Program-made: the position numbers and the translations under genes
DNA from: a virus
Virus record (IMG/VR): IMGVR_UViG_3300044463_000021
Location: 1-59,589 of that record
DNA: 59,589 bases
Direction: 5' to 3' (one strand)
Notes under the pieces: model-generated
The model's input: the letters and a program-made list of their open reading frames with translations, nothing else
The model's database searches: none
What the model was told of the DNA's origin: nothing
Shown here: piece by piece, positions 1 to 59,589 of the stretch
How positions within the stretch are numbered: position 1 is the stretch's first letter
Layout of the letters: each line of letters begins with the position of its first letter

Positions 1-119
1 CACCGGCACATCGTGCTCATCCTCAAAGTTCCAAGACAGGATCTTCGAGGCGAGCATTTCCGCGCACTGCTCCAACAACTCGTTGGACCGCTCGTCGCCG
101 AACGAGTCCAACAGCAGCA
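1..119. repeat. Terminal direct overlap. Bases 1-119 are identical to 59471-59589, indicating circular closure or terminal redundancy of a 59,470-bp unit.
   Basis: Both ends were read base by base. The string caccggcacatcgtgctcat...gagtccaacagcagca is present at both termini. Confidence 0.95.
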
Positions 120-213
120 GATCGTCGAGAACGAACCGTCTAGTGCGCACCTCCAGGCCTTCGAACTCGGGATCGTCGAAGACCAGATGCAGAGTGCTAC
201 GCTTCCAGCCCAT
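1..213 (-). CDS. Tail assembly chaperone, N-terminal 71 codons. The gene wraps the window ends and continues from 59470 down to 59303, giving 126 aa in total.
   Basis: ATG at 213 reads MGWKRSTLHLVFDDPEFEGLEVRTRRFVLDDLLL and is in frame with the 59303..59581 ORF through the 119-bp overlap. It lies directly upstream of the tape measure gene. Confidence 0.8.
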   Translation of the reverse strand, partial: MGWKRSTLHLVFDDPEFEGLEVRTRRFVLDDLLLLDSFGDERSNELLEQCAEMLASKILSWNFEDEHDVPV

Positions 214-219
214 ATAGAC

Positions 220-648
220 TCAGCTCCATGTCGGAATCGCGCCGTTGGCCAAAACTCCGGGCACAGACCAGCCCAACTCGCCCGTCTGGCTGCGCGTCAT
301 CGCATAGTCCGTCAACAGCAACGTCACCTGCGGCGAGCTACCCAATGTCTGCCCAGAAACGACAAGCAGGATCTCCCGCGCCACCGACGTCGACGACACC
401 GTCTTGAACACGTCATGCGCCAAGTTGGACCCGTCGTCGAAGGGCCCGTTCCAATTCGCCGACATGTCGGCAAGCAGCAGCTGACGCTCATTGGCGGACT
501 TGTCGATGCCCGTGATGTCTTCCACCCCGCGGGGTGTGGCCCACTGGAAATTCGTGATATCCGTGCGGAGGTCGCGCAGCGTGCCAGTCGCATCATCGAT
601 CGACATCGAGGTCCACGCCAACCCGGATTCTTTGGAAATTGCAATCAC
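220..648 (-). CDS. Tail tube-like protein (142 aa), a paralog of the 245-aa major tail protein.
   Basis: GTG start. DLRTDITNF...DITGIDKSANER aligns with DLSGDVGGINNL...TVTGIDKEAFER of ORF 1239..1976. It sits immediately upstream of the chaperone genes. Confidence 0.6.
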   Translation of the reverse strand: MIAISKESGLAWTSMSIDDATGTLRDLRTDITNFQWATPRGVEDITGIDKSANERQLLLADMSANWNGPFDDGSNLAHDVFKTVSSTSVAREILLVVSGQTLGSSPQVTLLLTDYAMTRSQTGELGWSVPGVLANGAIPTWS

Positions 649-660
649 ATCCTCTTGTCA

Positions 661-685
661 TGTGGCCACAAGCCTTGTGGCCACG
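661..685. promoter_or_regulatory. Two copies of the palindromic TGTGGCCAC(A) motif, 15 bp apart, just upstream of the GTG start at 648.
   Basis: TGTGGCCACA lies at 661-670 and TGTGGCCACG at 676-685, in a 132-bp intergenic gap. The same motif recurs at 26651-26696. Confidence 0.5.
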
Positions 686-780
686 TCCACCCGAAGCCTG
701 GTAGAACGCTCGGCGGCTCGACCCCGGGGGGTGGACTCGACGTCGCGCTCGAATGGCGGAGGAAAGTCATGGCGCGCCTC

Positions 781-1239
781 CTATCCCTTGTTTCTCTCGT
801 CGACGATTGCCTGCTGGTGAAGCGCAAAATCCTCGACCCAAAACTCGGGCCTGGTATGCCGCCTCACTTCTCCTCGCGGGTTCCCGCGCCAGTCGCCACC
901 CCTGACCACAAACAGTTCCGGCCGGCCCACCGGCAGCCGATGCTCGGCGAAACACCGCTGCCCAGCATCGAAGGTGAACACCGTCAAACCGCCCGGGTCC
1001 TTGAATTCCGTGTACTTACGGCGCTCGACCTTGCGGATGCGGTAAGCCCAACGCTGGCCCTGCAGTGTGCGTTCGTCGATCGGCGACACCCACCCGCGCT
1101 CGTACTCCCGGCAGCCCACCTCCGCACACGTGGCCGGGCGGAAGTGTGTTGGCAGCGGGGCGTCGATCTCATATGTTTTGTAGGCGTGCGCAGGCATCAG
1201 CGGCTTGACCGGCCGATTGACAGGACGAAGCGGGCGCAT
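781..1239 (-). CDS. Hypothetical basic Cys-containing protein (152 aa) inserted between the two tail-tube paralogs.
   Basis: The ORF has a 1-nt stop/start overlap with the upstream gene. RPATCAEVGCREYERGW...GQRCFAEH. No family was recognised. Confidence 0.55.
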   Translation of the reverse strand: MRPLRPVNRPVKPLMPAHAYKTYEIDAPLPTHFRPATCAEVGCREYERGWVSPIDERTLQGQRWAYRIRKVERRKYTEFKDPGGLTVFTFDAGQRCFAEHRLPVGRPELFVVRGGDWRGNPRGEVRRHTRPEFWVEDFALHQQAIVDERNKG

Positions 1240-1976
1240 CAGAAGGCCACCCCCGCGATCTCATTCTTCACGATCATCAGGTTGAACACGGCGTTGGAGA
1301 ACGTCCCCGTGGTGGCAACACGCAGATAGCGGCGGATCGTCGCCGTGTTCGACGTCGCCAACCGCTGCGTGGTCACACCAGTAGCCGCCGTGAACGCCAG
1401 ACCGGCCACGGCCGTGAACGCCGAGTCGTTGGCCGAATCCTCGATGGTGCAGGTGACCGATGTCCCAGTCACCGCGAACACCTGCAAGTAGGCCTGCGCA
1501 CCGAAGTCGGCGGATGCCGCAGTGTCAATGCTTGACCCGTTGGTGGCGCTGGTGTCGGTGCGCTTCCCGGCCGTCAGCTGCCGGCCCCACTCCAAGGCGT
1601 TGCCGTTGCCCAACGCTTGGACGGTCAACGTCAGCGAACCATCCTGCGCCCGCGTACCGTCGTAGTTGATTTGCTTGGCGACGATTGCTGCCGCCGGATA
1701 GCCGAGGGTGGTGCCGACGCAGACGGTGGTGATCTGATCGGTGCGCGGCAACGCCGACAACGTCAGATGCGCCTGCCCTGTCGCCTTGTTGAAGTACGAC
1801 ATGTACTCGACCGCGCCGTCGCGTAGGCCGCCGATGCGTTCGAACGCCTCTTTGTCGATGCCGGTGACCGTCAGCGGCGAAGGCCCGCCGCGCAGATTGT
1901 TGATGCCGCCCACGTCGCCGGACAGGTCGTATCCACCGACGTAGCAGTTCATCCCCAGACCGGAACGCTTTGTCAT
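1239..1976 (-). CDS. Major tail protein (245 aa).
   Basis: Internal ATG at 1976 (MTKRSGLGMNCYVGGYDLSGD). The Ser/Thr/Ala/Gly-rich beta-type composition and the position after the connector genes fit a tail tube subunit. Confidence 0.6.
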   Translation of the reverse strand: MTKRSGLGMNCYVGGYDLSGDVGGINNLRGGPSPLTVTGIDKEAFERIGGLRDGAVEYMSYFNKATGQAHLTLSALPRTDQITTVCVGTTLGYPAAAIVAKQINYDGTRAQDGSLTLTVQALGNGNALEWGRQLTAGKRTDTSATNGSSIDTAASADFGAQAYLQVFAVTGTSVTCTIEDSANDSAFTAVAGLAFTAATGVTTQRLATSNTATIRRYLRVATTGTFSNAVFNLMIVKNEIAGVAF

Positions 1977-1977
1977 G

Positions 1978-2433
1978 TCAGCCTGCCTGCTCGAAAACGT
2001 CGGAAACGACCATCGGTATGTCGACAATCGCGGTGCGGAACAGGGTGTCGCCGGCCTTCCGGTAACCGCCACGGCAGGTGAGGCCCTGTCCCGCCATGCC
2101 GAGAAGGTCGATGTTGCGGATGAGCCCGCCCAGGGTGAACCCGCCGCTGTAGGCGTTGATGAGCGCAGCCGCGGCGGTGACGATGGTGAGCTCGATGTCG
2201 TCGGCCGGCTGCGTCTGCATCAGCGCGTAGATGGAGGCGGTGACGTTGAGGACGGCCGAAGTCGACTTCAGCCCGGAAAACTGGGCGCCAGGCGCTAGAG
2301 TGCCGAACTCGAATGCGACGCCGACGCCGGAGTTCGGCGGGTTGATGAGGGCGTGACCTTCGACGTGGTCGAACACACCGAGCTCGGAGGCGTGGTCGCG
2401 TAGTGCGATGAAGATGGGGCCGGCGTCAAGCAT
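1978..2433 (-). CDS. Head-tail joining or tail terminator-like protein (151 aa).
   Basis: ATG at 2433 with an 8-nt overlap to the upstream gene. It lies between the gp10-like gene and the major tail gene. Confidence 0.4.
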   Translation of the reverse strand: MLDAGPIFIALRDHASELGVFDHVEGHALINPPNSGVGVAFEFGTLAPGAQFSGLKSTSAVLNVTASIYALMQTQPADDIELTIVTAAAALINAYSGGFTLGGLIRNIDLLGMAGQGLTCRGGYRKAGDTLFRTAIVDIPMVVSDVFEQAG

Positions 2434-2824
2434 GGCCGCCTCCCATCCGGGCAAGGAACCGTGGGAGTACCCGCTCGGCGATCGGTACGGCCTTGTCCTG
2501 GAGTTCGGCGGCAACGGTTTTGAACGACCAGTAGCCTTTGAACTTGGTCACCGGATAGTTGCGGCTCCCGACACCCTCGAGCCACGGCCCGTAAATGATC
2601 ATGTTGTCGTGGATCCAGCCGTGATTGTCGAGGTGCTGGGCTTCCACATGCGACTCGTAGTTCCCGGTCGGCTTCTTGAAATGGGTGATGAACCGGACGC
2701 CAAGGTCGCCGCGGCCTTCCTTGGTGATCTCCCACACCGCTTCCTCGAGGAAGTCGTCCAACGCCTTGTCTGCGCGCCCATCCCAGAGCGGGCCCGAGGT
2801 GTCGACGGTGACTGTGTAGGACAT
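2426..2824 (-). CDS. HK97 gp10-like head-tail connector (neck) protein (132 aa).
   Basis: PTGNYESHVEAQ...IIYGPWLEGVGSRN resembles the gp10-family G-x-Y...LE-x-G pattern. Gene order supports the call. Confidence 0.5.
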   Translation of the reverse strand: MSYTVTVDTSGPLWDGRADKALDDFLEEAVWEITKEGRGDLGVRFITHFKKPTGNYESHVEAQHLDNHGWIHDNMIIYGPWLEGVGSRNYPVTKFKGYWSFKTVAAELQDKAVPIAERVLPRFLARMGGGHA

Positions 2825-2826
2825 GG

Positions 2827-3891
2827 CTACACCGCGGCCTTTCTGGCCTTACGCCCGAACGTGGTGTAGGCGTCCTCACGGATCTGCTTCAACCCGCGCC
2901 CGCTGGATTCGCGTGTGTTCTCCCCGGAGCCGACCTCACGCGCATACCCGGCCAGACGTTGGCCCATCGTGGTGAGCGCCTCAGCGATGTTGAGTTCCTG
3001 GATCAGCGCCGGCGCATCGTGTCGGTAGACCGCCGTGGCAGACGTGTGGGTTGCTGCTGTGGTGCCCAAAGCGCCGCGGGTGACCGTGACCGTGCGGGGT
3101 GCGTAAATGTCGGCGTTGACCAGATGCGCCGTCAACGCTGACCCGTCCCATTTGCGTTTCACCGTCAACGTTGTGCCGGCCACATCGACGACCAGCATCC
3201 GCTCCGAGTCGATGAGCAGGGTTTCGCCGACGTTGATGCTGCCGGCGGTGATGCTGGTGATTGACACGTCGGCCTCCGACGCGGACAGCACGGATGTGTT
3301 CTGGGCCGTGTCCACCATCGCCTTTGCGGTGACGATGAGCCGTTCCGAGTCGATGAGCAGTGCGTTGCCGACCCCGACCGCAGCCGAGTTGGACACGGCG
3401 ATTGTTGTTGCGGTGGTCGACGAAACGTTGGCGGTGATGGTGCCCGCGGCGACGTCGTTGAGTTGGAAACCCCAGATGCCGGTGATCGCGACCTGGCGTT
3501 GGGTAGTCGAACCCGCGGCGAACGCCGCCGAGCTGGCGAGGTCGATTTCGATGCGGCCGTAGGGCGGCTCGTCCAGGTCGTCGTAGCGGCGCAGGAAATA
3601 GTCGGTGGACGCAATGGTGGTACCTGCGGCCACAACCGTGCTGGCGGAGATCAGCTCGTTCATGCCCAGCGGAAGCTTCCAGCTGGGCGAAAAATCCCTG
3701 GTCGGGTAGTCGAAATATCTCGTGCCGGACCATGGGGCGAAGCGGCGGTGCAGTTGTGCTTCCAGCGTGTTCGCCCCGGCCTCCAGCGCATTCTTGAGCT
3801 GCGAGTCCATGCGTGCCGTGTACTTGGTGTCGGTCGCCACCGCGAGGGACTCGACACTGGCGTACGTCAACCCTTGCGCCCACAGGGTCAT
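2827..3891 (-). CDS. Head-tail adaptor or structural protein (354 aa) with an internal duplicated segment.
   Basis: ATG at 3891 (MTLWAQGLTYASVESL). Duplicated motif VGNALLIDSERLIVTA and VGETLLIDSERMLVVDVAGTTLTVKRKWDGS. Confidence 0.45.
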   Translation of the reverse strand: MTLWAQGLTYASVESLAVATDTKYTARMDSQLKNALEAGANTLEAQLHRRFAPWSGTRYFDYPTRDFSPSWKLPLGMNELISASTVVAAGTTIASTDYFLRRYDDLDEPPYGRIEIDLASSAAFAAGSTTQRQVAITGIWGFQLNDVAAGTITANVSSTTATTIAVSNSAAVGVGNALLIDSERLIVTAKAMVDTAQNTSVLSASEADVSITSITAGSINVGETLLIDSERMLVVDVAGTTLTVKRKWDGSALTAHLVNADIYAPRTVTVTRGALGTTAATHTSATAVYRHDAPALIQELNIAEALTTMGQRLAGYAREVGSGENTRESSGRGLKQIREDAYTTFGRKARKAAV

Positions 3892-4058
3892 GTCGCCCTC
3901 CAGCCGTCGAACGGGCAGTAGAGCTCGCCGCGAGGGCCGGTGCGTAAAGGCTCGCCGTCGTTTGGGCATGCCACGGGCGGCTGTGAGCGTTCCTCCGCAA
4001 GCCTGTCGCGGTATTCCTGCTCGATAGCCAACAGCCCGTACCATCCGCCCTCAGACAT
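3888..4058 (-). CDS. Small zinc-ribbon-like protein (56 aa), not in the ORF track.
   Basis: Hand translation gives MSEGGWYGLLAIEQEYRDRLAEERSQPPVACPNDGEPLRTGPRGELYCPFDGWRAT. It has TGATG and ATGA overlaps with both neighbours. Confidence 0.6.
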   Translation of the reverse strand: MSEGGWYGLLAIEQEYRDRLAEERSQPPVACPNDGEPLRTGPRGELYCPFDGWRAT

Positions 4059-4480
4059 CAGCTGCCGTCACCCGCCTTCGCGCGTGCGGCTTTGCGGGGC
4101 GCGGCCTTCTTGGCCACGGTGGGAGTCTCGGCGGTTTCCGCGGTTTCGGCCGGCGCAGCATCAGCTTCCGGGTCGGCGACAACATCCGCGGCATGCCCGC
4201 CCGGCATCGGCCTCCAAGGTTGGATGTCGTGCTTGTTGGTTGGTTCACGGTCGGCGTGCAGTTTCGGCATCGGTGTCTCCTCAAGGTCTGGCCACAGCGG
4301 AACGTACAGCGCGCTGTGGCATGCCTGGCACAGCAGCCGCGGCACCGCCACCACGCCAAGTGCGACCTGCGGCAGCCACACGAGCCGCTGAACGGCGAAG
4401 GCGGTGCACCAGTCGGATGGGCAGGCCACGTACACCGATGCGGGGACCGGCGTGGGCGTGTACGTGTCAACGTCATGCAT
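4058..4480 (-). CDS. Hypothetical protein (140 aa) with a Cys pair, a hydrophobic segment and a basic tail.
   Basis: The ORF contains a 9-bp x3 repeat encoding AETAETAET. It is coupled to both neighbours. Confidence 0.5.
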   Translation of the reverse strand: MHDVDTYTPTPVPASVYVACPSDWCTAFAVQRLVWLPQVALGVVAVPRLLCQACHSALYVPLWPDLEETPMPKLHADREPTNKHDIQPWRPMPGGHAADVVADPEADAAPAETAETAETPTVAKKAAPRKAARAKAGDGS

Positions 4481-4646
4481 CGGGTGCCGCCGCAGGTTTC
4501 GTCTTCGCCTTCACGGGTGCGGGCGTAAGCATGTCCAGGTGTTCGGGTGAGCCCTGCTCCACATGCTCGGAACTCGCGCACTGCGGGCATTTGGGCACGC
4601 CCGGCGCGTAGGCCGTCGTGCACGACGTGCAGATCGCGAGTGCCAT
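4473..4646 (-). CDS. Small zinc-ribbon protein (57 aa), not in the ORF track.
   Basis: Hand translation gives MALAICTSCTTAYAPGVPKCPQCASSEHVEQG... The start overlaps the stop of the LamG gene (TGATG), and there is an 8-nt overlap with the next gene. Confidence 0.55.
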   Translation of the reverse strand: MALAICTSCTTAYAPGVPKCPQCASSEHVEQGSPEHLDMLTPAPVKAKTKPAAAPDA

Positions 4647-6085
4647 CAGCAAACACCGACCATCGGCGCGGTGTAGCCGTACAAGGTTTGAACCTCAGCC
4701 GCGGTCAACGCTTTCCCGGTGAGGAACGGCATCGCGATACGGCCATGAAACTCGGCCACCGGCGTCGCAGTCACCCCTGAGCAGCCGACCGTCAAAGGTG
4801 CGGCAGTGTTCTCCATCGCCGTGTAGGTGCCCGACTCGGTCGTCGGCCCGTCACCGTTGGACGCCGTGCCGTTGATGTAAAGCAGGACGACCGGCGACGT
4901 TTCCCCACCGTCGTAGGTGGCCACCACGTGGATCCACTGGCCGATGGTCAGAGCGCTGTCGGAGACGGCGATCTCGGTGGCGGACGCGGACGCGTCGTGC
5001 AACTCGAGGGACAACTTGCCGTTGGAGTCGATGAAAAACCGCCACTCCTCCAAGTTCCCGGCGCTGTCGTACTTGCCCATGATGACGTTGGTGACGATCG
5101 CGTTCGGGCGGACCCACGCACCCACGCTGAACGCGGCGTCGACACTGCCGTCGCCGAAGGAGTAGTTGGTTGAGTCGATGCCGGCCAGATGATGGTCGCC
5201 GGTCGGGTGGAAATGGTAGGAGTACAGGCCGGACGGCAGCATCAGCGGCGCGAAGTCGTCCTCCAACGCCTCCGCTGCCCCCGCAGTCTCCGACGGGACC
5301 AAATCCCCCACCGAGATACCGGAGACCAGACCGCCGGACGCCTCCCAAAACGGCCACAGCGACGGCTTCGTCGTGCCGAGCACGGTCATGATGTCGTTCA
5401 AGCGGCCCTCGGTGCCGCGGATGTAGGTAGCCATCTTGCGGCGCCTCCTGCTAGCTGGAATCGAGATCGTGAAGCTGACGGTGAGCATGTACCGGTCGGA
5501 GGCGTTGGCCCCGGACCAGGACACCTGCGGGGTTTCCGCCGCGGTGCCCGCGTTTTCCTTGTAGGCGACATAGCCGCGGACCCCGGTCGCCCCGGAGCCT
5601 TGCGCGGCGCTGGAGGTGAGTTCGGTGAAACCGGCCGACCACACCGGTGTGTTCTGGTCGGCCAGCCCGATCGAATGCAACGCCCCGAACGCGATGACCA
5701 GCTGCCCGGTGCTGGACAGGGTGCCGGTGGAATGGGCCGGGGTCGACGCGGCGGCAACCCCGTCGACGCGGGTGGATGTCGAAATGTCCAACGCGACCGT
5801 GTTGGGCCACCGGGACCAGCCCACATGCGTGTCATGGTCACCGGTCGTCGTGATGGTGACCGTCTGCGGTTCACCGCCGGTAGCCTGGCGAATATAGATG
5901 TAGGTGCCCTGGTCGTTGACATTCGTTTCCGCCAACGACCAGGCCGCCCCACCCGTCGAGCTGACGGCGGTGATGACCGTGTTGCTGTTTATGCAGAGCA
6001 CATCCGTCTCGCCGACAGCAGGGGCCGACCCCATATCGCAGAGGTGACCACCGCTTCCGTCGGCGAAAAGAAATGTGCCCGCCAT
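4646..6085 (-). CDS. LamG (concanavalin A-like lectin) domain protein (479 aa) in the head module.
   Basis: The C-terminal half reads FSVGAWVRP...VIMGKYD...EEWRFFIDSNGKLSLEL...GQWIHVVATYDG...LLYINGT...FHGRIAMPF, the typical LamG_3 pattern. An internal RRRRKMATYIRG could mark a second start. Confidence 0.6.
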   Translation of the reverse strand: MAGTFLFADGSGGHLCDMGSAPAVGETDVLCINSNTVITAVSSTGGAAWSLAETNVNDQGTYIYIRQATGGEPQTVTITTTGDHDTHVGWSRWPNTVALDISTSTRVDGVAAASTPAHSTGTLSSTGQLVIAFGALHSIGLADQNTPVWSAGFTELTSSAAQGSGATGVRGYVAYKENAGTAAETPQVSWSGANASDRYMLTVSFTISIPASRRRRKMATYIRGTEGRLNDIMTVLGTTKPSLWPFWEASGGLVSGISVGDLVPSETAGAAEALEDDFAPLMLPSGLYSYHFHPTGDHHLAGIDSTNYSFGDGSVDAAFSVGAWVRPNAIVTNVIMGKYDSAGNLEEWRFFIDSNGKLSLELHDASASATEIAVSDSALTIGQWIHVVATYDGGETSPVVLLYINGTASNGDGPTTESGTYTAMENTAAPLTVGCSGVTATPVAEFHGRIAMPFLTGKALTAAEVQTLYGYTAPMVGVC

Positions 6086-6097
6086 CGTCTACCCGCC

Positions 6098-7030
6098 TTA
6101 TGCCGCAGCCGAAGCGGTGCCCCAGGCGCCGCCACGCTCACCGGCAAGGTTGACCACCAGCGGGTTGTAAACCGCACCAGCCGCCGCGACGATGGCCAGG
6201 TTGAACCCGTCCGCATCGTTGGTCGCAGACTGGATCATCGGGTTGATGATGACTGCCGTGTTCCCCGCAGCCAGTGCGATACCGGAGTCCTTGGTGGCGT
6301 GGGCCTGTCGGCAGAACGCGCCGACGATCATCGTGTCCGTCGCCGAAGCATCCGAGAAGATCGTCCCCGACGAGTGGATGCCCACACACCAGGCTTCCTC
6401 GATATAGACCCCGTCGATGACACCCGAAATTTTGATCGCCGCCACACCGGCGTCACCTGCCGCGCCGAGGAACCTTGGGCGGATCAGGCGCGCCCGCGCC
6501 GCGCCGGTGTGCAGCCGCAGCCACAACACGAACTGTTTCGTCGTCCCGTCTTCGCGACCATGGATGTCGACAAGGGTGCAGTCCGCACCTGTCACCACAA
6601 TGCCGTCGACCACGTCGACAGCGGTGTTCGCGACGCACAGCAGGTTGACCCACTTCGTCGACGCCGCCGAAATGAGCATGGTCCCGTCGGTGGTGGTGAA
6701 GTTGAACGTCGGCCGGGTCGCCCCCGAACCCAACCCGATGACCGTCACACCGGCAATATCGGCGGTCACCGCACCCGCCGAACCGACCGTCTCGGTGTGA
6801 CCTGGCATGACGTAGACGACGTCGCCGGAGGTGACCAGGTCCGAACTGTAGGCGTACGACAGCGACGCCAACGGGGCGTCGGGGCGTCGGCCGTGGCCGG
6901 TCGCGTCGGTGCCGGTGGCCGAGTTGACGAAGAACACGTTGCCCGGCGTTTCACCAATGTCGACAACGGTGACAATCCCGGCACCGGACCGGGCGAAAAG
7001 CGGGGTGTAGGCGGAAGTCTGTGCAGCCAT
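6098..7030 (-). CDS. Right-handed parallel beta-helix (pectate-lyase fold) protein (310 aa) in the head module.
   Basis: The N-terminus FFVNSATGTDATGHGRRPDAPLASLSYAYSS..SGDVVYVMPGHTE is followed by short G/V/A/T-rich repeats. A strong RBS AAAAGGAG lies upstream. Confidence 0.55.
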   Translation of the reverse strand: MAAQTSAYTPLFARSGAGIVTVVDIGETPGNVFFVNSATGTDATGHGRRPDAPLASLSYAYSSDLVTSGDVVYVMPGHTETVGSAGAVTADIAGVTVIGLGSGATRPTFNFTTTDGTMLISAASTKWVNLLCVANTAVDVVDGIVVTGADCTLVDIHGREDGTTKQFVLWLRLHTGAARARLIRPRFLGAAGDAGVAAIKISGVIDGVYIEEAWCVGIHSSGTIFSDASATDTMIVGAFCRQAHATKDSGIALAAGNTAVIINPMIQSATNDADGFNLAIVAAAGAVYNPLVVNLAGERGGAWGTASAAA

Positions 7031-7074
7031 CGTGGCTCCTTTTCGGGGTTATGCATTGACCCTTGTTGGAATGT

Positions 7075-7103
7075 GGCCCTCCCACCCCACCAGCGGGAGG
7101 GCC
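7075..7103 (-). terminator. GC hairpin, a terminator or attenuator downstream of the 171-aa gene.
   Basis: GGCCCTCCC (7075-7083) pairs with GGGAGGGCC (7095-7103), giving a 9-bp stem and an 11-nt loop. There is no clear U tract. Confidence 0.4.
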
Positions 7104-7110
7104 GGTCCGG

Positions 7111-7626
7111 TTAGGACAGCGGCGCGACAAGGTTCGCCGGGGTGCGCTGCACCATCAGATCCCGCAGCACATAAATACACGTCGACAGCTGGGCGTTCGA
7201 ACCTTCACCACCCGAGTTGAGGGAGATGTAGTCGTAGCCGTCGGAGAGCTGCTTGTTGTCGACCTCGATGACCAAAATTTGTTCCTGCTCAGCCGAAGTG
7301 CCCGCACCACCCGCCTCGACGATCTCCGACGCCGCCGTCTGGGTCAGCTTCGACCAGGTTTCATCACCGTCCAGCGTGGTCTCCGACTTCAGGTAGTAGG
7401 CGGCGATGATGTCCAAGTCGGCCGTGGTGCCACCGGTGGACGCGGTGTGCTGCTGCAGGTCATACGAGTGGTCGTCACCGGCAGTGCCGGCCGCTTTGAT
7501 GACCAGGATGGTGCAGCCGCCCGCATTGCGCAGCGACACCCGCTTGCCGGTCTGCGCGGTCTGCGCGTCTACGGGCGACCAGCCGATGCTGACATCGAGC
7601 AGGCGACCCAAGGCGTCTTGTGACAT
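7111..7626 (-). CDS. Putative head decoration or accessory protein (171 aa).
   Basis: It lies immediately after the major capsid gene, is flanked by hairpins on both sides, and has the RBS GAAGGAAAG. Confidence 0.4.
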   Translation of the reverse strand: MSQDALGRLLDVSIGWSPVDAQTAQTGKRVSLRNAGGCTILVIKAAGTAGDDHSYDLQQHTASTGGTTADLDIIAAYYLKSETTLDGDETWSKLTQTAASEIVEAGGAGTSAEQEQILVIEVDNKQLSDGYDYISLNSGGEGSNAQLSTCIYVLRDLMVQRTPANLVAPLS

Positions 7627-7685
7627 TTGCTTTCCTTCTCTCGTTTAGGTTTCCCGTTCGGGGCGAGACTGCCGCCCGGGTGGAA

Positions 7686-7717
7686 GCGGTGGGCGGGGTT
7701 TGAATGCCACCCACCGC
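7686..7717 (-). terminator. Hairpin, a terminator or attenuator downstream of the major capsid gene.
   Basis: GCGGTGGGCGG (7686-7696) pairs with CCACCCACCGC (7707-7717), with one mismatch. Confidence 0.45.
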
Positions 7718-7723
7718 CAGATA

Positions 7724-9187
7724 TCAGCGCGCTTCGATCTCGACGAAAGGCGACAACGTGGGGCCGCCGTTCTGAGGTGTGATGGGGCTGGCGAGCCACG
7801 GACGGCCGTCGACGCGTTGGATGATGCGGTAGGCGGTCTGGTCGTTGCCGAAACGCCAGTCCGTCGAGGAACTCGCGGTCATGATCTGCCGGTCACCGAC
7901 CAGGTAATAGGCGAGATCGACAAAGGACAGGTCCGAACGGTCACCGAGACGGCCGGCCTTCTCCGACACGACCAGCGGACGGCCGAAGATGTTCACCGGC
8001 GCGGGACCGGTCACGTTCGTCAACATCACCGGACCGCCGCCGGTACCCACCGACAGCGCCATCGTGAACAGCTGCGGCAGAGCCTCCGGCGAGCAGATCC
8101 AGATCCCACGCGCGAGCGAAGACGGCAGCATGCGGGAGTACATCTTGATGACGTTCTCCAGCACGATCGTGTCCGCCGACTGGCTGGTCTCCTTGGTGAT
8201 CGCGATCGCGGCGTCGTTGGCCGCGCCGAGGAACCCCTTGGGCTCGCCGACACCGTTGCCGGCCATGAACGCAACATCCTCGAAGAAGGCCAACGCTTGC
8301 GGCCACAGCCTTTCCACCAGCGCCGAGAAGGAGATCAGCGAATCCTGCAGCAACTCGTTCGGAACCACCGACAGGCCGGTGAGCTTCTTGGCGTCGAGCT
8401 CCACCCGCCCAAACTTCGGGCTGGCGTCGGTGAGCGCCGCGCTCTCCTCACCCCAGTAGGCGATCATCCCGCCGACCACGGAGCCCACATTGGTCGTCGA
8501 GTCGATCATCGGGAACGGGACGCGTGCCGTCTCCATCGGCACCACCGTCGCCCGCGGACGGACAACCGACATCTCCAGCGCAATCTCCAAAAGCTGTGAG
8601 CGCAGCGTCTCCGGCACCAGGAAACCACCGTCAGACGGGACGACCGAGCTGTACGCGTTGCGAAGTTTCGCCATCTTCGACTGCAACGCTTCGTCGCTGT
8701 TGCGGTGCCACGACGCGTAGATGAACTCGCCGGCGGTGGCGAACTCCTTGTCCAATGCTGCGCCCGGGGCCTGCGGGTTGTGTGCGGTGGCCTGCTTGTG
8801 CGAGTTCAGCATCGACGCCGGCCGGTTAGCCGGGTTCAGGTTGAGACGCTTGATCCCGTCGCGGGAACCGTCCTGGTCGTTGTCCTTCAGAAAATTGGCG
8901 ATCCCACGCTGAATCTCGACCTGAAGGTCCTGCTGGACGTTCGGGCCCTGCTTCTCCTTGTACGCCTGGATCCAGCCACCAAGGCCGCCGCGGCCGTCGC
9001 CCGCGATCTGCGCGAACTTGATGTCGTCGGCCAGGATCTCGGCGAGTTCGTCGGCGTTCGCCGGGATCGGCACCCCGTTCTTGGGCGGAATCAGGGTGGC
9101 CTTGTTGCAGAAACGGCCGACCCGGTTGCGTGCTATGCCGAGCTGCCGCAGCCGTGCCGCCGCCCCAGGCATCAGTTTGGTGTTCAC
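7724..9187 (-). CDS. Major capsid protein, HK97 fold, with an N-terminal delta or scaffold-like domain (487 aa).
   Basis: The C-terminal ~300 aa read FLVPETLRSQLLE...VVRPRATVVPM...KLTGLSVVPNELLQDS...AFFEDVAFMAGNGVGEPKGFL, typical of the HK97 family. The gene follows the protease gene. Confidence 0.9.
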   Translation of the reverse strand: MNTKLMPGAAARLRQLGIARNRVGRFCNKATLIPPKNGVPIPANADELAEILADDIKFAQIAGDGRGGLGGWIQAYKEKQGPNVQQDLQVEIQRGIANFLKDNDQDGSRDGIKRLNLNPANRPASMLNSHKQATAHNPQAPGAALDKEFATAGEFIYASWHRNSDEALQSKMAKLRNAYSSVVPSDGGFLVPETLRSQLLEIALEMSVVRPRATVVPMETARVPFPMIDSTTNVGSVVGGMIAYWGEESAALTDASPKFGRVELDAKKLTGLSVVPNELLQDSLISFSALVERLWPQALAFFEDVAFMAGNGVGEPKGFLGAANDAAIAITKETSQSADTIVLENVIKMYSRMLPSSLARGIWICSPEALPQLFTMALSVGTGGGPVMLTNVTGPAPVNIFGRPLVVSEKAGRLGDRSDLSFVDLAYYLVGDRQIMTASSSTDWRFGNDQTAYRIIQRVDGRPWLASPITPQNGGPTLSPFVEIEAR

Positions 9188-10068
9188 TTACTTCCCTCTT
9201 TCAGTAGGGCAGACAGCACACTGTCGCCATTCGACGGTGTGGTGAGCAGCGAGCTCAGAATCGAGTCCACTGAAGTCGCAGTAGTCGCCTGCGCGGGTAC
9301 GAGCGCGGGTACGCGGGAAGGCCTCACCCGCGCACGGGCGGGCACAGTCACCGGCTTGGGTTGCGGTGCCGCCGCTTCCACCACCGGCACCGCCTCGGTC
9401 AGGTCCGGTGCGGGCGCATTCCTGCGCCCCGCATAGTTGAAAACGGACAGGTCCCAGGTGGCCTTGATGGTGCGCGAAGGCACCGCCACCTCGTCGGCCA
9501 GCCCCGCCTGGACAGCCTCTTCGGCCGAGTACCACGTTTCCGACCGCATCCGGTTGCGCCAGTCACCGACGGTTCCGCCCGCCCGTTCGGCGTAAAACCC
9601 GGCGATCGTGTCCGAGACGGTGTCCAACAGGTCGGCCTGCTTGCGCATGTCCGCTGCCGCGCCGACAGCCACCGTGTGCCCTTCGTGGATCATCATCTGT
9701 GAGCCGCGGGCCATGACAATCCCGCCCGTGTCGGTTGCCTTGTCGTACGGGTCGGCAGCCATAGCGATGACGCTCGCGATGGACGCCGCGACCCCATCGA
9801 CGGTGACCCGCACCTTGGCCCGGTGGTTCGCTATCGCGTTGTGGATGGCGATCCCGTCGAACACGTCACCACCCGGGCTGTTGATCCGCACGTCGATGCT
9901 CTTCGCATCCAACGTGCCAAGTTCTTTGCACAGGGCGTCGGCGGTGATACCCCACGCGCCGATCTCCGCATAGATGTGCACTTGGGCGGTGTCGGCCACA
10001 TTTTTGATGCCATACCACGACTGCGGTACAGGCTTGCGGGCACGCGGCAGCATGTTGTTACGCCTCAC
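9184..10068 (-). CDS. Prohead (capsid maturation) serine protease, ClpP/S14-like (294 aa).
   Basis: IDVRINSPGGDVFDGIAIHNAI...GVAASIASVIAMAAD...GSQMMIHE. An alternative ATG lies at 10053. Confidence 0.85.
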   Translation of the reverse strand: MRRNNMLPRARKPVPQSWYGIKNVADTAQVHIYAEIGAWGITADALCKELGTLDAKSIDVRINSPGGDVFDGIAIHNAIANHRAKVRVTVDGVAASIASVIAMAADPYDKATDTGGIVMARGSQMMIHEGHTVAVGAAADMRKQADLLDTVSDTIAGFYAERAGGTVGDWRNRMRSETWYSAEEAVQAGLADEVAVPSRTIKATWDLSVFNYAGRRNAPAPDLTEAVPVVEAAAPQPKPVTVPARARVRPSRVPALVPAQATTATSVDSILSSLLTTPSNGDSVLSALLKEGSK

Positions 10069-10211
10069 CGGCGTCCCCTTCGGTTGTTTTTGGCAGGGTT
10101 GTACTCGGGCTCAACCTCGACGGCGGCAGGCTCAACGGGTTCGGTATCGGCAGGCTCGGCCTGATCCTCAGCCCAAACGTATTTGCCACGGCGATACTCG
10201 TCAGCGTTCAC
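10065..10211 (-). CDS. Small acidic protein (48 aa), not in the ORF track.
   Basis: GTGA overlaps occur at both ends. Hand translation gives VNADEYRRGKYVWAEDQAEPADTEPVEPAAVEVEPEYNPAKNNRRGRR. Confidence 0.4.
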   Translation of the reverse strand: MNADEYRRGKYVWAEDQAEPADTEPVEPAAVEVEPEYNPAKNNRRGRR

Positions 10212-13200
10212 CGCGCGACCTCCACGTCGAGCACGTACGCCCCGCCCCAGTCGCCCTTGAGTTCTCCCCGGCCGTGCTGGGCCACGACCCGGAAGGTCAG
10301 ACCGCGGTCCAGCAGAATTTCCGACTCCTGCTGATCACGCTCTGTCCCTTTACGGTCAGCCATGCGGATCGCCGAGGTGCCCTCTGGGACCGTGATCCGC
10401 AGGACCGTTCCACCGAACCAAGAAGCATGTGCTGCGTCGGTAGTGGTGGAGACGAAGGCCTTGTCGGTGAACTCTTTGCCGACAAGGTTGCGTCGCTCGC
10501 CGATCGCCTCATCCGGCCTGACGCCGCCGATCCTTTCGGCACCGCGATACACAAGGATCGGCTCGGGCAGTGGACTTTCGGCCATCACCGCGTCGATTGC
10601 TTTGACGCGCGCTTTGGTCTCGGGCGTCATCTTCTCGGTGCCCCGCATTTGCGCGCTCATCTCGAACGAACCCGGGCGGCCAGATGCGGTTTCCGCCCTG
10701 TTGTCGCCCGCCCGATACCACAAGGCGTCAGCTCGGGGGTCCTTGGCCGCAGTTAGGGCATCCAGGCTGCGTGGCAGCACAGCCAGCGCGGCATCGCCGG
10801 TAACTGCATCAGGGCTAGTCCGCCGGTCCGTTTGCGTTTCGGCAGGCACAGCCTTCTTGCGCGGCTCCGCCTTCTTGCGTGGGGCACGTTTCGCCGGGGG
10901 CTTCGGTGCAGGCTCGGCCTCCGGAACGGCCACCACCTCAGGCACATCGGGCAGCTTCTTGCCCCGCCCAGGCCTGCCGTGCACCTTCTGGTCTGGGTGC
11001 CCTGGATGGTTATACAGCGCCTGCGGCAGTACGACCGCTGTATTCGACACGTCACCGGCCAGAGACCGGTCAGCCAACTCCTCCAACAAGTCTGCGAAAT
11101 CGGCGGCCTCGTCAAAGTCTTCGAGCAGCAGGACATCTGTCTCGGCCTCGTCGGGATTGCCCACCTTGTCGGATGGCCCAATCTCCACCAGCCCACTGGT
11201 CCACAGCAGCGCAGACAGCTCACCATGATCGCCGAGCGGTACGCGGCTTAGCTCGACATGCTCATCGCCCAGCTTCCACCCGGGAAGGGTGGTGGCCCGG
11301 AACCCATCCAGAACGCCAGCAAGCTGCTTCGCCTCTTGAGGGGGTAGGAAAAATCCGCCGTTGTCGAAGTCCAGGGTGATATCGCCGTCGCCAGCGATCG
11401 ACATCGACACCTCGCCGTAGGCGGTCTCCATCGACGCCTCACGCCGGTTCGCCTTCGCATGCCTGCGCTCGCGGAGGTCCTTCAACGCCTCCAACGCGGT
11501 TTCGGCCTCACCGTTGTCGTCTTCGTCCTCACCCATGTCCTTCGTGAGCTTCGACAGTTTGGCCATCAGGTCGTCCAGTTCGGACACCACCTGACCCGCA
11601 GACTTGGAAAACCGGCCACGACGGTCACGTTTATGCTGCGACTCGGTGAACTCCGCACGCGGCAGACCGGCACGATTCGCCAGCGGACGCCACACCACCG
11701 CCTGCGGGAGGCGAGGAGCAGCGTTCTCGATACCCGGCCACTCCTCATAAGAGCCGAACGTTTCGATCGCCTCAAACGCCTCGAATGCCGGATGCCGATA
11801 GTCGCCAGGCCACGCGACCTTCCAGCCACCGTCCACGGGGCCGAAACTCAACGTCTCCGACCCATAATTCGGATCGTCTGGTCCACCCGTTATCGCACCG
11901 TCCCGGTGGACCCGAACGCGGCCCAAGTTAGTGTCAACATCGATCGTGTCCACATCCGGGTACACGACGTCACCGTTGTCATCCTCACCGGCCTTGACGA
12001 AGGTCTCGAACTCGTCGAAGCCCTCCCAGACAACGTTCTGGGCGTTCCGGATCCGAGTCCATGACTTGCCGTCAAAGGCAGGCTCCACCACCGTGCCGTC
12101 AGCGGCGTTCAGCCTCAAGCCGACTTTGCGGTCATCGGTGGGGAACACATCCAAAGGCCCCGACGCCATCGCGACGCGTGACACACCCGCTGACCGGCGC
12201 ACCGACTGTGACAAGGCTCCGGCTTCAGCCCGCGAAAGTTTGATCTTCTCGTCGGAGTCGAGCAGCTCCAACTCAACGAGGCCTTCGCCGTCGTAGGAAA
12301 CCTCGGCGAACCCAGATGGCTGGCTACGGTCGCCGCCGTCGTCGGGATAGGAGTACACCGACTTCCGGTCGGCGTCGTAGTCCGGATCGGCCGCGCTCTC
12401 CAGCACCTCAGCCAGCTTCCACCGCGCACCATTGTCCAGCCCACCCGACTTGCCTGTACCGCCCGCATTGTTGGCCAAAGACAGCTGCAAACCGCCCTTG
12501 CCGACGGTTGCGGTGACAGTTCCGTTGGCGAACATGTGCTCCCGGTGGAAGGCAGGGATACCGCCGAACGCCGCCCATTTCCCGTCGTCGTCGCGGCGTT
12601 GGGTGGGGTCGTATTTGGCCAGGCGTTGCCGGGACTGCTGCACCCGCACCTGAAAAAACACCGTCCCAGCCAGGTTCGACACCGACGGAGCGGCCACCAG
12701 CAGCATGTCCACGAACACGCGGCCCTCATCCGGATCGTCGAGCTGAAGAACACCCTCACCATCTGGATCGTCAACCACATCCGGGTCACCGATCTGGAAG
12801 ACACCAGAACCACCGCGGGTGACCTTCAGCTCCCCGTCGGCTGTGGTGAACTCGCCAACCACAGCGTTGTAGTCATCCCAGGCAGGTGACTCGTACCACT
12901 CATTGAGCTGCTGATGCCACCACTGCGAATACTCCTCCCGTGTCGTGACCGACGCGGGCACCTCCCACTCGGGAAGCTCCGGAGACGCAACGACAGGCAG
13001 AGCCGCGAACTCGTTGATCGCAGCCGACACCTCCCGTGCCTGCTGTGGCGTGAACCGGACACTGCCCTCGTCCCAGTCGACGCCTATGTCACCGTCGGTG
13101 TACGTCGTGAAGGCCAACTCGCCGCTGGCGGAGTCCATGACCAGACCGCGGCCATCGTCTTCGGGCTCGTCCACGTTCAGGTCGTCGTCGTCCACATCGG

Positions 13201-14308
13201 ACGACTCCAACCCGCGCAGCTGATCCATCGCCCGGTCAAGTTCAGCCCGCTCGTCGTCGCCCAGCTTGCCGCGCAACGCCTCCAGCTTCTCCAGCACCGA
13301 ACCGAGGGCACCCGTTCGCGTAAACCGGCCCTTGCCGTCACGTTTGTGCAGGCTCTCGTTGAAGTCGGCGCGCAGCAACAGCGCCTGCGCCTGCTCGAAA
13401 CGCATCCCCATCAACTCGACGATGATCTCGTCCAGGTCGCGTACCTTCGTGCCGGACAGCCGCTGCCGCAATGCACGCAGCGTCGCCAACGCTGCTGCCA
13501 CGTCAGGCTCGACCTGCGCCCGCAGGCGTGCAGTATCAGCCGCATCCTTCTTGCCGTGCGTCAGCGGAATGTCTGTGACCTCACCAGCGAACGCCACCCG
13601 GATACGGTCGAAGGCAATCAGGCCGACCCGGTCGGTCAGCTCCTCCACCCGGCCCGCATCATCGGTGTACTCAAGCGTCAGGTGCGGAACGAAAGGCTTG
13701 TGTGGCTCGGGCAGGTCCGCGCCATAGTCCTCAACCGCCGTCTCGGCAGCGGCATGCGCTTTGACGATGTCGTCGCCGCCCAAGCCGAGCACGACACATG
13801 GCTCGTCGCCAGCGGGATTGAAGATCGCCACGTTGAACGCGTCAGCGGTGAACGGGCGCAGCTGCTCCGCATAGGCGCGCACCAGTTCGATCAGATGCTC
13901 GCGTGACTGGGCGCTGAAGTCCGCGCCTTTGCCCAGATAGCGCAGGGTGACGTGAAGCTCATCGGCTGGCTCACCACCCTCGACTGCCAGCCGTGTCGCA
14001 TCGGCGGCTGTTGGGACCAGTGCGATCATCGCACCCGTGTGCGCCTCGGCAGCAGCACGTGGCCGTGTCAGCACATCCGCACGGGCCAACACGCCGATAC
14101 CGGCAATCAACGCCAGCGCATCGGCCACAAAGGCGTCCTGCGCATCGCCAGCAGCATCCAGATCCGCGTGATGCTGGTTGTAATCGGAGCCATCCACGCG
14201 GCCTATCGGACTGAACGCTGAGCCCGCCGAGTGCACGTTCGCCAACGCCCACTTGGTGTGCAGCTGGCGAACAGCCCGCAGCCGCTCCTGCCTCGGAGTC
14301 AACGTCAT
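10208..14308 (-). CDS. Giant head-module multidomain protein (1366 aa) with a 2H phosphoesterase (LigT-like) domain and a C-terminal ADP-ribosyltransferase domain.
   Basis: H-x-T motifs ELHVTLRYLG and VPHLTLEY. ART triad LVYRGAE, FVSTTTD, QESEILLD. Repeated HKRDxxGRF-type motifs. The start was taken at the ATGA-coupled ATG 14308; the track ORF extends to 14362. Confidence 0.75.
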   Translation of the reverse strand: MTLTPRQERLRAVRQLHTKWALANVHSAGSAFSPIGRVDGSDYNQHHADLDAAGDAQDAFVADALALIAGIGVLARADVLTRPRAAAEAHTGAMIALVPTAADATRLAVEGGEPADELHVTLRYLGKGADFSAQSREHLIELVRAYAEQLRPFTADAFNVAIFNPAGDEPCVVLGLGGDDIVKAHAAAETAVEDYGADLPEPHKPFVPHLTLEYTDDAGRVEELTDRVGLIAFDRIRVAFAGEVTDIPLTHGKKDAADTARLRAQVEPDVAAALATLRALRQRLSGTKVRDLDEIIVELMGMRFEQAQALLLRADFNESLHKRDGKGRFTRTGALGSVLEKLEALRGKLGDDERAELDRAMDQLRGLESSDVDDDDLNVDEPEDDGRGLVMDSASGELAFTTYTDGDIGVDWDEGSVRFTPQQAREVSAAINEFAALPVVASPELPEWEVPASVTTREEYSQWWHQQLNEWYESPAWDDYNAVVGEFTTADGELKVTRGGSGVFQIGDPDVVDDPDGEGVLQLDDPDEGRVFVDMLLVAAPSVSNLAGTVFFQVRVQQSRQRLAKYDPTQRRDDDGKWAAFGGIPAFHREHMFANGTVTATVGKGGLQLSLANNAGGTGKSGGLDNGARWKLAEVLESAADPDYDADRKSVYSYPDDGGDRSQPSGFAEVSYDGEGLVELELLDSDEKIKLSRAEAGALSQSVRRSAGVSRVAMASGPLDVFPTDDRKVGLRLNAADGTVVEPAFDGKSWTRIRNAQNVVWEGFDEFETFVKAGEDDNGDVVYPDVDTIDVDTNLGRVRVHRDGAITGGPDDPNYGSETLSFGPVDGGWKVAWPGDYRHPAFEAFEAIETFGSYEEWPGIENAAPRLPQAVVWRPLANRAGLPRAEFTESQHKRDRRGRFSKSAGQVVSELDDLMAKLSKLTKDMGEDEDDNGEAETALEALKDLRERRHAKANRREASMETAYGEVSMSIAGDGDITLDFDNGGFFLPPQEAKQLAGVLDGFRATTLPGWKLGDEHVELSRVPLGDHGELSALLWTSGLVEIGPSDKVGNPDEAETDVLLLEDFDEAADFADLLEELADRSLAGDVSNTAVVLPQALYNHPGHPDQKVHGRPGRGKKLPDVPEVVAVPEAEPAPKPPAKRAPRKKAEPRKKAVPAETQTDRRTSPDAVTGDAALAVLPRSLDALTAAKDPRADALWYRAGDNRAETASGRPGSFEMSAQMRGTEKMTPETKARVKAIDAVMAESPLPEPILVYRGAERIGGVRPDEAIGERRNLVGKEFTDKAFVSTTTDAAHASWFGGTVLRITVPEGTSAIRMADRKGTERDQQESEILLDRGLTFRVVAQHGRGELKGDWGGAYVLDVEVAR

Positions 14309-15204
14309 GGAGAGGTCACCCCGCGCCAACTCGACCCCATCAAAATTGCCTTGCCGATCCACCAGTCATCCCGACCGGCGCCCGGCCAACGACCCACCTG
14401 GGAAATCTCAAACGGCGTCGGGTTTTCCGCATTACCCTCGGCGGCCGCGAACAGGCGCTCCGACAGTGCCTCGGCTGCCGCCAGCTGCTCCTCGCGGCGC
14501 TCCTGCCTTATCAGGTCAACGCGAAGCGGGTACTTCTCATCGGCGAGTGAGGCCTCACCGCTCAACGAGTCAATGGCCGCAAACGCGCGCTGGGCTACCT
14601 TGTCGAAGTCTCGCTCTGACGCCCAGTCATAGCCCTTACGTGCCCATGCGTAGCCGCCCACGTCAATGTTGGCGGTCAGCTCCACCCGCTCAATGCCGCT
14701 GTCGCGGTACCAGCGAAACAGGTGCTGGTTGAAACGTTCGGCAAAGCCCTGCCCCTGAACTGTCCGGTCCAGCTCGAGCAGCGTGTGTTCAACCGAGATC
14801 CCGTCTGTTTCGTCAGCCGTGACGGTGCGAACGAAATGGCCAACCTTATTGCCGTCGCCGTCGCGAACACTTCCGCTGATCTTCGTTTCGCCGTCGGACA
14901 CCGCGATGGCTACATCCGATGTGGACAGGTCGCCAAATGTGCCCGTGAAGCCCTCTACTATCGCGGCTCTTACGTCGGCGTCTAGATCGTCGGAATCATC
15001 GCCGAATTCGGGCTGGCCAAGGAACTTGCCGACATTGGCAATAGCGTCGTAGACGCTTATGCCAAAGTCTTTGGCGAACTTGCCGTCGTCGTCGCGTTTC
15101 TGGCCTGGATCAAACTTCGCGATCGTCGGTCGCAGCAGCGTTTCTGCTCGGGCCAGCACGGCCGCCGACTCCCGCGCGCGCGCAAACAACGTTGGGGTCG
15201 TCAT
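14305..15204 (-). CDS. Head-module protein (299 aa) with a KRDDDGKF motif and a GNAT-like acetyltransferase core.
   Basis: ATG at 15204 overlaps the portal stop. FDPGQKRDDDGKFAKDFG. LELDRTVQGQGFAERFNQHLFRWYRDSGIERVELTANIDVGGYAWARKGYDW resembles GNAT motif A. Confidence 0.45.
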   Translation of the reverse strand: MTTPTLFARARESAAVLARAETLLRPTIAKFDPGQKRDDDGKFAKDFGISVYDAIANVGKFLGQPEFGDDSDDLDADVRAAIVEGFTGTFGDLSTSDVAIAVSDGETKISGSVRDGDGNKVGHFVRTVTADETDGISVEHTLLELDRTVQGQGFAERFNQHLFRWYRDSGIERVELTANIDVGGYAWARKGYDWASERDFDKVAQRAFAAIDSLSGEASLADEKYPLRVDLIRQERREEQLAAAEALSERLFAAAEGNAENPTPFEISQVGRWPGAGRDDWWIGKAILMGSSWRGVTSP

Positions 15205-18200
15205 CAGCCCGCCGCCGGATTCCACGTCGCCTTCACAGTTCCCCGACATCGGTCCCGGCCGAGGCAGCCCCGATACTTGCCGCCGCCGTAGTCCACCCAC
15301 GCCGCGATCCACGACGGATAGACGGTGCCGTCGACAGCACCACACTGAATGCAGTTATGGACGAGCACGCCCTCGGTCCAGAACGTCTCGTCGCCAGGGA
15401 CCGTGAAGTCGTATACCTCACCGCAATAATCGTCGTACTCGACACGGGAAATCGTTGACAGCACTACAATTGAGGTATCGAAAAGGTCTGCATCACCTGT
15501 GGCAGAGCGGTCAAGAAGGGACCGCTCTGCAAAGGATGTTCCGTCCGGGCGGCCTGGCATCGCCGAAACCCGGACTACACGCCGCCCACTTGCAAACTGT
15601 GCGGAATCGTCATGACCAAGTCCAACAGGGCCACCGCTGTGTACTGCTCCAACGCATGCAAGTTCGCCGACCCCGAAGTTCGGGCCAAGCTCGGCGCGCC
15701 GAAGCGCGGCCCCATCAAGACTTGCCCCGGATGTGGAACGGACTTCCAAGTCGCTGCCGGTATCGCCCACCGCTACAACTACTGCTCCAAAGCTTGCAGC
15801 AACAACCGTGGAGTCGACGCGATCTGCCAAAGGTGCGGATCCGCCTTCCGGCACAGCCGGACCCAGAACCGCCACTACTGCAGCGAGGCCTGCCGGCGAC
15901 CCCCCATCATCGTCAGCTGCGCTCACTGCGGCACCGAGTTCAGGATCTTGCCAGCCAAGTCGGGCATCAACAACTACTGCACCCAGCGGTGCTACTTTGC
16001 CAGCGGAACCGAGACCAGCATCGAACGTGTGGTCCGCGAAACCCTCGAATACCTGGGCTACAGCCACCGGACCCAGGCCCAGATCGGACGCTGGACTGTC
16101 GACTTTGTTGTCGGTACCTGGCTCGTCATCGAAGCAGACGGTGCCTACTGGCACTCGTTGCGCCCAGATGTTGACCTGCGGAAGACCACCGACCTGTCCC
16201 GGCGCGGCTTCCATGTCTGGCGACTGCCTGAGTCCGAAATCCTCGCCACCGGGTTCGCCGCAGACCTTGAGCGTCGCTTGGTCGACCACGAGGTCGCCTT
16301 CGGCGAGATCGCCCGCTTCACGCCAGGCGAATCCATCCCCGTCGCGTACCAGCACAGGGTGGTCCCACGTCAGGCGAAGCGTTCTGCCGTCCGCCAGGTG
16401 CACCCTGGTCAGCTGCTCATGGACTTCGGAGACGGTGATTACTGACGGCCTCGTCCAGTTGCCCGCATGGGTCAGCAGTTCGTCGTCGAGGGTGACGTCC
16501 TTGGCGTAGACAAGCCCCGCCGGTGTGGTCACCCGCATGTCAGGCGCGAGACACGTATTGACGTCGTTCACTTCGGCGCTGCTGTAGATGATCTGCGGGA
16601 CGTAGTCGTCATCAACGGGCAGCACTGGATCGCCGGGAGACCCGGGGTCGCCGCCCGCCGCTGACTCCACCTCACGCGCCCCAAGCAGACGCCCCTGATT
16701 TTGGGCACGCGTCAGGACACCGCCCAGCTGCCCCGACAGCGCCCGATCCGACAGGCCGTCCAGCGCACCATCCACTGCAGCCAAAACCTCGGCCGGCGGC
16801 ACGCCAGGCGCGAACGCAGACACCGCAGCCCTCGCCGCCACAGCCGCAAACCCGGCACCGAGAAGGACTGCGGCGGCCACAGCCACCGGACCCAACATCG
16901 ACTCATCCGGGGCCGGCGGCTCCACCACAGGTGCACCCTGCGCCGCCAGATCGTCCACCACCCGCTGTCCCGACACCGCCGCAAGGTCTGTCATCGCCGC
17001 CGTGATCGCAGCAGCAGCCTCACCCGTCGACACCGACATGCGCGCGAGAGCGGCAGGGTCGTTCGCGGCGACCGCCTGCTCCACCTGGGCACGGATCTCC
17101 ACACGCTGAGCCGCAGACACCGCGGGCCACGCCGCCAGCAACGCTGCCAGCGCTGTCTCCCAGTCGCCCTGCACACCCGCCAGCTCCGGATCATCCGTCG
17201 GCGCCTGATTGCGTAGCGTCGGCGCGAGCAGTGCCTGCAACGGATCCGGCTTACCCGCAGGCTTACCGCCCGGCACACCGGGGGCTGCAGGCGGGGCTGG
17301 AGGCTCAGGCTTCTCAAACTTGATGGCTGGCAGCCCAAACTTTTCACACGCATCCGCGAAATCAGCACCCAACGGCACCAGGGTGGCGACCGCTTGAACC
17401 CTCGACGTCCGCGACGTGTTCTCCGCCTCAGTGTCCTCCGAAACCGGGGACACGTAGTCGAACTCCAGCCCGACACCCGTGCTGCCGAACTGCGGCAAAA
17501 CCCTCCGGTTCAGGGCACCCTTCCAGCGTTCCAGACGCGGTACGAGCAGCCACTGCGCAAACATGGCGATCGACGCCTCGCCCTGCGCCCGGTTGACATC
17601 GTCAACCTCGCCCAACGCAAACTTGGGGAACCCGTACGCCTGCTTGATGCCGGCCTCGGTCACCCCACGCAGCTCGGTGAACTGCATGTCCCGCTGCGAG
17701 ATGGTCCGCTCAACCCACTTGCCGTGCTCCAGCAGCGCCACCCGGTGCGCGTTGGCTACGCCGCGGTGCTGCTCATTCCACCGTTCACGCAGCTCGTTGA
17801 ACTCGTTGTCGGACAGCGTCTTGGGGACTTCGATGATGCCGCCCGGCTCCGCAGAGTTGAGGAAGAAGTTGCGGTTCCACTCCATGCTGTACCGGGTCGA
17901 GTCGATGTCGGCCTGCACCGAGCGGATCGGACCCAGGCCGCGGTAGTGGTTGTTCGGGTCCGGCCGGCGGATGAACACCACATCGGTGGGCAGCAGCGGC
18001 ACCGGCTCACCGTCAGGGGACCGGTACACGTAGCCGAGGAGGAACTTTTTCGCATCCGGGACCGGTTCCATCCGGTCCGGGCGGATCGGCCACAACTCCA
18101 GCGGGATCGACGCCTTCGACGATTTGCCGATCACCAGCCACGTTTCGCCGGTCAAATCCTGATGCTGCTGCCCAGCCTCGAAAAGTTCCTGCCGCGAGTA

Positions 18201-18515
18201 GAACCGGTTGGGTTCCTGAATCAGGTCCAGGGCGGCGTGGGAGGTGACCTCGGTCCGGTCCTCCTTCAAGCCCGACTTGGCTTTCTTCCACAGCTTCCAC
18301 TCGACGAGGCTGACCGAGGTGGCGAGGCGGTCGACGATGCCGAACACGACACCCGCCGCGTCCATCGCGCTCAGCGCCTGCGTGGTACCCGGATTGCGCA
18401 GCTGCGATGAGAAGATCCCACCTGATGTACGGCCGGTCATCGGCACAGGCGTGTCCATCGTTGCCGGCGCGACGTTCGCGGGGCGGGACAGGACAGCACC
18501 CAGGAACGACTTCAT
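15204..18515 (-). CDS. Portal protein (HK97 family) fused to a MuF-like head morphogenesis domain, interrupted by a 400-codon intein.
   Basis: Portal-type N-terminal ~400 aa. The MuF C-terminal motif is split as ...SSAEVNDVNT / intein / CIQCGAVDGTVYPSW. ATGA coupling to the upstream small gene. Confidence 0.9.
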   Translation of the reverse strand: MKSFLGAVLSRPANVAPATMDTPVPMTGRTSGGIFSSQLRNPGTTQALSAMDAAGVVFGIVDRLATSVSLVEWKLWKKAKSGLKEDRTEVTSHAALDLIQEPNRFYSRQELFEAGQQHQDLTGETWLVIGKSSKASIPLELWPIRPDRMEPVPDAKKFLLGYVYRSPDGEPVPLLPTDVVFIRRPDPNNHYRGLGPIRSVQADIDSTRYSMEWNRNFFLNSAEPGGIIEVPKTLSDNEFNELRERWNEQHRGVANAHRVALLEHGKWVERTISQRDMQFTELRGVTEAGIKQAYGFPKFALGEVDDVNRAQGEASIAMFAQWLLVPRLERWKGALNRRVLPQFGSTGVGLEFDYVSPVSEDTEAENTSRTSRVQAVATLVPLGADFADACEKFGLPAIKFEKPEPPAPPAAPGVPGGKPAGKPDPLQALLAPTLRNQAPTDDPELAGVQGDWETALAALLAAWPAVSAAQRVEIRAQVEQAVAANDPAALARMSVSTGEAAAAITAAMTDLAAVSGQRVVDDLAAQGAPVVEPPAPDESMLGPVAVAAAVLLGAGFAAVAARAAVSAFAPGVPPAEVLAAVDGALDGLSDRALSGQLGGVLTRAQNQGRLLGAREVESAAGGDPGSPGDPVLPVDDDYVPQIIYSSAEVNDVNTCLAPDMRVTTPAGLVYAKDVTLDDELLTHAGNWTRPSVITVSEVHEQLTRVHLADGRTLRLTWDHPVLVRDGDGFAWREAGDLAEGDLVVDQATLKVCGEPGGEDFGLRQSPDMEAAPGQVGGLPQVNIWAQRVPVGTVCFDDEPGTDNKVDSPASDLGLGPVAVAQVFEGFADHTFDAGLGSAGKVAPLGAVVVDARLGWQDPELGAAVSAADDDGGSPAGLAAVVAVLGPAVPEGGSAPLADRVDSTVVAASFGAVVVAVGDTGSDLEVRSTSGASLDGAALRRAELGPNFGVGELACVGAVHSGGPVGLGHDDSAQFASGRRVVRVSAMPGRPDGTSFAERSLLDRSATGDADLFDTSIVVLSTISRVEYDDYCGEVYDFTVPGDETFWTEGVLVHNCIQCGAVDGTVYPSWIAAWVDYGGGKYRGCLGRDRCRGTVKATWNPAAG
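15455..15470 (+). promoter_or_regulatory. Promoter-like hexamers TTGACA (15455-15460) and TACAAT (15465-15470) just 5' of the nested ORF frame opening.
   Basis: They sit in a local AT-richer patch. The spacing between the two hexamers is not canonical, so they cannot form one -35/-10 pair. Confidence 0.25.
15612..16445 (+). CDS. Antisense-nested endonuclease: a tandem zinc-ribbon array plus a DUF559/Vsr-like PD-(D/E)xK nuclease. It has 277 aa from the first ATG, and the frame is open from 15474.
   Basis: Four or five modules of C-x2-C-G...Y-C-[ST]-x2-C, then RWTVDFVVGTWLVIEADGAYWH...RRGFHVWRL. Plus-frame codons mostly end in G/C. The ORF lies wholly inside the intein. Confidence 0.65.
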   Translation: MTKSNRATAVYCSNACKFADPEVRAKLGAPKRGPIKTCPGCGTDFQVAAGIAHRYNYCSKACSNNRGVDAICQRCGSAFRHSRTQNRHYCSEACRRPPIIVSCAHCGTEFRILPAKSGINNYCTQRCYFASGTETSIERVVRETLEYLGYSHRTQAQIGRWTVDFVVGTWLVIEADGAYWHSLRPDVDLRKTTDLSRRGFHVWRLPESEILATGFAADLERRLVDHEVAFGEIARFTPGESIPVAYQHRVVPRQAKRSAVRQVHPGQLLMDFGDGDY

Positions 18516-18763
18516 CTGCGGGCCGTCGTGTCAGGCTCCGCCGACTTCTCCCTGGTGAAGTCCAGCAGCAGACACGAGATCCCGGCCGCGGTCAGACCGG
18601 CCCAGGTGGTGTAAGTGAACGCGGCGGCGGTGAGCAGGCCGAACCCGGCGACGGAAAGGACACCACTGCGGATCGTGCCCGCGTGGCGTGCCAGCTTGCC
18701 AACAAAGCTTTGAGTCAAAAGGGTGGGCCTCACCGTCGCTTGTGATCGCGATGATGGGTCCAA
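18512..18763 (-). CDS. Small membrane protein between terL and the portal gene (up to 83 aa; start uncertain).
   Basis: Two hydrophobic segments, VLSVAGFGLLTAAAF and WAGLTAAGISCLLL. ATGA overlap with the portal start. Confidence 0.4.
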   Translation of the reverse strand: MDPSSRSQATVRPTLLTQSFVGKLARHAGTIRSGVLSVAGFGLLTAAAFTYTTWAGLTAAGISCLLLDFTREKSAEPDTTARR

Positions 18764-18844
18764 GACCGTCTGTCAACCAACGTTTACGGCGGGACAGGCG
18801 GGAACGTGTGACAGCTGGTCACAAAAGTTGACGCACAGTCCAAA

Positions 18845-20347
18845 TCAGAGCCAGCGGACGTTCGGTCGCACGCCGGTGTGGAAGGCCAAAAGCAAGGCGT
18901 CTGCATTGTCGGGCGACCGCTTCAGCCGCTTGCGGATCTCCTCCTTCTTCTCCACCTGGATCTTGCCCTTGTCGTTGATGAACCACTGCGCCTCCAACAG
19001 CTGGGCCACGGTGGTGTCGGCGTTGTCCATGCGCGACAAATCCCAGCCGCCACGCTCCGACAGGATCCGGCCGACATCCCACCACAGCTGGGCGCGCAGG
19101 TTCTGGTACTTGTCCGACTCCGATGCACCCTCGGCCACGTTCACGCCGATGATCTGTGCACTGTGCACGCCCTTCACCGACAGGTTCCGCAGCTCGCCGA
19201 TGACACCGAAACCGACGCCGATCGAGTCGATTTTCACTGCTGTCGCACCCGTGTCCAGGATGGCCTTGAGGACCATTGGGGCGAGCAGCTCAGGCCTGTC
19301 GGTGTGCGCCCGCCACTCCCGGCCGGCCACCCGGCCGCGGCGTTCCCGGATCACCGTCTCATCCCCACCACCGCCCACGTCGACACCAAGCTCGACAGGC
19401 AGCAGATCGTCGGCTGTGTACTTCAGCTCATGGTCCAGGCGGCATTTGGCCACATCGGAGGTCCGCACGATCTGATGTTCGGAGTCCTCGCTGAACTCGC
19501 CCAGCACCTTCGACAGGTACAGCGGGTTGTCCTCACCCCACTCCAGGAGCTTCTCCTGCACCCAGTCTCTGCCGACCAGGGCCAGGGCGATCTCTTCCGG
19601 CACTTCCTCGCCGGTCAGGTTGGGGGAGTCGAACGCGGAGATGCCGATGACGTTCCAGCCCGAACCCGGCCGGCACACCTTGCGAAAGTAGGAGGCGGGG
19701 TTGTCGGGGTTGCCGATAGCGAACAGCCGGCAGTCGGAGTTGGTGGTCAACGCGTCCGCGGCGATCCACAGCTGCTCCGGAATTCCGCACGCTTCGTCGA
19801 TGATGACCAGGACGTAGCGGGCGTGGATGCCCTGGAAGGCGGCCTCATCGTGGTCGGCGGGTTTGCGGCCGAAGGCCACGAGTTCGTCGTCGATCAGCCA
19901 TTCCACCTGGTTGAGACGCCCGGACAGCCGCCCGCGGCGGAACGCCTTGCGGATGTAGCGCCACAGGATCGCCTTGACCTGGGCTCCCGTCGGCGCGGTC
20001 GAAACTACGAACGCGGTGCCGGGCGGGTGGGTGTCCAGCCACCAGCAGGCGATCAACCCCGCGGTCCAGCTCTTCCCGACGCCGTGGCCGGAGCGGACCG
20101 CGGTACGCCGATTGTCGCGGACCGACTCCATGATTTGCGCCTGTTTCGACCACACCTGCCAGCCGCGAAGCCGTTCCCGCACCCACCCGACCGGGTTGTG
20201 CTGGTACTTGGCGGCCATCTCCTTCGCGGTCTTCTTCTCCACCGCCGTCCTGAGCTGGTCGCGGATGGCTCGCAGGGCGCGGGTGTCACCGGCGCGGACG
20301 AGAGCGTTGACCTGAGCCTGGATCGACTCGATCGTCGGCGTGGTCAT
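18845..20347 (-). CDS. terL: Terminase large subunit (500 aa).
   Basis: Walker A-like RSGHGVGKSW, Walker B VLVIIDEACGI, and a C-terminal nuclease-type region. Confidence 0.9.
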   Translation of the reverse strand: MTTPTIESIQAQVNALVRAGDTRALRAIRDQLRTAVEKKTAKEMAAKYQHNPVGWVRERLRGWQVWSKQAQIMESVRDNRRTAVRSGHGVGKSWTAGLIACWWLDTHPPGTAFVVSTAPTGAQVKAILWRYIRKAFRRGRLSGRLNQVEWLIDDELVAFGRKPADHDEAAFQGIHARYVLVIIDEACGIPEQLWIAADALTTNSDCRLFAIGNPDNPASYFRKVCRPGSGWNVIGISAFDSPNLTGEEVPEEIALALVGRDWVQEKLLEWGEDNPLYLSKVLGEFSEDSEHQIVRTSDVAKCRLDHELKYTADDLLPVELGVDVGGGGDETVIRERRGRVAGREWRAHTDRPELLAPMVLKAILDTGATAVKIDSIGVGFGVIGELRNLSVKGVHSAQIIGVNVAEGASESDKYQNLRAQLWWDVGRILSERGGWDLSRMDNADTTVAQLLEAQWFINDKGKIQVEKKEEIRKRLKRSPDNADALLLAFHTGVRPNVRWL

Positions 20348-20374
20348 GGGCGTTCGTCACGTTCCGTGTTCACT

Positions 20375-20424
20375 GAAGATCCGAATTGGATGCCAGCCCG
20401 GGGAATCGGCATAGAATGATCTTC
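20375..20424 (-). other. Bulged hairpin in the unusual 114-bp terS-terL spacer.
   Basis: GAAGATC (20375-81) pairs with GATCTTC (20418-24), and an inner ATGCC pairs with GGCAT. Confidence 0.3.
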
Positions 20425-20461
20425 GAATCGGGGGCTTGGGCCTGCCACCGACTACCCTCAG

Positions 20462-21016
20462 TCATTCCGCACCGCCCATCGCAACGAGCAGCTCCCCGAT
20501 CTCCCGCCCAATGTTCTCCGCCTCCACAGACACCCGCTGCGGAGCATCCAACCCAAGCAGTCGAGCCCGGCGCTCAGCAGCCTTCTGCTTCGACTCCTCG
20601 ATCTGACGCAGCCGATCAGCAGCCTGCAGCACAAACCCGTCATCCTCAAGCGGCTCATCATCGAGACAGATCAGCTTCCCGGACGAGACGGTGTAATGCC
20701 GGTTCTCCAACGTCCGCATCACCATCGCCCGCATCCCGTCATAGCGCAGCAGCTGCTCGTCGAGGCGCTCCAGCTCCAGCCTCTTCGCATCCTCGGCCGG
20801 CTCCTGCACGATGTCCCTAAGCGCCCGCTGCACCGCCTCGTGCGCCGTGGTCGCCTCGACGCCCATCTCGGCGCCTATAGCCCGGTAGCTGTAGCCCTTG
20901 GCTCGAAGGCTCGCCGCGTAGGCGTCCCGCTCAGCTGTTTCCGGGCTGCGGATGTACTTGCCGTCGGGTCCTCGCGTGGCATCGGTCTGGCGTGGTGTCG
21001 GCTCCTGGCTGCTCAT
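20462..21016 (-). CDS. terS: Terminase small subunit (184 aa) with an HTH.
   Basis: ATG at 21016 (MSSQEPTPRQ). HTH GYSYRAIGAEMGVEATTAHEAVQRAL. Coiled-coil C-terminal region. It lies upstream of terL. Confidence 0.65.
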   Translation of the reverse strand: MSSQEPTPRQTDATRGPDGKYIRSPETAERDAYAASLRAKGYSYRAIGAEMGVEATTAHEAVQRALRDIVQEPAEDAKRLELERLDEQLLRYDGMRAMVMRTLENRHYTVSSGKLICLDDEPLEDDGFVLQAADRLRQIEESKQKAAERRARLLGLDAPQRVSVEAENIGREIGELLVAMGGAE

Positions 21017-21261
21017 GTTGGCCTGCCATTGCTGTTCGGCTCGGTCTTCCGCACCAGTATGAGTGCGCTGTCCATGATGGCGATGAGGGCGAGGAGTTTC
21101 TTGCTGGGTATTTCGCGTTTTCCTGTGAGCCATTTGCTGACGGTGCTGGTGGAGACACCGAGCCGCCCGGCGAGGTCTGCGTAGGTGAGTCCGTCGTGGT
21201 GTCGTTTGGTGTCAGCCCATTTGAGGAGGGCAGGGATGTCGGTGATGGGCTGGGTGGTCAT
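21013..21261 (-). CDS. HTH DNA-binding protein, XRE-like (82 aa).
   Basis: LTYADLAGRLGVSTSTVSKWLTGKREIP. ATGA overlap with terS. Confidence 0.6.
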   Translation of the reverse strand: MTTQPITDIPALLKWADTKRHHDGLTYADLAGRLGVSTSTVSKWLTGKREIPSKKLLALIAIMDSALILVRKTEPNSNGRPT

Positions 21262-21572
21262 CAGCAGCACACTCCGTTCGGGATGTGGTAGTCGCCTCGG
21301 CAGCCACAGTCGCAGCCGTCCAAGATGCCTCGGCGCTCCAGCTTGGCGAACTTGGCCATCATCACCTTGGCCAGTCCTGGTGGCGCATATTCGCCGAGGA
21401 GCTGGCGAAGTTCGGCTTCCACGTCCCAGCGCATCCTCCAGGTTGATGGTGTGCTGCCGGAGACGCCGTCGGCGAGTAGGACGGCGCAGATCATGAGGTC
21501 GTCTGGGATGTGTTTGCATTGGAATTGTTTGCGTTGCGGGTGATGTTGTATGCGGGAGCTCCAGCTGCTCAT
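21261..21572 (-). CDS. Hypothetical Cys-rich protein (103 aa).
   Basis: The C-terminus reads GILDGCDCGCRGDYHIPNGVCC. It is coupled to its neighbours. Confidence 0.5.
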   Translation of the reverse strand: MSSWSSRIQHHPQRKQFQCKHIPDDLMICAVLLADGVSGSTPSTWRMRWDVEAELRQLLGEYAPPGLAKVMMAKFAKLERRGILDGCDCGCRGDYHIPNGVCC

Positions 21573-21931
21573 GGTGTGCCGCCTGCTGCCGGGCATTTGG
21601 TGTCGTGGTTTGTGATCTTCGCGGCGAGGGCTGTCCATTTGATGGGCATGCCTTCGTCGTGGATGGATTGGCCGCAGCGGTCGCAGTCGGCGGCGGAGAG
21701 TGTGACGTCGGGCCAGGCGATCCTCCAGTCCTCGAACTCGATGTCGAGGCGGTCTATCGCGTCGAGTACTTTGCCGATCGTCTCGTGGGTGAGGTCTGTT
21801 TCACCGGACAGCTCGGCGAGCACTGAGGTGCGGTCGTAGCGGGGTTTGAAGGACTCGCAGTCGCTGTAGCCGGGGCATTTGCGGTCGAAGACGCATTTGT
21901 TGTTTTCTTGCTGCTCGCAGAGGTTGGTCAT
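21569..21931 (-). CDS. Hypothetical Cys-rich protein (120 aa).
   Basis: RBS AGGAGA. MTNLCEQQENNKCVFDRKCPGYSDCESF...CDRCGQSIH. Confidence 0.55.
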   Translation of the reverse strand: MTNLCEQQENNKCVFDRKCPGYSDCESFKPRYDRTSVLAELSGETDLTHETIGKVLDAIDRLDIEFEDWRIAWPDVTLSAADCDRCGQSIHDEGMPIKWTALAAKITNHDTKCPAAGGTP

Positions 21932-22149
21932 GGTTGTCTCCTGGGTCCCAGCACTACGTATACGAACGGTTCGGGTGTCTTGTCGCCCTGCGGATACCAG
22001 GCCACTGTCCGGACGTAGAGGACGTTGTCGCCGACGTGGACCGGCTCTCCTTCGCGGGGGGGCGGCCAGCCATCCGGCCAGGTTATGGGGGTCCAGTCGG
22101 TGAAGCCGACAATGCGGATCTTTACGGCGGCAGCAACGAGGGTGCTCAT
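21928..22149 (-). CDS. Hypothetical protein (73 aa).
   Basis: ATG at 22149 (MSTLVAAAVKIRIVGFTDW). ATGA overlaps at both ends. The rest of the 359-aa track ORF is Arg/Pro-rich out-of-frame read-through. Confidence 0.5.
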   Translation of the reverse strand: MSTLVAAAVKIRIVGFTDWTPITWPDGWPPPREGEPVHVGDNVLYVRTVAWYPQGDKTPEPFVYVVLGPRRQP

Positions 22150-23207
22150 GGTGTGGTGTCCTCCGTTCCAACTCCGGTGATCTTGGCGGCGAGTTTGTCG
22201 ATGGGCGTGAGGCATGGGCAGTAGCGGCAGCCGAGTTGGGCGTGTTCGGCGATGGGGTGTTGGCAGCTGCACGAGCCGATGACGTAGAGGTCTGTCAGGT
22301 GGGCGTGGCGGTCGGAGTTGTCGAACATCCGGTCGCGTGCCCGCTGCAGATCGTTGAGGGTGAGTACGTCCCCAACCGGAAACTGTGGCTGGTCGGCGTC
22401 CTCGAGGTGGCGTTCGTAGGCGAGCCGGTTGGCTTTCTCCTGCTCGGCGCGGGCGAACGTGGTGTCCGCGGTGCCGCTGGTAGGACAGCAGCAGCCTTGG
22501 TGGTCGCAGCCGTTCCAGGCGTGCCATTGGCTGCTGTGTCCACAGTTGGGGCATTGGGTGACGTTGAAGACCGCGCCGAGTTTGAGCTGGGCGTCGCTCC
22601 ATGGCTCGCAGTTGCCCGCGTCTCGCGCGTCGAGTGCGGCTTGGACCTGTTCGGGTGTGGCGTCGACCGTCCACTCGTAGCCGATCTTGTTGACTTCGAG
22701 GATGGTCGTGGTGTCGAACGCGAGCCCGGCTGCACCAGCGCCCAGGAGCGGCAGAAACTCCTCGTTGAGCTTTTTGGTCGCACTGGCAAGGCATCGGTGG
22801 AAGGCGTCGGCAAAGGATTCTTCGTCGCAGTGGTGGCAGCCCGGTCCGGTGCAGTCGACGAGGTGGCGGTAGCCGGGGATGATGTGCTGTTTTGGTTCGA
22901 AGGGCAGCCAGCCGGGATCGATTCTGCGGCCGTCGCAGCCTTCGCGGGTGCACGCGTAGGTGGTGATCTTTTCGGCGAGGTGGGTGGTGTTCCACCCGTC
23001 GCCCCACTGGTGGCCGTTGGCGCAGGCCTCCTCGATCGCGCGGAGCTGGTCGCGGGCGTCTCTGATCGCGACCGAGATGGCAACGGTCAGCTTGGAGGCG
23101 GCTTCGGGCGTGAACTCTTCGGCGTCGAGGTCTCCGTCACGTGATGCGTATCCGACGGTGATCAGGATCTTGCCGTGTTTGGCGTAGGCCTGGGGCTGTT
23201 CGGTCAT
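22146..23207 (-). CDS. Hypothetical Cys/His-rich protein (353 aa).
   Basis: ATG at 23207 (MTEQPQAYAKHGK). There are many C/H clusters, including CTGPGCHHCDE, CPNCGHSSQWHAWNGCDHQGCCCP and CSCQHPIAEHAQLGCRYCPC. Confidence 0.6.
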   Translation of the reverse strand: MTEQPQAYAKHGKILITVGYASRDGDLDAEEFTPEAASKLTVAISVAIRDARDQLRAIEEACANGHQWGDGWNTTHLAEKITTYACTREGCDGRRIDPGWLPFEPKQHIIPGYRHLVDCTGPGCHHCDEESFADAFHRCLASATKKLNEEFLPLLGAGAAGLAFDTTTILEVNKIGYEWTVDATPEQVQAALDARDAGNCEPWSDAQLKLGAVFNVTQCPNCGHSSQWHAWNGCDHQGCCCPTSGTADTTFARAEQEKANRLAYERHLEDADQPQFPVGDVLTLNDLQRARDRMFDNSDRHAHLTDLYVIGSCSCQHPIAEHAQLGCRYCPCLTPIDKLAAKITGVGTEDTTP

Positions 23208-23536
23208 CGCTTCTCCAAAGTCCCTACATAGGTATCGGCCTGCGAATCGTCGGTAACTTCGATCTTGGCTTCGTCTTCCTTGGCAGCACGTGCTCGGTCG
23301 GCGATCCATTCCCGGGTCGCCACCTCATAGCCGCCGCGTGTGATCGTCTCGTCCGCGAAGATCGGCGTGCCCATGAGCGGGCTAAGGCCGCCACCTGCCC
23401 AGATCGGCTTCGGCTCCGTGCGTGGCAGCAGCCCGATGTCGTCGGGGTGCATGCGGATGCCCGGCACCCACGACCACGCCTGTGCTGCATCGACGCGTTT
23501 GAGGTACTGCCCGAGCTTGTCGACGATGTCGCTCAC
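23204..23536 (-). CDS. Hypothetical protein (110 aa).
   Basis: Coupled ORF with ATGA overlaps. Confidence 0.55.
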   Translation of the reverse strand: MSDIVDKLGQYLKRVDAAQAWSWVPGIRMHPDDIGLLPRTEPKPIWAGGGLSPLMGTPIFADETITRGGYEVATREWIADRARAAKEDEAKIEVTDDSQADTYVGTLEKR

Positions 23537-23970
23537 AGCAGCTCCAGCATGATCGTGGTGGCGTGTTCGTCGGGTCGTGCGCGCATGCCGAGCAGGGTTG
23601 TCGGCGCTGGCGCGGTCAGGTCTTGCGGCCAGATCGTGCCGTCGAGTCCAGCCTGCCGGCGGGCGTAGGCGAGCAGGTCGCCGAAGGTTGCCGCAGGCAG
23701 AACCCAGCCGAAACGTTCGACACGTCCGGTGTGGAGTGCGGATTGGATGTCTAAGAGCTGGCGGATCAGCTGCTCTCTGAGCTGCTCTTCGGGTGCGGGT
23801 GGCTGCGGTCCGGGATCTAGGTTCGTGAGGGCTCGCAGTGCGGCCGGGTTCAAGCCGCCTGATGGTGGTGGGGTGGTCACGGTTTCGCCGGTGTCGCCGT
23901 CGATGAAGACGGGTACGCCCATTTCTCGGGCGAGTTTGGCGTTGCCGCCGTAGAAGATGATCGGGTTCAT
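23533..23970 (-). CDS. Hypothetical protein (145 aa).
   Basis: Coupled ORF with coding-like composition. Confidence 0.55.
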   Translation of the reverse strand: MNPIIFYGGNAKLAREMGVPVFIDGDTGETVTTPPPSGGLNPAALRALTNLDPGPQPPAPEEQLREQLIRQLLDIQSALHTGRVERFGWVLPAATFGDLLAYARRQAGLDGTIWPQDLTAPAPTTLLGMRARPDEHATTIMLELL

Positions 23971-24161
23971 GGTGTCTCGCTTTCGTGGTGTGCGCTGATC
24001 CCGAACCCGTACCGCCGCTGTCCGGGCAGGTCGGGGCTGTTGCGTAGTGCGGTGTGGAGTCCGCGTGCGGCGATGCTGCCGGCAGGTGTGTTGCCTTCGC
24101 GGATGGCGTTGGCGAGGTTGTTGATGGCTTCGGCGAGGGTTTTGGCAGCGTCGTCGGTCAT
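23967..24161 (-). CDS. Hypothetical protein (64 aa).
   Basis: Coupled ORF. Confidence 0.45.
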   Translation of the reverse strand: MTDDAAKTLAEAINNLANAIREGNTPAGSIAARGLHTALRNSPDLPGQRRYGFGISAHHESETP

Positions 24162-24168
24162 GGCGATT

Positions 24169-24396
24169 TCACGGCACGATCACCTGACCTTCCGGGTCGA
24201 TGCAGATCCAGTCTTTGCCCAGGTCGACGACACGTCCGCCCGCGTCGGTGCAGGCCGTGTGGAATTGGGTGCTCTGCCGGATGCTCATGGTGATGCCGAA
24301 ACACCCGCACGTGATCATGCCGACGATGAACGCAGCGGCGGCGATCCAGCCGATGCGCCTTCGCAACGTTCCGTTGCGAAGGCGTTCACGCTTCAT
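24169..24396 (-). CDS. Small membrane protein (75 aa).
   Basis: One TM segment, IGWIAAAAFIVGMITCGCFGI. Confidence 0.5.
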   Translation of the reverse strand: MKRERLRNGTLRRRIGWIAAAAFIVGMITCGCFGITMSIRQSTQFHTACTDAGGRVVDLGKDWICIDPEGQVIVP

Positions 24397-24641
24397 GGCG
24401 TGAAGCTGCTTTCGGTGCAGTAGCCAGCGGGCATGGCTGGTTCGTCAAGCAGGCCAAGCAGCAAAGCGGCCGCGAGCATGGCGCTGGCTGTGAAGGCTGC
24501 GACGGCGACACCCGGCCAGATCGGCGAGGGTTCGCCAGGGTCGTGGCGGCGCATAATCGGCCCGATCAGCCAGTTGCCCAGAACAAATCCGGCAACAAGC
24601 ACGGCGGTCAGGATCAATGGGCCGAGGCCTTCGGCGATCAT
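24393..24641 (-). CDS. Small membrane protein (82 aa, two TM segments).
   Basis: ATG at 24641 (MIAEGLGPLILTAVLVAGFVLGNWLIG). ATGA overlaps. Confidence 0.5.
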   Translation of the reverse strand: MIAEGLGPLILTAVLVAGFVLGNWLIGPIMRRHDPGEPSPIWPGVAVAAFTASAMLAAALLLGLLDEPAMPAGYCTESSFTP

Positions 24642-24880
24642 GATCGGGCTCCTTGGGCGAGCAGGGCGGTGCATTTCTTGCAGCGCCATTCGGTGTGGGT
24701 GTCGGTGTAGGGCTGACGGGTCCAGCCCGCTTTGAAGGCGCGGGTTTCGAGGGTGGCGGCGAGTCGGTTGGCCCAGTCGGCGAGCTGGCTGAGTTCGGTG
24801 TGATGGGCGTGGGACAGCAGGCGGCTGGTGCAGTAGCTGCATCCGAGCTGCATGGCCACGACGGTCTTGAACCCGATCAT
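24638..24880 (-). CDS. Hypothetical zinc-binding-like protein (80 aa).
   Basis: CSYC...CKKC pairs. Coupled ORF. Confidence 0.5.
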   Translation of the reverse strand: MIGFKTVVAMQLGCSYCTSRLLSHAHHTELSQLADWANRLAATLETRAFKAGWTRQPYTDTHTEWRCKKCTALLAQGARS

Positions 24881-25059
24881 CGGTCTCCTCCCAACCGCCG
24901 TGCCTCGGCCTCGACCACTTCGGCCGGCGTTGCGGGCAGGTCATGGTGCTGATTGGCCTTCGGAAGCCCGCAACTGGCACACGTTTCGGGTGGTTTGAGC
25001 GCTAGCGGGTCGGTGATGCCGTCCCAGGCGAAAGCGTGAACGGGAAGCTTGGCCGTCAC
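24877..25059 (-). CDS. Hypothetical protein (60 aa, GTG start).
   Basis: GTGA overlap with the upstream stop at 25056-25059. Confidence 0.4.
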   Translation of the reverse strand: MTAKLPVHAFAWDGITDPLALKPPETCASCGLPKANQHHDLPATPAEVVEAEARRLGGDR

Positions 25060-25544
25060 GTCTGGGCCTCGGGTGGGAGATCTCTGAGGCGGGCGAGCGC
25101 AGTCGGGTCGTAGTGCGGATTGGGTTCGGCTGACTCCTGCCGCTCCCGGCTTTCGCGGACCTGCCACCAGTGCTTCGACGCGTAGCGCAGGCTGTCCGGG
25201 TCGCCAGGCGGGAGCACGTCGCGGACGCCCTGGACGAAGGCGCGGATTTCTTCGCTGCGATCCGACAGCGGGCGCGGGTCGGTTTCAGGTGCCGACTCCA
25301 GCGCCTTGCGGTGGTTGGCTTCGCGGACCCGTTCGCGTTCGACGACCTGCGCGCCCCGGACGATGTGCACCGGCATCAGGTAGTCCGTGGATTCACCGAA
25401 GTGGTTGGTCGCGGCGACGAGGCAGTCGGCGAAGGGCAGGCTGGCGAGGATCTCGTGCCAGACCAGGACGGTGGCGTCGTCGACGCGGCGGTTGTCGACG
25501 TTGGCGATGACGGTCAGGAGGCGATCTGTTTCGGCGAGGTCCAT
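25056..25544 (-). CDS. Replication-module protein (162 aa), function unassigned.
   Basis: It lies immediately downstream of the initiator-like gene, with a 31-nt overlap. Confidence 0.5.
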   Translation of the reverse strand: MDLAETDRLLTVIANVDNRRVDDATVLVWHEILASLPFADCLVAATNHFGESTDYLMPVHIVRGAQVVERERVREANHRKALESAPETDPRPLSDRSEEIRAFVQGVRDVLPPGDPDSLRYASKHWWQVRESRERQESAEPNPHYDPTALARLRDLPPEAQT

Positions 25545-26599
25545 GTGCCTGTTCCTTCAAGGGTTTGCTGGTCGCGTTGGGCTTGGAGTGCTTGCATGCG
25601 TTGCTGGCGGGCTATGGCTTCGACGTTGGCGGGTTTGAGGCGCATGCCGTTGACCTCGGTCAGCTGGTCGCGTGGTGACGCGCGTCCGTTGCTGACGGGA
25701 CGTTCGTCGGTCCAGCATTCGGCGTTGAGCCAGGTGGCGGGCAGTTTTGTGAACTTCGCTTCAGAGCGTTGCCGGGCACCGTCGTCGCGGTAAGCCCTTG
25801 CGCCATCGAGGATCGCCGCGATGGCGGCCTTCTTGATCGCCTTGGCCCATGCGGCTTTCGCTGCGCCCTTGGCCTCGCGTCGCGGGTAGATCTCCCAAAA
25901 CTGATCGAACGCCTTCGGGTCGGCGCGAGCCGGTTTCGACTCGACATCGACGACTTGGCCAAGAGAGGGTTGGGGACTGGGGACTGGGGCTTGGGGCTTG
26001 GGGCTATCAGTTACTAGGTCCGTAACAACTCCCCAATCCCCAAGAGCCACCCCGCCACCCTGGTCGGCAGTCTCGTCCGCAGGGTGGTGACCACCCTCCC
26101 CGCCTGGGCTTATCTGAGGTGTGTCCAATTTGGGCGGTTCTACCGCGTCGGCCAGATCGTCGATCATTTTCGCGATAAGCGCCGCCGAATTGGCGTGCAT
26201 CTCAAGATCCGCGATCCGCACCAATTCCACCCTGAGGGCCACCCTGGCGACCAGGCTGGTCACCAGGGTCAATTGCTCGGCGGCAACGCTCAGAACCTGC
26301 GGCTGGCGGTACACCTTGTCGCGACGGATGAATGAGCGGATCAGCAACTCCTCCGCGTCCCAGTCGATGACGACGAAGCGGGCGGCCTCAAGCTCTTTGA
26401 GGTCCCCCTCTACCCCGAGCACGGTCATGTCGGCCGCGCTCTGCGACCAACGCCGGATGCGCAGCGCGATGAGCCCCGTGTGGTGCACGTCAGCCTGGCT
26501 GATCAAGAACATGAACATCCGCTGGGCATCCCGCGACAGCGCCCGAAAATCAGCGTCATTCCATATCTCGACACTGATTCGGGCTTCGGTTCTCGCCAC
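25514..26599 (-). CDS. Replication initiator or replisome-organizer-like protein (361 aa).
   Basis: The N-terminal region looks like a winged helix, followed by a Pro-rich linker. The C-terminal FDQFWEIYPRREAKGAAKAAWAKAIKK...FTKLPATWLNAECW is typical of phage replication proteins. It is the first gene of a divergent control region. Confidence 0.55.
   Translation of the reverse strand: MARTEARISVEIWNDADFRALSRDAQRMFMFLISQADVHHTGLIALRIRRWSQSAADMTVLGVEGDLKELEAARFVVIDWDAEELLIRSFIRRDKVYRQPQVLSVAAEQLTLVTSLVARVALRVELVRIADLEMHANSAALIAKMIDDLADAVEPPKLDTPQISPGGEGGHHPADETADQGGGVALGDWGVVTDLVTDSPKPQAPVPSPQPSLGQVVDVESKPARADPKAFDQFWEIYPRREAKGAAKAAWAKAIKKAAIAAILDGARAYRDDGARQRSEAKFTKLPATWLNAECWTDERPVSNGRASPRDQLTEVNGMRLKPANVEAIARQQRMQALQAQRDQQTLEGTGTWTSPKQIAS
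25967..26043. repeat. G-run array (six GGG(G) tracts in 7-mer register) plus an inverted repeat, TTGGGGCTTGGGG / CCCCAATCCCCAA, inside the initiator gene. This is a candidate origin.
   Basis: gggttggggactggggactggggcttggggcttgggg lies at 25967-26003. The right arm lies at 26031-26043, across an AT-richer 27-nt spacer. Confidence 0.6.
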
Positions 26600-26640
26600 T
26601 CACTGCCCCCAATTTCGGTTCGTTCGTTCGTGCTAATTAT

Positions 26641-26696
26641 GCCACATGCATGTGGCCACGCTGGCTCGGCACGTTCGCCCAGTGCGGGTGGCCACA
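26641..26696. promoter_or_regulatory. Operator-like palindromes in the divergent region between the replication genes (minus) and ORF 26720 (plus).
   Basis: GCCACATGCATGTGGC at 26641-26656 is a perfect 16-bp palindrome. TGTGGCCACG lies at 26651-26660 and GTGGCCACA at 26688-26696. A (GTTC)n run lies at about 26615-26632. Confidence 0.55.
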
Positions 26697-26719
26697 TCTG
26701 CGTGTGACAATCTGGAGTC

Positions 26720-26950
26720 ATGGCCGAAGACCCAGTAGTCCGGGCGACCCGCCGATACCGCCTCGCGCAGCGGACTCTTGACGCGCGTCGAGTCGAGCTG
26801 ATCGTGGTCGTCGGTGAGGCGCTTCTGAAGCACAAGCGGAAGCAAGGCGACATCGTCGAACTGACCGGCTTTACACGCGAGCACATTCGCCGGCTGCGAA
26901 TTGAGTACGAGGAAGCCATGGCGCGCCCCGACCCGTTCGCTGCCGATTGA
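26720..26950 (+). CDS. Small plus-strand DNA-binding-like protein (76 aa).
   Basis: This is the only plus-strand gene in this arm. It is divergent from the operator cluster. The C-terminal DIVELTGFTREHIRRLR is HTH-like. Confidence 0.5.
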   Translation: MAEDPVVRATRRYRLAQRTLDARRVELIVVVGEALLKHKRKQGDIVELTGFTREHIRRLRIEYEEAMARPDPFAAD

Positions 26951-26978
26951 CATCCGCTTCACCTCCTCCCACCCCTGT

Positions 26979-27002
26979 GGGCCCGCCGTGGTGGGCGGGC
27001 CC
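26979..27002. terminator. GC hairpin between convergent genes.
   Basis: GGGCCCGCC (26979-87) pairs with GGCGGGCCC (26994-27002). Confidence 0.45.
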
Positions 27003-27009
27003 GGTGCTG

Positions 27010-27926
27010 CTACTTCGTGATCGGCAACGTCAGCTCAAGCGGCGAACCGCACGACCACGCCGCCGAGATCGCCTTGCCCTGCTGCGCCATCCGCTCGGTC
27101 ATGTCCAGGCAGTTCTGGAACAGAACCCCAGGGCTGTTGTTGGCTGCCGCGAGGATGTCGTTGGCGTCCTTCTGCGCCTGCGCCGTCTTCTTGCGCTGCT
27201 CGGCGATCTGCGTCTCGGCGAGGGCCTGCTGGTACTTGTCGAGGGCTTCCTGCACCTTCGCGTCGAAGCGGATCAGCGGGATGGTCACCGACCGGACCTT
27301 CAGCGCCACCGGCAGCAGGTCGGTCAGCTCCTTGGCGACCGTCTTGGCCAGCTGCGCCAGGGTGGTGTCCTGGGTGCCGCCCTTGAGTGCGATCAGCGGG
27401 TCGTACTTCTCGAACGTGGCGTTCAATGCGCCGGCGAGCTGACGCTTGACGACGTTGTCCTGGATGTTGCCGAAGTTGCGGTAGTCCAGGTGCAGCTGCT
27501 GGATGTCGGCGGACGGGTCGATCTGCCATTGCACGGTACGTCCACGCGGGCTGTAGCGCCGTTGGCGAGCCTGACGGTGGGTGCCGGGTCGGAGTCGTCG
27601 TCCTTGGCGTCACCGTCGAACTTGAGCGTCTGGATCGCGGCGTCGTACTCCTCGGTGGACTCCCACGGTGCGATCAGGTGGAAGCCGTTGCCGAGGGTTC
27701 CAGTGGGCTTGCCGAACGCCATGGACACCGCGATGTTGCGGGTGGGCACGACGGTGAACACGTTGAAGACGAGCGTCAGCGCCGCGACGAACAGCACGAT
27801 GACGCCCGCCCCTCGCAGCGGGAGGTCGCCGTCGTTCGTTTCGACGCGGCCCTTGGCTATCAGGGCTATCGCCGCGATCGCCAGGATGAGTGTGATTATG
27901 AAGAGGATCAACTCCATGCCTTTCAT
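27010..27926 (-). pseudogene. SPFH / band-7 (prohibitin-HflK-like) membrane protein gene split by a frameshift near 27535-27545.
   Basis: The 5' ORF gives a TM anchor plus VVPTRNIAVSMAFGKPTGTLGNGFHLIAPWES...VRLANGATARVDV. The 3' ORF, in the -1 frame, continues (T)VQWQIDPSADIQQLHLDY...VRSVTIPLIRFDAKVQEALDKYQQA. Confidence 0.65.
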
Positions 27927-28092
27927 GGATTTGGTTCGGTGGCCGGGATGTGGCAGTCGGTCTGTCGCGTCCCGGTTCCCCGCAGGAGTGCGGGATGCTT
28001 GTGGTGGGTACTGCTACGCGGTGGCAGCGAACGTTCGGGTTACGTTGCTCACTTGATCTCCTTCTTTGGGCCTACGCCTGTCGACGTAGGAG

Positions 28093-28112
28093 GGGATAGG
28101 GACTAGCTGGCG
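28093..28112. repeat. Copy A of the 20-bp repeat GGGATAGGGACTAGCTGGCG, preceded by GTAGG.
   Basis: It is an exact match to 28361-28380 and overlaps the stop codon of the 78-aa gene. Confidence 0.8.
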
Positions 28113-28339
28113 AAGCCTTTGCGGCATTTGCGCTTGGCGAAGAACCGCGTCCGGTAGCTGCGCACGAAACGGCGCATCGGGTAGTCGCAGGTGCCCGGCC
28201 TGGCCTCGCGGTAGATGTCGTAGCCGGTGCCGATGTTGTAGACGCGCCACGTCCAGCTGCCATGTGTGGCTTCGCAGATGACGGGTGCGGGGTCGAGCTT
28301 GGTCTTCGCGCCTCGTTCGCGCAGTGGGCCGAGTTCCAT
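28103..28339 (-). CDS. Hypothetical basic protein (78 aa).
   Basis: The ORF is bracketed by the two 20-bp repeats. Confidence 0.5.
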   Translation of the reverse strand: MELGPLRERGAKTKLDPAPVICEATHGSWTWRVYNIGTGYDIYREARPGTCDYPMRRFVRSYRTRFFAKRKCRKGFAS

Positions 28340-28360
28340 TTGCCGTCCTTTTCGGTAGGC

Positions 28361-28380
28361 GGGATAGGGACTAGCTGGCG
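28361..28380. repeat. Copy B of the 20-bp repeat GGGATAGGGACTAGCTGGCG.
   Basis: It is an exact match to 28093-28112 and lies between the stop at 28382 and the start at 28339. Confidence 0.8.
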
Positions 28381-28381
28381 G

Positions 28382-28741
28382 CTAGATGCCGTCGTCTGGT
28401 GCCTCGTCGTCGGGTTCGTAGGTGACTTCCCAGCGGTAGGCGCGAACGTCACGCCGCGCGAGGCCCGCGTTGTCGACGTGGTCCCAGATGTCGCGCACGT
28501 CAAGGCTGGGGCCGTCGACGAGGACCTTGGCGCAGTTCTCGGGGTCGGGGCCGCCGAAGAACACGGCTTCCTCCGTCCACGACTCGCCCCACCCGTCGGC
28601 GTCGGCCAGCAGGCGTTCCACGAGCGACAGCGCGGCGCGGGCATCAGGGTTGTGCTGGGCGTCGCCTCCGTTGCGGTCGCGGATCTCCTGGTACTGCTCG
28701 CGGATCTCCGCCAGCCCGTCGGGGTTGAGTGGGTTGCTCAC
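28382..28741 (-). CDS. Hypothetical acidic protein (119 aa).
   Basis: ORF with coding-like composition. Confidence 0.55.
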   Translation of the reverse strand: MSNPLNPDGLAEIREQYQEIRDRNGGDAQHNPDARAALSLVERLLADADGWGESWTEEAVFFGGPDPENCAKVLVDGPSLDVRDIWDHVDNAGLARRDVRAYRWEVTYEPDDEAPDDGI

Positions 28742-28774
28742 GTGTCTGTCCTTCCAGTTAGCTGTCAGCCCGCG

Positions 28775-28966
28775 TCAGCGGGAATAAGTGGGGGTGTCGT
28801 GCTCGTCGAACGGATGCGGGCAGCGCCAGCACTCATCGGTGGTGCCCTCATCCTGGAAGACGTCGTCGCCCAGCTGCATGGTCGAGTTGTATGCCTCGAT
28901 GTCCCGGGCGATCTGCTCCCGCCAGGCGTCCTTGTCGACGCTGTAGTCGCGGCGGCTTCGCATCAC
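28775..28966 (-). CDS. Hypothetical protein (63 aa).
   Basis: ATGA overlap with the upstream gene. Confidence 0.45.
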   Translation of the reverse strand: MMRSRRDYSVDKDAWREQIARDIEAYNSTMQLGDDVFQDEGTTDECWRCPHPFDEHDTPTYSR

Positions 28967-29349
28967 GCCTCCACTCGTGGCGGGTTGTCGACTTCACCGG
29001 GCAGCAGCTGTCCCGGGGTGTCGCCGGGTTTCGCGGGCTTCCACTCCACGGCTGCCCCGTGCGGGTAGGCCACCGCACGGGGCACCTGCGCCGTGTCCGG
29101 AGCAGACGGCTCCACACCTTGGTTGGTCTCCACTTCCACCCCGCATCGAGGGCAGCAGTGCAGATAGGTGACGGAGACGATCGGCAAGGCCATGTCGGGG
29201 CAGCTGGGGCACATGACGAGCTCTATGTGCACCGGCTGGGTGATTTCGTAGCTGGCGTCGTCCTTCGGCCCGTCGTGGCCATGGTGGACGCCAACGCGGT
29301 TGGTAAGCACGTGCATCGTCGTGGCGACAGCCGTGGTGTCGTCAGCCAT
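28963..29349 (-). CDS. Hypothetical zinc-ribbon protein (128 aa from ATG 29349; the track start is 29361).
   Basis: CPSCPD...CCPRCG. ATGGCTGA 8-nt overlap with the upstream stop. Confidence 0.5.
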   Translation of the reverse strand: MADDTTAVATTMHVLTNRVGVHHGHDGPKDDASYEITQPVHIELVMCPSCPDMALPIVSVTYLHCCPRCGVEVETNQGVEPSAPDTAQVPRAVAYPHGAAVEWKPAKPGDTPGQLLPGEVDNPPRVEA

Positions 29350-29671
29350 TCCGCTCGCCACCTTCGGCGGTCAGTGCACGGCGGGCGTTGATCTCGCACT
29401 GCATCGTGCGGACGGTTGTCGCCCAGTCCGCCGAGTCCTCTCGGTGGGTCTGCTCGGCACGTTCGGCGCGTTGGGTCGCCTCGTCCAGCCGCTGCTGCAG
29501 GCTCTGCCTGTCAGCCTCCACCTCGGACAGCGCGGTGCGGCACACTTCATGCCCGTCGCCCTGCCGCAGGTCGTCGACAAGCTTGTGGAGTCGGTCGTTC
29601 TCCTCCTGCACCGCGATGGCGTGGACCTCAGCCTGCTCGATCCGGTCGGCATCCCTTTCGGCCGCGCTCAT
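29342..29671 (-). CDS. Coiled-coil protein (109 aa).
   Basis: Heptad-like, E/R/Q-rich sequence. Coupled ORF. Confidence 0.5.
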   Translation of the reverse strand: MSAAERDADRIEQAEVHAIAVQEENDRLHKLVDDLRQGDGHEVCRTALSEVEADRQSLQQRLDEATQRAERAEQTHREDSADWATTVRTMQCEINARRALTAEGGERNG

Positions 29672-29829
29672 TCAACTACTCCGGCAATGCTGGCGGCAAG
29701 GCACAGCACGCCCATGGTCAGGTCACGGGCAAGGTAGACGGGCTGCCTGTAAACCCAGTCCTCGTAGGCGGACATGAGGCAGTTGACGCCCACAGCGAAA
29801 AGCGCGGCGATGAGAAGGACGTGGAACAT
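29668..29829 (-). CDS. Small membrane protein (53 aa), not in the ORF track.
   Basis: Hand translation gives MFHVLLIAALFAVGVNCLMSAYEDWVYRQPVYLARDLTMGVLCLAASIAGVVE. Overlaps at both ends. Confidence 0.45.
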   Translation of the reverse strand: MFHVLLIAALFAVGVNCLMSAYEDWVYRQPVYLARDLTMGVLCLAASIAGVVE

Positions 29830-30032
29830 CAGGCCACCGCCTCAATGCATGCAGGCTCCGTGCACGGCACCGCACCCAACTTCAGGGCACGGCCAGCGGA
29901 AAGCTCAACCCAGCCCGCGTTGGCGGCGCTTGACGGCATGCACGCAGGCTTCGTGCCAGGACCACGGCGGTGGGCAGAGGTGGTCCCCGGCACGATTCGG
30001 CCGGCGACGAGGACTTCGGTCAGGTGTTGCAT
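29829..30032 (-). CDS. Hypothetical protein (67 aa).
   Basis: ORF coupled to its neighbours. Confidence 0.4.
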   Translation of the reverse strand: MQHLTEVLVAGRIVPGTTSAHRRGPGTKPACMPSSAANAGWVELSAGRALKLGAVPCTEPACIEAVA

Positions 30033-30805
30033 GTCGCTCCTTGATGTTGGGCGGAAAGGTGGTCGTGGGCAGCGATCAGCTGGCCTATGTGCTCGGTGAC
30101 CGCGGGTACGACAGCGTTGCCGAGGGCGGTCAACTCGTCGAAGCCCACCGAGCGGGGAACCCCATGAGCCACTCGATCCAACGCGGGTTCAGGTAGCCAA
30201 CCGGCCCGCCCCTCGCTGCCACCTTCTGCTCCAGCGAGGGAGCGTCCTTGCGGAACTGCGGCCGGTATTTGCAGAGCTTCGAAGCCATCTGCGCCCGCGG
30301 GGTAGGCCAATATGAACAGGCGTTCTCGTGAATGTGGTGCACCAACGGCGCACGCGGAAAGCACGCTCCACTCCGCATCGAACCCGAGTGCGGAAAGGTC
30401 GGCGAGGACATCACCAAGTCCGGTGTCAAGCAGTCCGACGACGTTTTCCACGAGCACGTATCGGGGTCGTACTGCGCGAACGACATCGGCGAACCACGGC
30501 CATCCCCACCGAGGGTCGTTCTGCGCCCTGCGCTTTCCCATGGCGCTGACCGGCTGGCACGGGAAACCCCCGGCGACCATGTCAACGGCAGCTCCACCTC
30601 TTCCCACCCACAAGGCGGGTGCAGTTCGTACGTCGTCATGGCGTGGAACCTCCGGCCAGTGTCGGGCGAGGACTTCGCGGCAGTACGGGTCGAGCTCGAC
30701 CTGGCCCACGCAGGTCCAGCCGGCACGGTCCAGGCCCAGGTCCATGCCGCCGATGCCCGAGAACAGCGACAAGTAGGTGAGGCTCACGGCGCCACCGCCT
30801 CCCAA
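30020..30805 (-). CDS. DNA (cytosine-5) methyltransferase, short form (261 aa; alternative GTG at 30787).
   Basis: Motif I LSLFSGIGGMDLG, motif IV GGFPCQPVS, ENV (VLVENVVGL), and motif X GNAVVP. Confidence 0.85.
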   Translation of the reverse strand: MGGGGAVSLTYLSLFSGIGGMDLGLDRAGWTCVGQVELDPYCREVLARHWPEVPRHDDVRTAPALWVGRGGAAVDMVAGGFPCQPVSAMGKRRAQNDPRWGWPWFADVVRAVRPRYVLVENVVGLLDTGLGDVLADLSALGFDAEWSVLSACAVGAPHSRERLFILAYPAGADGFEALQIPAAVPQGRSLAGAEGGSEGRAGWLPEPALDRVAHGVPRSVGFDELTALGNAVVPAVTEHIGQLIAAHDHLSAQHQGATCNT

Positions 30806-31026
30806 ACGTCACGGCCCGCGTCGGTGAGCTGGTACCGGCTGTTGGCGTCGAGCACGATCCAGCCGTAGCTGCGCAACTGCTCGACGACGGCGATGCGGGC
30901 ATTGACGCGCAGCACGTTGCCGGTGGTGTTGGTGGGCTGAATACAAGGCCGTCCCGACGCGTTCTCGAAAAGGTGGCCGTAGCGTGCTGCGGTCAGGTGG
31001 GTGCGCTGGTCGAAGGTGAGGCTCAC
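30784..31026 (-). CDS. Hypothetical protein (80 aa, GTG start).
   Basis: GTGA overlap at 31023-31026. Confidence 0.45.
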   Translation of the reverse strand: MSLTFDQRTHLTAARYGHLFENASGRPCIQPTNTTGNVLRVNARIAVVEQLRSYGWIVLDANSRYQLTDAGRDVWEAVAP

Positions 31027-31349
31027 GAAGTCACCGCCTTCAGCTCGTCCGCGATCCGAGCGAAGGCCTTGATCTCCGCGTCGAACCAGGCCTTGTGCTC
31101 GGCGGGAGTGACGGCGGCAGCCCAATCCGCCTTGGCCTTCGCCATCGCCTTGGCCCGCCATCCGCGCGCGAACGGCCGCTCCAGCAGCTCGCCGTCGGAC
31201 CAGCTGTCACCGCAGCCCAGGCAGGTGAGGATCGGGGCGTACCACAGCGACCGTTCGAGGCTGACGACCCGCCTGCGGCGCTTGCAGGTGATGCAGTGCA
31301 GGACGCGGCGGGTGTAGATGCCGCCTCCGCCGCAGAGGATGACGGTCAC
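31023..31349 (-). CDS. Hypothetical zinc-finger protein (108 aa, GTG start).
   Basis: CITCKRRRR...CLGCGDSW. GTGA overlap with the upstream small ORF. Confidence 0.5.
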   Translation of the reverse strand: MTVILCGGGGIYTRRVLHCITCKRRRRVVSLERSLWYAPILTCLGCGDSWSDGELLERPFARGWRAKAMAKAKADWAAAVTPAEHKAWFDAEIKAFARIADELKAVTS

Positions 31350-31471
31350 CGGATCACCGCCCAACGCCCGCGTGCACGTGCCCGTATCGCAGCCCGGTCC
31401 TTGAGCCGCTGCACCGAAAGCAGGTGCAGGACGTACTCGCGGAGGGCGGCACGCTCAGACAGCTCGGTCAC
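31346..31471 (-). CDS. Small protein (41 aa), not in the ORF track.
   Basis: GTGA overlaps at both ends. VTELSERAALREYVLHLLSVQRLKDRAAIRARARGRWAVIR. Confidence 0.35.
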   Translation of the reverse strand: MTELSERAALREYVLHLLSVQRLKDRAAIRARARGRWAVIR

Positions 31472-31788
31472 GAGGCCACCTCCCCGATTGCCATCTGGCC
31501 CAGGATCGGCACGTTCGGGTGGCTGGCGTCGGGCAGCTGCTTACAGATGGCGCAGAACGGGGCGGTCTTCGGCACGACGACGTAGTCGTGGGCGGACTGG
31601 GCGAGCGGCTCCGCGCACTCGGTGCAGAGCAGCTGGCTGCGGTAGACGAGCCACTGCTCCCAGTCCCGTGCCAGCTCGACGACCTCCTCGGGTGTGTCCG
31701 CGAGGACTACGCCGTGATCGTCGCTTTCGAACGCCGCCTCACATCCGTCGCAGGCTGCCGAGTAGTAGAGCTTTGACGACGTGGCCAT
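31468..31788 (-). CDS. Hypothetical Cys-rich protein (106 aa).
   Basis: ATG at 31788 (MATSSKLYYSAACDGCEAAF...CTECAEP...CAICKQ). Confidence 0.5.
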   Translation of the reverse strand: MATSSKLYYSAACDGCEAAFESDDHGVVLADTPEEVVELARDWEQWLVYRSQLLCTECAEPLAQSAHDYVVVPKTAPFCAICKQLPDASHPNVPILGQMAIGEVAS

Positions 31789-32129
31789 CAGAGGTACCTC
31801 CACTCGATGCGGGTGACCTCGGTGTCCGGGGTGCACTTCATGTGCGTGCAGAAGAAGGTGACGAACAGGCCCGGGAAGTAGTAGCTCGGCATGCCTTCGC
31901 GGCGTACCTCGTCGGGGGTGATGGCGCACAGCAGCTCCCGCTGCACGGACAGCACCTCAACCTCTGCGATGCGTTCCAGCGGCTCAACCGTGCCGTCCTG
32001 CCGTTTACGGCCCATCACCTTGCGGCACAACGTCAGCGTGTCCCCGGGCTTGAGGAACAGCCAGCCCAGCCTTCGGGTGACCGTCTTGGTCTGGTCGCGT
32101 ACGGACTGCTCGGTCAACGTCACCGACAT
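31788..32129 (-). CDS. ASCH (PUA-like) domain protein (113 aa).
   Basis: KTVTRRLGWLFLKPGDTLTLCRKV is the typical ASCH N-terminal strand pattern. Confidence 0.5.
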   Translation of the reverse strand: MSVTLTEQSVRDQTKTVTRRLGWLFLKPGDTLTLCRKVMGRKRQDGTVEPLERIAEVEVLSVQRELLCAITPDEVRREGMPSYYFPGLFVTFFCTHMKCTPDTEVTRIEWRYL

Positions 32130-32137
32130 CAGGCGGC

Positions 32138-32368
32138 TCACGGCTTGGCCTTGGGGACAAGCGCGACATCGAAGCCGAGAGCGTCGGCCCACTGGCATAG
32201 GTTGTGAAGCGTCGGACTGGTGCCGTTTTCCCACTGCCAAATCGTCTGGTAGGTGGAGCGGCCGATGCGCTCTCCAAGCTGCTGCAGGGTCAGGCCGCGC
32301 CGTTTACGTTCAGCCTTGAGTTGCCCGATGAGCCTGGAGCGGTCGACGGGAAGGCTAGAGGTCGCCAT
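32138..32368 (-). CDS. XRE-family HTH regulator (76 aa).
   Basis: LTLQQLGERIGRSTYQTIWQWENGTSPTLHNL. Confidence 0.7.
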   Translation of the reverse strand: MATSSLPVDRSRLIGQLKAERKRRGLTLQQLGERIGRSTYQTIWQWENGTSPTLHNLCQWADALGFDVALVPKAKP

Positions 32369-32891
32369 AGGAATCCCGCTCCTCAGCTGTCATCTCGGCG
32401 AAGCGCTCGGCGTCGTTTTCGGCGCGCTCATCGGCGGCGGCTGGGTCGTACAGGTCACACCGGCCCATGCCGATACAGCCGTTGCAGCAGCATTCGCCTG
32501 TGGCCTCGATGTCGTTCGGTTCATGCAGCGCCGACTCGCGGCCAGCGGCGTACGCTGACGACAGGTGTGCAGGCAGCACGCCCAAAGCCACGAGGACGTC
32601 GACACAGCGACGGACATCAAGGCTGCCGTCGGCACGAATCTCGACGCCTTCGGCTGCCGTAGAGCTGACCACGAACCGCCAGTCGGGTGCCGACCGAGGG
32701 AACGTCAGCACCTCGAGGAACACTTCGCGGTCTGGTCCGAACCAGTGCCAGTCGCGGAGGTCCTTGAGGCTAGGCCCGTCATAGTCGGGGGAGACGCGCC
32801 TCCACCCGCTAGACCGCGCCCACGCGAAGACTGAGCGGAGCAGAACCCGGTCTTCGGGTGTCAGGCCAGAGGTGACAGTTGAAGAGGTCAC
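32355..32891 (-). CDS. Hypothetical protein (178 aa).
   Basis: ORF with coding-like composition and a C-terminal Cys cluster, ECCCNGCIGMGRC. Confidence 0.55.
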   Translation of the reverse strand: MTSSTVTSGLTPEDRVLLRSVFAWARSSGWRRVSPDYDGPSLKDLRDWHWFGPDREVFLEVLTFPRSAPDWRFVVSSTAAEGVEIRADGSLDVRRCVDVLVALGVLPAHLSSAYAAGRESALHEPNDIEATGECCCNGCIGMGRCDLYDPAAADERAENDAERFAEMTAEERDSYGDL

Positions 32892-33154
32892 GCGACATCA
32901 CCCCGACGCGATCCCTCAACAAAGGCCTTCAGGTCGGACACACGCACCAAATAAACGCATCCGCGACGGGCGTCTGGATCCTTGCGGGCCGCCAACTCAC
33001 CCTGATGGATCCAGACGCGGACCGTATGCCTGGCGACGCCGAGCATTCCGGCCACTTCGGCTGTGCGGATCTCGTCGGTCTCATCGGCGAAGGCAAGCGC
33101 GGACAGAGACTCCGGGCTGAATGTTTTCGGCGACCTACCGCGCCTGGCGCTCAT
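32888..33154 (-). CDS. Excisionase-family (MerR-like) HTH DNA-binding protein (88 aa).
   Basis: IRTAEVAGMLGVARHTVRVWIHQGELAA. Confidence 0.6.
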   Translation of the reverse strand: MSARRGRSPKTFSPESLSALAFADETDEIRTAEVAGMLGVARHTVRVWIHQGELAARKDPDARRGCVYLVRVSDLKAFVEGSRRGDVA

Positions 33155-33873
33155 ACCTCTACCTCACTCTTCTCGTCTGTGACTGGCCCGAACTCGTCCA
33201 GCAGCCCTGCATCGCAGAGCACTTGCGGCTCTTCCTCCCCTGCGGCAACCCACAGCCCGTCCACGCGGTCCCAGCGGTAGCCGCCGTCCACCTCCCAAAG
33301 GACAGCTACGGAGGCGGGGATCTCGTCGTAGTGGACGTCTGCCTTGTCCTCTCCGGGAGTCCAGGAGTGGTGTGCCTGATAGACGGTCACAGGCCTTTCG
33401 CCTCCAGCTCCGTCGGGAAGCCACGATCCGTCGGGAAGCAGCCATATCGGACCCGAGTCATGGCGGGTGCCGCGTACTGGAACCCGCGCCGGATCGGCGT
33501 TGGCCGACAGGATCAGGCCCCACTCGTAAGCCCACGACCGGTTCGCCTCAATCGCCGTGTGGTGGAACATGCACAGGCCCAGCAGGTTTGAGGCACTGTT
33601 CGTGTCCGGCAGCGAAGAACCGCCAGCGCGTCGGGGGCGGCGGTGATGGACGTGCACCGCCGTCAGGAAACACACCAGCTCACAGATGCCACCGGACCGG
33701 GCAGTCACCAGCTCACGCGTTGACCGGACTGGGCCGGTGTCTTTCGGCCGCTTGACGGTGGCCATCTTCGGTGGCTTCGGCTTGAACGTCGACGTTGGGC
33801 GGATGCCCTGCGCCTCAAACTCAGCGAGACGCTTGGCGCTGAATGCACGCAACTCGGTGCGGCGAAGACTCAT
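33151..33873 (-). CDS. HNH endonuclease (240 aa).
   Basis: GGICELVC...VHVHHRRPRRAGGS...SNLLGLCMFHHTAIE. Confidence 0.75.
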   Translation of the reverse strand: MSLRRTELRAFSAKRLAEFEAQGIRPTSTFKPKPPKMATVKRPKDTGPVRSTRELVTARSGGICELVCFLTAVHVHHRRPRRAGGSSLPDTNSASNLLGLCMFHHTAIEANRSWAYEWGLILSANADPARVPVRGTRHDSGPIWLLPDGSWLPDGAGGERPVTVYQAHHSWTPGEDKADVHYDEIPASVAVLWEVDGGYRWDRVDGLWVAAGEEEPQVLCDAGLLDEFGPVTDEKSEVEV

Positions 33874-34379
33874 CCGGCACCACCTGACGCAGGCTGCGCC
33901 ATGCCCGCCATCAGCAGCAACGGCTCGTCCACAGCCAGTAGCTCAGCCGACGCCGCGTAGGCCGGTATCCGGACCTCGACGCCTCGGTAGTGCGCCTGCC
34001 CTATGCAGTTCCAGGTCCGTGACCGCAGCGACGGCCCGGGCGAATCCGGGCGCGGGAAGGCGACCAGCAAATCGGCCGGCTTATCCTGCGACGGATCCCA
34101 GAGGCTGTTGCCCAGCAGCATGTCCTTGTTGCACACTGCGCCCGCCGACTTGCCCAGCGCGGTCACGTCGGCGGTATAGACGGTCAGATGGGTGCCGTCC
34201 ATGCCTGCGATGTAGTTGCGCACGATCGCGTCGAGCCCGTCAGCTCGGTCGCCGACGCGGACCTGAAGCGGGACCTCGGCCGCGCCGAACATGGCGTGAT
34301 GGCCCCACATGGCGTCAATGGTGGAGCGGATGAACTTGGCGTCGGTCCAGGCGACCCACCCGCTGAAAGCCACGATCAC
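33870..34379 (-). CDS. SLOG-like (DUF2493-type) protein (169 aa).
   Basis: MIVAFSGWVAW...VGDRADGLDAIVRNY...TALGKSAGAVCNKDML...DLLVAFP resembles the DUF2493 pattern. Confidence 0.45.
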   Translation of the reverse strand: MIVAFSGWVAWTDAKFIRSTIDAMWGHHAMFGAAEVPLQVRVGDRADGLDAIVRNYIAGMDGTHLTVYTADVTALGKSAGAVCNKDMLLGNSLWDPSQDKPADLLVAFPRPDSPGPSLRSRTWNCIGQAHYRGVEVRIPAYAASAELLAVDEPLLLMAGMAQPASGGAG

Positions 34380-35128
34380 GGCTGGCTCACCTTGGCCTTT
34401 CGGGTGGTCTCCGCCAGCCGTTTGCGCAGAGCCATAATCAGCGTGTGCGCCTCGGCGTGCAGCAGGTCCGAGGTGGACTCCAGGTCGGCGATACGCAGCA
34501 GGTTCCGGGCGATCGTCATCCGGCCCTCATAGTTGGCGTCGCCGTCGAAGCCGAGGTCATGCCACAGCTGGAAGATCTCGGCTTCCTGCTCGGCCGTGAT
34601 GGTCTCCGGAGGTGCGCCGATAACCCGCCCGTCGTCCTCGTTGCGGGTTTCGAACTTCGCACCCCACAAGTCCAGGCCGACGCCGAAACGTAGGGCGGAA
34701 TTCCGTATTGCGTCACCGATTGTCTCCTTGACCGCGTCGGCACCCCGTTTGCCGCCCGCGTCGCCGTAGCCAAGGCGTGGCACACCGAGGACGGTCAGCC
34801 GAATCCACATGCCGCCCACGGAATCGATGAACGGGAGTCCGTCCTTGTCCAGCGCGAGCGGCTCCCACGACCACTCGGGATCGACTTGGAGCAGGCGATC
34901 GGTGACGACCGCATGTCCGGCGTAGTCAAGGTGAATGTGCGCGGTGCTGATCCAGTTGCCGCACACCTTGCAGTTGCGCTTCTCGTGGCTGGTGCACCGC
35001 ACCTTCTTGTCGCGGCACTCGACGCAGGTGATGCGCGGAAGCTTGCCGATCTGCTCGTCGTCGAAAGGTTTGCGCAGCTGCGCAGCCTGGCTCTGGTTGA
35101 TGCGGGGCAGGGCTTCGATCTCGCTCAC
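34376..35128 (-). CDS. Rad52-family single-strand annealing protein (250 aa).
   Basis: LRKPFDDEQIGKLP...IHLDYAGHAVVTDRLLQVDPEWSWEP...KETIGDAIRNSALRFGVGLDLW. Confidence 0.6.
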   Translation of the reverse strand: MSEIEALPRINQSQAAQLRKPFDDEQIGKLPRITCVECRDKKVRCTSHEKRNCKVCGNWISTAHIHLDYAGHAVVTDRLLQVDPEWSWEPLALDKDGLPFIDSVGGMWIRLTVLGVPRLGYGDAGGKRGADAVKETIGDAIRNSALRFGVGLDLWGAKFETRNEDDGRVIGAPPETITAEQEAEIFQLWHDLGFDGDANYEGRMTIARNLLRIADLESTSDLLHAEAHTLIMALRKRLAETTRKAKVSQP

Positions 35129-35382
35129 GGTTGCTCCAAGATGCTCGTAGCGAGTTGCTCCACGACAGCCGCAGCGAGTTGCTCGGTGAGGGTCTGGTTT
35201 TCGCCGGCGAGTTGGGCGTTGGCGACGTCCAGATCGGCGATGGTGGCGCGGGCCCTCTCCAACTCAAGGCGGAGCTGGTCGCGATCGGTCAGCAGCTCGA
35301 TGCGGGCGTCCCACGAGTAGAGGGCGCGAGCGCGGCAGTCGAGACAGACCAGGCACTCGTGGTTGTTGCAGGGCTCGCTCAT
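35125..35382 (-). CDS. Hypothetical Cys plus coiled-coil protein (85 aa).
   Basis: ATG at 35382 with ATGA overlaps. Confidence 0.5.
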   Translation of the reverse strand: MSEPCNNHECLVCLDCRARALYSWDARIELLTDRDQLRLELERARATIADLDVANAQLAGENQTLTEQLAAAVVEQLATSILEQP

Positions 35383-35744
35383 GAACCGTTCTCCAATGCC
35401 TTGTCTCGGTCTGCGTCGTCGAGTGCCGCGGCGGTCTCGCACCGGTCGGCGTGCATTGCCCGTAGCCGCATCTCCCGCGCCAGCTCGTGGCGTCCTGCAA
35501 CAACCGACTGCTCCAGCCGCTCCTGGAGCACTTCCGCGTCGGCCAGCTGGCTCCGCAGTGCTGCGATCGTCGTCGACTGCTCCTGGATGACCCGGTTCTG
35601 GTTGGAGATCTGAGACCAGGCCAGGTCCCGGGTCCGTTCGGCGGCGCATGCCCGGTTTTCCCAGGCGATACGTGAGCGGGTTTCCAGCTCGTTGGCCAAC
35701 TGGAGCTGACGGGACGCCCACGGGCGCAGGAGGAGGCCGATCAT
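35379..35744 (-). CDS. Coiled-coil protein (121 aa).
   Basis: Coupled ORF. Confidence 0.5.
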   Translation of the reverse strand: MIGLLLRPWASRQLQLANELETRSRIAWENRACAAERTRDLAWSQISNQNRVIQEQSTTIAALRSQLADAEVLQERLEQSVVAGRHELAREMRLRAMHADRCETAAALDDADRDKALENGS

Positions 35745-35977
35745 CGCTCGCCCTCCGGACGTGTGATTGACACCTCGGGGCCGTAGCCGATGTGCCCGTC
35801 GTCGATCAGCCGACCCAAGCCCTGCGCCAGCTCCTGCTCCTCCACGTCCGGGCCTATGTCGTCAGCCGAGTCACGACGCGACATGTGGGTGAAGGCCAGG
35901 CCGCCGAGCAGAAGCGCGCCGAGCAAGAGAAGGAAGCAGCCGACTCCGGTGATGAGCTGAGTGGTGGAGGGCATCAT
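35741..35977 (-). CDS. Small membrane protein (78 aa).
   Basis: TM segment ITGVGCFLLLLGALLLGGLAF. ATGA overlaps. Confidence 0.5.
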   Translation of the reverse strand: MMPSTTQLITGVGCFLLLLGALLLGGLAFTHMSRRDSADDIGPDVEEQELAQGLGRLIDDGHIGYGPEVSITRPEGER

Positions 35978-36276
35978 GAGTGCCCGCCCTTCGCGTTGAT
36001 AGCGCGGGCGAGGCGGGTAATCTGCGGCCTGGCTGCGTAGTGGTACATGGCTTCGTTTTCGAGCACCAGCGCGACAGCTTCGGCCACGGCCGGATCCCAC
36101 AGCGCGATGTGCGCGGCCACCAGCTGAGTGTCATACCCCTCGTGTATGACAAACGGATCGCGATCCGGCGAGCCGACCACGCGATTCCGAACAAGCGACC
36201 ACGGGCCAGCCGGCGCGTTGCCCGCCACCTCGCGGATGCGTTCAGCTGCCTTGCGCAGCTCCTCGGCGGGCGTCAT
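35974..36276 (-). CDS. Hypothetical protein (100 aa).
   Basis: Coupled ORF. Confidence 0.5.
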   Translation of the reverse strand: MTPAEELRKAAERIREVAGNAPAGPWSLVRNRVVGSPDRDPFVIHEGYDTQLVAAHIALWDPAVAEAVALVLENEAMYHYAARPQITRLARAINAKGGHS

Positions 36277-36626
36277 CGCGACACCTGCTTACGCGCCGTG
36301 ATGAAGTCCTTCGCCTCGTCGGGTATCTGCTCCAGCAGAGCCGCAAAACATGTCCAGCTGTCGTCAGGGTGCCCGTGCATGGCCTCGTACTCGAACAGGG
36401 CGGCGGCGATGTCCAGCGCCCAGTCGGGCAAGCCTTCAGGGCGGGTGACTTCGGTGACGTCGGAGTCGAAGAACTCGACCAGGATGCCGTTGACGTCCAG
36501 CACCACCTTGCCGGTGCGTCCTTCTCCGTAGACCCGGTAAGCAGGCCAAGCCTGGCCGCCGATGGCCTCGCTGACGCGGTACAGCGGGGCTTCGTCAGGG
36601 GCGTGGCGGAAACGTCGCTCGCTCAT
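36273..36626 (-). CDS. Hypothetical protein (117 aa).
   Basis: ATG at 36626 (MSERRFRHAPDEAPLYRV). Confidence 0.5.
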   Translation of the reverse strand: MSERRFRHAPDEAPLYRVSEAIGGQAWPAYRVYGEGRTGKVVLDVNGILVEFFDSDVTEVTRPEGLPDWALDIAAALFEYEAMHGHPDDSWTCFAALLEQIPDEAKDFITARKQVSR

Positions 36627-36721
36627 GCGGACACCTCCGCGCATTTGGTGCACAGGTCATCGGGCTGCCACGCCTCGGCCAAAGCTTTCACGTCACGCCA
36701 CACCTCGGCGTAGCCCTTCAT
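36623..36721 (-). CDS. Tiny ORF (32 aa), not in the ORF track.
   Basis: MKGYAEVWRDVKALAEAWQPDDLCTKCAEVSA. ATGA overlap with the downstream gene. Confidence 0.3.
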   Translation of the reverse strand: MKGYAEVWRDVKALAEAWQPDDLCTKCAEVSA

Positions 36722-36788
36722 GACACCGGCAGCGTTCTTGTTGAACGGGTTGATGGTGTTCTCGAACGTGTGCGCGCGGCTGAACCGC

Positions 36789-37229
36789 TTACCGCAGACA
36801 CGGCAGCACCACCGTTCGGGTGCCCAGGTAGCCCAGGTCCACTGTCAGCAGCATCGGCTCACGGTGCCGGGCAACCACTTCCACCGGTGCGTCCCTCTTT
36901 ACCTGCACCACCAACGGCGTCGGCTCGACCTCTTTGCCGCTCCACAGCCGCGCTTCCCGCCACCGGTCGAGCCGGTGCAGCACCCGGACCAGCGGGGCCA
37001 GCAGCGTCGCCGCGAGCAGATACAGGCCCAGAGTCCCGTAGCCGACGGCGTACAGGACCTCACGTGCTTGCATGACAATCTCCGATCTGGACATACGGCG
37101 GCGGTGACGGCCGGGTGCGGGGGTGAAACGCTGCCGCTCGGCGACCCCGAACGCGGCGACGAGCAGGCAGCACAAGGCGGTGAGGACGGCGAGCACCCAC
37201 AGGTCGGGTGTCATCACGGCGTCATTCAT
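36789..37229 (-). CDS. Membrane protein (146 aa, two TM segments).
   Basis: LWVLAVLTALCCLLVAAFGV and LYAVGYGTLGLYLLAATLLAPLV. Confidence 0.5.
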   Translation of the reverse strand: MNDAVMTPDLWVLAVLTALCCLLVAAFGVAERQRFTPAPGRHRRRMSRSEIVMQAREVLYAVGYGTLGLYLLAATLLAPLVRVLHRLDRWREARLWSGKEVEPTPLVVQVKRDAPVEVVARHREPMLLTVDLGYLGTRTVVLPCLR

Positions 37230-37459
37230 TTCGCACCGCCCACGGTGAGAATGCCGAGTTCGTAGGCGAGCGCCACCGCATGCGAGCGGGTGTAGGCACC
37301 CATCCGCAGCCGCATCAGATAGCCGATCCGCGCCGCGTTGCCCAGCTTGATGCCGAGCACCTTGGCGATCTCACGATCGGTGAGGCCGTTGGCGTAGCCG
37401 TAGATGACTTCCCGCTCGCGGTCGGTCGGGGTGAACTCGGTTGGCACGGAAGCGGTCAC
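37226..37459 (-). CDS. LuxR/GerE-type HTH regulator (77 aa).
   Basis: TDREREVIYGYANGLTDREIAKVLGIKLGNAARIGYLMRLRMGAYTRSHAVALAYELGIL. Confidence 0.7.
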   Translation of the reverse strand: MTASVPTEFTPTDREREVIYGYANGLTDREIAKVLGIKLGNAARIGYLMRLRMGAYTRSHAVALAYELGILTVGGAK

Positions 37460-37869
37460 GAGGCCACCTGCTCCCGCTTGGCGGCACGCTGCTCAGTCAC
37501 ACGGCACGAACCGCAGCGGCCTTTACGCAGCGGCAGCCACGTCACCCTGAAACACACCGCGCACGTCGGCTTGACGGGCAGCGGGAACTCGTGCGGCTCA
37601 AGACCGGCCCGGTAGTGCTTGGCCCGCTCCCGGCCCGTCAACACGCCGCGGATCGACTCCCAATCGGAGACCTCGACACCGTCCTGCAAACAACGCAACC
37701 GCACTTGGCAGGCGAAGCAGTACTCGCGGATCAGCCACAACTCGCCTGGCCCGATCGCCGGCAACGGGTACATCAGGTCCGGGTCCTCGTCCTTGCAGAC
37801 CGCAGCCCCACGCCAGTCGCCGTTGATGGTGCCCGAGTCCAAACCCACGGCAGTGTTGGTGAAAGCCAT
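37456..37869 (-). CDS. whiB: WhiB-family Fe-S transcription factor with a C-terminal Cys-rich extension (137 aa).
   Basis: GAAVCKDEDPDLMYP...REYCFACQVRLRCL...GVLTGRER. Confidence 0.75.
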   Translation of the reverse strand: MAFTNTAVGLDSGTINGDWRGAAVCKDEDPDLMYPLPAIGPGELWLIREYCFACQVRLRCLQDGVEVSDWESIRGVLTGRERAKHYRAGLEPHEFPLPVKPTCAVCFRVTWLPLRKGRCGSCRVTEQRAAKREQVAS

Positions 37870-37870
37870 T

Positions 37871-38077
37871 TCAGGCCACCACCACTAGGACGGTGGCACC
37901 CTCGTTGGCGTATATCAGCGCATGCCGCTGACCACTGGTGTCCTCGGCCGTCAGCACAAACCCCGGCGGCTCAGCGGCGGGCAGACGTGTCCACGCCCGG
38001 TACACGCGGCCCCGATATTCGACGAACTGAGGCAGGCGCAGCCGTTCGGCTGGCATTGCGACAGTGTTGTGGGTCAT
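37871..38077 (-). CDS. Hypothetical protein (68 aa).
   Basis: ATG at 38077 with an ATGA overlap. Confidence 0.45.
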   Translation of the reverse strand: MTHNTVAMPAERLRLPQFVEYRGRVYRAWTRLPAAEPPGFVLTAEDTSGQRHALIYANEGATVLVVVA

Positions 38078-38292
38078 CGCCGCTTCACCACCACAAGGTC
38101 GGCGTCCAGCGCATCCAGCAGCAGAATCAGCTTCGGCGTGTGCGGAACCCGCAGGCCCCGCTCGATCAGTGACACGTAGGCGTGGGAGTGGCCGATCTCC
38201 GCACCCAGGCGCAGGCAGCTCCACTTCTGCGCCTTACGCAGCTGGTAGACGACCCGGGCGATGTCCTCGGGTCCGTGCAGGGTGGTCATCAC
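38074..38292 (-). CDS. XRE-family HTH regulator (72 aa).
   Basis: WSCLRLGAEIGHSHAYVSLIERGLRVPHTPKLILLLDAL. Confidence 0.65.
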   Translation of the reverse strand: MMTTLHGPEDIARVVYQLRKAQKWSCLRLGAEIGHSHAYVSLIERGLRVPHTPKLILLLDALDADLVVVKRR

Positions 38293-38471
38293 GCACCACC
38301 CTCAGGTGCTTGCATTTCGGCGAGGATTTCCGCCATCCGCGCCACAGCGGCCTGAAGGTTGCCCAGCGCCTCACCGACTGTCGCCCCGTTGAAAGGTCGG
38401 CCCCAGAACGCCTTGGCGTCATCAGCCATGTCCTTGGAGATCATGAGCAGGACTTCGCGGGAGTCGGTCAT
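38289..38471 (-). CDS. Hypothetical protein (60 aa).
   Basis: Coupled ORF. Confidence 0.45.
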   Translation of the reverse strand: MTDSREVLLMISKDMADDAKAFWGRPFNGATVGEALGNLQAAVARMAEILAEMQAPEGGA

Positions 38472-38740
38472 CGCGCACCGTCCAGCGGGTCGGCCGCAGG
38501 CAGCTCTGCCAGCCGGACGACGGCCAGCGCGAAACCACGCAGCAGCTCCTCGCCTGCACCCAGCGCCGAGGTGAGGGCCAGCGGAGTGAATAGTGCGGCT
38601 ACGACGTCGATGCGATCCTTGCCGGTGTCGAGTTGGGCGCGCGCCACCTCAACCATCAAGTCGAGACCAAGGCCGGTCGCGGATAGCGTCTGATCGGCTT
38701 GCGCACGCAGCGAGGTCCTGGTGGCACTTGACGGGTCCAT
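38468..38740 (-). CDS. Hypothetical protein (90 aa).
   Basis: ATG at 38740. Coupled ORF. Confidence 0.45.
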   Translation of the reverse strand: MDPSSATRTSLRAQADQTLSATGLGLDLMVEVARAQLDTGKDRIDVVAALFTPLALTSALGAGEELLRGFALAVVRLAELPAADPLDGAR

Positions 38741-39060
38741 TACGCCACCCACCCGTCTGGCGCGCGGTGGAAGGTGCACAGCAGCGAGCCGTCCTGTTCG
38801 GACAGCTCCGTATCGCAGCCGCCGACCCAGTTGCAGCGAGAGAAGATCGTGCGCTCAGGAAGGTAGTCGACGTTCGGCACCGGCTCGGCGTCCGCGTGGA
38901 AGTGCCCCAGCACCGACGCGGACAGGTCCTCGTCCAAGTCGCACCGGAGCTGATAGTCGGCCAGCATCCGCTGCGCTGCCGAGCGGGAGGCGTCCTCGCC
39001 CAGCCATGCCCGCATCTGAATCACCGTCGAGCGGACAAGGGAATCGGCTGTGGCGTTCAT
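38740..39060 (-). CDS. Hypothetical protein (106 aa).
   Basis: ATG at 39060 with an ATGA overlap. Confidence 0.5.
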   Translation of the reverse strand: MNATADSLVRSTVIQMRAWLGEDASRSAAQRMLADYQLRCDLDEDLSASVLGHFHADAEPVPNVDYLPERTIFSRCNWVGGCDTELSEQDGSLLCTFHRAPDGWVA

Positions 39061-39428
39061 GACGACACCACCACTGCATCGGCCAGCGGGAAACTCCATG
39101 CCGAGCGGACGGGCTTGTTGCCGTCAGCGGGAAGCTCGATCTCCCACGGCCCCCGGAAAAGGCCGTAGGCGGCCCAATCGCAGCCACGGCCTTTGTACTT
39201 CTTGATTGCCTTGCTCAGCGCGCCGAGATGGCGGCCGATGCACTCCTGACCGGCAAGACCGGGATCCGCGTCAGCGACCTTGAAGTCACCCAGGGAGGCG
39301 ACGTCACCGCAAGACGGGCACCGGAACGCCCACGTCATCACATCTTCGCCGAAGCGCTCCTTGGCCTCGGCCATCAATTCGGCCTGCGTGAGCTTGCGGT
39401 GCTTGCTGCTACCCTCTGCTTTGGACAT
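39057..39428 (-). CDS. Hypothetical zinc-ribbon protein (123 aa).
   Basis: FRCPSCGD...GQECIGRH...GRGCDW. Confidence 0.55.
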   Translation of the reverse strand: MSKAEGSSKHRKLTQAELMAEAKERFGEDVMTWAFRCPSCGDVASLGDFKVADADPGLAGQECIGRHLGALSKAIKKYKGRGCDWAAYGLFRGPWEIELPADGNKPVRSAWSFPLADAVVVSS

Positions 39429-39584
39429 GTGCGAGAGCTCCGTTTCTCGTCGGGTCTAGCTCTTCCGGCTCCTGGGCGCTACTACCGCTCGGGAGCCGTT
39501 CTTCCTCTTGCGTGCCGGGCCAGCAAGACAGTGGATCGACGCTGTGCGCTGGCCCGGCCTCCCGCCATGTAGCGGAAGTAGGTG

Positions 39585-39977
39585 CTAGTCCTGCACCATG
39601 CGGATCTCGTCGGCCTGCTCACGCTGACGGCGCACCGCATACACACCCGGTCCAATGCGGTTGTCACCGTGCTCGGCGTGACGCACGACCGCCTCCAACC
39701 CCTGGCCGACGACCAGGACCCCGAGGGTCTGCGAGTCGCCGGGATACCGGTGCCAGCGCAGGTCCGTGGTGTGCAAAGACATGCCAGCGGACATGAGCGT
39801 GTGATCGTGACCCCCCGAGCCGGTAACCAGCACGACAGGTCCGGTCACCGGCTGCGCCGCGGCGATGTCCGCGGCCCGCCGCCGCGAGGAGACTTGCTCG
39901 TCCCACGGCCAGAAGCTCAGGTCACCCTGGGCCTGCGGAACGCCAGCAACAGGTGGCACCTCAACGGTGATCGTCAT
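39585..39977 (-). CDS. Hypothetical protein (130 aa).
   Basis: ATG at 39977 (MTITVEVPPVAGVPQAQGD). Confidence 0.5.
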   Translation of the reverse strand: MTITVEVPPVAGVPQAQGDLSFWPWDEQVSSRRRAADIAAAQPVTGPVVLVTGSGGHDHTLMSAGMSLHTTDLRWHRYPGDSQTLGVLVVGQGLEAVVRHAEHGDNRIGPGVYAVRRQREQADEIRMVQD

Positions 39978-39988
39978 CGCATGTCCTT

Positions 39989-41194
39989 TCAGGATCGACG
40001 CGCGAGTTGCGCGTAACCGTCGGCGGTGACCCGGACCGGATGAGCCGGGTCGTCGTGGATCCACGCCTGCGCTGCAAGCGGATCAGTGATCTGCGCTGGG
40101 ACGGTCAACCCGAAACGGCGCCGTGTCCCGTCCGGCTCCGGGCTGCCGTTGGTTACCAGCAGCACGCGCACCGCCTCCTCATAGATCTGCTCCGGCACGT
40201 CGTAAAGGGCCATGGTGTTGCCGGGGTTTCCGGGGTCGGCCGCGGTCGCACCGACCTGGGTCAGGCCTGCCTCTGTGACGAATCGGTCCCAACCGGTCCT
40301 TTCGATGGCGCAGCGGCGCACCTCGGCGTTTGCCTCGCGCAGGATCCGGGTGCTGTCCCAGCCGTCGCCCTCGATGAGGTCGCGAGGGACGCGGGTGCCG
40401 TGCCAGTACCAGATCGCCCATCCGTCACCCCAGGACCGCGCTGGCCCGGTTTCGCAGTGCAGCCTGCGGTCCGGGTCGATGTGGACTTCGACGTGCCGGT
40501 CGCAGACGATCCAGAATTTGGCGTGCATCATGCGGCCGGCCCCGTGGCGGGCGGCGTCTTCGTAGTGGCGCCACTTGTCGTACACGGGCAGGTTCAGGTC
40601 GGCGACGTGGCGGAAGAAGCTCAGGTAGGCGGGCCAGGCGGACCAGTCGGATCCGCCGTTGTACATGCGGTACCACCGTGGCCCGCAGGCGAGCAAGAAC
40701 CTAGCGACGTCGTTGGTCGCGGCGTTGGTCGCGGCGTTGGTCGCGGCGCGGGTCGCGGCGTCGGTCGCGGCGTAGGTCGCGGCGTAGGTCGCGGCGTAGG
40801 TCGCGGGCTTCAAAACCAGGATGGGCTTGTCGCCGCTCACCGCAGCCATGCCCCGGTCAACGGCGATCCGGCACGCCACCGGAACCGCAGCCATCAGCTC
40901 CTGCTCGGATATCAGGCGGCCGAACAGCTCACCGTGTTTGGCCGGGTTCTCACGCAGCCACCACACGCCGGCGGCGATGGTGCCAGCGATCGCGGCCGTC
41001 ATCGGGGAGCGGACGAAAACGCTGCGGTGCGCGGGTGGTGGGGTCAGGTTCGCCGCTTGATAAAGGCCAGTCATCGCCTGGCGCATGCGGTCTTGGTCGG
41101 CGGGAGTTGTGGACATGGCGTTGTCGATCCATGTTTGCGCCCAGGTGCCGAGTTGGGTTTTGTGTTCGGGGTGGTCGTCGAAGCTGTATTTCAT
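39989..41194 (-). CDS. Hypothetical protein (401 aa) containing an in-frame 12-bp tandem repeat.
   Basis: ATG at 41194 (MKYSFDDHPEHKTQLG). Repeat-encoded ATYAATYAATYAATDAATRAATNAATNAATN. Conserved-looking C-terminal WYWHGTRVPRDLIEG. Confidence 0.6.
   Translation of the reverse strand: MKYSFDDHPEHKTQLGTWAQTWIDNAMSTTPADQDRMRQAMTGLYQAANLTPPPAHRSVFVRSPMTAAIAGTIAAGVWWLRENPAKHGELFGRLISEQELMAAVPVACRIAVDRGMAAVSGDKPILVLKPATYAATYAATYAATDAATRAATNAATNAATNDVARFLLACGPRWYRMYNGGSDWSAWPAYLSFFRHVADLNLPVYDKWRHYEDAARHGAGRMMHAKFWIVCDRHVEVHIDPDRRLHCETGPARSWGDGWAIWYWHGTRVPRDLIEGDGWDSTRILREANAEVRRCAIERTGWDRFVTEAGLTQVGATAADPGNPGNTMALYDVPEQIYEEAVRVLLVTNGSPEPDGTRRRFGLTVPAQITDPLAAQAWIHDDPAHPVRVTADGYAQLARRS
40715..40806. 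repeat. 12-bp tandem repeat GGTCGCGGCGNN, about 7.7 copies.
   Basis: Units were read consecutively at 40715, 40727, 40739, 40751, 40763, 40775, 40787 and 40799 (the last one partial). Confidence 0.9.
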
Positions 41195-41229
41195 CGCATT
41201 TCTCCTCTGTCTGCTGGTGGCTGGTTTGG

Positions 41230-41305
41230 GGTTCCGTCCGCCACCAGCGGGACGGACGGAACCGGTCTTTGGCGGGGCCCGGCCTTGGTCGTCCAACCGG
41301 GCCCC
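41230..41305. terminator. Two strong GC hairpins in a noncoding gap, a likely terminator pair.
   Basis: GGTTCCGTCCG (41230-40) pairs with CGGACGGAACC (41253-63). GGGGCCCGG (41274-82) pairs with CCGGGCCCC (41297-305). Confidence 0.5.
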
Positions 41306-41341
41306 GGTGCCCGGGACCTGAGAGCACCGGGGAAAGCTCAA

Positions 41342-41554
41342 TCAGGTCCCGGGCGTCTCCCACGCGGTCCGCCCACCCCTCAATGGGCTTGGCGCGCAGG
41401 AGCTTTGCTGCCGAACGGGCACGGAGAAGGCCTCTCGTACCCGCCCAGCAGGCGGTAGCGGCACGGGTGGCGGAGGCGGTCCCGTAGGACGCGGCGGAGG
41501 AGGTGGTGTCGACGGTCCGACAGGACCACCCGGACCAGACGGACCCGGGGTCAC
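41342..41554 (-). CDS. Proline-rich ORF (70 aa); coding status doubtful.
   Basis: GTGA overlap with the upstream HTH gene. The sequence is PPPPPRPTGPPPPPVPLPP-rich. Confidence 0.3.
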   Translation of the reverse strand: MTPGPSGPGGPVGPSTPPPPPRPTGPPPPPVPLPPAGRVREAFSVPVRQQSSCAPSPLRGGRTAWETPGT

Positions 41555-41763
41555 GACGCACGCACCGAGGGCTCGCCCGCGAGGATCGCCTCGACTTCCT
41601 CGCGGCGAAAACGCTTGAGGCCACTAGGCATCGGGATGAATGGCAGGGTGCCCGACCTGCACCAACGGTGAATGGTTTCGTCGCTCACGCGGAACATGGC
41701 GGCGACCTCGGCCACTGTCATCAACTCGGGCGGTTCGGTTACCTGCACGTGGATCGGTGCCAT
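41551..41763 (-). CDS. Excisionase-family HTH DNA-binding protein (70 aa).
   Basis: MTVAEVAAMFRVSDETIHRWCRSGTLPF. Confidence 0.65.
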   Translation of the reverse strand: MAPIHVQVTEPPELMTVAEVAAMFRVSDETIHRWCRSGTLPFIPMPSGLKRFRREEVEAILAGEPSVRAS

Positions 41764-41770
41764 GCACAGG

Positions 41771-41800
41771 AGGCTATCGGTATGTTGGAAGTGGTGTCAA
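41771..41800 (-). promoter_or_regulatory. Promoter TTGACA-18 nt-TAGCCT, placed for a leaderless or near-leaderless transcript of the gene starting at 41763.
   Basis: On the minus strand the sequence reads TTGACAccacttccaacataccgaTAGCCTcctgtgcATG. The -10 ends 7 nt before the ATG. Confidence 0.5.
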
Positions 41801-41808
41801 GCACGGGT

Positions 41809-42252
41809 TCAAGTCCGATATTGCCGATCGCGTGTCAAACCCACTAGTCTGTGCTCATGACAGTGACAAGCGTCGAACACCAGACGCGAGGTTGGACGCC
41901 GGATGATTCGGCCAGTGCCGATGTGGTCCTTGTGAGAGATAACCGCTTCGGCGCTCAGCTGCTGGGCACCGATGTGAAGATGCGGCGTTGTCACGTCAGA
42001 GTTTCCGGTGGGATGCCAGTGGAATGCCACTACCAGCTGCCGGTCCTGGGTTTGGACCGAGTAGTCGTAGGCGCGGGTGGTGATCCGGTAGCCGCCGAGT
42101 CCGTCGAGATCGCCGGTGAGGTCCGGTTCGGCCCCGTAGAGCAACTGCCAGACCTCACGCGTGGTGGGGCGGGACATGTAGATCACCGGGTTCTTTAGGC
42201 GCCTCACTGGATTCATCAGCCCATTTTGCAGGGCGTTGAGTCGCGGAAGCAC
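41809..42252 (-). CDS. Hypothetical protein (up to 147 aa; start uncertain) in a locally AT-richer segment.
   Basis: LVVAFHWHPTGNSDVTTPHLHIGAQ. No family was recognised. Confidence 0.45.
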   Translation of the reverse strand: MLPRLNALQNGLMNPVRRLKNPVIYMSRPTTREVWQLLYGAEPDLTGDLDGLGGYRITTRAYDYSVQTQDRQLVVAFHWHPTGNSDVTTPHLHIGAQQLSAEAVISHKDHIGTGRIIRRPTSRLVFDACHCHEHRLVGLTRDRQYRT

Positions 42253-42338
42253 GAAGCCCTCGCTTTCGAGGCGAGGGCTAAGGCTGGGCCTGAGGCGCCA
42301 GGGTTCCGCTGCAACTTCTCTAGGGCCGCCAGATCAGT

Positions 42339-42560
42339 CTAGCCCTCGAGGCTTTCCTTCCGTGGCCGTCCCGGCCCGGGACGCGAGTCGTTCCACGCGT
42401 CGAGCGTGCTCTTGAGCCAGTAGTCGCGGCCGAAGCCTTCGTCGCGGCCGTCCGGCTTGGGTGCTTGACCGCGCGCGACGTAGGCCCGCCACGTTGACGG
42501 GCTGACGCCTACATAGGCGGCTGCGGCTGGGTTGCCGAGTCGGTCGCTCACCCTTCCCAC
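42339..42560 (-). CDS. HTH DNA-binding protein (73 aa, GTG start), the first minus-strand gene of the divergent control region.
   Basis: AAAAYVGVSPSTWRAYVARGQAPKP. Confidence 0.6.
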   Translation of the reverse strand: MGRVSDRLGNPAAAAYVGVSPSTWRAYVARGQAPKPDGRDEGFGRDYWLKSTLDAWNDSRPGPGRPRKESLEG

Positions 42561-42564
42561 GTTA

Positions 42565-42650
42565 CAGCACGGGTGCTGCGCTTATCTGTCGCCTAATTGA
42601 CAGCACTATTGCTGTTCTTTCCTTGTGCTACAGCGGTGGTGCTGTAGAAT
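42565..42650. promoter_or_regulatory. Divergent control region with three inverted repeats sharing ACAGC/GCTGT half-sites and a plus-strand promoter, TTGTGC-16 nt-TAGAAT.
   Basis: CAGCACggGTGCTG at 42565-78. ACAGCActatTGCTGT at 42600-15. CTACAGCggtggtGCTGTAG at 42628-47, overlapping TAGAAT at 42645-50. TTGACA at 42597. Confidence 0.5.
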
Positions 42651-42834
42651 TTGAGGTACAAGAGAACAGGCAGAGCTGGAGCCGCCCGAGCCGGGTCGCC
42701 ACGAAAGCCGAGCTACCACACAGTGACCACCAGCCGGACAGGGATTCTCCCGGCGAACGAAACCAAGGTGCTCGACTTCGACTAGCGCCTTGGCAGCCGG
42801 GATCACCCCGGCTGATTCAGTCGAAGGGGAACAA

Positions 42835-43341
42835 ATGAACGAGTCGCTGACTCAGAAGCAAGCCACCAACTGGGTCTCAACCGCTCAGCGCTTCGGCCAG
42901 GTCCACGACGTGATCCTGGCCGCCCTCACCGCCGCGACGGCCGGACTTGACGCCCCCACGCGCAACACAACCCCGGGCGCGATCACCTCGCACGGCCTCG
43001 TGCGCGGTGCCATCGCAGGCGAATACCTGCCATGGGCTGAGCTGCACGCCGCTCTCGTCGCCGAGGGAGGGCCGATCGACGACACCAGCGACTGGCCCGA
43101 CCAGGCCCAGTCGGAGTTCCTGGCCGTCGTCGGCACGCATCTCCGCATGGCGAGGGGGCGCATCGAGCGCCGCCAGGACACCGGCGACGCGATCCAGATC
43201 CGGCTGCTCAGCAAGGCCCCGGATTTCGACGATGTTCAGGACATGCAGGCCTACGCCCTTGAGCTGCTGCGTGATGCTGGAGATCGGCGCTTCGTGGCCA
43301 TGCTCGACGCCGCTTCAGAGACCGTCACGTCGAGTAGCTAG
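42835..43341 (+). CDS. Hypothetical protein (168 aa).
   Basis: ATG at 42835 after GAAGGGGAACAA. Confidence 0.55.
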   Translation: MNESLTQKQATNWVSTAQRFGQVHDVILAALTAATAGLDAPTRNTTPGAITSHGLVRGAIAGEYLPWAELHAALVAEGGPIDDTSDWPDQAQSEFLAVVGTHLRMARGRIERRQDTGDAIQIRLLSKAPDFDDVQDMQAYALELLRDAGDRRFVAMLDAASETVTSSS

Positions 43342-43467
43342 TCAGGACGAAACCCGATCGCCGTGAGGCTGACCGGGTCCACGGGTTACGCCCGTGCCGA
43401 TGAGTCCCCGGACGCCAGCGAGATGCTGGTAACACCTCGCTGGCTCCCTACAAGTTTAGGGAGCACG

Positions 43468-43950
43468 ATGACCGTCACCGTCGTCGCCTGCATGACAGGC
43501 GACCCCGACTGGGAGAAGTGGCTAGGCCCGATCGCGGACAATCCACCGCCGCAGATCATGGCCGACGCTGAGATCGACATGAGCCGTACGGCGCAGTGGG
43601 AAACCGGCAAACGCTGGTGGATCGCCGTGGACAGCAGCCAGGTTTTGGCCTGGTGCGCGGCGTGGATGGCCGACGACGACTCCGGCTACGGCTGGATCTG
43701 CGGCCACAACTACGAACTGCGCGGCCGAGGCCGCGAGATCGACGCCTACCTGGCGGTGTTCGCCGCCCGGCAAGAGTGGATCGACAAATGGCCCCGGACC
43801 TGCGTCACCTACCTCTTCGGCGACGACGGGAAGCCGCAAGGCCAGGCGATCGACCCGCACATCGCGGCGGGCTGGACTGTCACCGGCCTTCACGGCGACG
43901 GCGACCTCGACGGCCACCACTGGTGGCAGCTCACCTACCAACCGCGCTGA
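43468..43950 (+). CDS. Hypothetical protein (160 aa).
   Basis: ATG at 43468 after GGGAGCACG. The Trp-rich sequence reads RWWIAVDSSQVLAWCAAWMADDD. Confidence 0.5.
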   Translation: MTVTVVACMTGDPDWEKWLGPIADNPPPQIMADAEIDMSRTAQWETGKRWWIAVDSSQVLAWCAAWMADDDSGYGWICGHNYELRGRGREIDAYLAVFAARQEWIDKWPRTCVTYLFGDDGKPQGQAIDPHIAAGWTVTGLHGDGDLDGHHWWQLTYQPR

Positions 43951-44019
43951 CCTGCTTCAGGACAGGCCCGACCACATCGGGCCTGGCTGTGGAAGGCCAG
44001 ACCGATCAAAGGAGAAGCC

Positions 44020-44259
44020 ATGAAGATCTACCTCGCAATGATCGCCGACCGGCACGCCGACACGGAACCGTTCCCGTTCTCGACAGCCGACCGGGCGATC
44101 GCCTACGCGAGAGGCTGGGCCGTCGCCGCCGCCCGGTTCGACGGCGACTTTCAGGAGCCGCGCGTGCCGGGCGGCTGGCTGTACTACGCCACGTACTCGC
44201 CGGAAAGCGATTCGGTGTGGGTTGTCGAGAAAGCACTCGACGCGCCGGAAGGCGCATAG
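44020..44259 (+). CDS. Hypothetical protein (79 aa).
   Basis: Strong RBS AAAGGAGAAGCC upstream of the ATG. Confidence 0.6.
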   Translation: MKIYLAMIADRHADTEPFPFSTADRAIAYARGWAVAAARFDGDFQEPRVPGGWLYYATYSPESDSVWVVEKALDAPEGA

Positions 44260-44340
44260 CACCTGACCGCTTCGGCGGCGCTCCAGCCAGCAACACGGAG
44301 CGCACGCCGTGGCCGCCAGGCCAAACGAGAGGAGATCGAG

Positions 44341-44610
44341 ATGGCGAAGTTGCCGACGTTTGAAGAGATCCGCCGCAACACTCACCGACTGCTCGGCGAC
44401 GCGGCCGACGAGCTGCGTTCCGACTGGTCCGACGAGCAGATCAGCAAAGCTCAAGCTGACGCGAAGGCGGAGGCGATGAAGCACATCGGGCTTGCGAAGG
44501 CGGCGCTGGACCGCGCGGCCTCCGGCTACCACCCGGCACTTGAAAGCGCGACCGAGGCGTGGGAGCAGTCCTATGCCGACGCGACCGAGCGGGCCTCAGA
44601 CGCCTGGTGA
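44341..44610 (+). CDS. Hypothetical helical protein (89 aa).
   Basis: RBS GAGAGGAGATCGAG upstream of the ATG. Confidence 0.6.
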   Translation: MAKLPTFEEIRRNTHRLLGDAADELRSDWSDEQISKAQADAKAEAMKHIGLAKAALDRAASGYHPALESATEAWEQSYADATERASDAW

Positions 44611-44758
44611 TCGCTAGCACCAGGCCGCAGGCACCTCGACCGCGCAGCGCGTTAACCAGCTCCTGACGCACACAGTGCAGGACCGACCAGCTCGGTCCCG
44701 TGCTGTGGCCGTCAGGCCAACAGCTCACACCCAGCACGTAGAGCCCAGCTCCGTGCAC

Positions 44759-44793
44759 GTCGCCAGTCCGCCGCGGGGGCGTCGACTGGCGAC
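44759..44793 (+). other. 10-bp-stem hairpin 25 nt upstream of the membrane protein gene.
   Basis: GTCGCCAGTC (44759-68) pairs with GACTGGCGAC (44784-93). Confidence 0.4.
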
Positions 44794-44817
44794 ACCCAAT
44801 CACCCCCAGGAGGGGCC

Positions 44818-45576
44818 ATGAACACCAGCACCATCACCGCAGGTACCGAACTCACCGAGGCCCAGCTGTACCGCGGCCGAAAGGCCAAGGGTGCCGCCGA
44901 CCGGATGGAAACATCAGTCGACCGCATTGAGGGCCGGTCCGGCAGAATCACGAAGGTTGCGCTCATCGTCTCCACACCGCACCAGATGAGCTTCCTGCTC
45001 GCAGCAGTCATCCCGTTCCTGCACTGGCACACCCCCCAAGCCGTCATCGAATCGGTCGGCATGCTGATGATTGCCCTTTCTGCGCCGATCCTGGCCGACT
45101 GGACGATCCTCAACTGCGTCGAGACGATCGCCGCCCCGGCCGTGGGCCGCAAGTCGAAGATCAGGGCATTCGTGTTCCTCACCTTCTGCGCTGCGGTATC
45201 CGGCTCGGTCAACTTCCTTGCCCCGGCACCCCTGCTCGTCAAGGGCCTGGCCGCGTTCGTGGTCAGCGCAATCCTGATGGCAGAAGGTCTGCGCGACATC
45301 ATCGTCGACTTCGGCAAGGTCGAGGAGATCGAGCAGGCTATCGCGGTCGGCTCTCCGGTTAAGCCAGCCAAGCGGGAGATCGACAAGAATGAGCTGCGGG
45401 CACGCAAAGATGCGGGCTACGAGAACATGGACGCGAAGGGCAAGGCCCGGTTTACCCGGGAACGCAACGCGCGGATAGCCAACCGTGCACCGCGCCAGCC
45501 GAAGCTGACCCCGGTGCAGCAGATCGAACGCCTGACCGTGGAAGCACCGGTTTCCCCGGCACCTGCGGGAGTGTGA
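44818..45576 (+). CDS. Multi-pass membrane protein (252 aa, about four TM segments) with a basic C-terminal tail.
   Basis: RBS CCAGGAGGGGCC. Hydrophobic segments MSFLLAAVIPFL, VGMLMIALSAPILA, AFVFLTFCAAVSG and LAAFVVSAILMA. Confidence 0.6.
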   Translation: MNTSTITAGTELTEAQLYRGRKAKGAADRMETSVDRIEGRSGRITKVALIVSTPHQMSFLLAAVIPFLHWHTPQAVIESVGMLMIALSAPILADWTILNCVETIAAPAVGRKSKIRAFVFLTFCAAVSGSVNFLAPAPLLVKGLAAFVVSAILMAEGLRDIIVDFGKVEEIEQAIAVGSPVKPAKREIDKNELRARKDAGYENMDAKGKARFTRERNARIANRAPRQPKLTPVQQIERLTVEAPVSPAPAGV

Positions 45577-45627
45577 AGCGGACAGTCCGGGCCAGCGGGT
45601 CCGGGTAGCCCGCTAGGTACGGTGAGA

Positions 45628-45678
45628 GGGAGCCAGCCACGTTCTACCCGGACGTGGCTGGCTCCCCTTTTTTTGTTT
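45628..45678 (+). terminator. Rho-independent terminator.
   Basis: GGGAGCCAGCCACG (45628-41) pairs with CGTGGCTGGCTCCC (45653-66), followed by CTTTTTTTGTTT. Confidence 0.85.
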
Positions 45679-45686
45679 CTAAGATG

Positions 45687-45725
45687 GGCGGCGACAGAGA
45701 TAGCTCTAATACCTCTGTCGCCGCC
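45687..45725 (+). other. Perfect 13-bp stem-loop with an AT-rich 13-nt loop, just upstream of the next gene.
   Basis: GGCGGCGACAGAG (45687-99) pairs with CTCTGTCGCCGCC (45713-25). There is no U tract. Confidence 0.5.
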
Positions 45726-45750
45726 CTGCCATGTTAGGAGAGGAACGACA

Positions 45751-46053
45751 GTGGAAGAACCAACAGCCGATCAATGCACCAACCGCGAGCGGGTCGACCT
45801 CTGCGATGGCCAGGTCGGCTGGGCATGCTGGTATCCCACGATGGGCGGCTACGTCGGCAAGGCCCTGGTTGTCGCAGATGACAACTGTCATGACGTGTTC
45901 GTCTGGCACAACGGCGACTTTCCGTTCGCCGGTCAGGACCCGCCGTGGGAGGGGATGCCTGTGCCGTCGCCGTCGAAGCTGCACCATTGCGATGGCAGCC
46001 AATTCGTTGCGTTCGGCCAGTTCCTGATGCAGCTGGAGGCCGACCGTGGATGA
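45751..46053 (+). CDS. Hypothetical protein (100 aa, GTG start).
   Basis: RBS AGGAGAGG 7 nt upstream of the GTG. The sequence ends ...LEADRG. Confidence 0.5.
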   Translation: MEEPTADQCTNRERVDLCDGQVGWACWYPTMGGYVGKALVVADDNCHDVFVWHNGDFPFAGQDPPWEGMPVPSPSKLHHCDGSQFVAFGQFLMQLEADRG

Positions 46054-46261
46054 CTGGTTCAGCGTGCAGACTGCCGTCGTGTTTGGGGTCGGCATCATCG
46101 TCGGTCGTGCGGTCGGCGACTGGCGGGAGTGGCGCGGCTTCTTCCGGGATGTGCACCACTTCCTGCGAGGGAAGCTTTTCGCCCGGTCCGCCTACAGGGC
46201 CGAGGTAGATGCGTTGAAGCAGCGGGCGCGCGAGTTGGAAGAGGAGGCCGACCGTGGATAA
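46046..46261 (+). CDS. Small membrane protein (71 aa, GTG start).
   Basis: Conserved GTGGATGA overlap junction. TM segment VQTAVVFGVGIIVGRAVG. The sequence ends ...EEADRG. Confidence 0.5.
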   Translation: MDDWFSVQTAVVFGVGIIVGRAVGDWREWRGFFRDVHHFLRGKLFARSAYRAEVDALKQRARELEEEADRG

Positions 46262-46448
46262 GCCGAAGGCTCGATTCGCCTGGTACACCGCAAGCCGTCT
46301 GAGGTTCGAGATCAGATGGTGGGCGATACGCGGCGGCAACTGGGCAGCCCTCCAGAAGGCCCTGGGCGTGGACGATGCCCAGATGGCCGATTGGGTTGAA
46401 GGCTGGCTACACGACGAGAAGGCGATTCGGAGGGCCGACCGTGGATGA
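46254..46448 (+). CDS. Hypothetical protein (64 aa, GTG start).
   Basis: Conserved junction motif. The sequence ends ...RRADRG. Confidence 0.5.
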   Translation: MDKPKARFAWYTASRLRFEIRWWAIRGGNWAALQKALGVDDAQMADWVEGWLHDEKAIRRADRG

Positions 46449-46683
46449 CCTGATCGCCAAGCTCGGCGAAGCGCTGGACGAGACGGAGCGGCTAGCCGAG
46501 AGGCAGGTAGCAGCACACCGGAAGATCCTGGAGATCCATACGCCCACCAAGGCTGTGGAATGCCAGGTCTGCCTCGAACTGGGTGGCTCAATGATCGAGC
46601 CGGTGATGATGGACTGGCCCTGCCCGACGCTGCTCGCGCTCGCCGAGGCGTACGGCATCGAGGATGGAGCTGACCATGAATGA
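46441..46683 (+). CDS. Hypothetical protein (80 aa, GTG start).
   Basis: Conserved junction motif. AAHRKILEIHTP...CQVCLE...DWPCPTLLALAEAYGI. Confidence 0.5.
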   Translation: MDDLIAKLGEALDETERLAERQVAAHRKILEIHTPTKAVECQVCLELGGSMIEPVMMDWPCPTLLALAEAYGIEDGADHE

Positions 46684-46920
46684 CCTGACCAAACGCCTCA
46701 AGGCTGCCATCGAGGACGAACGCACCTACGCCGAGATGATCAGCGGCGGCGGGTACGCACCAGATGTCTGGGAACAATCCTGGCCGAACACGATCACAGC
46801 CAGCAGCCAGCAGGCGACGACCGGGACGCCGAATACCTGCACGGCTACCGCACGGCGTTGGACGGGGTTGCGGCCGTGCTCGCCAAGGGCTACGGCATCG
46901 AGATAGAGGAGAAGGCGTGA
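46676..46920 (+). pseudogene. Small gene apparently split between two frames. The 5' part runs in the frame of 46664..46906 and the 3' part runs in the -1 frame to TGA 46918-46920.
   Basis: The 5' frame reads MNDLTKRLKAAIEDERTYAEMI... and then degenerates to an S/T/R/P-rich tail. The -1 frame reads ...DAEYLHGYRTALDGVAAVLAKGYGIEIEEKA but has no usable start codon. Confidence 0.35.
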
Positions 46921-46957
46921 CCATGACACCAGAACCAGCTGGCAGCCGGAGCCTGCT

Positions 46958-47353
46958 ATGAGGGGCGCACCGGTTCACCCGGACGAATACGACGGGGGAC
47001 ACCTCAACACGGACGAGAAGCTACGGGCAGCCGGTTACGCCGCCGGGCTGGACGTCTGGGAGCAGGTCGGCAAGGCGTACTGCGAGCACTACCTAGGTGT
47101 GTTGGGTCAGGAGGTTGTTGACACGAACCCCGGGGACCACGCAGCCCCCGCAGTGAATGCGGGGGCTGCGTCCCGGAGCCGATCCCGGGCGACTGGCAAG
47201 GTAGCTCGCGATCAGGATACCCGCGGTTCGGTGAGACCGGTGCCGTCGCATTCCGTGCACTCCAAAGTCTCGAACTCAAGTCCATCGCCGATGTGCCGGA
47301 CGCCGGTACCGTTGCAAAGCGGGCAGGTGATTACCTCCGGCTGGTCGTCCTGA
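46958..47353 (+). CDS. Hypothetical ORF with an unreliable 3' end.
   Basis: The first ~50 codons look coding (MRGAPVHPDEYDGGHLNTDEKLRAAGYAAGLDVWEQVGKAYCEHY). The ORF then runs through a terminator hairpin and overlaps a convergent gene. Confidence 0.3.
   Translation: MRGAPVHPDEYDGGHLNTDEKLRAAGYAAGLDVWEQVGKAYCEHYLGVLGQEVVDTNPGDHAAPAVNAGAASRSRSRATGKVARDQDTRGSVRPVPSHSVHSKVSNSSPSPMCRTPVPLQSGQVITSGWSS
47139..47171. terminator. Hairpin with a 13-bp stem between the convergent plus and minus blocks.
   Basis: ACGCAGCCCCCGC pairs with GCGGGGGCTGCGT, with the loop AGTGAAT. Confidence 0.6.
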
Positions 47354-47409
47354 GCGACCGTGTCGTCCATGGGGCGGATCGGGTCGGGGTCGATATCGCG
47401 CCAGCTCAT
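47212..47409 (-). CDS. DnaJ-type zinc-finger-like small protein (65 aa).
   Basis: CPLCNGTG and CTECDGTG motifs. Confidence 0.55.
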   Translation of the reverse strand: MSWRDIDPDPIRPMDDTVAQDDQPEVITCPLCNGTGVRHIGDGLEFETLECTECDGTGLTEPRVS

Positions 47410-47612
47410 GATTCCTCCGTCGATGTTCCGTTCTGGGGTGGCGGGTTCCGCCTGACGTAGCGTTCCAGGCTCTTCCTGATCACCTCGGACAGGTTGTCGC
47501 CGCGGCGCTCCGCAGCTGCCTTCGCTGCATCCCAGGTTTTGTCCGGAATGCGGATGGTCCGCTGGGGTGTCTTAGGAGCGTTCGGCACGTGCGGCAGTAT
47601 GTCAGGTGTCAT
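47406..47612 (-). CDS. Ribbon-helix-helix (CopG/Arc-like) DNA-binding protein (68 aa).
   Basis: RTIRIPDKTWDAAKAAAERRGDNLSEVIRKSLERYV. The start codon sits inside a GGTGTCATGACAGG site. Confidence 0.6.
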   Translation of the reverse strand: MTPDILPHVPNAPKTPQRTIRIPDKTWDAAKAAAERRGDNLSEVIRKSLERYVRRNPPPQNGTSTEES

Positions 47613-48922
47613 GACAGGTCCATCTCCGGGCCGAACAGTTCGCCCTGGCCTTCGACCTCTGATGGTGGCTTGGCCACGCCAAGTGCCTTAGCGATCTCGC
47701 CCGGGTCGGTGGTGCGCCAGCGGGCGATGCGGCAGTAGTCGGCGGACATGTCGACGCTGATGCCGATACGGCCATAGGCCCTGGCGACGAGGGCCGTCGT
47801 TCCAGTTCCTCCGAATGGGTCAAGGACAACTGCTGGTCGCGTCGGCGCAGTCGGCGCAGGGCATGCGCAGGCCTCGCCCGCCCGAGAGACCATCGATGAG
47901 CCCCGTGGCTTGTCACGCCAGTTGTTGCCCGCGTAGTGCTTGTCCCGTTTGAAGGCGGTGTCTGGGCTGCAGTCGTCCTGGATGGCGAAGTCGCGGTTGT
48001 AGGTCGGCCGCCGGGGCTCATCGCACTCGGTGCAGTAACCGCTGGGCGACCAGCCCCTGATCAGGCGCCGCGGCCACTCCATGGGGAACGCCGCAAAGTG
48101 GTCTACACCCAGCTCAGCTGGCACCTTAAGCGGCTCGCTGGCGATGGCCCAGACCGAGCCGGGCAGCTTGCCGAGGGGGTTGAAGGCAAGGGGCACGCCA
48201 GGGTGGCCGACCGCGCCGAGGCGGGACGAGCGGCGCGCGGCGTCCTTGGCGCTGACGCGACCGGCAAGGTCGGAGGGCCGCAGGTTGCGCGGATCGCTGG
48301 GCTCGCGGATTTCGTCTACGGAGGCGAAGTAACGCGGGCCCATCGTGAGGTGGACCCAGTCCTCGTGTGACCTGCGCACTCGGTCGGTGACCGACTCGGG
48401 CAGCGCGTTGAGCTTCTCCCACACCATGACCGCACGGACGGTAAGCCCGAGGTCGTCGAGGCAGGCGATGCGGTACCGCTCGGGCATAAGCAGCAGCGAC
48501 TTGCGGGGGTAGCCGAGGTCGGAACGGTCCAACGGGGACCGACCAGCACGGCGCGCAGTCCGGCCGAGGTTCTTGGCGTCAACGGTCGTCTTGCCCGGCG
48601 CACCCCTGCCGCTGTAGTACGAGTCACCAAGGTCCACAAACATCGACCCGGTCGGCTTTAACACCCGCATCCACTCGCGGGTGCAGGCTAGAAGCGCGGC
48701 GGTGAACTCTGCCGGGGTCTCCTCGCTGCCGATCTGACCGTCATAGTGCTCGCCTCCGTCCGTGTATGACCGAAGCCCGAAGTACGGCGGCGATGTCACG
48801 ATCAGGTCGACGCTGCAATCCGCTAGCGGAAGCGCTCTGGCATCCGCGCGGAGTATCAGCGCGGATCCAGCAGATTGAGCGTTTGTCCTGCATGAAAGGT
48901 TCTCGACCGCAGCGGGTGTCAT
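47609..48922 (-). CDS. DNA methyltransferase, N6-adenine or N4-cytosine class (437 aa).
   Basis: DLIVTSPPYFGLRSY (the D/SPPY motif). VVLDPFGGTGTTALVA (FxGxG). No adjacent restriction endonuclease was seen. Confidence 0.85.
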   Translation of the reverse strand: MTPAAVENLSCRTNAQSAGSALILRADARALPLADCSVDLIVTSPPYFGLRSYTDGGEHYDGQIGSEETPAEFTAALLACTREWMRVLKPTGSMFVDLGDSYYSGRGAPGKTTVDAKNLGRTARRAGRSPLDRSDLGYPRKSLLLMPERYRIACLDDLGLTVRAVMVWEKLNALPESVTDRVRRSHEDWVHLTMGPRYFASVDEIREPSDPRNLRPSDLAGRVSAKDAARRSSRLGAVGHPGVPLAFNPLGKLPGSVWAIASEPLKVPAELGVDHFAAFPMEWPRRLIRGWSPSGYCTECDEPRRPTYNRDFAIQDDCSPDTAFKRDKHYAGNNWRDKPRGSSMVSRAGEACACPAPTAPTRPAVVLDPFGGTGTTALVARAYGRIGISVDMSADYCRIARWRTTDPGEIAKALGVAKPPSEVEGQGELFGPEMDLS

Positions 48923-48998
48923 GACACCATCTTACCACCGTGTCATGACACCGGATGCAGGATTTGTCATGACACCAAAAGGGTGATCTGTCATGACA
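48915..48998. promoter_or_regulatory. Four palindromic (G)GTGTCATGACAC(C) sites phased exactly 24 bp apart, between the methyltransferase start and the transposase start.
   Basis: Dyad centres lie at 48921.5, 48945.5, 48969.5 and 48993.5. Site 1 is a perfect 14-bp palindrome that includes the methyltransferase ATG. Confidence 0.8.
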
Positions 48999-50097
48999 CA
49001 CTTAGTTGGGTGAGCCATCCGAACAGTCCGCTGACCTTCGAGGGAAAACGTCGGCTGTGCCAGCGGGTGGACTCGGGCAGGCCTATCGCGCACATCGCTG
49101 CCGAGGCCGGTATCAGCCGGGCCACACTGGCGAAGTGGTACGGCCGGTGGGTCGAGCTTGGCGAGGCCGGGCTGGTCGAGAAGTCGTCCCGGCCGCAGCG
49201 GTCACCGGCCGCGATCGGCGACGACATCGTGGACGCCATCCTGGATCTGCGCCGGGCCGAGAAGTGGGGCAACGCCCGCATCGCCGCACATCTGGCCGAG
49301 GTGGGCATCGAGGTGTCCGCCTCGACCGTGCAGCGCACCCTGAAGCGCCACGATCTGTCGCGGGTGCGGGACATGGACCCGCCCACCGGTGAGCCGATGC
49401 GGGTCGTGCGCTACGAGCACGCCAACGCCGGCGACATGGTCCACGTCGACATCAAGAAGGTCGGCCGGATCCCGAAGGGCGGCGGCTGGGCCGTCCACGA
49501 GCGCGGCACCGACGCGGCCCGGGCGTCCAAACGCAAGGGCAAAGGGACCGGGAAGGTCGGCTACGCCTACGTGCACTCCGCGGTCGACGACTACTCCAGG
49601 CTTGCCTACAGCGAGGTCCTGGGCGACGAAAAGGGCGTCACCGCGGCCGGGTTCTGGCAGCGGTCCTCGGTGTTCTTCGGCGGCTACGGGCTCACCCGCC
49701 TGCACCGGTGCCTGACCGACAACGGCTCCTGCTACCGGTCCCGGATATGGTCCGCGGCGTTGGCTGTCACGAGCACGGCACACAAGCGGACCAGGCCCTA
49801 CACGCCTCGTACGAACGGCAAGGTGGAGCGGTACAACGGGACGCTGCTACGCGAGTGGCTACGGCGGCGGCCGTACGACTCCGAAGAGGACCGCACGGCC
49901 GCGTTGGTCGAGTTCCTGAACTACTACAACCACGAGCGCCGTCACTCGGCGCTGGACTGGCAACCGCCCGTTTCGCGTACCCCGGCCCGTGGTGAGTTCA
50001 TCGTGCCCGAGCCGCTACCCGAGACGGTGGAGATCACGGAAGCTCAGATGTCCATCTTCGATCTGCTGGGCTGGCCCGTGTAAACAACGTCATGAAC
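48989..50097 (+). mobile_element. Possible IS481-family element; boundaries unresolved.
   Basis: The transposase gene is bracketed by TGTCATGACAC (48989) and GTCATGAAC (50089). No convincing long terminal inverted repeats or target duplication were seen. Confidence 0.3.
49010..50083 (+). CDS. IS481-family DDE transposase / rve integrase-core protein (357 aa from GTG 49010; the track ORF starts at 48983).
   Basis: N-terminal HTH HPNSPLTFEGKRRLCQRV...IAAEAGISRATLAKWYGRW. DDE-type motifs MVHVDIKKVGRI, CLTDNGSCYRS and RPYTPRTNGKVERYNGTL. Confidence 0.85.
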   Translation: MSHPNSPLTFEGKRRLCQRVDSGRPIAHIAAEAGISRATLAKWYGRWVELGEAGLVEKSSRPQRSPAAIGDDIVDAILDLRRAEKWGNARIAAHLAEVGIEVSASTVQRTLKRHDLSRVRDMDPPTGEPMRVVRYEHANAGDMVHVDIKKVGRIPKGGGWAVHERGTDAARASKRKGKGTGKVGYAYVHSAVDDYSRLAYSEVLGDEKGVTAAGFWQRSSVFFGGYGLTRLHRCLTDNGSCYRSRIWSAALAVTSTAHKRTRPYTPRTNGKVERYNGTLLREWLRRRPYDSEEDRTAALVEFLNYYNHERRHSALDWQPPVSRTPARGEFIVPEPLPETVEITEAQMSIFDLLGWPV

Positions 50098-50205
50098 TAC
50101 TACACCTAGGCGACGACACCCTAGGCAATGCACAGCTGTGGTCACTGCGGGAGGCCATCCGCGCGGAGATGCGCGCCGAGGGAATGACGGATTGAAACTG
50201 CGAAC

Positions 50206-50250
50206 AGGCCCGGTCCATCGTGGACCGGGCCTTTCACTTTTCGATCTTTT
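50206..50250 (+). terminator. Rho-independent terminator.
   Basis: AGGCCCGGTCCA (50206-17) pairs with TGGACCGGGCCT (50221-32), followed by TTCACTTTTCGATCTTTT. Confidence 0.8.
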
Positions 50251-50307
50251 CCGCGAAGGTGTCGGCTCTCAGCACATACCGAGCGTTCGATCTACCAGAG
50301 TCCTACC

Positions 50308-51024
50308 GTGGCAGCTATGACCCTTACAGACATTGAGGTCGACCTCGACCGGGCAGCCGCCCACACGCAGGCGCCCACGGTGTCGACCTGGCTCGACCAG
50401 CCCAAACTTGTTGCCGGCGTCATCGCAGCGCTGGGCGTGGTGGCCATCGCCGCCGCAGCCATCGTCGTCCCCGCGGTCACCGGCAAGCCCGCGCAGGTCG
50501 CCGCAGCCCCGGCGGCACCAGCCTGCATCGAGGCCGCTGGAGTCGCTCCGCTGCCCGCATTCGCGATCACGGAGCCGACCGCCGGTGATATCCCCGCCTA
50601 CCACGACACCGGCATGTGGACGTGGCGGCAGACGCTGCTGCTGCCCGCCGACGTCGGCGCACAGGCCGGCCGGCGGCTGGTGCAGCTGCAAACCGGCAGC
50701 ACGACCGCGGCGACGGTAGATGTGCAGACCGCAGGTGACCAACTTCTCGCGCTGAAGACGGCCGGACGGGAGTTGACGGTGCAATACCCGGCCGCAACGT
50801 TCGGCGGGTGGGTGGAGCTGCGGGTGTCGTCTACGGACCACCCCGATGGTGACCTGCTCGCCATGTCGATCGTCACCGCATCCGGCCGGACAGGGCAGGT
50901 GCTCAAGCTGCCAGTCGATGCGCACAGTGCGCTGACCGGGTTCGTGTTGAGCACCCCACTCGGCTCGTCGGCGGACGTCCAGTACGGTCCGCCGACGATG
51001 ACGACCAGTCAGGCTGGCTGCTAG
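50308..51024 (+). CDS. Single-pass membrane-anchored protein (238 aa).
   Basis: TM segment LVAGVIAALGVVAIAAAAIVVPAV followed by an extracytoplasmic domain. The gene is convergent with the lysis-cassette beta-helix gene. Confidence 0.55.
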   Translation: MAAMTLTDIEVDLDRAAAHTQAPTVSTWLDQPKLVAGVIAALGVVAIAAAAIVVPAVTGKPAQVAAAPAAPACIEAAGVAPLPAFAITEPTAGDIPAYHDTGMWTWRQTLLLPADVGAQAGRRLVQLQTGSTTAATVDVQTAGDQLLALKTAGRELTVQYPAATFGGWVELRVSSTDHPDGDLLAMSIVTASGRTGQVLKLPVDAHSALTGFVLSTPLGSSADVQYGPPTMTTSQAGC

Positions 51025-51037
51025 CCAACCGCTGCGG

Positions 51038-52144
51038 CTAGCAGCGGCAGCTGGGGTCGAATGGCACCTGAACGTTGCCCGACCACACGTTGCCGTCCCG
51101 GTCGCCCATCCAGTTCGCCACCATGCCGTACTCCCACGACCCGAAGACGTTGTTCAGGATGCGCGTGTTGTGGATGTCGTACGGCTTGTCGCCGTTCAGG
51201 TAGAAGAACCCGATCCCACTGCCGGCGTCCGTGCTGATGTGGCTGTTCTGAATCGTGACGTCGTCGATGAGACTGTTCGCTGCGTAGAAGCTGATCCCGT
51301 TTGAGCATGCGTACTGGTTGCTCTCACACCGTAGCCGGGAGTGGTCGATGAACACGCCAGTCCCGCCGTGTGTGCTCGCGGCTGTCTGGTGCGCCTCCAC
51401 CTGTGTCCGGAAGCCATGCGCGTAGCTGTCGACGATCCGGACGTTGGTACTCAGGCCGAAACCCCTGTAGCCGCCGTGAATGTGACAGCGCAGGCAGCTG
51501 TAGTTGTCGGTGCCGATCGCGGCCAGCTGATCCGTTCCTCCGGCCTCGCCTCGGATCTCGACGTCGGTCAGCTGCAAACCGCGAAGCTGGTTGTTGCCGT
51601 TGACGCCCTGGACGGTGCCAACTACCAGTGACCGTGTGATCCGGATGTTGTCGGCAGCGATGACGACAGTGTCGAATCGGCACCGGTCGTACACGGCATT
51701 GGCGGTCTCCAGACGCGTCGGGCAGGCCGTGAGCGAGGCCTCGGTTACTCCGGTGTGCAAGAACCCGGTGCATCCGCCGTCCGGGAATGCGGGCAGCGGC
51801 GGGCACACGGAGGGCCCTGGGATCGTCGGGCTCGGTGTGGGTGACGTCGTAGGGCTGACGCTCGGAGACGGGCTCAGCGACGGGCTGGGACTGGTAGACG
51901 GGGACGGTGACGCCGTGGGCGGGGCGAACACGTCCCGGCACGTCTGCAGCCACGCCCGCCGCGTGGCGTTGAGCGGGCGGCCGTCGGCCAGCCGGGACAC
52001 ACACGCCCGGTACAGCACAGCCTGATCGTCCAGCGGTGCCACAGCGTTGGCCGGGGCCATGGCTGTCGAGAACGCCCCGAAGACACCCGCCAGTAGCATC
52101 AGTGCGGCGGTGACGGAGATTGCTGGTCGCCATTTCAGCGGCAT
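51038..52144 (-). CDS. Secreted parallel beta-helix (pectate-lyase fold) protein with a Sec signal peptide and a Ser/Pro linker (368 aa).
   Basis: Signal peptide MPLKWRPAISVTAALMLLAGVFGAFSTAMAPANA/VAP. Linker TASPSPSTSPSPSLSPSPSVSPTTSPTPSP. Beta-helix-type repeats NIRITRSLVVG, LTDVEIRG, NVRIVDSYAHG, DVTIQNSHIS and NTRILNNVF. Confidence 0.65.
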   Translation of the reverse strand: MPLKWRPAISVTAALMLLAGVFGAFSTAMAPANAVAPLDDQAVLYRACVSRLADGRPLNATRRAWLQTCRDVFAPPTASPSPSTSPSPSLSPSPSVSPTTSPTPSPTIPGPSVCPPLPAFPDGGCTGFLHTGVTEASLTACPTRLETANAVYDRCRFDTVVIAADNIRITRSLVVGTVQGVNGNNQLRGLQLTDVEIRGEAGGTDQLAAIGTDNYSCLRCHIHGGYRGFGLSTNVRIVDSYAHGFRTQVEAHQTAASTHGGTGVFIDHSRLRCESNQYACSNGISFYAANSLIDDVTIQNSHISTDAGSGIGFFYLNGDKPYDIHNTRILNNVFGSWEYGMVANWMGDRDGNVWSGNVQVPFDPSCRC

Positions 52145-52173
52145 GACTGTTGCGCTCCTTCAGGGGTTTGGGT

Positions 52174-52416
52174 TCAGCGAATGCTGCGCGGTGCCTGGGT
52201 TTCGACGAGGCTGGCCGAGTTTTGCGGGCCGATGCCCAGCGACAGAAGCGAGGTGAGCAGCGACAGGAGCGCGGCCAGTGCGCCCACCGACGCGGCGGTG
52301 TTCCAGTCGATGTCGAGTAGGCCGAGGCCGTCGCCGGACATCAGCGCGATCTCCGCTTGGGCGAACGTTTTGATGGCACGCTCAAGCGTGCCCTTCCAAA
52401 ATCGGGCAGTCCACAT
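52174..52416 (-). CDS. Holin (80 aa).
   Basis: ATG at 52416 after the RBS GAGGAGG. MWTARFWKGTLERAIKTFAQAEIALM... plus a C-terminal TM segment, ASVGALAALLSLLTSLLSLGI. It lies next to the lysin gene. Confidence 0.6.
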   Translation of the reverse strand: MWTARFWKGTLERAIKTFAQAEIALMSGDGLGLLDIDWNTAASVGALAALLSLLTSLLSLGIGPQNSASLVETQAPRSIR

Positions 52417-52453
52417 TGGCCCCTCCTCAGGGGTTTGATTTCGGACAGAAGGT

Positions 52454-52849
52454 CTAGGGCCGGGCTGCGGCCAGCGCCCGGTCAATCTGCGCCACGAAAG
52501 CCTCCGACCCTGGCACACGCTCCAAGAAAGGGCGCAGCTCCGACAGAAGCCGCTCCATCGAGCGCATCCTGTCGTTGGCCTGATACGCCATCTCCTCAGC
52601 CGCATCCGCGCGCTGCTCGGCTGCCCTCGCCGCGTCCTTGCACGAGCGGGCCTCCTCGCGGGTGATCTGCGCATCGGTGCGCTGCTGACGCAGCAGTCCC
52701 TCGTACGCCGCGTAGATCTCACCGTGTGCACGGTTGGTGATCTCCTGCACCTGCGCGCGGTTCTGCCTGCGCCCCAGCCACCCCGTGATGAGGATGCCGC
52801 CGACGGTGGACGCGAACCCGATGGCGGCGACGAGCATCGCCGCGTTCAC
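52454..52849 (-). CDS. Lysis-cassette membrane protein (131 aa) with an N-terminal TM anchor and a coiled coil.
   Basis: MNAAMLVAAIGFASTVGGILITGWLG followed by a long helical region. Confidence 0.5.
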   Translation of the reverse strand: MNAAMLVAAIGFASTVGGILITGWLGRRQNRAQVQEITNRAHGEIYAAYEGLLRQQRTDAQITREEARSCKDAARAAEQRADAAEEMAYQANDRMRSMERLLSELRPFLERVPGSEAFVAQIDRALAAARP

Positions 52850-52854
52850 GGTGC

Positions 52855-53862
52855 TCAGCTCGCGATCTCGGCGACTACCGCGTCAGCGATCGCGTCGGCG
52901 GTCGGTGGCGTTGGAGGCTGGGGCAGCAGCAGCGCGAGCGCAGCGGCAAGCGCAGCAACGTCGACCGGTGCCGGGTCCGCCAACTCCAACTCGGCAATGT
53001 CACGGCCGTAGGTGGAGATGTTCGTCGAAGTTCCGTCGTGGGGCACGCCGACGTCGGTCCAGCCCTTCCGCTCGGCCTCGGTCAACGCGCGGCGCAGGAT
53101 GCCATCGCCAATCCACGACTGGCCCTGCGCATCCTTTGCTGTCCTCTGCATGTTTTCGTCTCCGATCGGGGTGGGGCGAAGAAGTGACTTGAGTTGCGGG
53201 AGGGTGCCGCGGAACGCGTTGGCGTCGCAGCCCGGCTGGTTGCCGATGATGGTTTGCGAGCCGTACTGCCAGATGGTCGGCATCCGCCCGGAGTAGGCGA
53301 CCCAGCCGGGGCCGGTGTCGCCGCCGCGCACCCCGTAGGCGGTGGTGAACCGCAGAACCGGGTTGGTGCCGTAGTTCGCATTCCACAGCAGGTGGCTCGT
53401 GCCGGTCAGTTCATTGCCGTACTGCCCGCGGGATGCGTAGATGACCGCCCGCCTACCGGTGCGCTGCTCGACCAGATCGGCGAACGCCTCACCCACGCTG
53501 GCCGGCACCGCATCGTAGGACCACTTCTCCAGATCCACCTGCAGGAACCAGTCCAGCCAGGTGCGCCACCACGGCGTTTGACTGTCCAGGTAGGACAGGA
53601 AATGGTTGACCTGAGTCGCGACGCTCGGCGAGGAGCGCACCACGTGATACGCGCCCAACACCGGAATCCCCGCATCGCGTGCCCGGCGCAACGCCTCCCC
53701 ATAGTGCGAATGTGTCGTACCGCCACCCTCGCTGGCCTTGTGGGTGAAGAACTGGATGCCGTCACGGGCAGCGGCAGCCAGGTCCATAGGACCGCGGTCC
53801 CAATCGAAGTTACTCGCATCCCACCCGTACACGTTGGGAATACTCGGATCGTCGGCCATCAC
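52855..53862 (-). CDS. lysA: Endolysin, GH25 muramidase-like N-terminal domain (335 aa).
   Basis: YGWDASNFDWDRGPMDLAAAARDGIQFFTHKASEG...GAYHVV...LQVDLEKW. Confidence 0.75.
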   Translation of the reverse strand: MMADDPSIPNVYGWDASNFDWDRGPMDLAAAARDGIQFFTHKASEGGGTTHSHYGEALRRARDAGIPVLGAYHVVRSSPSVATQVNHFLSYLDSQTPWWRTWLDWFLQVDLEKWSYDAVPASVGEAFADLVEQRTGRRAVIYASRGQYGNELTGTSHLLWNANYGTNPVLRFTTAYGVRGGDTGPGWVAYSGRMPTIWQYGSQTIIGNQPGCDANAFRGTLPQLKSLLRPTPIGDENMQRTAKDAQGQSWIGDGILRRALTEAERKGWTDVGVPHDGTSTNISTYGRDIAELELADPAPVDVAALAAALALLLPQPPTPPTADAIADAVVAEIAS

Positions 53863-54335
53863 ACCACCTTCATCAGTTTAAGGTAGCTGCCAGCCAGAAC
53901 GCTGGTGTCGGACGCGTTCGCCGTGTTCTGCGCCCACTGCAGCTGCAGCGTGCCTGCAGTCGACGACACCACCACCGTTCCGTCAAAAAATAGCGACGTT
54001 TGCCCGCCCTCAACTGTTGTCGTCGACGTCTGGTCGAGGTCGAAGTTTTGCAGCGTCGTAGCGCCAGCCGTGATGGTGGTGACGTTGTAGTTCATCGTCA
54101 GCCCGACCGGGAAGGTAAACAGGCACTTCCAGTCAGGCGTAGCGCCGCTGCTGATACGCAGCCGCATCTCCAGCTGATATTCGGTGTTAGCGGCCACCGG
54201 AAGGAACAGCTGGTCATCGTTTTGCAGCGTGTTGTCGTTGTTGAGCGTTTCGGTGCTCGTCTTGCGCTTCCACAGCGGTAGCAGATCCTCCAACTGTGCA
54301 GCCGTCAGCCGCTGACCGGAAACGAATGTCGCCAC
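53859..54335 (-). CDS. Minor tail or receptor-binding-like beta-sandwich protein (158 aa).
   Basis: It is the last tail gene before the lysis genes, with T/N/Q/S-rich beta composition. Confidence 0.45.
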   Translation of the reverse strand: MATFVSGQRLTAAQLEDLLPLWKRKTSTETLNNDNTLQNDDQLFLPVAANTEYQLEMRLRISSGATPDWKCLFTFPVGLTMNYNVTTITAGATTLQNFDLDQTSTTTVEGGQTSLFFDGTVVVSSTAGTLQLQWAQNTANASDTSVLAGSYLKLMKVV

Positions 54336-54346
54336 AGCACCACCTC

Positions 54347-56671
54347 CTAATAGGCCAAGACGATGGGATAGCGGACGTGGACCTCGGCACCGGCGGCGTG
54401 GGCCTTGACGACACCGTTCACAGCCCGGGTGACCGTGAACGTTTGCGGTGAGCTGGCACCCGATATCGCAGTCACCGTCATCACCTCACCACCCGACGTG
54501 TCCGGCGGCGGGCCCGGCCAAATCTCGATGTCGAAAGGCATCTGCGCAGAGTCGGTCGTCCACAACTCGTCCGCGTCAGACGTCGCCACACTCAGCGAGA
54601 CGGCCGAATCGGAAATGTCCACGGCAAACGTCGACGTCGCGGAGTCCAGCCGCTGATCGGAATCGATGACACCCACCGTGTACACCGACGCCGGTGACGT
54701 GTTCAACCGCGCCGACCACTGCAGCGAGTTGAAATGTTCCATGTGGCCTTCGACGATCGCGTCGATCGTGTCCACGCCGGCCTCGGACATCAGGTTGGTG
54801 ACGTTGATGCGTGCCCCATACGGGAGGGCCAGCCAGTCGGGGATCAGCGCCGGATGTTTGGCCAAGTTGACGGCAACGTTGGGCCAGTAGTCTTCCTCGA
54901 CGGTGTCGGTGTGCAAAAGCCACCCTGCGACACCGGCCAGCTGGGCGTCGGTCTGCAACTGGAACGTGTCGGCACCGTCATAGACCAGATCTGCGTCGGT
55001 CAGAGCACCGTCAGCCTGCACGGTGACAGACGAACCAGCCGGGCGTGACGCCGTCCACTGGTTGTGGAACCGCAGATCGTCGTCGGCCGGTTCCAGGTCT
55101 TCGACAACCTGCCCCTGCGCAATGTCGATGGTCATGGCCACAGACTGGTTGTAACGATCGGAGACGTCCTGAAAGGCCAGCCCGAACTCGTACTCGTAGA
55201 GGACCCCCTGTGCGGCTTTCGCCGAATCCTGCAGAACGGTCAAAAGTTTGCCGGCGGGTTGCGGGCCGAGCGCCGCCGACGTGGCCGCCGTCGAGTGCAG
55301 GGTGATCTGTTCCTCCGCGCACAGGCGGCCGATGCGCTCATGTGCCATTTCCCCTACGTGGCCACCCGCCGCGACCGCACGCGCGACGTCGTCGACGCCC
55401 AAGGTGAACGCCGTGTCGGTGTAGACGGCGGCATGGCCCCATGCCGCCCCGCCGATCGAAAGCACTCCCGCCGGGTAGACGCCAGTCGGGCTGAGCACTT
55501 CGGCGAACGCGATCGCCCCGTGAAAGTTGGCGTCGACCACCTGCGCGCCAGTGGTGCCCAACACTGAGCCGCCAGTGTCCAGCACCGATAGGGTCACCGT
55601 GTCGTTGCCGCCGCTGCCGTCGAGTTTCGAGCAGACGACGATCGACACCCACTGGTCGAAGATGTTGGAGTCGTCGATGGTGCCCGTGAACGTATCGGTC
55701 AACGCGACCGTGGCATCGTAGATTCGCACCCGAATGTCCACCGCTGTGGAGACGCCCGAGGTGAGAAGGTCGACGAACACGTACGGCAGGTTGGTGTTGG
55801 TCGTGCGCAAATCCAGCAGCCCCAAAATTTGGGAGTCCAGCTCGAAAGGCAGCCGCAGCATGATCTGGTACACCCACTGGCCGGTGTCGGTGTAGGCCGG
55901 TATCGGCCCCTTCATGCTGCAGGCGGGCCCGAATATGGGCAGCGGCTGCGAACCGGGCAGGGTTGATTCGGCAGCGAACGTCACCGTGCCAGGGCCGGTC
56001 GCCCCGGAGTATAGGTGGTTTCCCCGCACCATCGGCGATCCGCCGACAGCGGAGGCGAACGAGACGGCCCCGGCGGCGTCTTCCATCGGCCAGTAGGCGA
56101 GTGGGGCTATGTCGCTGGTTTTGGTGCCGCCCACCTTGCGGTGTAGCGACGACCGCAACGTTTGGCTGCGCAGCACCCGATGCAAAGGTCCGCGGCACAC
56201 GATCGGGATCGTCGGGTCGTTCGCCGACCTGTCCCACCGTTTCGGCCACGAGTTCACGAAACCGAAGTAGCGGTGGTTGAACCCGGTGCCCGGGTCCACT
56301 GCGAAACGGATCGGCGTGAACGGGGTCAGCAGGCCGTAGTAGGGGCTGTACGGGTTGAGGCGGGAGAACCGGCCGTCCCGGTTGTTCAAAGTGGCCCGTG
56401 CCGTTGATGCGGCCACCACCGTGTCCTGGTTGCGGCGGCCCTGCGACGTGGCCACACCCGGATCCCAGCGGACGTAGGCGGTGATGTCGGCCCAGTTCCA
56501 CTCCCACCACGGCCGGGTGAAATCGGGGGCAAGCGCAATCCAGGCCCGCACGCCAAGCGGTGTCCCCGGTGCGAACGTGACCGTCGGCTCCACGCCGTAA
56601 TGCGTCACCCCAGGCAAGCGGCGGCGGTACGGGAACCCCCGCCTCCGCCTCGATCGCACCAACAGGGCCAT
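54347..56671 (-). CDS. Minor tail protein with a siphovirus distal-tail (Dit-like) N-terminal domain (774 aa).
   Basis: TARATLNNRDGRFSRLNPYSPYYGLLTPFTPIRFAV...RYFGFVNSW is typical of the phage tail family domain. Confidence 0.65.
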   Translation of the reverse strand: MALLVRSRRRRGFPYRRRLPGVTHYGVEPTVTFAPGTPLGVRAWIALAPDFTRPWWEWNWADITAYVRWDPGVATSQGRRNQDTVVAASTARATLNNRDGRFSRLNPYSPYYGLLTPFTPIRFAVDPGTGFNHRYFGFVNSWPKRWDRSANDPTIPIVCRGPLHRVLRSQTLRSSLHRKVGGTKTSDIAPLAYWPMEDAAGAVSFASAVGGSPMVRGNHLYSGATGPGTVTFAAESTLPGSQPLPIFGPACSMKGPIPAYTDTGQWVYQIMLRLPFELDSQILGLLDLRTTNTNLPYVFVDLLTSGVSTAVDIRVRIYDATVALTDTFTGTIDDSNIFDQWVSIVVCSKLDGSGGNDTVTLSVLDTGGSVLGTTGAQVVDANFHGAIAFAEVLSPTGVYPAGVLSIGGAAWGHAAVYTDTAFTLGVDDVARAVAAGGHVGEMAHERIGRLCAEEQITLHSTAATSAALGPQPAGKLLTVLQDSAKAAQGVLYEYEFGLAFQDVSDRYNQSVAMTIDIAQGQVVEDLEPADDDLRFHNQWTASRPAGSSVTVQADGALTDADLVYDGADTFQLQTDAQLAGVAGWLLHTDTVEEDYWPNVAVNLAKHPALIPDWLALPYGARINVTNLMSEAGVDTIDAIVEGHMEHFNSLQWSARLNTSPASVYTVGVIDSDQRLDSATSTFAVDISDSAVSLSVATSDADELWTTDSAQMPFDIEIWPGPPPDTSGGEVMTVTAISGASSPQTFTVTRAVNGVVKAHAAGAEVHVRYPIVLAY

Positions 56672-56674
56672 GGC

Positions 56675-57190
56675 TCACTCGCTCCAGCAGATCCACGTGG
56701 TCAGATCGACCGCTGTGGTGGGCGTGGTGGCGCGCATCCGCACAAACGACGACACAGCAACGGTATGGGCAGCATCCCAATCCCACCACCGTTCGTGGGT
56801 CATCTTCGGCGCGGCCTCAGCCGACACCGACGACATCCGCACCACGTCAAACGTTTTGGTGACCGTCGGTGCGGTCTCCGACGAAGACGTGAACCCGGAT
56901 GCCGAAACGCCAAGTGTCAAAAGCGATGCCGGAACACCCGCGCCGACAGGCTGCACACCAGACGCCGAGAACGCAGTGACCGTCGCGGCCGTATCGGACT
57001 GAATGAGATCAAACACGGCATCCGCTCCGGGCGGGTCGTCGCAGCTGTATCCCCAACCCAAAATCTTGATCAGTCGCGTGGCCGGAGTTGCCAACTGGAT
57101 CATGGTTTTTATGGTCGTGCCCGTCGTGACTGCAGCCGGAGACGCCGTCGTGACCATCGCAGAGTTCCAGGCCTTGTAGACGTGAAGCAT
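56675..57190 (-). CDS. Minor tail protein (171 aa).
   Basis: It lies immediately downstream of the tape measure gene. Confidence 0.45.
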   Translation of the reverse strand: MLHVYKAWNSAMVTTASPAAVTTGTTIKTMIQLATPATRLIKILGWGYSCDDPPGADAVFDLIQSDTAATVTAFSASGVQPVGAGVPASLLTLGVSASGFTSSSETAPTVTKTFDVVRMSSVSAEAAPKMTHERWWDWDAAHTVAVSSFVRMRATTPTTAVDLTTWICWSE

Positions 57191-57199
57191 TGCCCTCTC

Positions 57200-59179
57200 C
57201 TAGTTGTTGCTTGCCGCCGATGCCCTGCCGAAAGCGACCTGCACATTGCCGTCGCCATGAACGTCGACCATCTTCTGAATCCGTCGCCGCTGATCCTCAT
57301 CAGTGCCCTGAATGTCAATCACCACATACGTTGTTCCGCCGCTCGCCCCGCCCATCTGCCCCGACGCCATCGCCTGCGACGTCCCCGACGGAATCACCGT
57401 CGACCCGAACGGCAGCCGCACCAACTCCGGTCCCTGCTCACCCACCCATGTCATGCCGCCACGCGCACCGCCACCGGCCGCGCCGGTGATGCCGCCGTGG
57501 CCGCGGCCAGACACATACGTGCCAGAGGAGACGCCGTTCATTACGTCGGTGTGCGGGCCTTCGTTGAACCCGGCCGCATTCGACCCCAGCAGCCGGCGCA
57601 GCTCCCTGGCCGCCTCGATCGCCGCGAGGAGCCCCGGGTAGCGCACCTCGGTGGTCACCTCGGCCGGGATGCCCTTATACCGGTTGATCAGTTCGTTGAC
57701 GGCATCCTTGTTGTAACCCAACGCCAGCAGGTTTTTGCGCAACGCCTCCAACTGCCGGTCATAGGCCGCGTTGGCCTCATCAACCTTCTCCGGCACGGTC
57801 GCGGTCGCATCCCGCAACCCTTTGATGGCGTTGATGTTGTCCAACACCGAGTCCATGTTGCGCTGACCCGCCTCAGTCCACGTGTCCAAGGAGCGCGGGC
57901 CGTCGGCCAGCTCCTTCTGCAACTCGATCAAACTTTCGCGGTAGCGCAGATTCGCCTGATCCAAGTCCATGACCGGATCAAAGACGTCATCGATGGCACG
58001 GCCCAAAGCCTCAAACTGTGCCGCAGCCTCCTCCGCGGTACCGGCGATGTCCTTCAAATCCGTCTCGAACTGGGCCGCCGGTCCCTTCGCCGCGTCCAAA
58101 GCCTCCACCTGGTTGCGGAAACCGTCCGTCGTCTTGGTGATCGCATCACCGGCAACCGGCATCCACCCGAACAAACCTTGGAAAATTTCGGCCCCACCGG
58201 CACCGAAACGGACCAGATCCTCATACGTGTGCGACAGGGCAGCCGACACATCGCCGACCATGACCAGGAGATCGCCGGTCGTGTCGATGAGGGCTTTCAT
58301 GCCCATCACCGCGCCGTCCGGGTCCTCGGCAAGCGAGGAGAACATCTCCCCGATGTCCTCACCCAAACCGGGCAGCTCATTCGCCAACGTGCGGATGATC
58401 GGCTCCGCGCCTTTCAACCCTTTGACGAACCCGGGAATGAACTTGTCCACAAACCCCTCGATGCCGCGGGTTAGCGGGGCCAACTCACCCGCCATGCCCT
58501 TCAACCCGCCCGCCAACTCGCTGTTGACGACCACGTCGCGAATCTTCGTACCAAGATGATCCAACGCCCCTACCAAAGGCGCGACGAATGGGCCCCCCAG
58601 TTCCTTCAACGGGCCGGCAGCCTCGTCGGCGAACTCCTGCGCCGCCTGTTTCACCCGAGGGTCATGCGCGGCGGCGACAATCCCACCCACCATGCCGCCC
58701 GTACCCGCCGCACCCAAAATCCCGGCTGCCAGCACCGCACCCAGGATCGGCGACAACGCCACACCCAACCCCACCGCCGCACCGATCAAATAAGGCTTAC
58801 CCGCCCGTAAACCGTCCGCCAAACTCGTTGACAACGCCAACCCGGCCTTCTGACCGGCCTCACCCATCCCCTCGGCCAAATCGGCGGCCAACGACTTCGC
58901 GACCCGCTGGAACCGGGCCAGCTCCTGCCGCTTGATGTCGATCTGCTTGAACAGGGCAGTGTCGCCGGTGGCGTCCAACTCAAGGTTCAGGTCTCTGATC
59001 TCGGCGGTCAGCCGCTTAACCTCGGCGGTCACCTTGCTCGTTTTGGAACCCATGCCGCCGAGTTCCTGCCCGGCTTTCTTCGCGTCGTCGCCGAGACCTT
59101 TGACCCCTTTACGGGCGTCGTCCATGGCCGGCTTGGCATCATTGGATCCAACAACGTGGATCTTCACCTCGTTAGCCAT
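57200..59179 (-). CDS. Tape measure protein (659 aa).
   Basis: Long helical, Gly/Ala-rich protein. Its position after the frameshifted chaperones supports the call. Its ATG overlaps the stop of the frameshift product. Confidence 0.85.
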   Translation of the reverse strand: MANEVKIHVVGSNDAKPAMDDARKGVKGLGDDAKKAGQELGGMGSKTSKVTAEVKRLTAEIRDLNLELDATGDTALFKQIDIKRQELARFQRVAKSLAADLAEGMGEAGQKAGLALSTSLADGLRAGKPYLIGAAVGLGVALSPILGAVLAAGILGAAGTGGMVGGIVAAAHDPRVKQAAQEFADEAAGPLKELGGPFVAPLVGALDHLGTKIRDVVVNSELAGGLKGMAGELAPLTRGIEGFVDKFIPGFVKGLKGAEPIIRTLANELPGLGEDIGEMFSSLAEDPDGAVMGMKALIDTTGDLLVMVGDVSAALSHTYEDLVRFGAGGAEIFQGLFGWMPVAGDAITKTTDGFRNQVEALDAAKGPAAQFETDLKDIAGTAEEAAAQFEALGRAIDDVFDPVMDLDQANLRYRESLIELQKELADGPRSLDTWTEAGQRNMDSVLDNINAIKGLRDATATVPEKVDEANAAYDRQLEALRKNLLALGYNKDAVNELINRYKGIPAEVTTEVRYPGLLAAIEAARELRRLLGSNAAGFNEGPHTDVMNGVSSGTYVSGRGHGGITGAAGGGARGGMTWVGEQGPELVRLPFGSTVIPSGTSQAMASGQMGGASGGTTYVVIDIQGTDEDQRRRIQKMVDVHGDGNVQVAFGRASAASNN

Positions 59180-59375
59180 GGTCTACACCCCCTCCAAGTC
59201 CCTCGATCTCCAACAGCCGCAGCAGGTCGGCGTCCTCTTGCATCAGCTGGGATGGCAGACACCCGAACCGGGTGCACATCGCCAAAACCCAGCGGGCTTG
59301 CACTAGCTGGGCAGGGGCTCCATCGGGATCTGCGCCTCCAGAGAATTGCCATCTCCCGATGGCGTCTCTAAAGGG
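59172..59375 (-). CDS. -1 frameshift extension of the tail assembly chaperone (G-T type fusion; 65 extra codons).
   Basis: Slippery C_CCT_TTA in the zero frame. The -1 frame is open to TAA 59172-59174 and reads ...LVQARWVLAMCTRFGCLPSQLMQEDADLLRLLEIEGLGGGVDHG. Confidence 0.7.
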   Translation of the reverse strand, partial: PFRDAIGRWQFSGGADPDGAPAQLVQARWVLAMCTRFGCLPSQLMQEDADLLRLLEIEGLGGGVDHG

Positions 59376-59589
59376 ACAGAAACACCCGTTGACGCCTTAC
59401 GGATCGCCCGGGTCAGCGCCTGAAAGAACGGGCCGTCCACATGCGACATGAACGCCTTCGGTGTGATCTCCACCGGCACATCGTGCTCATCCTCAAAGTT
59501 CCAAGACAGGATCTTCGAGGCGAGCATTTCCGCGCACTGCTCCAACAACTCGTTGGACCGCTCGTCGCCGAACGAGTCCAACAGCAGCA
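59303..59589 (-). CDS. Tail assembly chaperone, C-terminal part. The gene starts at 213 across the circular junction.
   Basis: ...DSFGDERSNELLEQCAEMLASKILSWNFEDEH... The stop lies at 59303-59305. Confidence 0.8.
   Translation of the reverse strand, partial: LLLDSFGDERSNELLEQCAEMLASKILSWNFEDEHDVPVEITPKAFMSHVDGPFFQALTRAIRKASTGVSVPLETPSGDGNSLEAQIPMEPLPS
59369..59375 (-). promoter_or_regulatory. Programmed -1 ribosomal frameshift heptamer CCCTTTA (X_XXY_YYZ).
   Basis: The plus strand reads TAAAGGG at 59369-59375. The phase was checked against the chaperone stop codon. Confidence 0.65.
59471..59589. repeat. Second copy of the 119-bp terminal overlap, identical to 1-119.
   Basis: Direct comparison of both ends. 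Confidence 0.95.

Follow-up and report, generated by a model that had tools for sequence, protein, structure and literature searches.

Phages have been predicted to package large polyvalent effectors in the head and to inject them with the DNA (Iyer, Burroughs, Anand, de Souza and Aravind 2017, PMC5512222, sections 9, 11 and 20; 2022, PMC9503650). Such head-packaged proteins carry 2H phosphoesterase, ADP-ribosyltransferase (ART) and GNAT domains among other unrelated enzyme activities; their 2H domains, reported in fusions with MuF or portal proteins, have been proposed to degrade 2'-5' or cyclic nucleotide defence signals (PMC5512222, PMC9503650), and a zincin-type processing peptidase is a common theme (Iyer et al.). 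Protein modifiers delivered from the head have their model in Alt of phage T4 (PMC5512222, section 9), an ART of the R-S-E class that has an ExE motif and is encoded with late structural genes. A second described system, the MuF polymorphic toxins, comprises proteins encoded beside the portal in which a toxin-type C-terminal domain follows a head protein, as is known in temperate phages; these toxins have MuF at the N terminus and their immunity gene directly downstream (Jamet et al. 2017, PMC5576092).

Among cultured phages, the closest counterparts of the protein described here each hold only one of its two enzymes. Streptomyces phage Intolerant gp9, annotated as 'ADP-ribosyltransferase', is a 1187-aa protein with a C-terminal VIP2-like ART, encoded just after the portal and MuF genes, while Streptomyces phage Maih gp11 ('capsid maturation protease and MuF-like fusion protein') and the 'RNA ligase' genes 17-20 of Gordonia phages carry the same 2H family as the protein studied here. 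These 2H relatives are 37-48% identical to it over aa 78-268, but the Maih, Gordonia and Intolerant proteins are without its modules A and B and its short motifs.

Genome context and the portal gene

The window analysed here, IMGVR_UViG_3300044463_000021 (59,589 nt), seems to represent a whole phage genome, circular and 59.5 kb long; it is of actinobacterial type and shows no nucleotide-level similarity to any INPHARED phage. Its head genes run in the order portal, GNAT-like protein, giant protein, ClpP-type prohead protease and capsid, and all features for which coordinates are given below lie on the minus strand. The portal gene (15204..18515; PF04860, aa 56-366) is followed by a gene for a 299-aa GNAT-fold protein (14305..15204) that overlaps both of its neighbours: its ATG overlaps the portal stop codon (TGATG), and its TGA shares an ATGA with the ATG of the giant gene at 14308-14306. 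These overlaps mark it as a gene predicted to be translationally coupled on both sides. The giant gene (10208..14308), in which Pfam recognizes a 2H and an ART domain, is an open frame of 1366 residues that runs without interruption, and the coding signature GC1>GC2<GC3 is uniform across all of its domains. A 139-nt non-coding gap separates it from the start of the ClpP-type prohead (capsid maturation) protease gene (9184..10068; PF00574, E=3.9e-29; PHROG head maturation protease, E=1.3e-77), beyond which lies the gene for an HK97-type major capsid protein (7724..9187; PF05065, E=2.2e-44). A sequence-only reading of this DNA had placed the giant frame downstream of the portal gene and upstream of the prohead protease, and the Pfam neighbours confirm this.

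The head-module position is conserved in the three relatives L001, L002 and L004, where the same slot holds, respectively, an 885-aa protein made of modules B and A, a 1123-aa protein made of a 2H domain and module B, and a kinase-like protein together with a protein combining module A and an ART. The gene pair 14305..15204 and 10208..14308 thus probably fills a variable 'cargo slot' between portal and prohead protease.

The sequence-only reading further held that a MuF domain is fused to the portal, for which three tests gave no support. Pfam searches up to E<=10 did not match PF04233 to the intact portal, to its intein-spliced form or to its C-terminal half alone; an iterative jackhmmer search recruited none of 25 PF04233-annotated proteins (0/25); and hhalign returned a probability of 3.9%. 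A C-terminal CxxC...CxxxxxC pattern is what we take to be the sole feature of the portal that recalls MuF. The C-terminal half is homologous to the N-terminal parts of four 2H-bearing proteins (P0030, P0034, P0035 and P0044; E about 1e-25). Its Cys-rich domain is interrupted by an intein, and after splicing the portal is predicted to be 703 aa long, compared with 712 aa for the intein-less homologue in L001. The intein carries an endonuclease gene on the opposite strand.

The 2H, ART and GNAT-like domains

The giant protein is ordered as 2H, module A, module B, a second module A (A') and ART. Its LigT-like 2H phosphoesterase domain (13508..14056, aa 85-267) matches PF13563 over aa 114-228 (E=6.9e-9; 36.4 bits against a cut-off of 27), and it also matches a PHROG annotated 'RNA ligase' (E=1.6e-28). 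The two HxT motifs, H119-V-T121 (window 13946-13954) and H209-L-T211 (window 13676-13684), align with those of PH0099 (1vdx), and H119, T121 and H209 are invariant in all 51 of 51 homologues. When the PDB was searched with a profile of the family, the best five matches were all of LigT/ThpR type; the nearest solved relatives are the LigT/ThpR RNA 2',3'-cyclic phosphodiesterases (PDB 1vdx, 5ldi, 4qak and 1iuh), whose two HxT motifs are ordered and spaced alike, but the match to these structures is weak (E 0.005-0.04), and the domain considered here differs in being embedded in a head protein. Assignment as a ThpR orthologue was rejected, as the ThpR/LigT equivalog model TIGR02258 scored 25.3 bits, below its cut-off of 65.7; the domain is related to ThpR nonetheless.

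This kinship bears on whether the enzymes are packaged at all. They might instead act late inside the producing cell, with the 2H domain repairing tRNA or RNA ends that host anticodon nucleases have cleaved and the ART and GNAT-like proteins remodelling host proteins, in which case the head position would reflect late co-expression only. The likeness of the 2H domain to housekeeping LigT/ThpR enzymes, together with the RNA-repair roles noted for other phage 2H domains (PMC9503650), makes such a late RNA-end function possible, but we consider the account as a whole unlikely because polyvalent 2H versions never associate with RNA ligases (Iyer et al.) and because the same modules are covalently joined to portal, MuF and prohead protease domains in relatives, an arrangement in which they could hardly stay out of the head. 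The 2H family is elsewhere fused to MuF, Mu protease, ClpP, NUDIX and kinase domains, and fusions to head-assembly proteins in other phages include portal, module A and ART in P0097 and MuF, module B and 2H in P0100. Each module moreover bears a short motif shared with portal-, MuF- and protease-linked proteins. A 1752-aa metagenomic protein, P0031, unites MuF, 2H and ART in one chain, and this weakens the novelty that the sequence-only reading had implied for the pairing of ART with 2H.

At the C terminus, beyond a Pro/Lys/Ala-rich low-complexity linker read from the translation (10769..10966, aa 1115-1180), lies an R-S-ExE ADP-ribosyltransferase domain (10211..10768, aa 1181-1366; R1255, S1287, E1328/E1330). 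PF03496 matches aa 1224-1341 (E=2.7e-14, or 1.5e-15 for the isolated region; 53.4-57.5 bits against a threshold of 23.4), and PDB sequence matches are to Lmo0066 (8za7_B, E=1.2e-10), Vip2 and Certhrax. R1255 (in LVYRG), S1287-T-T and E1328-S-E1330 align with the R, STT and ExE of Lmo0066; against Vip2 (1qs2/9vej), R1255, S1287 and E1330 align with R, S and the catalytic E, and E1328 stands opposite a residue other than Glu. The domain is likely to be an Arg-type (ExE) mono-ADP-ribosyltransferase.

Since the ART falls in the toxin-type R-S-E family and, among PDB sequences, comes closest to Lmo0066, Vip2 and Certhrax, the giant protein could be viewed as a MuF-type polymorphic toxin, released by a lysogen to kill competitors and of no help to the phage's own infection. 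The parallel with MuF-linked toxins, also drawn in the sequence-only reading, fits poorly: neither a MuF nor a portal domain is recognizable in the polypeptide, which holds several enzyme modules and not one variable C-terminal toxin, and no open reading frame of immunity-gene size lies downstream, where the 139-nt gap before the protease start leaves no room for one. We regard a toxin of this kind as improbable.

The protein encoded upstream is GNAT-like by its predicted fold and lies outside any curated family. Its AF2 model (pLDDT 82.7, pTM 0.71) found only GNATs among the best 50 Foldseek matches in the PDB (E from about 2e-4, probability 0.99-1.00), with a TM-score on the target of only 0.3-0.5. 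The GNAT core (window 14605-14979, aa ~76-200) contains the acyl-CoA motif A (Q/R-x-x-G-x-G/A) as QGQGFA (Q150-G-Q-G153-F-A155), followed by a conserved C-terminal extension; across 32 family members G151, F154 and A155 are invariant, and Q152 and G153 nearly so (>=90%). The protein misses the PF00583 threshold (13.2 versus 20.7 bits), a profile that 14 of the 32 family members match (best E 1.7e-4), and the family profile reaches E=0.09-0.17 against the PDB. Relatives are fused to MuF (P0062, P0071) or, in the case of P0065, to the N-terminal segment of the giant protein. Three domain calls of the sequence-only reading are thus upheld: the LigT-like 2H core with both H-x-T motifs, by the Pfam match, the invariance of its residues and the 1vdx alignment; the C-terminal ART core with an R-S-E triad, by PF03496 and a triad in register with Lmo0066; and the GNAT-like neighbour, at the level of fold while remaining below threshold in Pfam.

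Modules A and B and the short motifs

About 800 residues, or about 60%, of the giant protein belong to modules A and B. Module A consists of a helical hairpin, an acidic disordered run and a compact alpha/beta domain, and occurs here as copy 1 (12641..13381, aa 310-556) and copy 2 (11030..11668, aa 881-1093); the duplication, which had been noticed from the sequence, is clear from an internal repeat of residues about 308-555 against about 879-1087 (29% identity, E=7e-22). About 20 copies of module A were found across 17 proteins, and its AF2 model (pLDDT 82.9, core above 94) had no convincing fold match. Module B (11600..12640, aa 557-903) is uncharacterised and has no Pfam match; it is 49% identical to P0001 and P0091, stands alone as a ~319-aa protein (P0096, P0098) and is fused to prohead proteases of both the ClpP (P0099, P0108) and S78 (P0117) types. 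Both modules are rare, with only 49 matches among 1.84 billion representative proteins, and neither shows an enzymatic signature in Pfam and fold searches.

The bulk of A and B, which thus carries no sign of catalysis, together with their helical-hairpin and acidic stretches and frequent prohead-protease fusions, would suit a structural internal-head or scaffold protein in which A and B bring order to the procapsid or the DNA, with the enzyme domains as minor passengers. We think this very improbable because the content of the slot varies among close relatives, unlike that of an essential scaffold, and because the invariance of the 2H catalytic residues, together with an intact ART triad, indicates selection for activity.

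Short motifs open the modules. Module-initial motif 1, FNESLHKRDGKGRF (13322..13363, aa 316-329), motif 2, YDPTQRRDDDGKW (12575..12613, aa 566-578), and motif 3, FTESQHKRDRRGRF (11609..11650, aa 887-900), are joined by an HDQ-type motif, NHPGHPDQKVHG (10976..11011, aa 1100-1111), that precedes the linker and the ART, and by FDPGQKRDDDGKF (15076..15114, aa 31-43), which lies near the N terminus of the GNAT-like protein where disorder is predicted (pLDDT below 50 at aa 30-52 of the AF2 model). The motifs that had been named from the sequence are all present in the giant protein and the protein upstream of it, and a six-frame scan of the whole window confines the class to these two genes. Three types can be told apart: K-[FY]-D-P-x-Q-P-R-D-x-x-G-[KR]-[WF] with a Gly-rich stretch after it, H-L-P-G-x-H-[DN]-Q-x-x-H-G, and N-P-L-H-P-G-P-C-K-G-W. 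Enriched 40-fold or more, the motifs fall within linkers predicted to be disordered and return at intervals of about 250 residues. The KRD and HDQ types interchange at one alignment position, motif 1 sharing its columns with the HLPGxHDQxxHG motif of relatives, and the HDQ type recurs in P0002 and P0037.

Two strict DNA patterns for these motifs each matched at least 80 IMG/VR loci, and the motif-bearing proteins among the matches listed have ART, Zeta-toxin, lethal-factor-type peptidase, topoisomerase IB, kinase, portal, MuF and prohead-protease domains. The motifs occur alongside ClpP-type and S78-type proteases alike, which favours a partner shared by all these phages over the recognition site of one protease. 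No description of them was found in the papers covered by a literature search. Tentatively, they may be an interchangeable, widespread and undescribed signal for phage head cargo, serving either as a docking peptide for the HK97-fold procapsid or as a site of module release at maturation. For a docking peptide, the T4 capsid-targeting sequence and the cargo-loading peptides of encapsulins provide models. Alt has an N-terminal capsid-targeting sequence and is cut by the gp21 protease. To our knowledge, the targeting of internal proteins is poorly understood outside T4, P22 and P1.

Proposed packaging and delivery

Taken together, the giant protein is best explained as a packaged and injected effector of a siphovirus-type actinophage, a reading that we infer from its context and hold to be probable, and with it that the protein belongs to the polyvalent proteins as defined by Iyer et al. 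2017, being a chain of independently folding modules. One phage polypeptide combines 2H, ART and two other module types, is encoded with head genes in the window and in L001, L002 and L004, and has relatives fused to head proteins. Like the polyvalent proteins it is large and multidomain, with unrelated enzyme activities, but it differs from them in having no MuF, portal or zincin-type processing peptidase of its own and in devoting most of its length to two rare modules. From Alt, a single-enzyme protein of a myovirus, it differs in that its ART is the last of five modules in a phage with a ClpP-type protease. The injected effector proposed in the sequence-only reading is accordingly the probable reading, for a protein in a position conserved among relatives, but it is not new: both the Alt-like modifier and the degradation of signals have precedent in Iyer et al. 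2017 and 2022 (PMC5512222, PMC9503650).

On this packaged-effector reading, the giant protein would be made late alongside the head proteins, be incorporated into the procapsid, probably be cut or tethered at the short motif before each module, and exit the capsid along with the DNA when the next cell is infected; a protein of 1366 aa would have to unfold or be cut for passage through the tail channel. In the new host, the ART may ADP-ribosylate proteins, by analogy with T4 Alt, the 2H domain may hydrolyse RNA ends bearing a 2',3'-cyclic phosphate or the 2'-5'/cyclic (oligo)nucleotide signals of defence, and the co-translated GNAT-fold protein may acylate a host protein.

The locus adds one well-resolved case to the polyvalent proteins, with an apparently complete genome and one cargo slot that houses an intact 2H domain, a probable Arg-type ART and a GNAT-fold protein, and it offers a convenient system for studying the first minutes of actinophage infection, for example how a packaged 2H domain might act against cyclic or 2'-5' nucleotide alarm signals. 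If the short motifs do serve to load or release cargo, packaged effectors could be found in metagenomes by searching for these sequences, and foreign proteins could be loaded into phage heads by the same means.

Head genes and the predicted enzymes of the giant protein

The window, a JGI metagenome contig of 59,589 bp, has an identical 119-bp direct repeat at both ends (1..119 and 59471..59589) and is therefore an apparently complete, circularly assembled phage genome, probably of about 59.47 kb, with a G+C content of about 65%. Megablast of positions 7000-19000 against 50,697 phage records returned no match. The head module runs along the minus strand from a candidate terminase (18845..20347, sub-threshold Pfam matches only) through an intein-interrupted portal gene (15204..18515), a 299-codon gene for a GNAT-like protein (14305..15204), a 1366-codon gene for a giant protein (10208..14308) and a ClpP-type prohead protease (9184..10068) to an HK97-type major capsid protein (7724..9187). 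The portal stop overlaps the start of the 299-codon gene (TGATG), whose own stop overlaps the giant-gene start (ATGA), and no ORF occupies the 139 nt separating the giant gene from the protease start. The giant gene is open from end to end, with a codon-position G+C pattern that is alike in every part. Downstream of the head genes, a 479-aa protein (4646..6085, minus strand) carries a C-terminal Laminin_G_3/concanavalin-like lectin domain (E = 2e-18), which makes it a possible tail fibre or receptor-binding protein.

Near its N-terminus the giant protein matches the 2H phosphoesterase family PF13563 above the curated Pfam cut-off (aa 114-228, E = 6.9e-9), and PHROG families labelled 'RNA ligase' or 'head maturation protease' cover aa 85-266, the lowest E value being 1.6e-28. 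The catalytic motifs are H119-V-T121 and H209-L-T211, of which H119, T121 and H209 are invariant in an alignment of 51 homologous 2H domains. When the family profile was compared with solved structures, the best five were all of LigT/ThpR type (1vdx, 5ldi, 4qak, 2fyh and 1iuh; E = 0.005-0.04), and both HxT motifs fell in register with those of PH0099 (1vdx), so that the 2H core proposed in the sequence-only reading is upheld. Because its score is under the equivalog threshold for ThpR, we regard the domain as a LigT-like 2H enzyme and not as a ThpR orthologue.

The C-terminus, searched as an isolated region, matches PF03496 (E = 1.5e-15) and aligns with the ADP-ribosyltransferases (ARTs) Lmo0066 (8za7_B, E = 1.2e-10), Vip2 and Certhrax. 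R1255, S1287-T-T and E1328-x-E1330 coincide with the R, STT and ExE of Lmo0066, bearing out the R-S-E core that had been read from the sequence; in the Vip2 alignment R1255, S1287 and E1330 are in register and E1328 lies opposite a non-Glu residue. In this family an ExE instead of a QxE suggests arginine as the acceptor, and by this analogy arginine is the suggested acceptor of the giant-protein ART, on whose target the literature on Lmo0066 was uninformative. A KptA-type RNA 2'-phosphate pathway, in which 2H and ART would act together, was rejected because this ART belongs to the R-S-E type, which modifies proteins.

The 299-aa product of the upstream gene has no Pfam match above threshold. 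Its family comprises 38 relatives, several of them named GNAT by JGI and two fused to MuF, and PF00583 is matched by 14 of the 32 members scanned (best E = 1.7e-4). In an AlphaFold model built from 32 sequences (pLDDT 82.7), the best 50 PDB matches are GNAT structures only, many of them protein N-terminal acetyltransferases, which lends the earlier proposal of a GNAT-like core support at the level of the predicted fold. The CoA-binding Q-x-x-G-x-A is conserved (G151, F154 and A155 invariant, Q152 and G153 nearly so), as is a C-terminal extension of about 70 residues. In the related protein P0065 the GNAT-like domain is followed, at aa 352-418, by a homologue of giant-protein aa 6-72 (window 14093..14293, minus strand; 49% identity, E = 1e-21), which ties the two adjacent window genes together by fusion or fission. 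Another member, P0072 (467 aa), has an N-terminal WNPSLHPRGPDGRF, a motif shared by the N-termini of P0075 and P0078, followed in turn by an ART-like domain (PF03496, E = 2.8e-4, below threshold) and a GNAT-like domain, so that ART and GNAT-like domains can also share one polypeptide.

The portal gene and its intein

The portal gene is interrupted by an intein of 400 aa (15354..16553, minus strand; Pfam Intein_splicing) that the first account of this gene overlooked. Its removal leaves a spliced portal of 703 aa, matching the intein-less 712-aa portal of a related locus, L001. Antisense to the centre of the intein, a plus-strand ORF (15474..16445) encodes a DUF559/Vsr-like endonuclease (Pfam E = 1.5e-8) with zinc ribbons, and the same arrangement is found in a second related locus, L002 (5046..6008, minus strand). 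Between the window and L002, the endonuclease frame shows 66% identity, with 92, 62 and 130 changes at the three codon positions (a third-position excess) and 81 synonymous versus 107 non-synonymous codon changes; for the intein frame the identity is 51% and the counts are 31 synonymous versus 157 non-synonymous changes. No stop codon interrupts the intein frame in the two phages, against 11-13 in the other two antisense frames. These substitution patterns thus indicate purifying selection on the antisense endonuclease gene, the intein frame being simply kept open, and from sequence comparison the element resembles an intein with its homing endonuclease gene on the other strand.

The claim that MuF is fused to the portal was not supported. 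Pfam searches for MuF found nothing on the intact portal, the spliced portal or the isolated C-terminal domain, and local jackhmmer and hhalign comparisons with the N-termini of PF04233-bearing relatives were negative, so neither Pfam, iterative search nor profile-profile comparison links the two. The portal nonetheless has a C-terminal domain, and its homologues are N-terminal regions of other head proteins that carry 2H.

Rare modules and the motifs that precede them

Between the 2H and ART domains, giant-protein aa ~308-555 and ~879-1087 are two copies of one module, A (12641..13381 and 11030..11668, minus strand; 29% identity, E = 7e-22), as the reported internal duplication had implied, and aa ~557-903 form a different module, B. 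An exhaustive HMMER search with this 819-aa middle region (aa 291-1109) found 49 matches among 1.84 billion representative proteins, versus 4 in a word-indexed search, so modules A and B are rare. There are about 20 copies of module A, spread over 17 proteins, and module B is also found free-standing at ~319 aa (P0096 and P0098). As predicted by AlphaFold (pLDDT 82.9), module A starts with a helical hairpin and continues through a disordered, acidic stretch into a compact alpha/beta domain (pLDDT >94). Foldseek found no convincing structural relative of this model in the PDB (best E = 0.1); among viral models (BFVD) there was one match, to the N-terminal domain of a T4 y05I-like putative transcription factor (E = 8.6e-4), which we set aside as marginal. 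Neither module B nor the N-terminal 84 aa of the giant protein has a significant Pfam match, the sole match of the latter at E <= 10 being a sub-threshold one to TraL_transposon (E = 0.036, 14.3 versus 27 bits).

Each module is preceded by a short motif: FNESLHKRDGKGRF before module A (13322..13363), YDPTQRRDDDGKW before module B (12575..12613), FTESQHKRDRRGRF before the second A copy (11609..11650) and NHPGHPDQKVHG before the linker and ART (10976..11011), all on the minus strand, as is FDPGQKRDDDGKF (15076..15114), which the GNAT-like protein has close to its N-terminus. A six-frame scan found none elsewhere in the window, the capsid gene included. Three interchangeable types were recognized, KFDPxQPRDxxGKW, HLPGxHDQxxHG and NPLHPGPCKGW. 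In 135 related proteins there are 88 instances of the RD..G[KR][FW] type (2 expected), 14 of the H..G.H[DN]Q..H type (0 expected) and 4 of HPGPCKGW (0 expected), and the consensus of 165 instances is K-[FY]-D-P-x-Q-P-R-D-x-x-G-K-W-T-x-G-G-G-G. The KRD and HLPGxHDQxxHG types share alignment columns at the head of module A in different proteins, and all three alternate at the N-terminus of the GNAT-like family. In short proteins the motifs are 10-100 residues away from the N-terminus, and in long ones they recur every ~250 residues; in both AlphaFold models (GNAT-like protein and module A) they fall in low-confidence sequence, which is presumably flexible.

Two strict back-translated patterns each retrieved at least 80 IMG/VR loci. 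Pfam domains on 96 sampled motif-bearing ORFs included ART families, MuF, four portal families, Zeta toxin, DUF3626, S78 protease, topoisomerase IB, PNKP-type phosphatase, PI3/4-kinase-like, NUDIX, HNH, 2H, GNAT and a glutamine deamidase, and one protein has four lethal-factor-type metallopeptidase domains with a motif ahead of each. The motifs therefore mark modules of head-linked effectors in many phages. A tblastn search of cultured phages with a 28-aa motif consensus was negative, probably owing to the shortness of the query, and the cultured-phage proteins Maih gp11 and Intolerant gp9 have no motif. In the searchable literature we found no description of the motifs, whether by motif string, under packaged effectors or in the polyvalent-protein and MuF-toxin papers.

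A recognition site for the ClpP-type protease was rated less likely, because the motifs also occur with S78 proteases and the window capsid gene has none; the same observations favour a role in docking or loading over a simple protease site. We hold this reading, possibly with cleavage nearby, only tentatively and at less than even odds. A point against it is that motifs persist even where the protein is itself a fusion to portal or MuF.

A variable slot between portal and protease and the possible delivery of its products

The content of the slot between portal and protease is variable among relatives. It holds a small ORF and a protein of 885 aa (B+A) in L001, a 1123-aa protein (2H+B) in L002 and, in a third related locus, L004, a kinase-like protein and a 632-aa protein (A+ART). 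Single polypeptides also combine portal+A+ART (P0097), MuF+B+2H (P0100), MuF+2H+ART (P0031), B+ClpP (P0099 and P0108) and B+S78 protease (P0117), and 2H family fusion partners comprise MuF, Mu-type protease, ClpP, NUDIX, PI3/4-kinase-like and peptidoglycan-binding domains. A PI3/PI4-kinase-like domain replaces the GNAT-like gene in the L004 slot (2740..3624, plus strand) or sits in the 2H protein itself (P0014 and P0032), which suggests that the protein-modifying enzyme at this slot is interchangeable. Among cultured phages, Streptomyces and Gordonia phages carry a 2H domain at the same genomic place, and gp9 of Streptomyces phage Intolerant, also at this place, is a 1187-aa 'ADP-ribosyltransferase'; in cultured actinophages each of the two enzymes is thus separate, whereas the giant protein holds both.

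The term polyvalent proteins (PMC5512222) covers polypeptides with several enzymes that are produced alongside the head, packaged into it and injected along with the DNA. Their listed domains include 2H, ART and GNAT, with 2H noted in fusion to MuF or portal, and the polyvalent 2H domains were proposed to be RNases or degraders of 2'-5'/cyclic nucleotide defence signals (PMC5512222), a proposal repeated in a 2022 survey that also reports Alt/VIP2-type ARTs fused to MuF (PMC9503650). The head module described here matches this concept, and we therefore take the giant protein to be, with somewhat better than even probability, a virion-delivered chain of effectors, for which packaging, processing, ejection and substrates are all inferred. 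A polymorphic toxin of the MuF type is a rival, but the giant protein itself is without MuF and there is no immunity gene. Two further rivals would have the same domains serve as late, purely intracellular enzymes or would make the giant protein an internal, mainly structural component of the head. The observations of the sequence-only reading, the MuF fusion apart, were confirmed; its interpretation as an injected effector is supported in part and had already been anticipated in print (PMC5512222 and PMC9503650).

If the giant protein is such a delivered chain of effectors, its ART would act on host proteins, as T4 Alt does, its 2H domain would have RNA>p ends or nucleotide signals as substrates, and a third modifier would be the GNAT-fold protein; the motif system and the unusual intein add somewhat to the interest of the case.

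Follow-up and report, generated by a model that had tools for sequence, protein, structure and literature searches.

We found that the portal gene in this stretch of viral DNA is interrupted by an intein whose endonuclease slot is filled by a nuclease-like gene encoded on the opposite strand. The window, meaning the whole 59,589-nucleotide stretch that was analyzed, has a GC content of 65%. We consider it likely, with a probability of roughly 0.8, that the element is a mobile intein with its homing endonuclease gene on the opposite strand. The observations behind this reading are the anatomy of the element, the families to which its parts belong, selection that switches strand within it, an architecture that recurs in related loci, and a presence/absence polymorphism. 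The features are as follows, in window coordinates.

15204–18515, minus strand: host gene, 1103 codons plus stop; portal with a divergent MuF-like C-terminal domain, interrupted by the intein.
15354–16553, minus strand: class-1 intein of 400 codons; Cys1 codon at 16551–16553, Asn400 codon at 15354–15356, +1 Cys codon at 15351–15353.
16281–16553, minus strand: N-terminal splicing region, intein residues 1–91, including block B TWDH; beta strands, AF2 pLDDT 70–81; minus third codon position the most variable across eight inteins.
About 15465–16280, minus strand: central linker of 272 codons in the intein frame, residues 92–363, rich in G/A/V/D; pLDDT about 20–25; no family match.
15354–15464, minus strand: C-terminal splicing region, intein residues 364–400, ending in VYDFTVPGDETFWTEGVLVHN; pLDDT 61–76 over residues 364–391; constraint on the minus frame.
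15465–15470, plus strand: TACAAT, a −10-type box 6 nt upstream of the family start position; leaderless-mRNA geometry.
15474–16445, plus strand: open frame of a homing-endonuclease homolog, 323 codons plus TGA, in exact antisense codon register with the intein.
15477–15479, plus strand: ATC where homologs have an ATG or GTG start (MDKxCxxCG); no canonical start at this position in the window copy.
15489–15992, plus strand: five 4-Cys zinc-ribbon modules, residues 6–173, the presumed DNA-recognition region; sequence motifs and sub-threshold Zn_ribbon matches.
16005–16259, plus strand: EDxHD/Vsr-like (DUF559) nuclease domain, residues 178–262; Pfam DUF559, 3r3p, pLDDT 87–96.
16260–16442, plus strand: C-terminal tail of the open frame, overlapping the N-terminal splicing region of the intein; pLDDT below 40 for residues 289–323; constraint here on the minus frame.

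The host gene is one continuous frame of 1103 codons, which rules out a split intein or fractured gene. Its residues 56–366 match Pfam Phage_portal (PF04860; E 3.7e-51, 174.6 bits against a cutoff of 39.1). The original prediction for this DNA described the gene as a fusion of portal and MuF, and the portal part of that description stands. The spliced C-terminal domain matched no Pfam profile, the Phage Mu F/SPP1 gp7 head-morphogenesis family PF04233 included, and no PHROG profile. For this reason, it was compared by hhalign with the exteins of MuF-positive relatives, to which it aligned with a probability of 87% (E 3.6e-6) and with the D..TC..C..G motif in register. On this profile–profile match, the C-terminal domain would be a divergent, MuF-like one.

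The intein starts with CLAPDMRV, contains LTWDHPVLV, and ends in GVLVHN, followed by Cys. C1, T62-W-D-H65, H399-N400, and the +1 Cys are all present and are invariant among relatives, and residues 376–400 are nearly so. The intein scores above the cutoff with two profiles, Pfam Intein_splicing (43.4 bits; cutoff 35.8) and NCBIfam intein_Cterm (24.2; cutoff 15.6). The Hint splicing domain appears to consist of residues 1–91 and 364–400, and its intact motifs and location inside a portal gene suggest that it is active. The 400-codon extent, the EVNDVNT / CIQC site, block B, and the +1 Cys of the original prediction agree with these motifs and matches, and alignment with intein-less homologs confirms the insertion point. 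The intein-less allele L103/P0019 reads EVNDVNT / CIQCGAVDG across the same junction, and its DNA alignment to the window jumps from 16551 to 15363; P0018–P0021, P0023, and L103 lack exactly host residues 655–1054. Megablast found nothing similar to the intein region among 50,697 phage records, tblastn of the intein plus flanks against the same collection gave a weak Vibrio Hint match alone, and a PHROGs search with the intein returned nothing. With the intein protein as the query, just four homologous proteins were retrieved, apparently because gene callers mostly pick the opposite strand, and the intein structure model was therefore built on a shallow alignment.

On the plus strand, the frame opens after a TGA at 15471–15473, and its translation contains five CxxC...CxxC modules and a VDF..EADGAYWH core. 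Pfam DUF559 scored above its gathering cutoff (E 1.5e-8, 34.9 bits against 20.6), and zinc-ribbon, MTES_1575, and Vsr models gave sub-threshold matches. The sequence profile of the frame matched PDB 3r3p_A (I-Bth0305I) with an E value of 6e-14 and the catalytic positions aligned, and 3r3p was also the top Foldseek match (TMt 0.78, E 5e-5) of the AF2 model, which has a mean pLDDT of 77.9. Homologs of the frame reach 49–66% identity; database searches returned 17, of which 15 are at 49–61%, with E values down to 5e-127; in the 50,697-record phage collection, identity to the nuclease reached at most 28.5%. In the family alignment (A1), 53 columns are invariant, Cys pairs and VDF/EADGxYWH/RK among them. 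D210 (VDF), E220/D222 (EADG), H227 (YWH), and D234 are among the invariant residues, and D210 and H227 align to D196 and H213, which were mutated in the 3r3p construct. Among the zinc ribbons, modules 3–5 have invariant Cys pairs, and module 2 has pairs conserved to at least 90%; module 1 is missing in shorter gene calls. The C-terminal tail is probably unconstrained read-through to the first stop. The frame limits, the first ATG at 15612, the five zinc modules, and the Vsr/DUF559-like core had all been called correctly, and profile searches of both strands gave nuclease matches for the plus frame and none for the minus-strand insert.

Expression of the nuclease from the window is uncertain because the conserved ATG of the family is ATC here. 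Between this ATC and a conserved TAnnnT box on its 5' side lie 6 nt. An in-frame ATG first occurs at 15612, and the plus frame has no ATG, GTG, or TTG 5' of it. In close homologs, and in 19 of the 57 distinct loci with a called start, the spacing of nAnnnT, 6 nt, and ATG or GTG is kept; many other loci have GATATAAT plus a Shine–Dalgarno (SD) ribosome-binding motif. No correctly spaced Shine–Dalgarno precedes the ATC of the window. The original prediction was right that there is no early start codon but was incomplete, as the start codon of the family has turned into ATC at 15477–15479. Its pairing of TTGACA (15455) with TACAAT (15465) as a promoter fails: the two are just 4 nt apart and so are not a valid −35/−10 pair, and a sigma-70 scan found no such pair. 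The shared repeat that it pointed out, TTGACAGCACTA, does occur exactly twice, at 15455 and 42597.

Given the ATC start and the lack of a properly spaced Shine–Dalgarno, the window copy may be silent; translation of a nuclease would have to start at AUC or at the internal ATG at 15612. It is a real possibility, although one that falls short of being probable, that the architecture is as described, that the window nuclease has already been silenced by the change from ATG to ATC, and that the intein is now a passenger that owes its presence to vertical descent or to general recombination. Such a copy would stand near the beginning of the decay that the homing cycle predicts once an element is fixed. 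Two relatives carry comparable lesions. L023, the closest relative, has also lost its start ATG (to ATT), though another ATG, missing from the window, takes its place immediately ahead of the first Cys. L104 likewise has ATC at the conserved start, together with a 41-bp deletion that breaks both frames. However, the rest of the window frame is intact, with 53 of 53 family-invariant residues present, including the catalytic positions. A protein begun at 15612 would be without module 1 and half of module 2 but would keep three intact zinc ribbons and the nuclease domain, and some shorter relatives also have three zinc ribbons. In addition, L104 carries the window intein at 100% identity over 15277–16356, except for the deletion, while its DNA beyond about 77 bp of C-extein diverges from the window by about 18%. 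The identity of the intein against a diverged flank suggests that the ATC allele moved recently, which speaks against a silenced passenger, but the pattern could also reflect ordinary mosaic recombination rather than homing driven by the nuclease. Between the window and L023, the inteins are about as divergent as the host genes, a pattern that appears compatible with vertical descent.

The intein is polymorphic for presence or absence at one precise site, as the intein-bearing window and the intein-less alleles illustrate, and all 40 of the diverse loci scanned align at one MuF site, D.R(T/V) / C..C. Both observations bear on whether a real and expressed nuclease could have a main role other than intein homing, such as cutting the MuF genes of competing, co-infecting phages and thereby excluding them, or whether it might be a free-standing selfish gene that happened on a tolerated landing site in a mini-intein. 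Such a role would fit the free-standing relatives found convergent with, and immediately downstream of, intein-less MuF genes (L006, L011, L079, L081), the relative that sits in a group I intron (I-Bth0305I), and the fact that the nuclease gene keeps its own promoter. We nonetheless find it improbable: an element that cuts alleles without the intein and is then copied into them is by definition a homing one, and both a single insertion site shared by 40 of 40 loci, the signature of site-specific homing, and presence or absence at one precise site weigh against it.

The substitution patterns place selection on the plus strand in the middle of the intein. Intein residues 92–363 matched no family in profile searches of the minus strand and are predicted by AF2 to be unstructured (pLDDT about 20–25), consistent with the G/A/V/D/S-rich filler first proposed; a functional minus-frame domain in the insert is ruled out by the lack of matches and a pLDDT of about 22. 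Across eight inteins at the site, minus codon position 3 is the most variable in the splicing blocks, whereas over residues of about 97–350 it is minus position 1, equivalent to plus position 3. Amino-acid identity in the center is greater in the plus frame than in the minus frame (up to 0.76 vs. 0.51). Over the nuclease core, the plus frame has a GC3 of 0.80, compared with 0.54 for the minus frame, which bears out the original remark that plus-frame codons mostly end in G or C, and the codon adaptation index (CAI) is 0.61 against 0.43. Purifying selection, GC3, and codon adaptation thus change strand at the linker boundaries, with GC3 periodicity departing from the minus frame within the insert. 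The linker is antisense read-through of the nuclease gene, constrained only to remain stop-free.

Taken alone, the stop-free antisense frame of the window is statistically unremarkable, with 2.9 stops expected in the exact-antisense frame (P about 0.055), and its significance comes from related loci. In 52 distinct loci with a GC content of 0.32–0.72, the nuclease ORF is fully spanned by a longer minus-strand ORF in phase 0. These make up 52 of about 71 distinct loci of the zinc-ribbon nuclease clade, so that the antisense-in-intein layout is the majority context, and it extends far beyond actinophages, down to a GC content of 0.32. Family representatives number about 2,450 in all. The predicted avoidance of TTA, CTA, and TCA holds throughout: none of the 52 nuclease ORFs contains any of these codons, whereas four loci among those lowest in GC content would be expected to have 13–21 (P 1e-6 to 1e-10). 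Among the 40 diverse loci scanned, Intein_splicing was found in 38 and Phage_Mu_F in 21. Because the 52 loci span this range of GC content, 38 of 40 have Intein_splicing, and 40 of 40 share the MuF site, the layout is not an artefact of high GC content; it is also present at a GC content of 0.32–0.45. The idea that the plus frame is a spurious antisense frame of high-GC DNA, with a minus-strand domain of unknown type as the true insert, would suit the 65% GC of the window and its modest count of expected stops, but is refuted by the DUF559 and 3r3p matches and conserved homologs of the plus frame, by GC3, CAI, and substitution patterns that favor it, by the unmatched, low-confidence minus-strand insert, and by the same layout at low GC content.

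For a mobile intein with its homing endonuclease gene on the opposite strand, we envisage the following. The intein would be translated from the minus strand within the portal/MuF-like precursor, and the Hint domain would then excise itself and join ...NT to CIQC.... The approximately 270 residues between the splicing halves would serve as a disordered tether, of which the sole requirement is that no stop codon occurs. On the plus strand, the same DNA in exact register would form a separate gene for a protein with five zinc ribbons and an EDxHD/Vsr-like catalytic domain. This gene must avoid TTA, CTA, and TCA because they are stops on the other strand, and the register is exact because only an exact register makes such avoidance feasible. 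Transcription would start from the gene's own −10-type promoter, located in the DNA for the start of the C-terminal splicing region of the intein. By analogy with I-Bth0305I, the nuclease would cleave MuF alleles that lack the intein, at the sequence coding for D-x-N-T / C-x-x-C or close to it, and repair from the intein-bearing allele would copy intein and nuclease together.

A broader reading, to which we give close to an even chance, is that the antisense layout, rather than a rare accident, is the norm in a large family of MuF-targeting inteins that spans phyla and has kept this architecture for a long time, with both strands under selection and with descent from free-standing nucleases. 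The ancestral genes would have lain next to MuF genes that lack an intein, convergent with their 3' ends. Selection on the dual-coding element would then keep the nuclease gene free of codons that read as stops on the other strand and preserve an independent promoter within the DNA that encodes the intein, and the antisense orientation could uncouple nuclease expression from late structural-gene expression.

The nuclease in the intein slot is thus supported as antisense, with the nuclease on the plus strand and a linker on the minus strand, but the arrangement is not unprecedented. Gosselin, Arsenault & Gogarten described anti-sense VSR-like endonucleases in actinobacteriophage inteins (bioRxiv 10.1101/2025.01.02.630785), and the element in the window is a newly found member of this class. 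Their preprint reports non-canonical endonuclease architectures in four host protein types, one being the minor capsid protein (SPP1 gp7/MuF), terms the architecture rare, and proposes that it originates when a free-standing endonuclease gene invades an intein. As in their cases, the window has a contiguous intein, a slot that is unstructured in the intein frame, and an antisense Vsr-like/EDxHD nuclease related to 3R3P. In contrast, the host gene here is a portal fused to a MuF-like domain. The likeness is one of description, and the window intein is without a detectable relative in the 50,697-record phage collection. Where the preprint considers the architecture rare, it is the majority context among the loci we compared (52 of about 71), far beyond actinophages. 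Anti-sense LAGLIDADG genes in inteins go back further (Gorbalenya 1998; Gogarten et al. 2002, both as cited in that preprint); going by those citations, they resemble the window in having an endonuclease opposite a contiguous intein but belong to a different nuclease family.

Other relatives differ more in layout. I-Bth0305I, encoded in a group I intron of a phage recA gene, is the EDxHD homing endonuclease prototype (Taylor et al. 2011, PMC3239194; PDB 3R3P); it has NUMOD-like N-terminal motifs and a catalytic domain that lacks the zinc site of Vsr. The window protein shares with it a homologous catalytic domain (E 6e-14, TMt 0.78), with D196/H213 aligned to D210/H227, and a multidomain build with a separate N-terminal DNA-binding region. 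It differs from I-Bth0305I in its five 4-Cys zinc ribbons and in its antisense position within an intein. In "fractured genes", a free-standing Vsr-like endonuclease gene lies between the halves of a split intein (Dassa et al. 2009, PMC2677866). There, too, a nuclease of this superfamily is associated with the endonuclease slot of inteins in phage genes, and it comes with control elements of its own. However, the intein of a fractured gene is split over two ORFs, while that of the window is a continuous frame with an antisense nuclease, and the text of Dassa and colleagues mentions no opposite-strand arrangement.

What this analysis adds is the breadth of the class (a GC content of 0.32–0.72 with one shared MuF site), quantitative evidence of selection, and the start-codon lesion in the window copy. 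The element offers a clear natural example of one run of codons that encodes a protein on each strand, in which selection changes strand at domain boundaries. Such loci also matter for annotation, since gene callers choose one strand and break the other (L001, a Streptomyces alboflavus prophage, vs. L002; Camster gp55 vs. Kari gp58). The zinc-ribbon EDxHD nucleases form an uncharacterized group of putative long-target nucleases, of interest as tools. For the evolution of inteins, the layout supports a model in which the splicing domain comes first and the endonuclease invades later, and it offers candidate intermediates.

The element under study comprises three nested features of the window:

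15204..18515, minus strand: portal/MuF-like host ORF of 1103 codons
15354-16553, minus strand: intein, residues 655-1054 of that ORF
15474 to a stop at 16443-16445, plus strand: frame open after a TGA at 15471-15473, in exact codon register with the intein

The original prediction placed an intein in a minus-strand portal gene, and profile matches bear this out. Within the 1103-codon ORF, Pfam places a Phage_portal domain at residues 56-366 (E 3.7e-51), and Intein_splicing scores above its Pfam gathering threshold; the NCBIfam intein C-terminal model likewise matches. The intein begins CLAPDMRV, has LTWDHPVLV as block B, and ends GVLVHN followed by Cys. The C-terminal, MuF-like domain matched nothing in Pfam or PHROG; it aligned to MuF exteins with an hhalign probability of 87% (E 3.6e-6) and the motif in register. 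A search with the spliced C-terminal domain recovered intein-less homologs, including P0019 of locus L103, with the identical junction ...EVNDVNT|CIQCGAVDG.... Aligned to the window, L103 DNA jumps from 16551 to 15363, with 41/45 nt identical on the N side, which confirms the insertion point. L103 has separate gene calls, overlapping by 4 nt, for a portal of 707 aa and a MuF-like protein of 348 aa, where the window has one continuous ORF; this fusion may be specific to a lineage or come down to a frameshift. Further downstream, two genes past the portal gene, lies a 1384-codon minus-strand ORF (10208-14362). It combines a 2H phosphoesterase/LigT-like domain at residues 132-246 with an ADP-ribosyltransferase toxin-like domain near the C-terminus, at residues 1242-1359; we take it to resemble MuF-associated, capsid-delivered effector proteins.

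The centre of the intein codes for a nuclease on the opposite strand, as predicted. The plus-frame translation has five CxxC...CxxC modules, then ...GRWTVDFVV...LVIEADGAYWHSLRPDVDLRK..., and matches DUF559 above threshold (MTES_1575, Vsr, and zinc-ribbon models below it), while the minus-frame insert matched no family in Pfam or PHROGs. Database searches gave 15 homologs at 49-61% identity, with E to 5e-127, and the homolog alignment holds 53 invariant columns, including the Cys pairs and a VDF / EADGxYWH / RP.VD.RK core. The profile built from it hits PDB 3r3p (E 6e-14), which is the catalytic domain of the homing endonuclease I-Bth0305I; D210 and H227 of the window align with D196 and H213, the two positions mutated in the 3r3p crystal construct. 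The AlphaFold model of the plus protein (mean pLDDT 77.9; 87-96 in the nuclease domain) also has 3r3p as its best PDB fold match (TMt 0.78). The intein model was built from four aligned sequences, a shallow depth; only residues 1-91 and 364-391 are modelled with confidence (beta strands, pLDDT 60-80), and pLDDT is about 20-25 at residues 92-363. Codon statistics favor the plus frame over the nuclease core (15477-16259): GC3 is 0.80 against 0.54 on the minus frame, and the codon adaptation index, referenced to the large genes of the window, is 0.61 versus 0.43. Minus-frame GC3 is 0.77-0.81 in the portal extein and splicing blocks. The Ala/Pro/Gly-rich portal-to-MuF-like linker (16566-17390, minus strand; GC1 of 0.76-0.88, above GC3) mimics the composition flip of the intein centre, but without a coding partner on the other strand.

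Selection switches strand along the intein. We aligned eight same-site inteins from related portal/MuF genes (window, L023, L001, and L025-L029). Across the splicing regions (intein residues 1-76 and 367-400), variation is greatest at minus codon position 3, with identity of 0.39-0.51 versus 0.58-0.89 at the other two positions. Over the centre (residues ~97-350), it is greatest at minus position 1, equivalent to plus position 3, and amino-acid identity is higher in the plus frame than in the minus frame (e.g., 0.76 vs 0.51). Where the last ~60 codons of the plus ORF overlap the N-splicing region, the constraint is on the minus frame and the plus protein is predicted to be disordered.

The antisense-nuclease-in-intein architecture is general. 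Profile-guided scans covered nuclease relatives at 18 genomic loci and the best 80 of 177 viral-contig matches. At 52 distinct loci among these (GC 0.32-0.72), a much longer stop-free minus frame wholly spans the nuclease ORF, always in phase 0. TTA, CTA, and TCA codons, which the nuclease had been proposed to avoid, are absent from all of these spanned nuclease genes. Going by host-gene codon usage, four loci among those lowest in GC should each have 13-21 of them (P 1e-6 to 1e-10 per locus), and the window gene 2.9 (P about 0.055). Among 40 diverse spanning ORFs, 38 match Intein_splicing and 21 match Phage_Mu_F; all 40 share the insertion site, D-x-R-(T/V)|C-x-x-C of the MuF motif, and most inteins end ANG.LVHN|C. 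One low-GC locus, L068, is another portal-MuF fusion. Clustered at 50%, the nuclease family itself has 230 representatives at E <= 1e-30; a cutoff of E <= 1e-10 gives 2,453. At four loci without a spanning frame, L006 (Micromonospora), L011, L079, and L081, the nuclease is free-standing, convergent, and directly downstream of an intein-less MuF C-terminus with an intact target motif; these are plausible candidate precursors of the antisense layout. In a Streptomyces alboflavus prophage (L001/L002/L005), a 1704-codon ORF that fuses portal and ClpP protease contains the same intein with its antisense nuclease, and the intein is flanked by the same MuF-type motif (...RLDQNT|CTPCADIDG...); gene calling kept the long ORF in one assembly and broke it for a DUF559 gene in the other. 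In Mycobacterium phages Camster (MW055902) and Kari (PV755393), a relative at 27-28% identity adjoins a DNA methylase gene, which appears split in Camster. Annotation is inconsistent, since Camster gp55 is a hypothetical protein on the methylase strand and Kari gp58 an "endonuclease" on the opposite strand.

Start signals differ among copies. Close nuclease homologs begin MDKxCxxCG, and each has an nAnnnT box (TACGCT, TACACT, TAGACT, or similar) exactly 6 nt upstream of an ATG or GTG, the geometry of leaderless transcripts in actinobacteria. It occurs at 19/57 distinct loci with a callable start; many others carry a Shine-Dalgarno motif after GATATAAT. Such signals agree with a remark in Dassa et al. 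(PMC2677866) that endonuclease genes of this kind carry control elements of their own. In the window, TACAAT (15465-15470) is followed by tgaggt and then by ATC (15477-15479) in place of ATG; L104, a metagenomic contig (JGI 3300044775), shows the same sequence, and L023, from a related phage, has ATT, but an ATG directly before the first Cys. The window nuclease therefore lacks a canonical start until 15612, confirmed as the first ATG in frame. A protein initiated there would lack module 1 and one half of module 2 but keep three zinc ribbons intact, the number in some shorter relatives. The proposed TTGACA/TACAAT promoter did not hold up: the boxes lie 4 nt apart, and a sigma-70 scan found no pair. 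The 5' region (15455-15477) does share two strings with the intergenic control region at 42597-42658, each found at only two places in the window: TTGACAGCACTA, as had been noted (15455 and 42597; expected count 0.06), and AATT(T)GAGGTA (15468 and 42648; expected count 0.01). The 42.6-kb region has repeated, operator-like ACAGCAC...GTGCTGT inverted motifs. The promoter of the nuclease may be similar to a phage early promoter or operator; equally, the shared strings may be chance.

Comparison with L104 bears on mobility. Its alignment covers 15143-16356; the intein is 100% identical across 15277-16356 except for a 41-bp deletion (15953-15993), and beyond ~77 bp of C-extein, ~18% of positions differ. 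The pattern resembles lateral transfer that co-converted a short tract, while ordinary mosaic recombination is a possible source of it too. The deletion frameshifts the portal/intein and nuclease frames alike and could mark a decaying copy or an assembly error. The window and L023 differ to about the same degree in their inteins as in the host genes.

Split inteins in "fractured genes" led to the prediction of the EDxHD/Vsr-like endonuclease family (PMC2677866), which was characterized through I-Bth0305I, encoded in a group I intron of recA (PMC3239194); an opposite-strand arrangement is mentioned in neither text. However, the novelty implied by the original prediction is preceded by Gosselin et al. 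(bioRxiv 10.1101/2025.01.02.630785), who reported actinophage inteins with anti-sense LAGLIDADG endonucleases, cases of which they credit to Gorbalenya 1998, or anti-sense VSR-like endonucleases matching 3R3P. They described these non-canonical architectures, in DNA polymerase, minor capsid, terminase, and thymidylate synthase, as rare. With a Vsr-like, 3R3P-related nuclease antisense to its intein, the window element is a new member of that class. The phage itself had no close relative among 50,697 phage records (best TerL match 45%; best named matches, Arthrobacter phages, about 41%). The predicted arrangement is confirmed and, apart from promoter and novelty, its interpretation is supported. 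The putative nuclease of the window copy may still be made. Family analogy and the comparative patterns make nuclease-driven homing the most likely mechanism, one that would move an intein tolerating a disordered tether.

What the first reader, a model, noticed from the sequence alone, without database searches (positions are those of the whole stretch)
47605..50097. 24-bp-phased array of GTGTCATGACAC palindromes tying together an RHH gene, a methyltransferase and the transposase
Four palindromic sites lie in the 60-bp gap between the divergent methyltransferase start (48922, minus) and the transposase start (plus). Their dyad centres are at 48921.5, 48945.5, 48969.5 and 48993.5, exactly 24 bp apart. 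Site 1 (GGTGTCATGACACC) is a perfect 14-mer that contains the methyltransferase ATG. A fifth near-perfect site (GGTGTCATGACAGG, centre 47611.5) contains the ATG of the RHH gene and the stop of the methyltransferase, and both genes begin ATGACACC. A weaker sixth site (GTCATGAAC, centre 50092.5) follows the transposase stop. Every site contains CATG and TCATGA. Ordered palindrome arrays of this kind are typical of cooperative binding by RHH or HTH regulators, centromere-like sites, or multi-site transposon ends. Which of these applies cannot be decided from the sequence.
Basis: seen in the sequence. Interest (0 to 1): 0.7.

Follow-up and report, generated by a model that had tools for sequence, protein, structure and literature searches.

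The report
Repressor operator array inside phage-borne transposon
The evenly spaced palindromes are most likely the binding sites of a small Arc-like (ribbon-helix-helix) repressor that controls a DNA methyltransferase operon, and probably the neighbouring transposase, and the whole set lies on a 3-kb IS481-family jumping gene that has landed in a phage genome.

Summary
TGTCATGACA occurs exactly 5 times in 59.6 kb against 0.06 expected, four copies are exactly 24 bp apart, and the fifth lies at the MTase/RHH junction. Everything lies inside a 3,007-bp IS481-family transposon (47098-50104) with TGT-initiated inverted repeats and a CCTAGG target duplication, inserted into a small phage ORF that related phages keep intact. 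The "sixth site" is the conserved core of the IS right inverted repeat, not part of the array. Comparison settles which protein goes with the palindromes. They travel with the RHH gene across four DNA-methyltransferase types (three Pfam families) and PAPS-reductase-like cargo, with or without the transposase. They are absent from 80 transposase relatives and from the closest MTase homologue (L087), which has a divergent RHH with CGCG-centred sites. The central ATG of the palindrome is typically the start of a leaderless gene, with a TANNNT -10 hexamer 6-7 nt upstream. Best reading: an RHH autorepressor operator array over a leaderless promoter, extended to the transposase start. That makes it a new member of known kinds (Arc-like repressor/operator; IS481 cargo transposon). 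The methylation-target, centromere and transposon-end readings are not supported. No binding was tested.

The parts
47092..47097 (.). Left copy of the 6-bp target-site duplication, CCTAGG (NCTAGN type)
   Evidence: the same hexamer recurs at 50105-50110. NCTAGN duplications are described for IS481-family elements (PMC6794481).
47098..47124 (+). IRL of the IS481-family element: TGTGTTGGGTCAGGAGGTTGTTGACAC
   Evidence: Scores 16/17 on the clade IR consensus TGT-N6-TCATGA(C/G)GTTG-NN-GAC, which was derived from whole-IS contigs. 21 of 30 positions are identical to IRR.
47212..47409 (-). Last cargo gene: a 65-aa CxxCxGxG zinc-ribbon protein whose start overlaps the RHH stop (ATGA)
   Evidence: It is present only in this variant of the element (absent from L082, L139 and L146).
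47406..47612 (-). RHH (Arc-like) repressor gene, 68 aa, translationally coupled to the MTase (ATGA overlap)
   Evidence: Pfam RHH_1 20.8 bits against a cut-off of 20.5; PHROG 6506 'Arc-like repressor', E = 1.9e-19; profile hits to the solved RHH proteins AvtR, VapB26, MazE, omega, ParG, NikR and CopG; the AF2 model shows an extended strand followed by two helices.
47605..47618 (.). Distal operator ('site 5'), GGTGTCATGACAGG, at the MTase stop / RHH start
   Evidence: A copy sits at the RHH 5' end in L082, L084, L139, L140/141 and L146. In phage Mbo4 it co-varies with the promoter operator (GTGTAAGTACAC).
47609..48922 (-). Cargo gene: N6_N4-class (beta) DNA methyltransferase, 437 aa
   Evidence: Pfam PF01555, E = 1.7e-29; PHROG 67. 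Target specificity is unknown.
48915..48928 (.). Operator site 1, GGTGTCATGACACC; its central ATG (48922-48920, minus strand) is the MTase start and the predicted +1 of a leaderless transcript
48929..48934 (-). Predicted -10 hexamer TAAGAT of the cargo operon, 6 nt upstream of the ATG
   Evidence: A TANNNT hexamer lies 6-7 nt before the palindrome ATG in 50 of 220 site-orientations, against a background of 0.0015 per position. There are 23 different hexamers. This is an inference; no TSS data exist.
48940..48951 (.). Operator site 2, GTGTCATGACAC (covers about -19 to -30 of the cargo promoter)
48964..48975 (.). Operator site 3, TTGTCATGACAC (an extra unit compared with the three-site variants)
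48988..48999 (.). Operator site 4, CTGTCATGACAC, the tnp-proximal site. The 10-mer ends 11 nt before the tnp GTG, and it overlaps a weak -10-like CACACT (48997-49002)
   Evidence: The 11-nt distance is identical in all five RHH-bearing IS variants. This site has decayed in tnp-less modules.
49010..50083 (+). IS481-family DDE transposase, 357 aa (the ORF is open from GTG 48983)
   Evidence: NCBIfam transpos_IS481 312 bits against a cut-off of 224; Pfam LZ_Tnp_IS481, HTH_32, rve and rve_3; called as 357 aa on the identical contig L081.
50078..50104 (-). IRR (reverse complement TGTAGTAGTTCATGACGTTGTTTACAC).
   Evidence: nearly the same end sequence is found in L001, L082, L139, L146 and L147.
50105..50110 (.). 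Right copy of the target-site duplication, CCTAGG
46958..47097 (+). 5' part of the interrupted phage ORF (it continues at 50111-50195)
   Evidence: Removing 47098-50110 restores a 74-codon ORF. Intact homologues at 78-83% identity occur in L128-L130 with no IS and no palindromes.
50111..50195 (+). 3' part of the interrupted phage ORF

Best explanation
A 3,007-bp IS481-family transposon (47098-50104) has inserted at a CCTAGG site in a small ORF of a tailed actinophage. It carries a leftward cargo operon (DNA methyltransferase, RHH repressor, zinc-ribbon protein) and a rightward transposase gene. The 87-bp divergent control region between them holds four GTGTCATGACAC palindromes. These are most likely the operators of the element's own Arc-like RHH protein. 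The cargo operon is read from a leaderless promoter. Its -10 hexamer TAAGAT lies between sites 1 and 2, and transcription and translation both start at the ATG in the centre of site 1. RHH bound at sites 1 and 2 would therefore cover the +1 position and the upstream promoter DNA and shut off its own operon. This negative autoregulation would hold a potentially harmful DNA-modifying enzyme at a set level. Sites 3 and 4 extend the array to 11 nt from the transposase start, so the same repressor probably also holds down transposase expression. The fifth palindrome, at the MTase/RHH junction, is a conserved auxiliary operator whose role (loop, roadblock or cassette boundary) is unresolved. SHOWN: the sites and their statistics; the IS ends, target duplication and empty site; the co-occurrence of palindromes with RHH genes; the conserved TANNNT geometry. 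INFERRED: that RHH binds the sites; that the transcripts are leaderless; repression; control of the transposase.
For: Sites: 5 exact 10-mers against 0.06 expected, with unrelated spacers. Element: the IR consensus comes from whole-IS contigs; IRL and IRR each score 16/17 and are flanked by CCTAGG on both sides; the transposase passes the NCBIfam IS481 cut-off; excision restores a 74-aa ORF that is intact in L128-L130; sister copies with near-identical IRs and CTAG-type flanks sit at other sites (L082, L139, L146). The palindromes go with RHH: RHH homologues at 53-91% identity lie downstream of an N6_N4 MTase (window, L142), a D12 MTase (L084), a C5 MTase (L139, L147), a PAPS-reductase-like protein (L082, L140, L141, L146) or unknown genes (L085), always with the palindromes at the operon start, and in L084, L085 and L140-142 without any transposase. 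In the reverse test, 38 of 47 array-bearing loci have an RHH-family ORF within 2 kb and 26 within 150 bp, against 2 hits in 485 kb of array-free DNA. None of 80 transposase relatives has the 10-mer, and L148 (tnp 84% identical) has none. Co-variation: L087 has an RHH relative with TGTCGCGACA sites; phage Mbo4 has GTGTAAGTACAC-type sites both at the MTase promoter and at the RHH start; Ecliptus and Majeke have other palindromes. Promoter: TANNNT lies 6-7 nt before the palindrome ATG in 50 of 220 site-orientations (about 0.7 expected), with 23 different hexamers. Transposase link: the proximal site is 11 nt from the GTG in 5 of 5 IS variants, and its outer half has decayed in the homologous tnp-less arrays of L084, L140 and L141. 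RHH identity.
Against: No binding, transcription or methylation data exist, so the RHH-operator assignment rests on co-occurrence and co-variation. The consensus sigma-70 scan finds no promoter here. The leaderless model rests on my own TANNNT statistic, whose arrays are partly related by descent. No convincing transposase promoter was found, only a weak CACACT hexamer, so co-repression of tnp is the weakest step. A spacing of 24 bp is 2.3 helical turns, so neighbouring sites are not on one face of the DNA as simple cooperative models would prefer. The structure model is only moderately confident (pLDDT 66) and Foldseek gives no significant hit. Pfam RHH_1 is barely above its threshold. About 9 of 47 array loci show no RHH; most are AT-rich look-alikes or arrays at a locus edge.
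Confidence: 0.75

Rival explanations
1. The palindromes are binding sites for the IS481 transposase (internal or multi-site transposon ends, or transposase autoregulation). The transposase's N-terminal HTH/leucine-zipper dimer would recognise the GTCATGAC core that the palindromes share with the terminal inverted repeats.
For: The octamer GTCATGAC/TCATGAC lies at positions 9-16 of the clade IR consensus and in the centre of every palindrome. TGACAC also occurs at the inner edge of the IRs. The array abuts the tnp start in five IS variants.
Against: 80 transposase relatives, including L001 (73%), plus L131 (68%) and L148 (84%), have the same IR core but no palindromes. The same arrays occur in many loci with no transposase (L084, L085, L140-142 and most of L088-L127). 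The L087 variant keeps the GTGTC/GACAC arms and loses the CATG core, so the arms are the conserved determinant, not the IR-like core. The true ends, with the target duplication, lie elsewhere.
Confidence: 0.08
2. The palindromes are targets of the cargo methyltransferase (CATG or TCATGA). They would form a methylation-sensitive switch of promoter or transposition activity, as Dam sites do in IS10 and IS50.
For: Every site contains CATG and TCATGA, the element carries an MTase, and IRR also contains TCATGA.
Against: The identical operator accompanies four MTase types from three unrelated Pfam families (N6_N4 of 437 aa and of 314 aa, D12, C5), as well as non-MTase cargo and RHH genes with no cargo. 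The MTase that is 85% identical (L087) sits beside CGCG-centred sites and its 8-kb contig has no TCATGA at all. This does not exclude incidental methylation of the sites by this particular enzyme.
Confidence: 0.05
3. The array is a centromere-like site bound by an RHH partition adaptor (ParG or omega type) that segregates an episomal prophage or plasmid.
For: The RHH profile hits omega and ParG weakly. Repeated sites are typical of type Ib/II centromeres.
Against: There is no ParA/ParM-type gene in the element or next to any of the homologous modules. Arrays have only 2-4 sites and coincide with promoter geometry (a -10 at a fixed offset, and gene starts inside the sites). The module sits inside a 3-kb IS.
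Confidence: 0.02
4. The module is a toxin-antitoxin-like pair in reverse gene order. The RHH would be an antitoxin that both neutralises the upstream enzyme and represses the operon, and the array would be a conditional-cooperativity operator.
For: The best PDB matches include the RHH antitoxins VapB26, MazE6/7, RelB and DinJ. The RHH is always the downstream, translationally coupled gene. Cargo enzymes that modify DNA can be harmful if over-expressed.
Against: The upstream partner varies across unrelated enzyme families, or is absent (RHH sits directly at the array in L095, L116, L117 and L126). A specific protein-protein neutralisation is therefore unlikely. None of the cargo families is a known toxin.
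Confidence: 0.07

Closest known systems
Arc/Mnt/CopG-type ribbon-helix-helix repressors of phages and plasmids (PHROG 6506 'Arc-like repressor'; phage P22 Arc, pMV158 CopG)
   Same: A small beta-alpha-alpha protein encoded next to short palindromic operators that overlap its own promoter, giving negative autoregulation. Family assignment comes from Pfam, PHROG and a PDB profile search.
   Different: The operator sequence GTGTCATGACAC and its multi-site layout are not described in the literature I could search. The centre of the operator is the start codon and the predicted +1 of leaderless genes, often in both directions. The repressor is the downstream gene of a cargo operon. A further operator sits at the repressor gene's own 5' end.
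IS481-family cargo transposons, e.g. TnRErm46/ISRe46 of Rhodococcus equi (PMC6794481)
   Same: An IS481-type DDE transposase, TGT-initiated inverted repeats, an NCTAGN 6-bp direct repeat, and passenger genes including a regulator between IRL and the transposase.
   Different: The cargo here is a DNA-modification gene under an RHH/operator cassette, and it is swapped between otherwise near-identical elements (N6_N4 MTase, C5 MTase, PAPS-reductase-like). The elements are found in phage genomes. The control region is shared with the transposase.
Controller (C) proteins of restriction-modification systems (C.PvuII, C.AhdI)
   Same: A small element-encoded DNA-binding protein that binds palindromic boxes at its own operon's promoter and sets the expression of DNA-modifying enzymes on a mobile module.
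   Different: C proteins are HTH proteins, not RHH. They control a restriction endonuclease and usually activate before they repress. No endonuclease is present here, and the MTase is an orphan.
Rhodococcus phage Mbo4 gp26-gp27 (NC_073475), and the RHH genes of Gordonia phage Ecliptus (gp45) and Mycobacterium phage Majeke (gp56)
   Same: Mbo4 has the same two-gene module: a PvuII-like MTase followed by an overlapping RHH 54% identical to the window's, with palindromes upstream of the MTase and again at the RHH 5' end.
   Different: The operator sequence differs (GTGTAAGTACAC). There is no IS481 element. The MTase there has an annotated ribosome-binding site rather than a leaderless start. gp27 is annotated as 'ssDNA binding protein'.
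Transposon-encoded repressors acting in a divergent tnp/cargo control region (Tn3 TnpR at res; CvkR of type V-K CAST, PMC9938897)
   Same: An element-encoded regulator binds several sites between divergently transcribed transposition and accessory genes and represses both.
   Different: The protein fold differs (RHH rather than serine recombinase or MerR). No recombination function is implied. Repression of the transposase is only inferred here.

Membership tests
IS481 family insertion sequence / cargo transposon | DDE transposase matching the IS481 family model above its curated threshold | tested here: met
   NCBIfam NF033577 transpos_IS481 scores 312 bits against a cut-off of 224. Pfam LZ_Tnp_IS481, HTH_32, rve and rve_3 also match.
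IS481 family insertion sequence / cargo transposon | Terminal inverted repeats beginning 5'-TGT that match the ends of related elements | tested here: met
   IRL at 47098 and IRR ending at 50104 each score 16/17 on a consensus built from whole-IS contigs.
IS481 family insertion sequence / cargo transposon | 6-bp target-site duplication of the NCTAGN type | tested here: met
   CCTAGG lies at 47092-47097 and at 50105-50110. L082 has CCTAGG on both sides and L139 has GCTAGG on both sides. The feature is described in PMC6794481.
IS481 family insertion sequence / cargo transposon | Evidence of mobility: an empty site, and copies at different loci | tested here: met
   Excision restores a 74-aa ORF that is intact in L128-L130. 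Sister copies lie in different contexts: L082, L139, L146 and L147.
Ribbon-helix-helix (Arc/MetJ/CopG) DNA-binding proteins | Sequence match to RHH family models | tested here: met
   Pfam RHH_1 scores 20.8 bits against 20.5, which is marginal. PHROG 6506 'Arc-like repressor' gives E = 1.9e-19. A profile search of the PDB finds AvtR at 4e-6, then VapB26, MazE, omega, ParG, NikR and CopG.
Ribbon-helix-helix (Arc/MetJ/CopG) DNA-binding proteins | beta-alpha-alpha fold that forms an intertwined dimer | tested here: inconclusive
   The AF2 monomer model has pLDDT 66, an extended N-terminal segment and helices 24-37 and 41-55. The top Foldseek hits are RHH proteins, but none has E <= 0.001. The dimer was not modelled.
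Ribbon-helix-helix (Arc/MetJ/CopG) DNA-binding proteins | Sequence-specific binding of the beta-sheet to repeated or palindromic operators | not testable with these tools
   Only indirect evidence: co-occurrence, and co-variation of operator with RHH variant.
Controller (C) protein / restriction-modification control | HTH C protein together with a linked restriction endonuclease | tested here: not met
   The regulator is an RHH, not an HTH protein. The element's only other genes are the MTase, a 65-aa zinc ribbon and the transposase.
ParG/omega-type centromere-binding system | Partner ParA-type NTPase and a centromere repeat array | tested here: not met
   No NTPase gene lies in the element or next to homologous modules. 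The arrays coincide with promoters.
Type II toxin-antitoxin with an RHH antitoxin | A conserved cognate toxin partner | tested here: not met
   The upstream partner varies across unrelated families or is absent.

The most novel reading that the evidence does not exclude
The RHH/operator pair may be a portable 'expression dock' for DNA-modification genes. Cargo genes are bracketed by two copies of the same palindrome, one at the promoter and one at the RHH start, and they are exchanged as cassettes at or near these sites. One IS481 lineage has captured this dock. The operator core GTCATGAC is also the core of that lineage's terminal inverted repeats. The repressor could therefore act on the IS ends as well, or the transposase on the operators. 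That would couple transposition to cargo expression and make the element a regulated shuttle of anti-restriction genes between actinophages.
Probability: 0.12. Interest if true: 0.6.

Novelty: new member of a known kind. Interest (0 to 1): 0.38.

Why it matters
The finding turns an unexplained repeat pattern into a testable regulatory unit. It gives a defined operator (GTGTC-NN-GACAC arms), a candidate repressor that is widespread in actinobacteriophages but annotated only generically or wrongly, and a compact leaderless and often bidirectional promoter design that would be useful for annotating actinophage genomes. It also documents an active-looking IS481 cargo transposon in phage genomes that carries interchangeable DNA-modification genes: four methyltransferase types from three families, and a PAPS-reductase-like enzyme. 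That bears on how phages acquire and regulate protection against host restriction. None of this requires a new kind of mechanism.

Tried and rejected
(1) A recent tandem duplication as the origin of the 24-bp periodicity: TRF finds nothing and the spacers are unrelated. (2) An RNA-level explanation, with a hairpin over the start codons: folds of the three regions are no better than shuffles, z = +0.8, +0.7 and -0.8. (3) My own first guess that site 5 (47600, TGTCAGGTGTCATGAC) was the IRL: I dropped it when the consensus scan found a much better IRL at 47098 with a matching CCTAGG duplication. (4) The E. coli-type promoter scan found no promoter. It needs a -35 hexamer, so I replaced it with a TANNNT-offset count. 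(5) A blastn search of the phage collection with the 3-kb locus gave only one irrelevant 119-bp hit. (6) Literature searches for the motif, and for RHH / leaderless / actinobacteriophage, returned nothing about this system. (7) The Foldseek search of the RHH model gave no significant hit, only a consistent ranking of RHH proteins. (8) An internal promoter for the RHH upstream of site 5: no TANNNT in the window, and nothing conserved in relatives. (9) The exact-sequence look-up of the MTase found only one other short contig, with the same element.


Full report
OBSERVATION. GGTGTCATGACACC lies at 48915-48928. GTGTCATGACAC lies at 48940-48951, TTGTCATGACAC at 48964-48975 and CTGTCATGACAC at 48988-48999. 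The dyad centres are exactly 24 bp apart. GGTGTCATGACAGG lies at 47605-47618. The 10-mer TGTCATGACA occurs five times in the 59,589-bp window, only at these positions, against 0.06 expected (0 of 100 shuffles reach 5). The spacers between sites are unrelated and TRF reports no tandem repeat. So the sites and their spacing are conserved, not a duplicated unit. Site 1 holds the MTase ATG. Site 5 holds the RHH ATG, which overlaps the MTase stop codon.

WHAT THE LOCUS IS. The three proteins are an RHH protein, an N6_N4-class DNA methyltransferase and an IS481-type DDE transposase. The transposase scores 312 bits on the NCBIfam IS481 model, whose cut-off is 224. Eighty genomic relatives of the transposase were fetched. 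Short contigs that are whole copies of related ISs give a clear end consensus: TGT-N6-(T/C)CATGA(C/G)GTTG-NN-TGAC, flanked by CTAG. Scanning the window with this consensus gives two top hits. IRL is at 47098 (TGTGTTGGGTCAGGAGGTTGTTGACAC) and is preceded by CCTAGG. IRR ends at 50104 (reverse complement TGTAGTAGTTCATGACGTTGTTTACAC) and is followed by CCTAGG.

The span 47098-50104 is therefore a 3,007-bp IS481-family element with the family's NCTAGN 6-bp target duplication, a feature described for TnRErm46/ISRe46 (PMC6794481). Removing it together with one CCTAGG restores a 74-codon ORF. Three related phage contigs encode that ORF uninterrupted, and they have no IS, no RHH and no palindromes. The window itself is a tailed-phage genome with portal, large terminase and major head proteins. 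It is present in relatives that have none of the palindromes.

WHICH PROTEIN GOES WITH THE PALINDROMES. None of the 80 transposase relatives contains TGTCATGACA. The RHH has few close homologues (15). Their contexts form a natural experiment:

- With the transposase: the RHH lies downstream of an N6_N4 MTase (window), a PAPS-reductase-like protein (L082, L146; PHROG 424), or a C5 MTase (L139, L147).
- Without any transposase: the RHH lies downstream of a D12 MTase (L084), a different 314-aa N6_N4 MTase (L142), the PAPS-reductase-like protein (L140, L141), or unknown genes (L085).

In every case two to four GTGTCATGACAC palindromes sit at the operon start, and usually one more sits at the RHH start. 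Conversely, the closest MTase homologue (85% identity, L087) has no such palindrome.

A pattern scan of viral contigs for paired palindromes found 40 loci. With an HMM of the RHH family, 38 of 47 array-bearing loci have an RHH-family ORF within 2 kb, and 26 have one within 150 bp. In 485 kb of array-free control DNA there are only two hits. Those two hits are informative. L087 has a divergent RHH relative next to three (C/G)TGTCGCGACAC sites in the same roughly 35/25-bp layout. So the GTGTC/GACAC arms are conserved, not the CATG centre.

Isolated phages carry 40-54% identical RHH genes. In Rhodococcus phage Mbo4 the RHH follows a PvuII-like MTase. GTAAGTACAC/GTGTACTTAC repeats lie upstream of that MTase, and GTGTAAGTACAC lies at the RHH 5' end. 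The promoter operator and the RHH-start operator therefore co-vary. This shows that the window's site 5 is a selected site and not a by-product of the MTP codons.

PROMOTER ARCHITECTURE. Across 42 distinct arrays the centre-to-centre spacing is bimodal: 24-27 bp in 38 of 68 intervals, and 34-35 bp in 16 of 68. A TANNNT hexamer lies 6-7 nt upstream of the palindrome's central ATG in 50 of 220 site-orientations, where about 0.7 would be expected by chance. There are 23 different hexamers, so only the pattern is conserved. ORFs commonly begin at that ATG, often in both directions from two palindromes 26 bp apart. This is the geometry of actinobacterial leaderless promoters (my own knowledge of TANNNT -10 elements and leaderless mRNAs in actinobacteria).

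In the window, TAAGAT (48934-48929 on the minus strand) lies 6 nt upstream of the MTase ATG. Site 1 therefore covers +1, and site 2 covers about -19 to -30.

THE TRANSPOSASE LINK. Five variants of the same IS have 87-100% identical transposases and near-identical IRs: the window, L082, L139, L146 and L147. All five carry the array. In all five the transposase-proximal palindrome ends exactly 11 nt before the transposase GTG, and it overlaps a weak CAC(A/G)(A/C)T hexamer at the position expected for a leaderless -10. In the homologous transposase-less arrays of L084, L140 and L141 the spacer is retained (GATCGAC..) but the outer half of that third palindrome has decayed. This suggests, but does not prove, that the proximal site is maintained to control the transposase.

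Sister IS variants have other regulators instead. L001, L131 and L137 have an HTH gene and a GTTAGC-N8-GCTAAC palindrome. L148 has an HTH_17 gene. An element-encoded regulator acting at the tnp/cargo divergent region thus seems to be a recurring theme in this clade.

RHH IDENTITY. Pfam RHH_1 is just above its threshold. PHROG 6506 'Arc-like repressor' matches at E = 1.9e-19. A family profile hits solved RHH proteins: AvtR at 4e-6, then VapB26, MazE, omega, ParG, NikR and CopG. The AF2 monomer model (pLDDT 66) shows an extended strand followed by two helices. Foldseek ranks RHH proteins first, but without significance.

MECHANISM AND RIVALS. My best reading, at confidence about 0.75, is that the array is the operator set of the element's Arc-like RHH autorepressor, laid over a leaderless cargo promoter and extended to the transposase start. 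Site 5 would be an auxiliary operator of unresolved role. The rivals fare as follows:

- Transposase binding sites, or multi-site transposon ends: contradicted by arrays without a transposase, by transposases without arrays, and by the real ends lying elsewhere.
- A methylation target: contradicted by four MTase types from three families and non-MTase cargo sharing one operator, and by the CGCG-centred variant next to the near-identical MTase.
- A centromere: no partner NTPase, and the arrays have promoter geometry.
- A toxin-antitoxin pair: the partner gene varies or is absent.
- RNA structure: not supported.

NOVELTY. RHH repressor/operator systems and IS481 cargo transposons are both known kinds, so this is a new member of each. 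Some details may be new. I found no description of this operator or module in the searchable literature. The operator-centred leaderless start codon, the second operator at the repressor gene, and the swapping of DNA-modification cargo within one phage-borne IS lineage are the notable particulars. All functional statements remain inferences from sequence comparison.

Noticed in passing
window 10208-14362 (-): A 1,384-aa protein with an N-terminal region matching the RNA-ligase and head-maturation-protease PHROGs and a C-terminal ADP-ribosyltransferase-toxin-like domain (PHROG 3895). It lies next to the portal gene and may be a MuF-like head protein with a toxin domain.
   Followed up: no
L001 1-2217; L131/L137 2396-5074: Sister IS481 variants (transposase 73% and 68% identical) carry different passenger genes, with an HTH regulator at the IRL end and a GTTAGC-N8-GCTAAC palindrome in the tnp/cargo divergent region. 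This may be an analogous control design with a different repressor.
   Followed up: partly
L087 2070-2400: The MTase that is 85% identical to the window's lies in an operon divergent from a 67-aa RHH relative. The intergenic region has three (C/G)TGTCGCGACAC sites: the same arms as the window's operator with a CGCG centre.
   Followed up: partly
L144 (Rhodococcus phage Mbo4, NC_073475) 886-2198: gp27, annotated 'ssDNA binding protein', is an RHH of this family (54% identical). It overlaps the end of the PvuII-like MTase gp26. GTAAGTACAC-type repeats lie upstream of gp26 and again at the gp27 5' end. The annotation is probably wrong.
   Followed up: partly
L139 1434-1490: In the C5-MTase variant of the IS, the palindrome ATG starts an 18-codon leaderless uORF whose stop overlaps the MTase ATG (ATGA). 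This suggests translational coupling of the cargo to a leaderless mini-ORF.
   Followed up: no
L005-L008, L011 (Streptomyces/Pseudonocardia), about 250 bp upstream of the tnp match: These IS481 relatives share more than 250 bp of conserved upstream coding sequence but differ downstream of IRR. They are probably further cargo-carrying elements of the family.
   Followed up: no
window 47212-47409 (-): A 65-aa CxxCxGxG (DnaJ-type) zinc-ribbon gene is the last gene of the cargo operon, and only in this variant of the element. Its function is unknown.
   Followed up: no
window 50206-50232 (+): A strong terminator-like hairpin (12-bp stem followed by a T-run) lies just after the interrupted phage ORF.
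   Followed up: no
window 45886-45895 and 15609-15616: Isolated near-sites (TGTCATGACG, and a lone GTCATGAC) lie outside the element. About 0.6 octamers are expected by composition, so these are probably chance.
   Followed up: no
L146 1595-3927: This IS copy lies directly next to a phage tyrosine integrase gene. Its flanks read CTTAGC and CTAGCC rather than a perfect 6-bp duplication, so the target may have mutated or rearranged.
   Followed up: no
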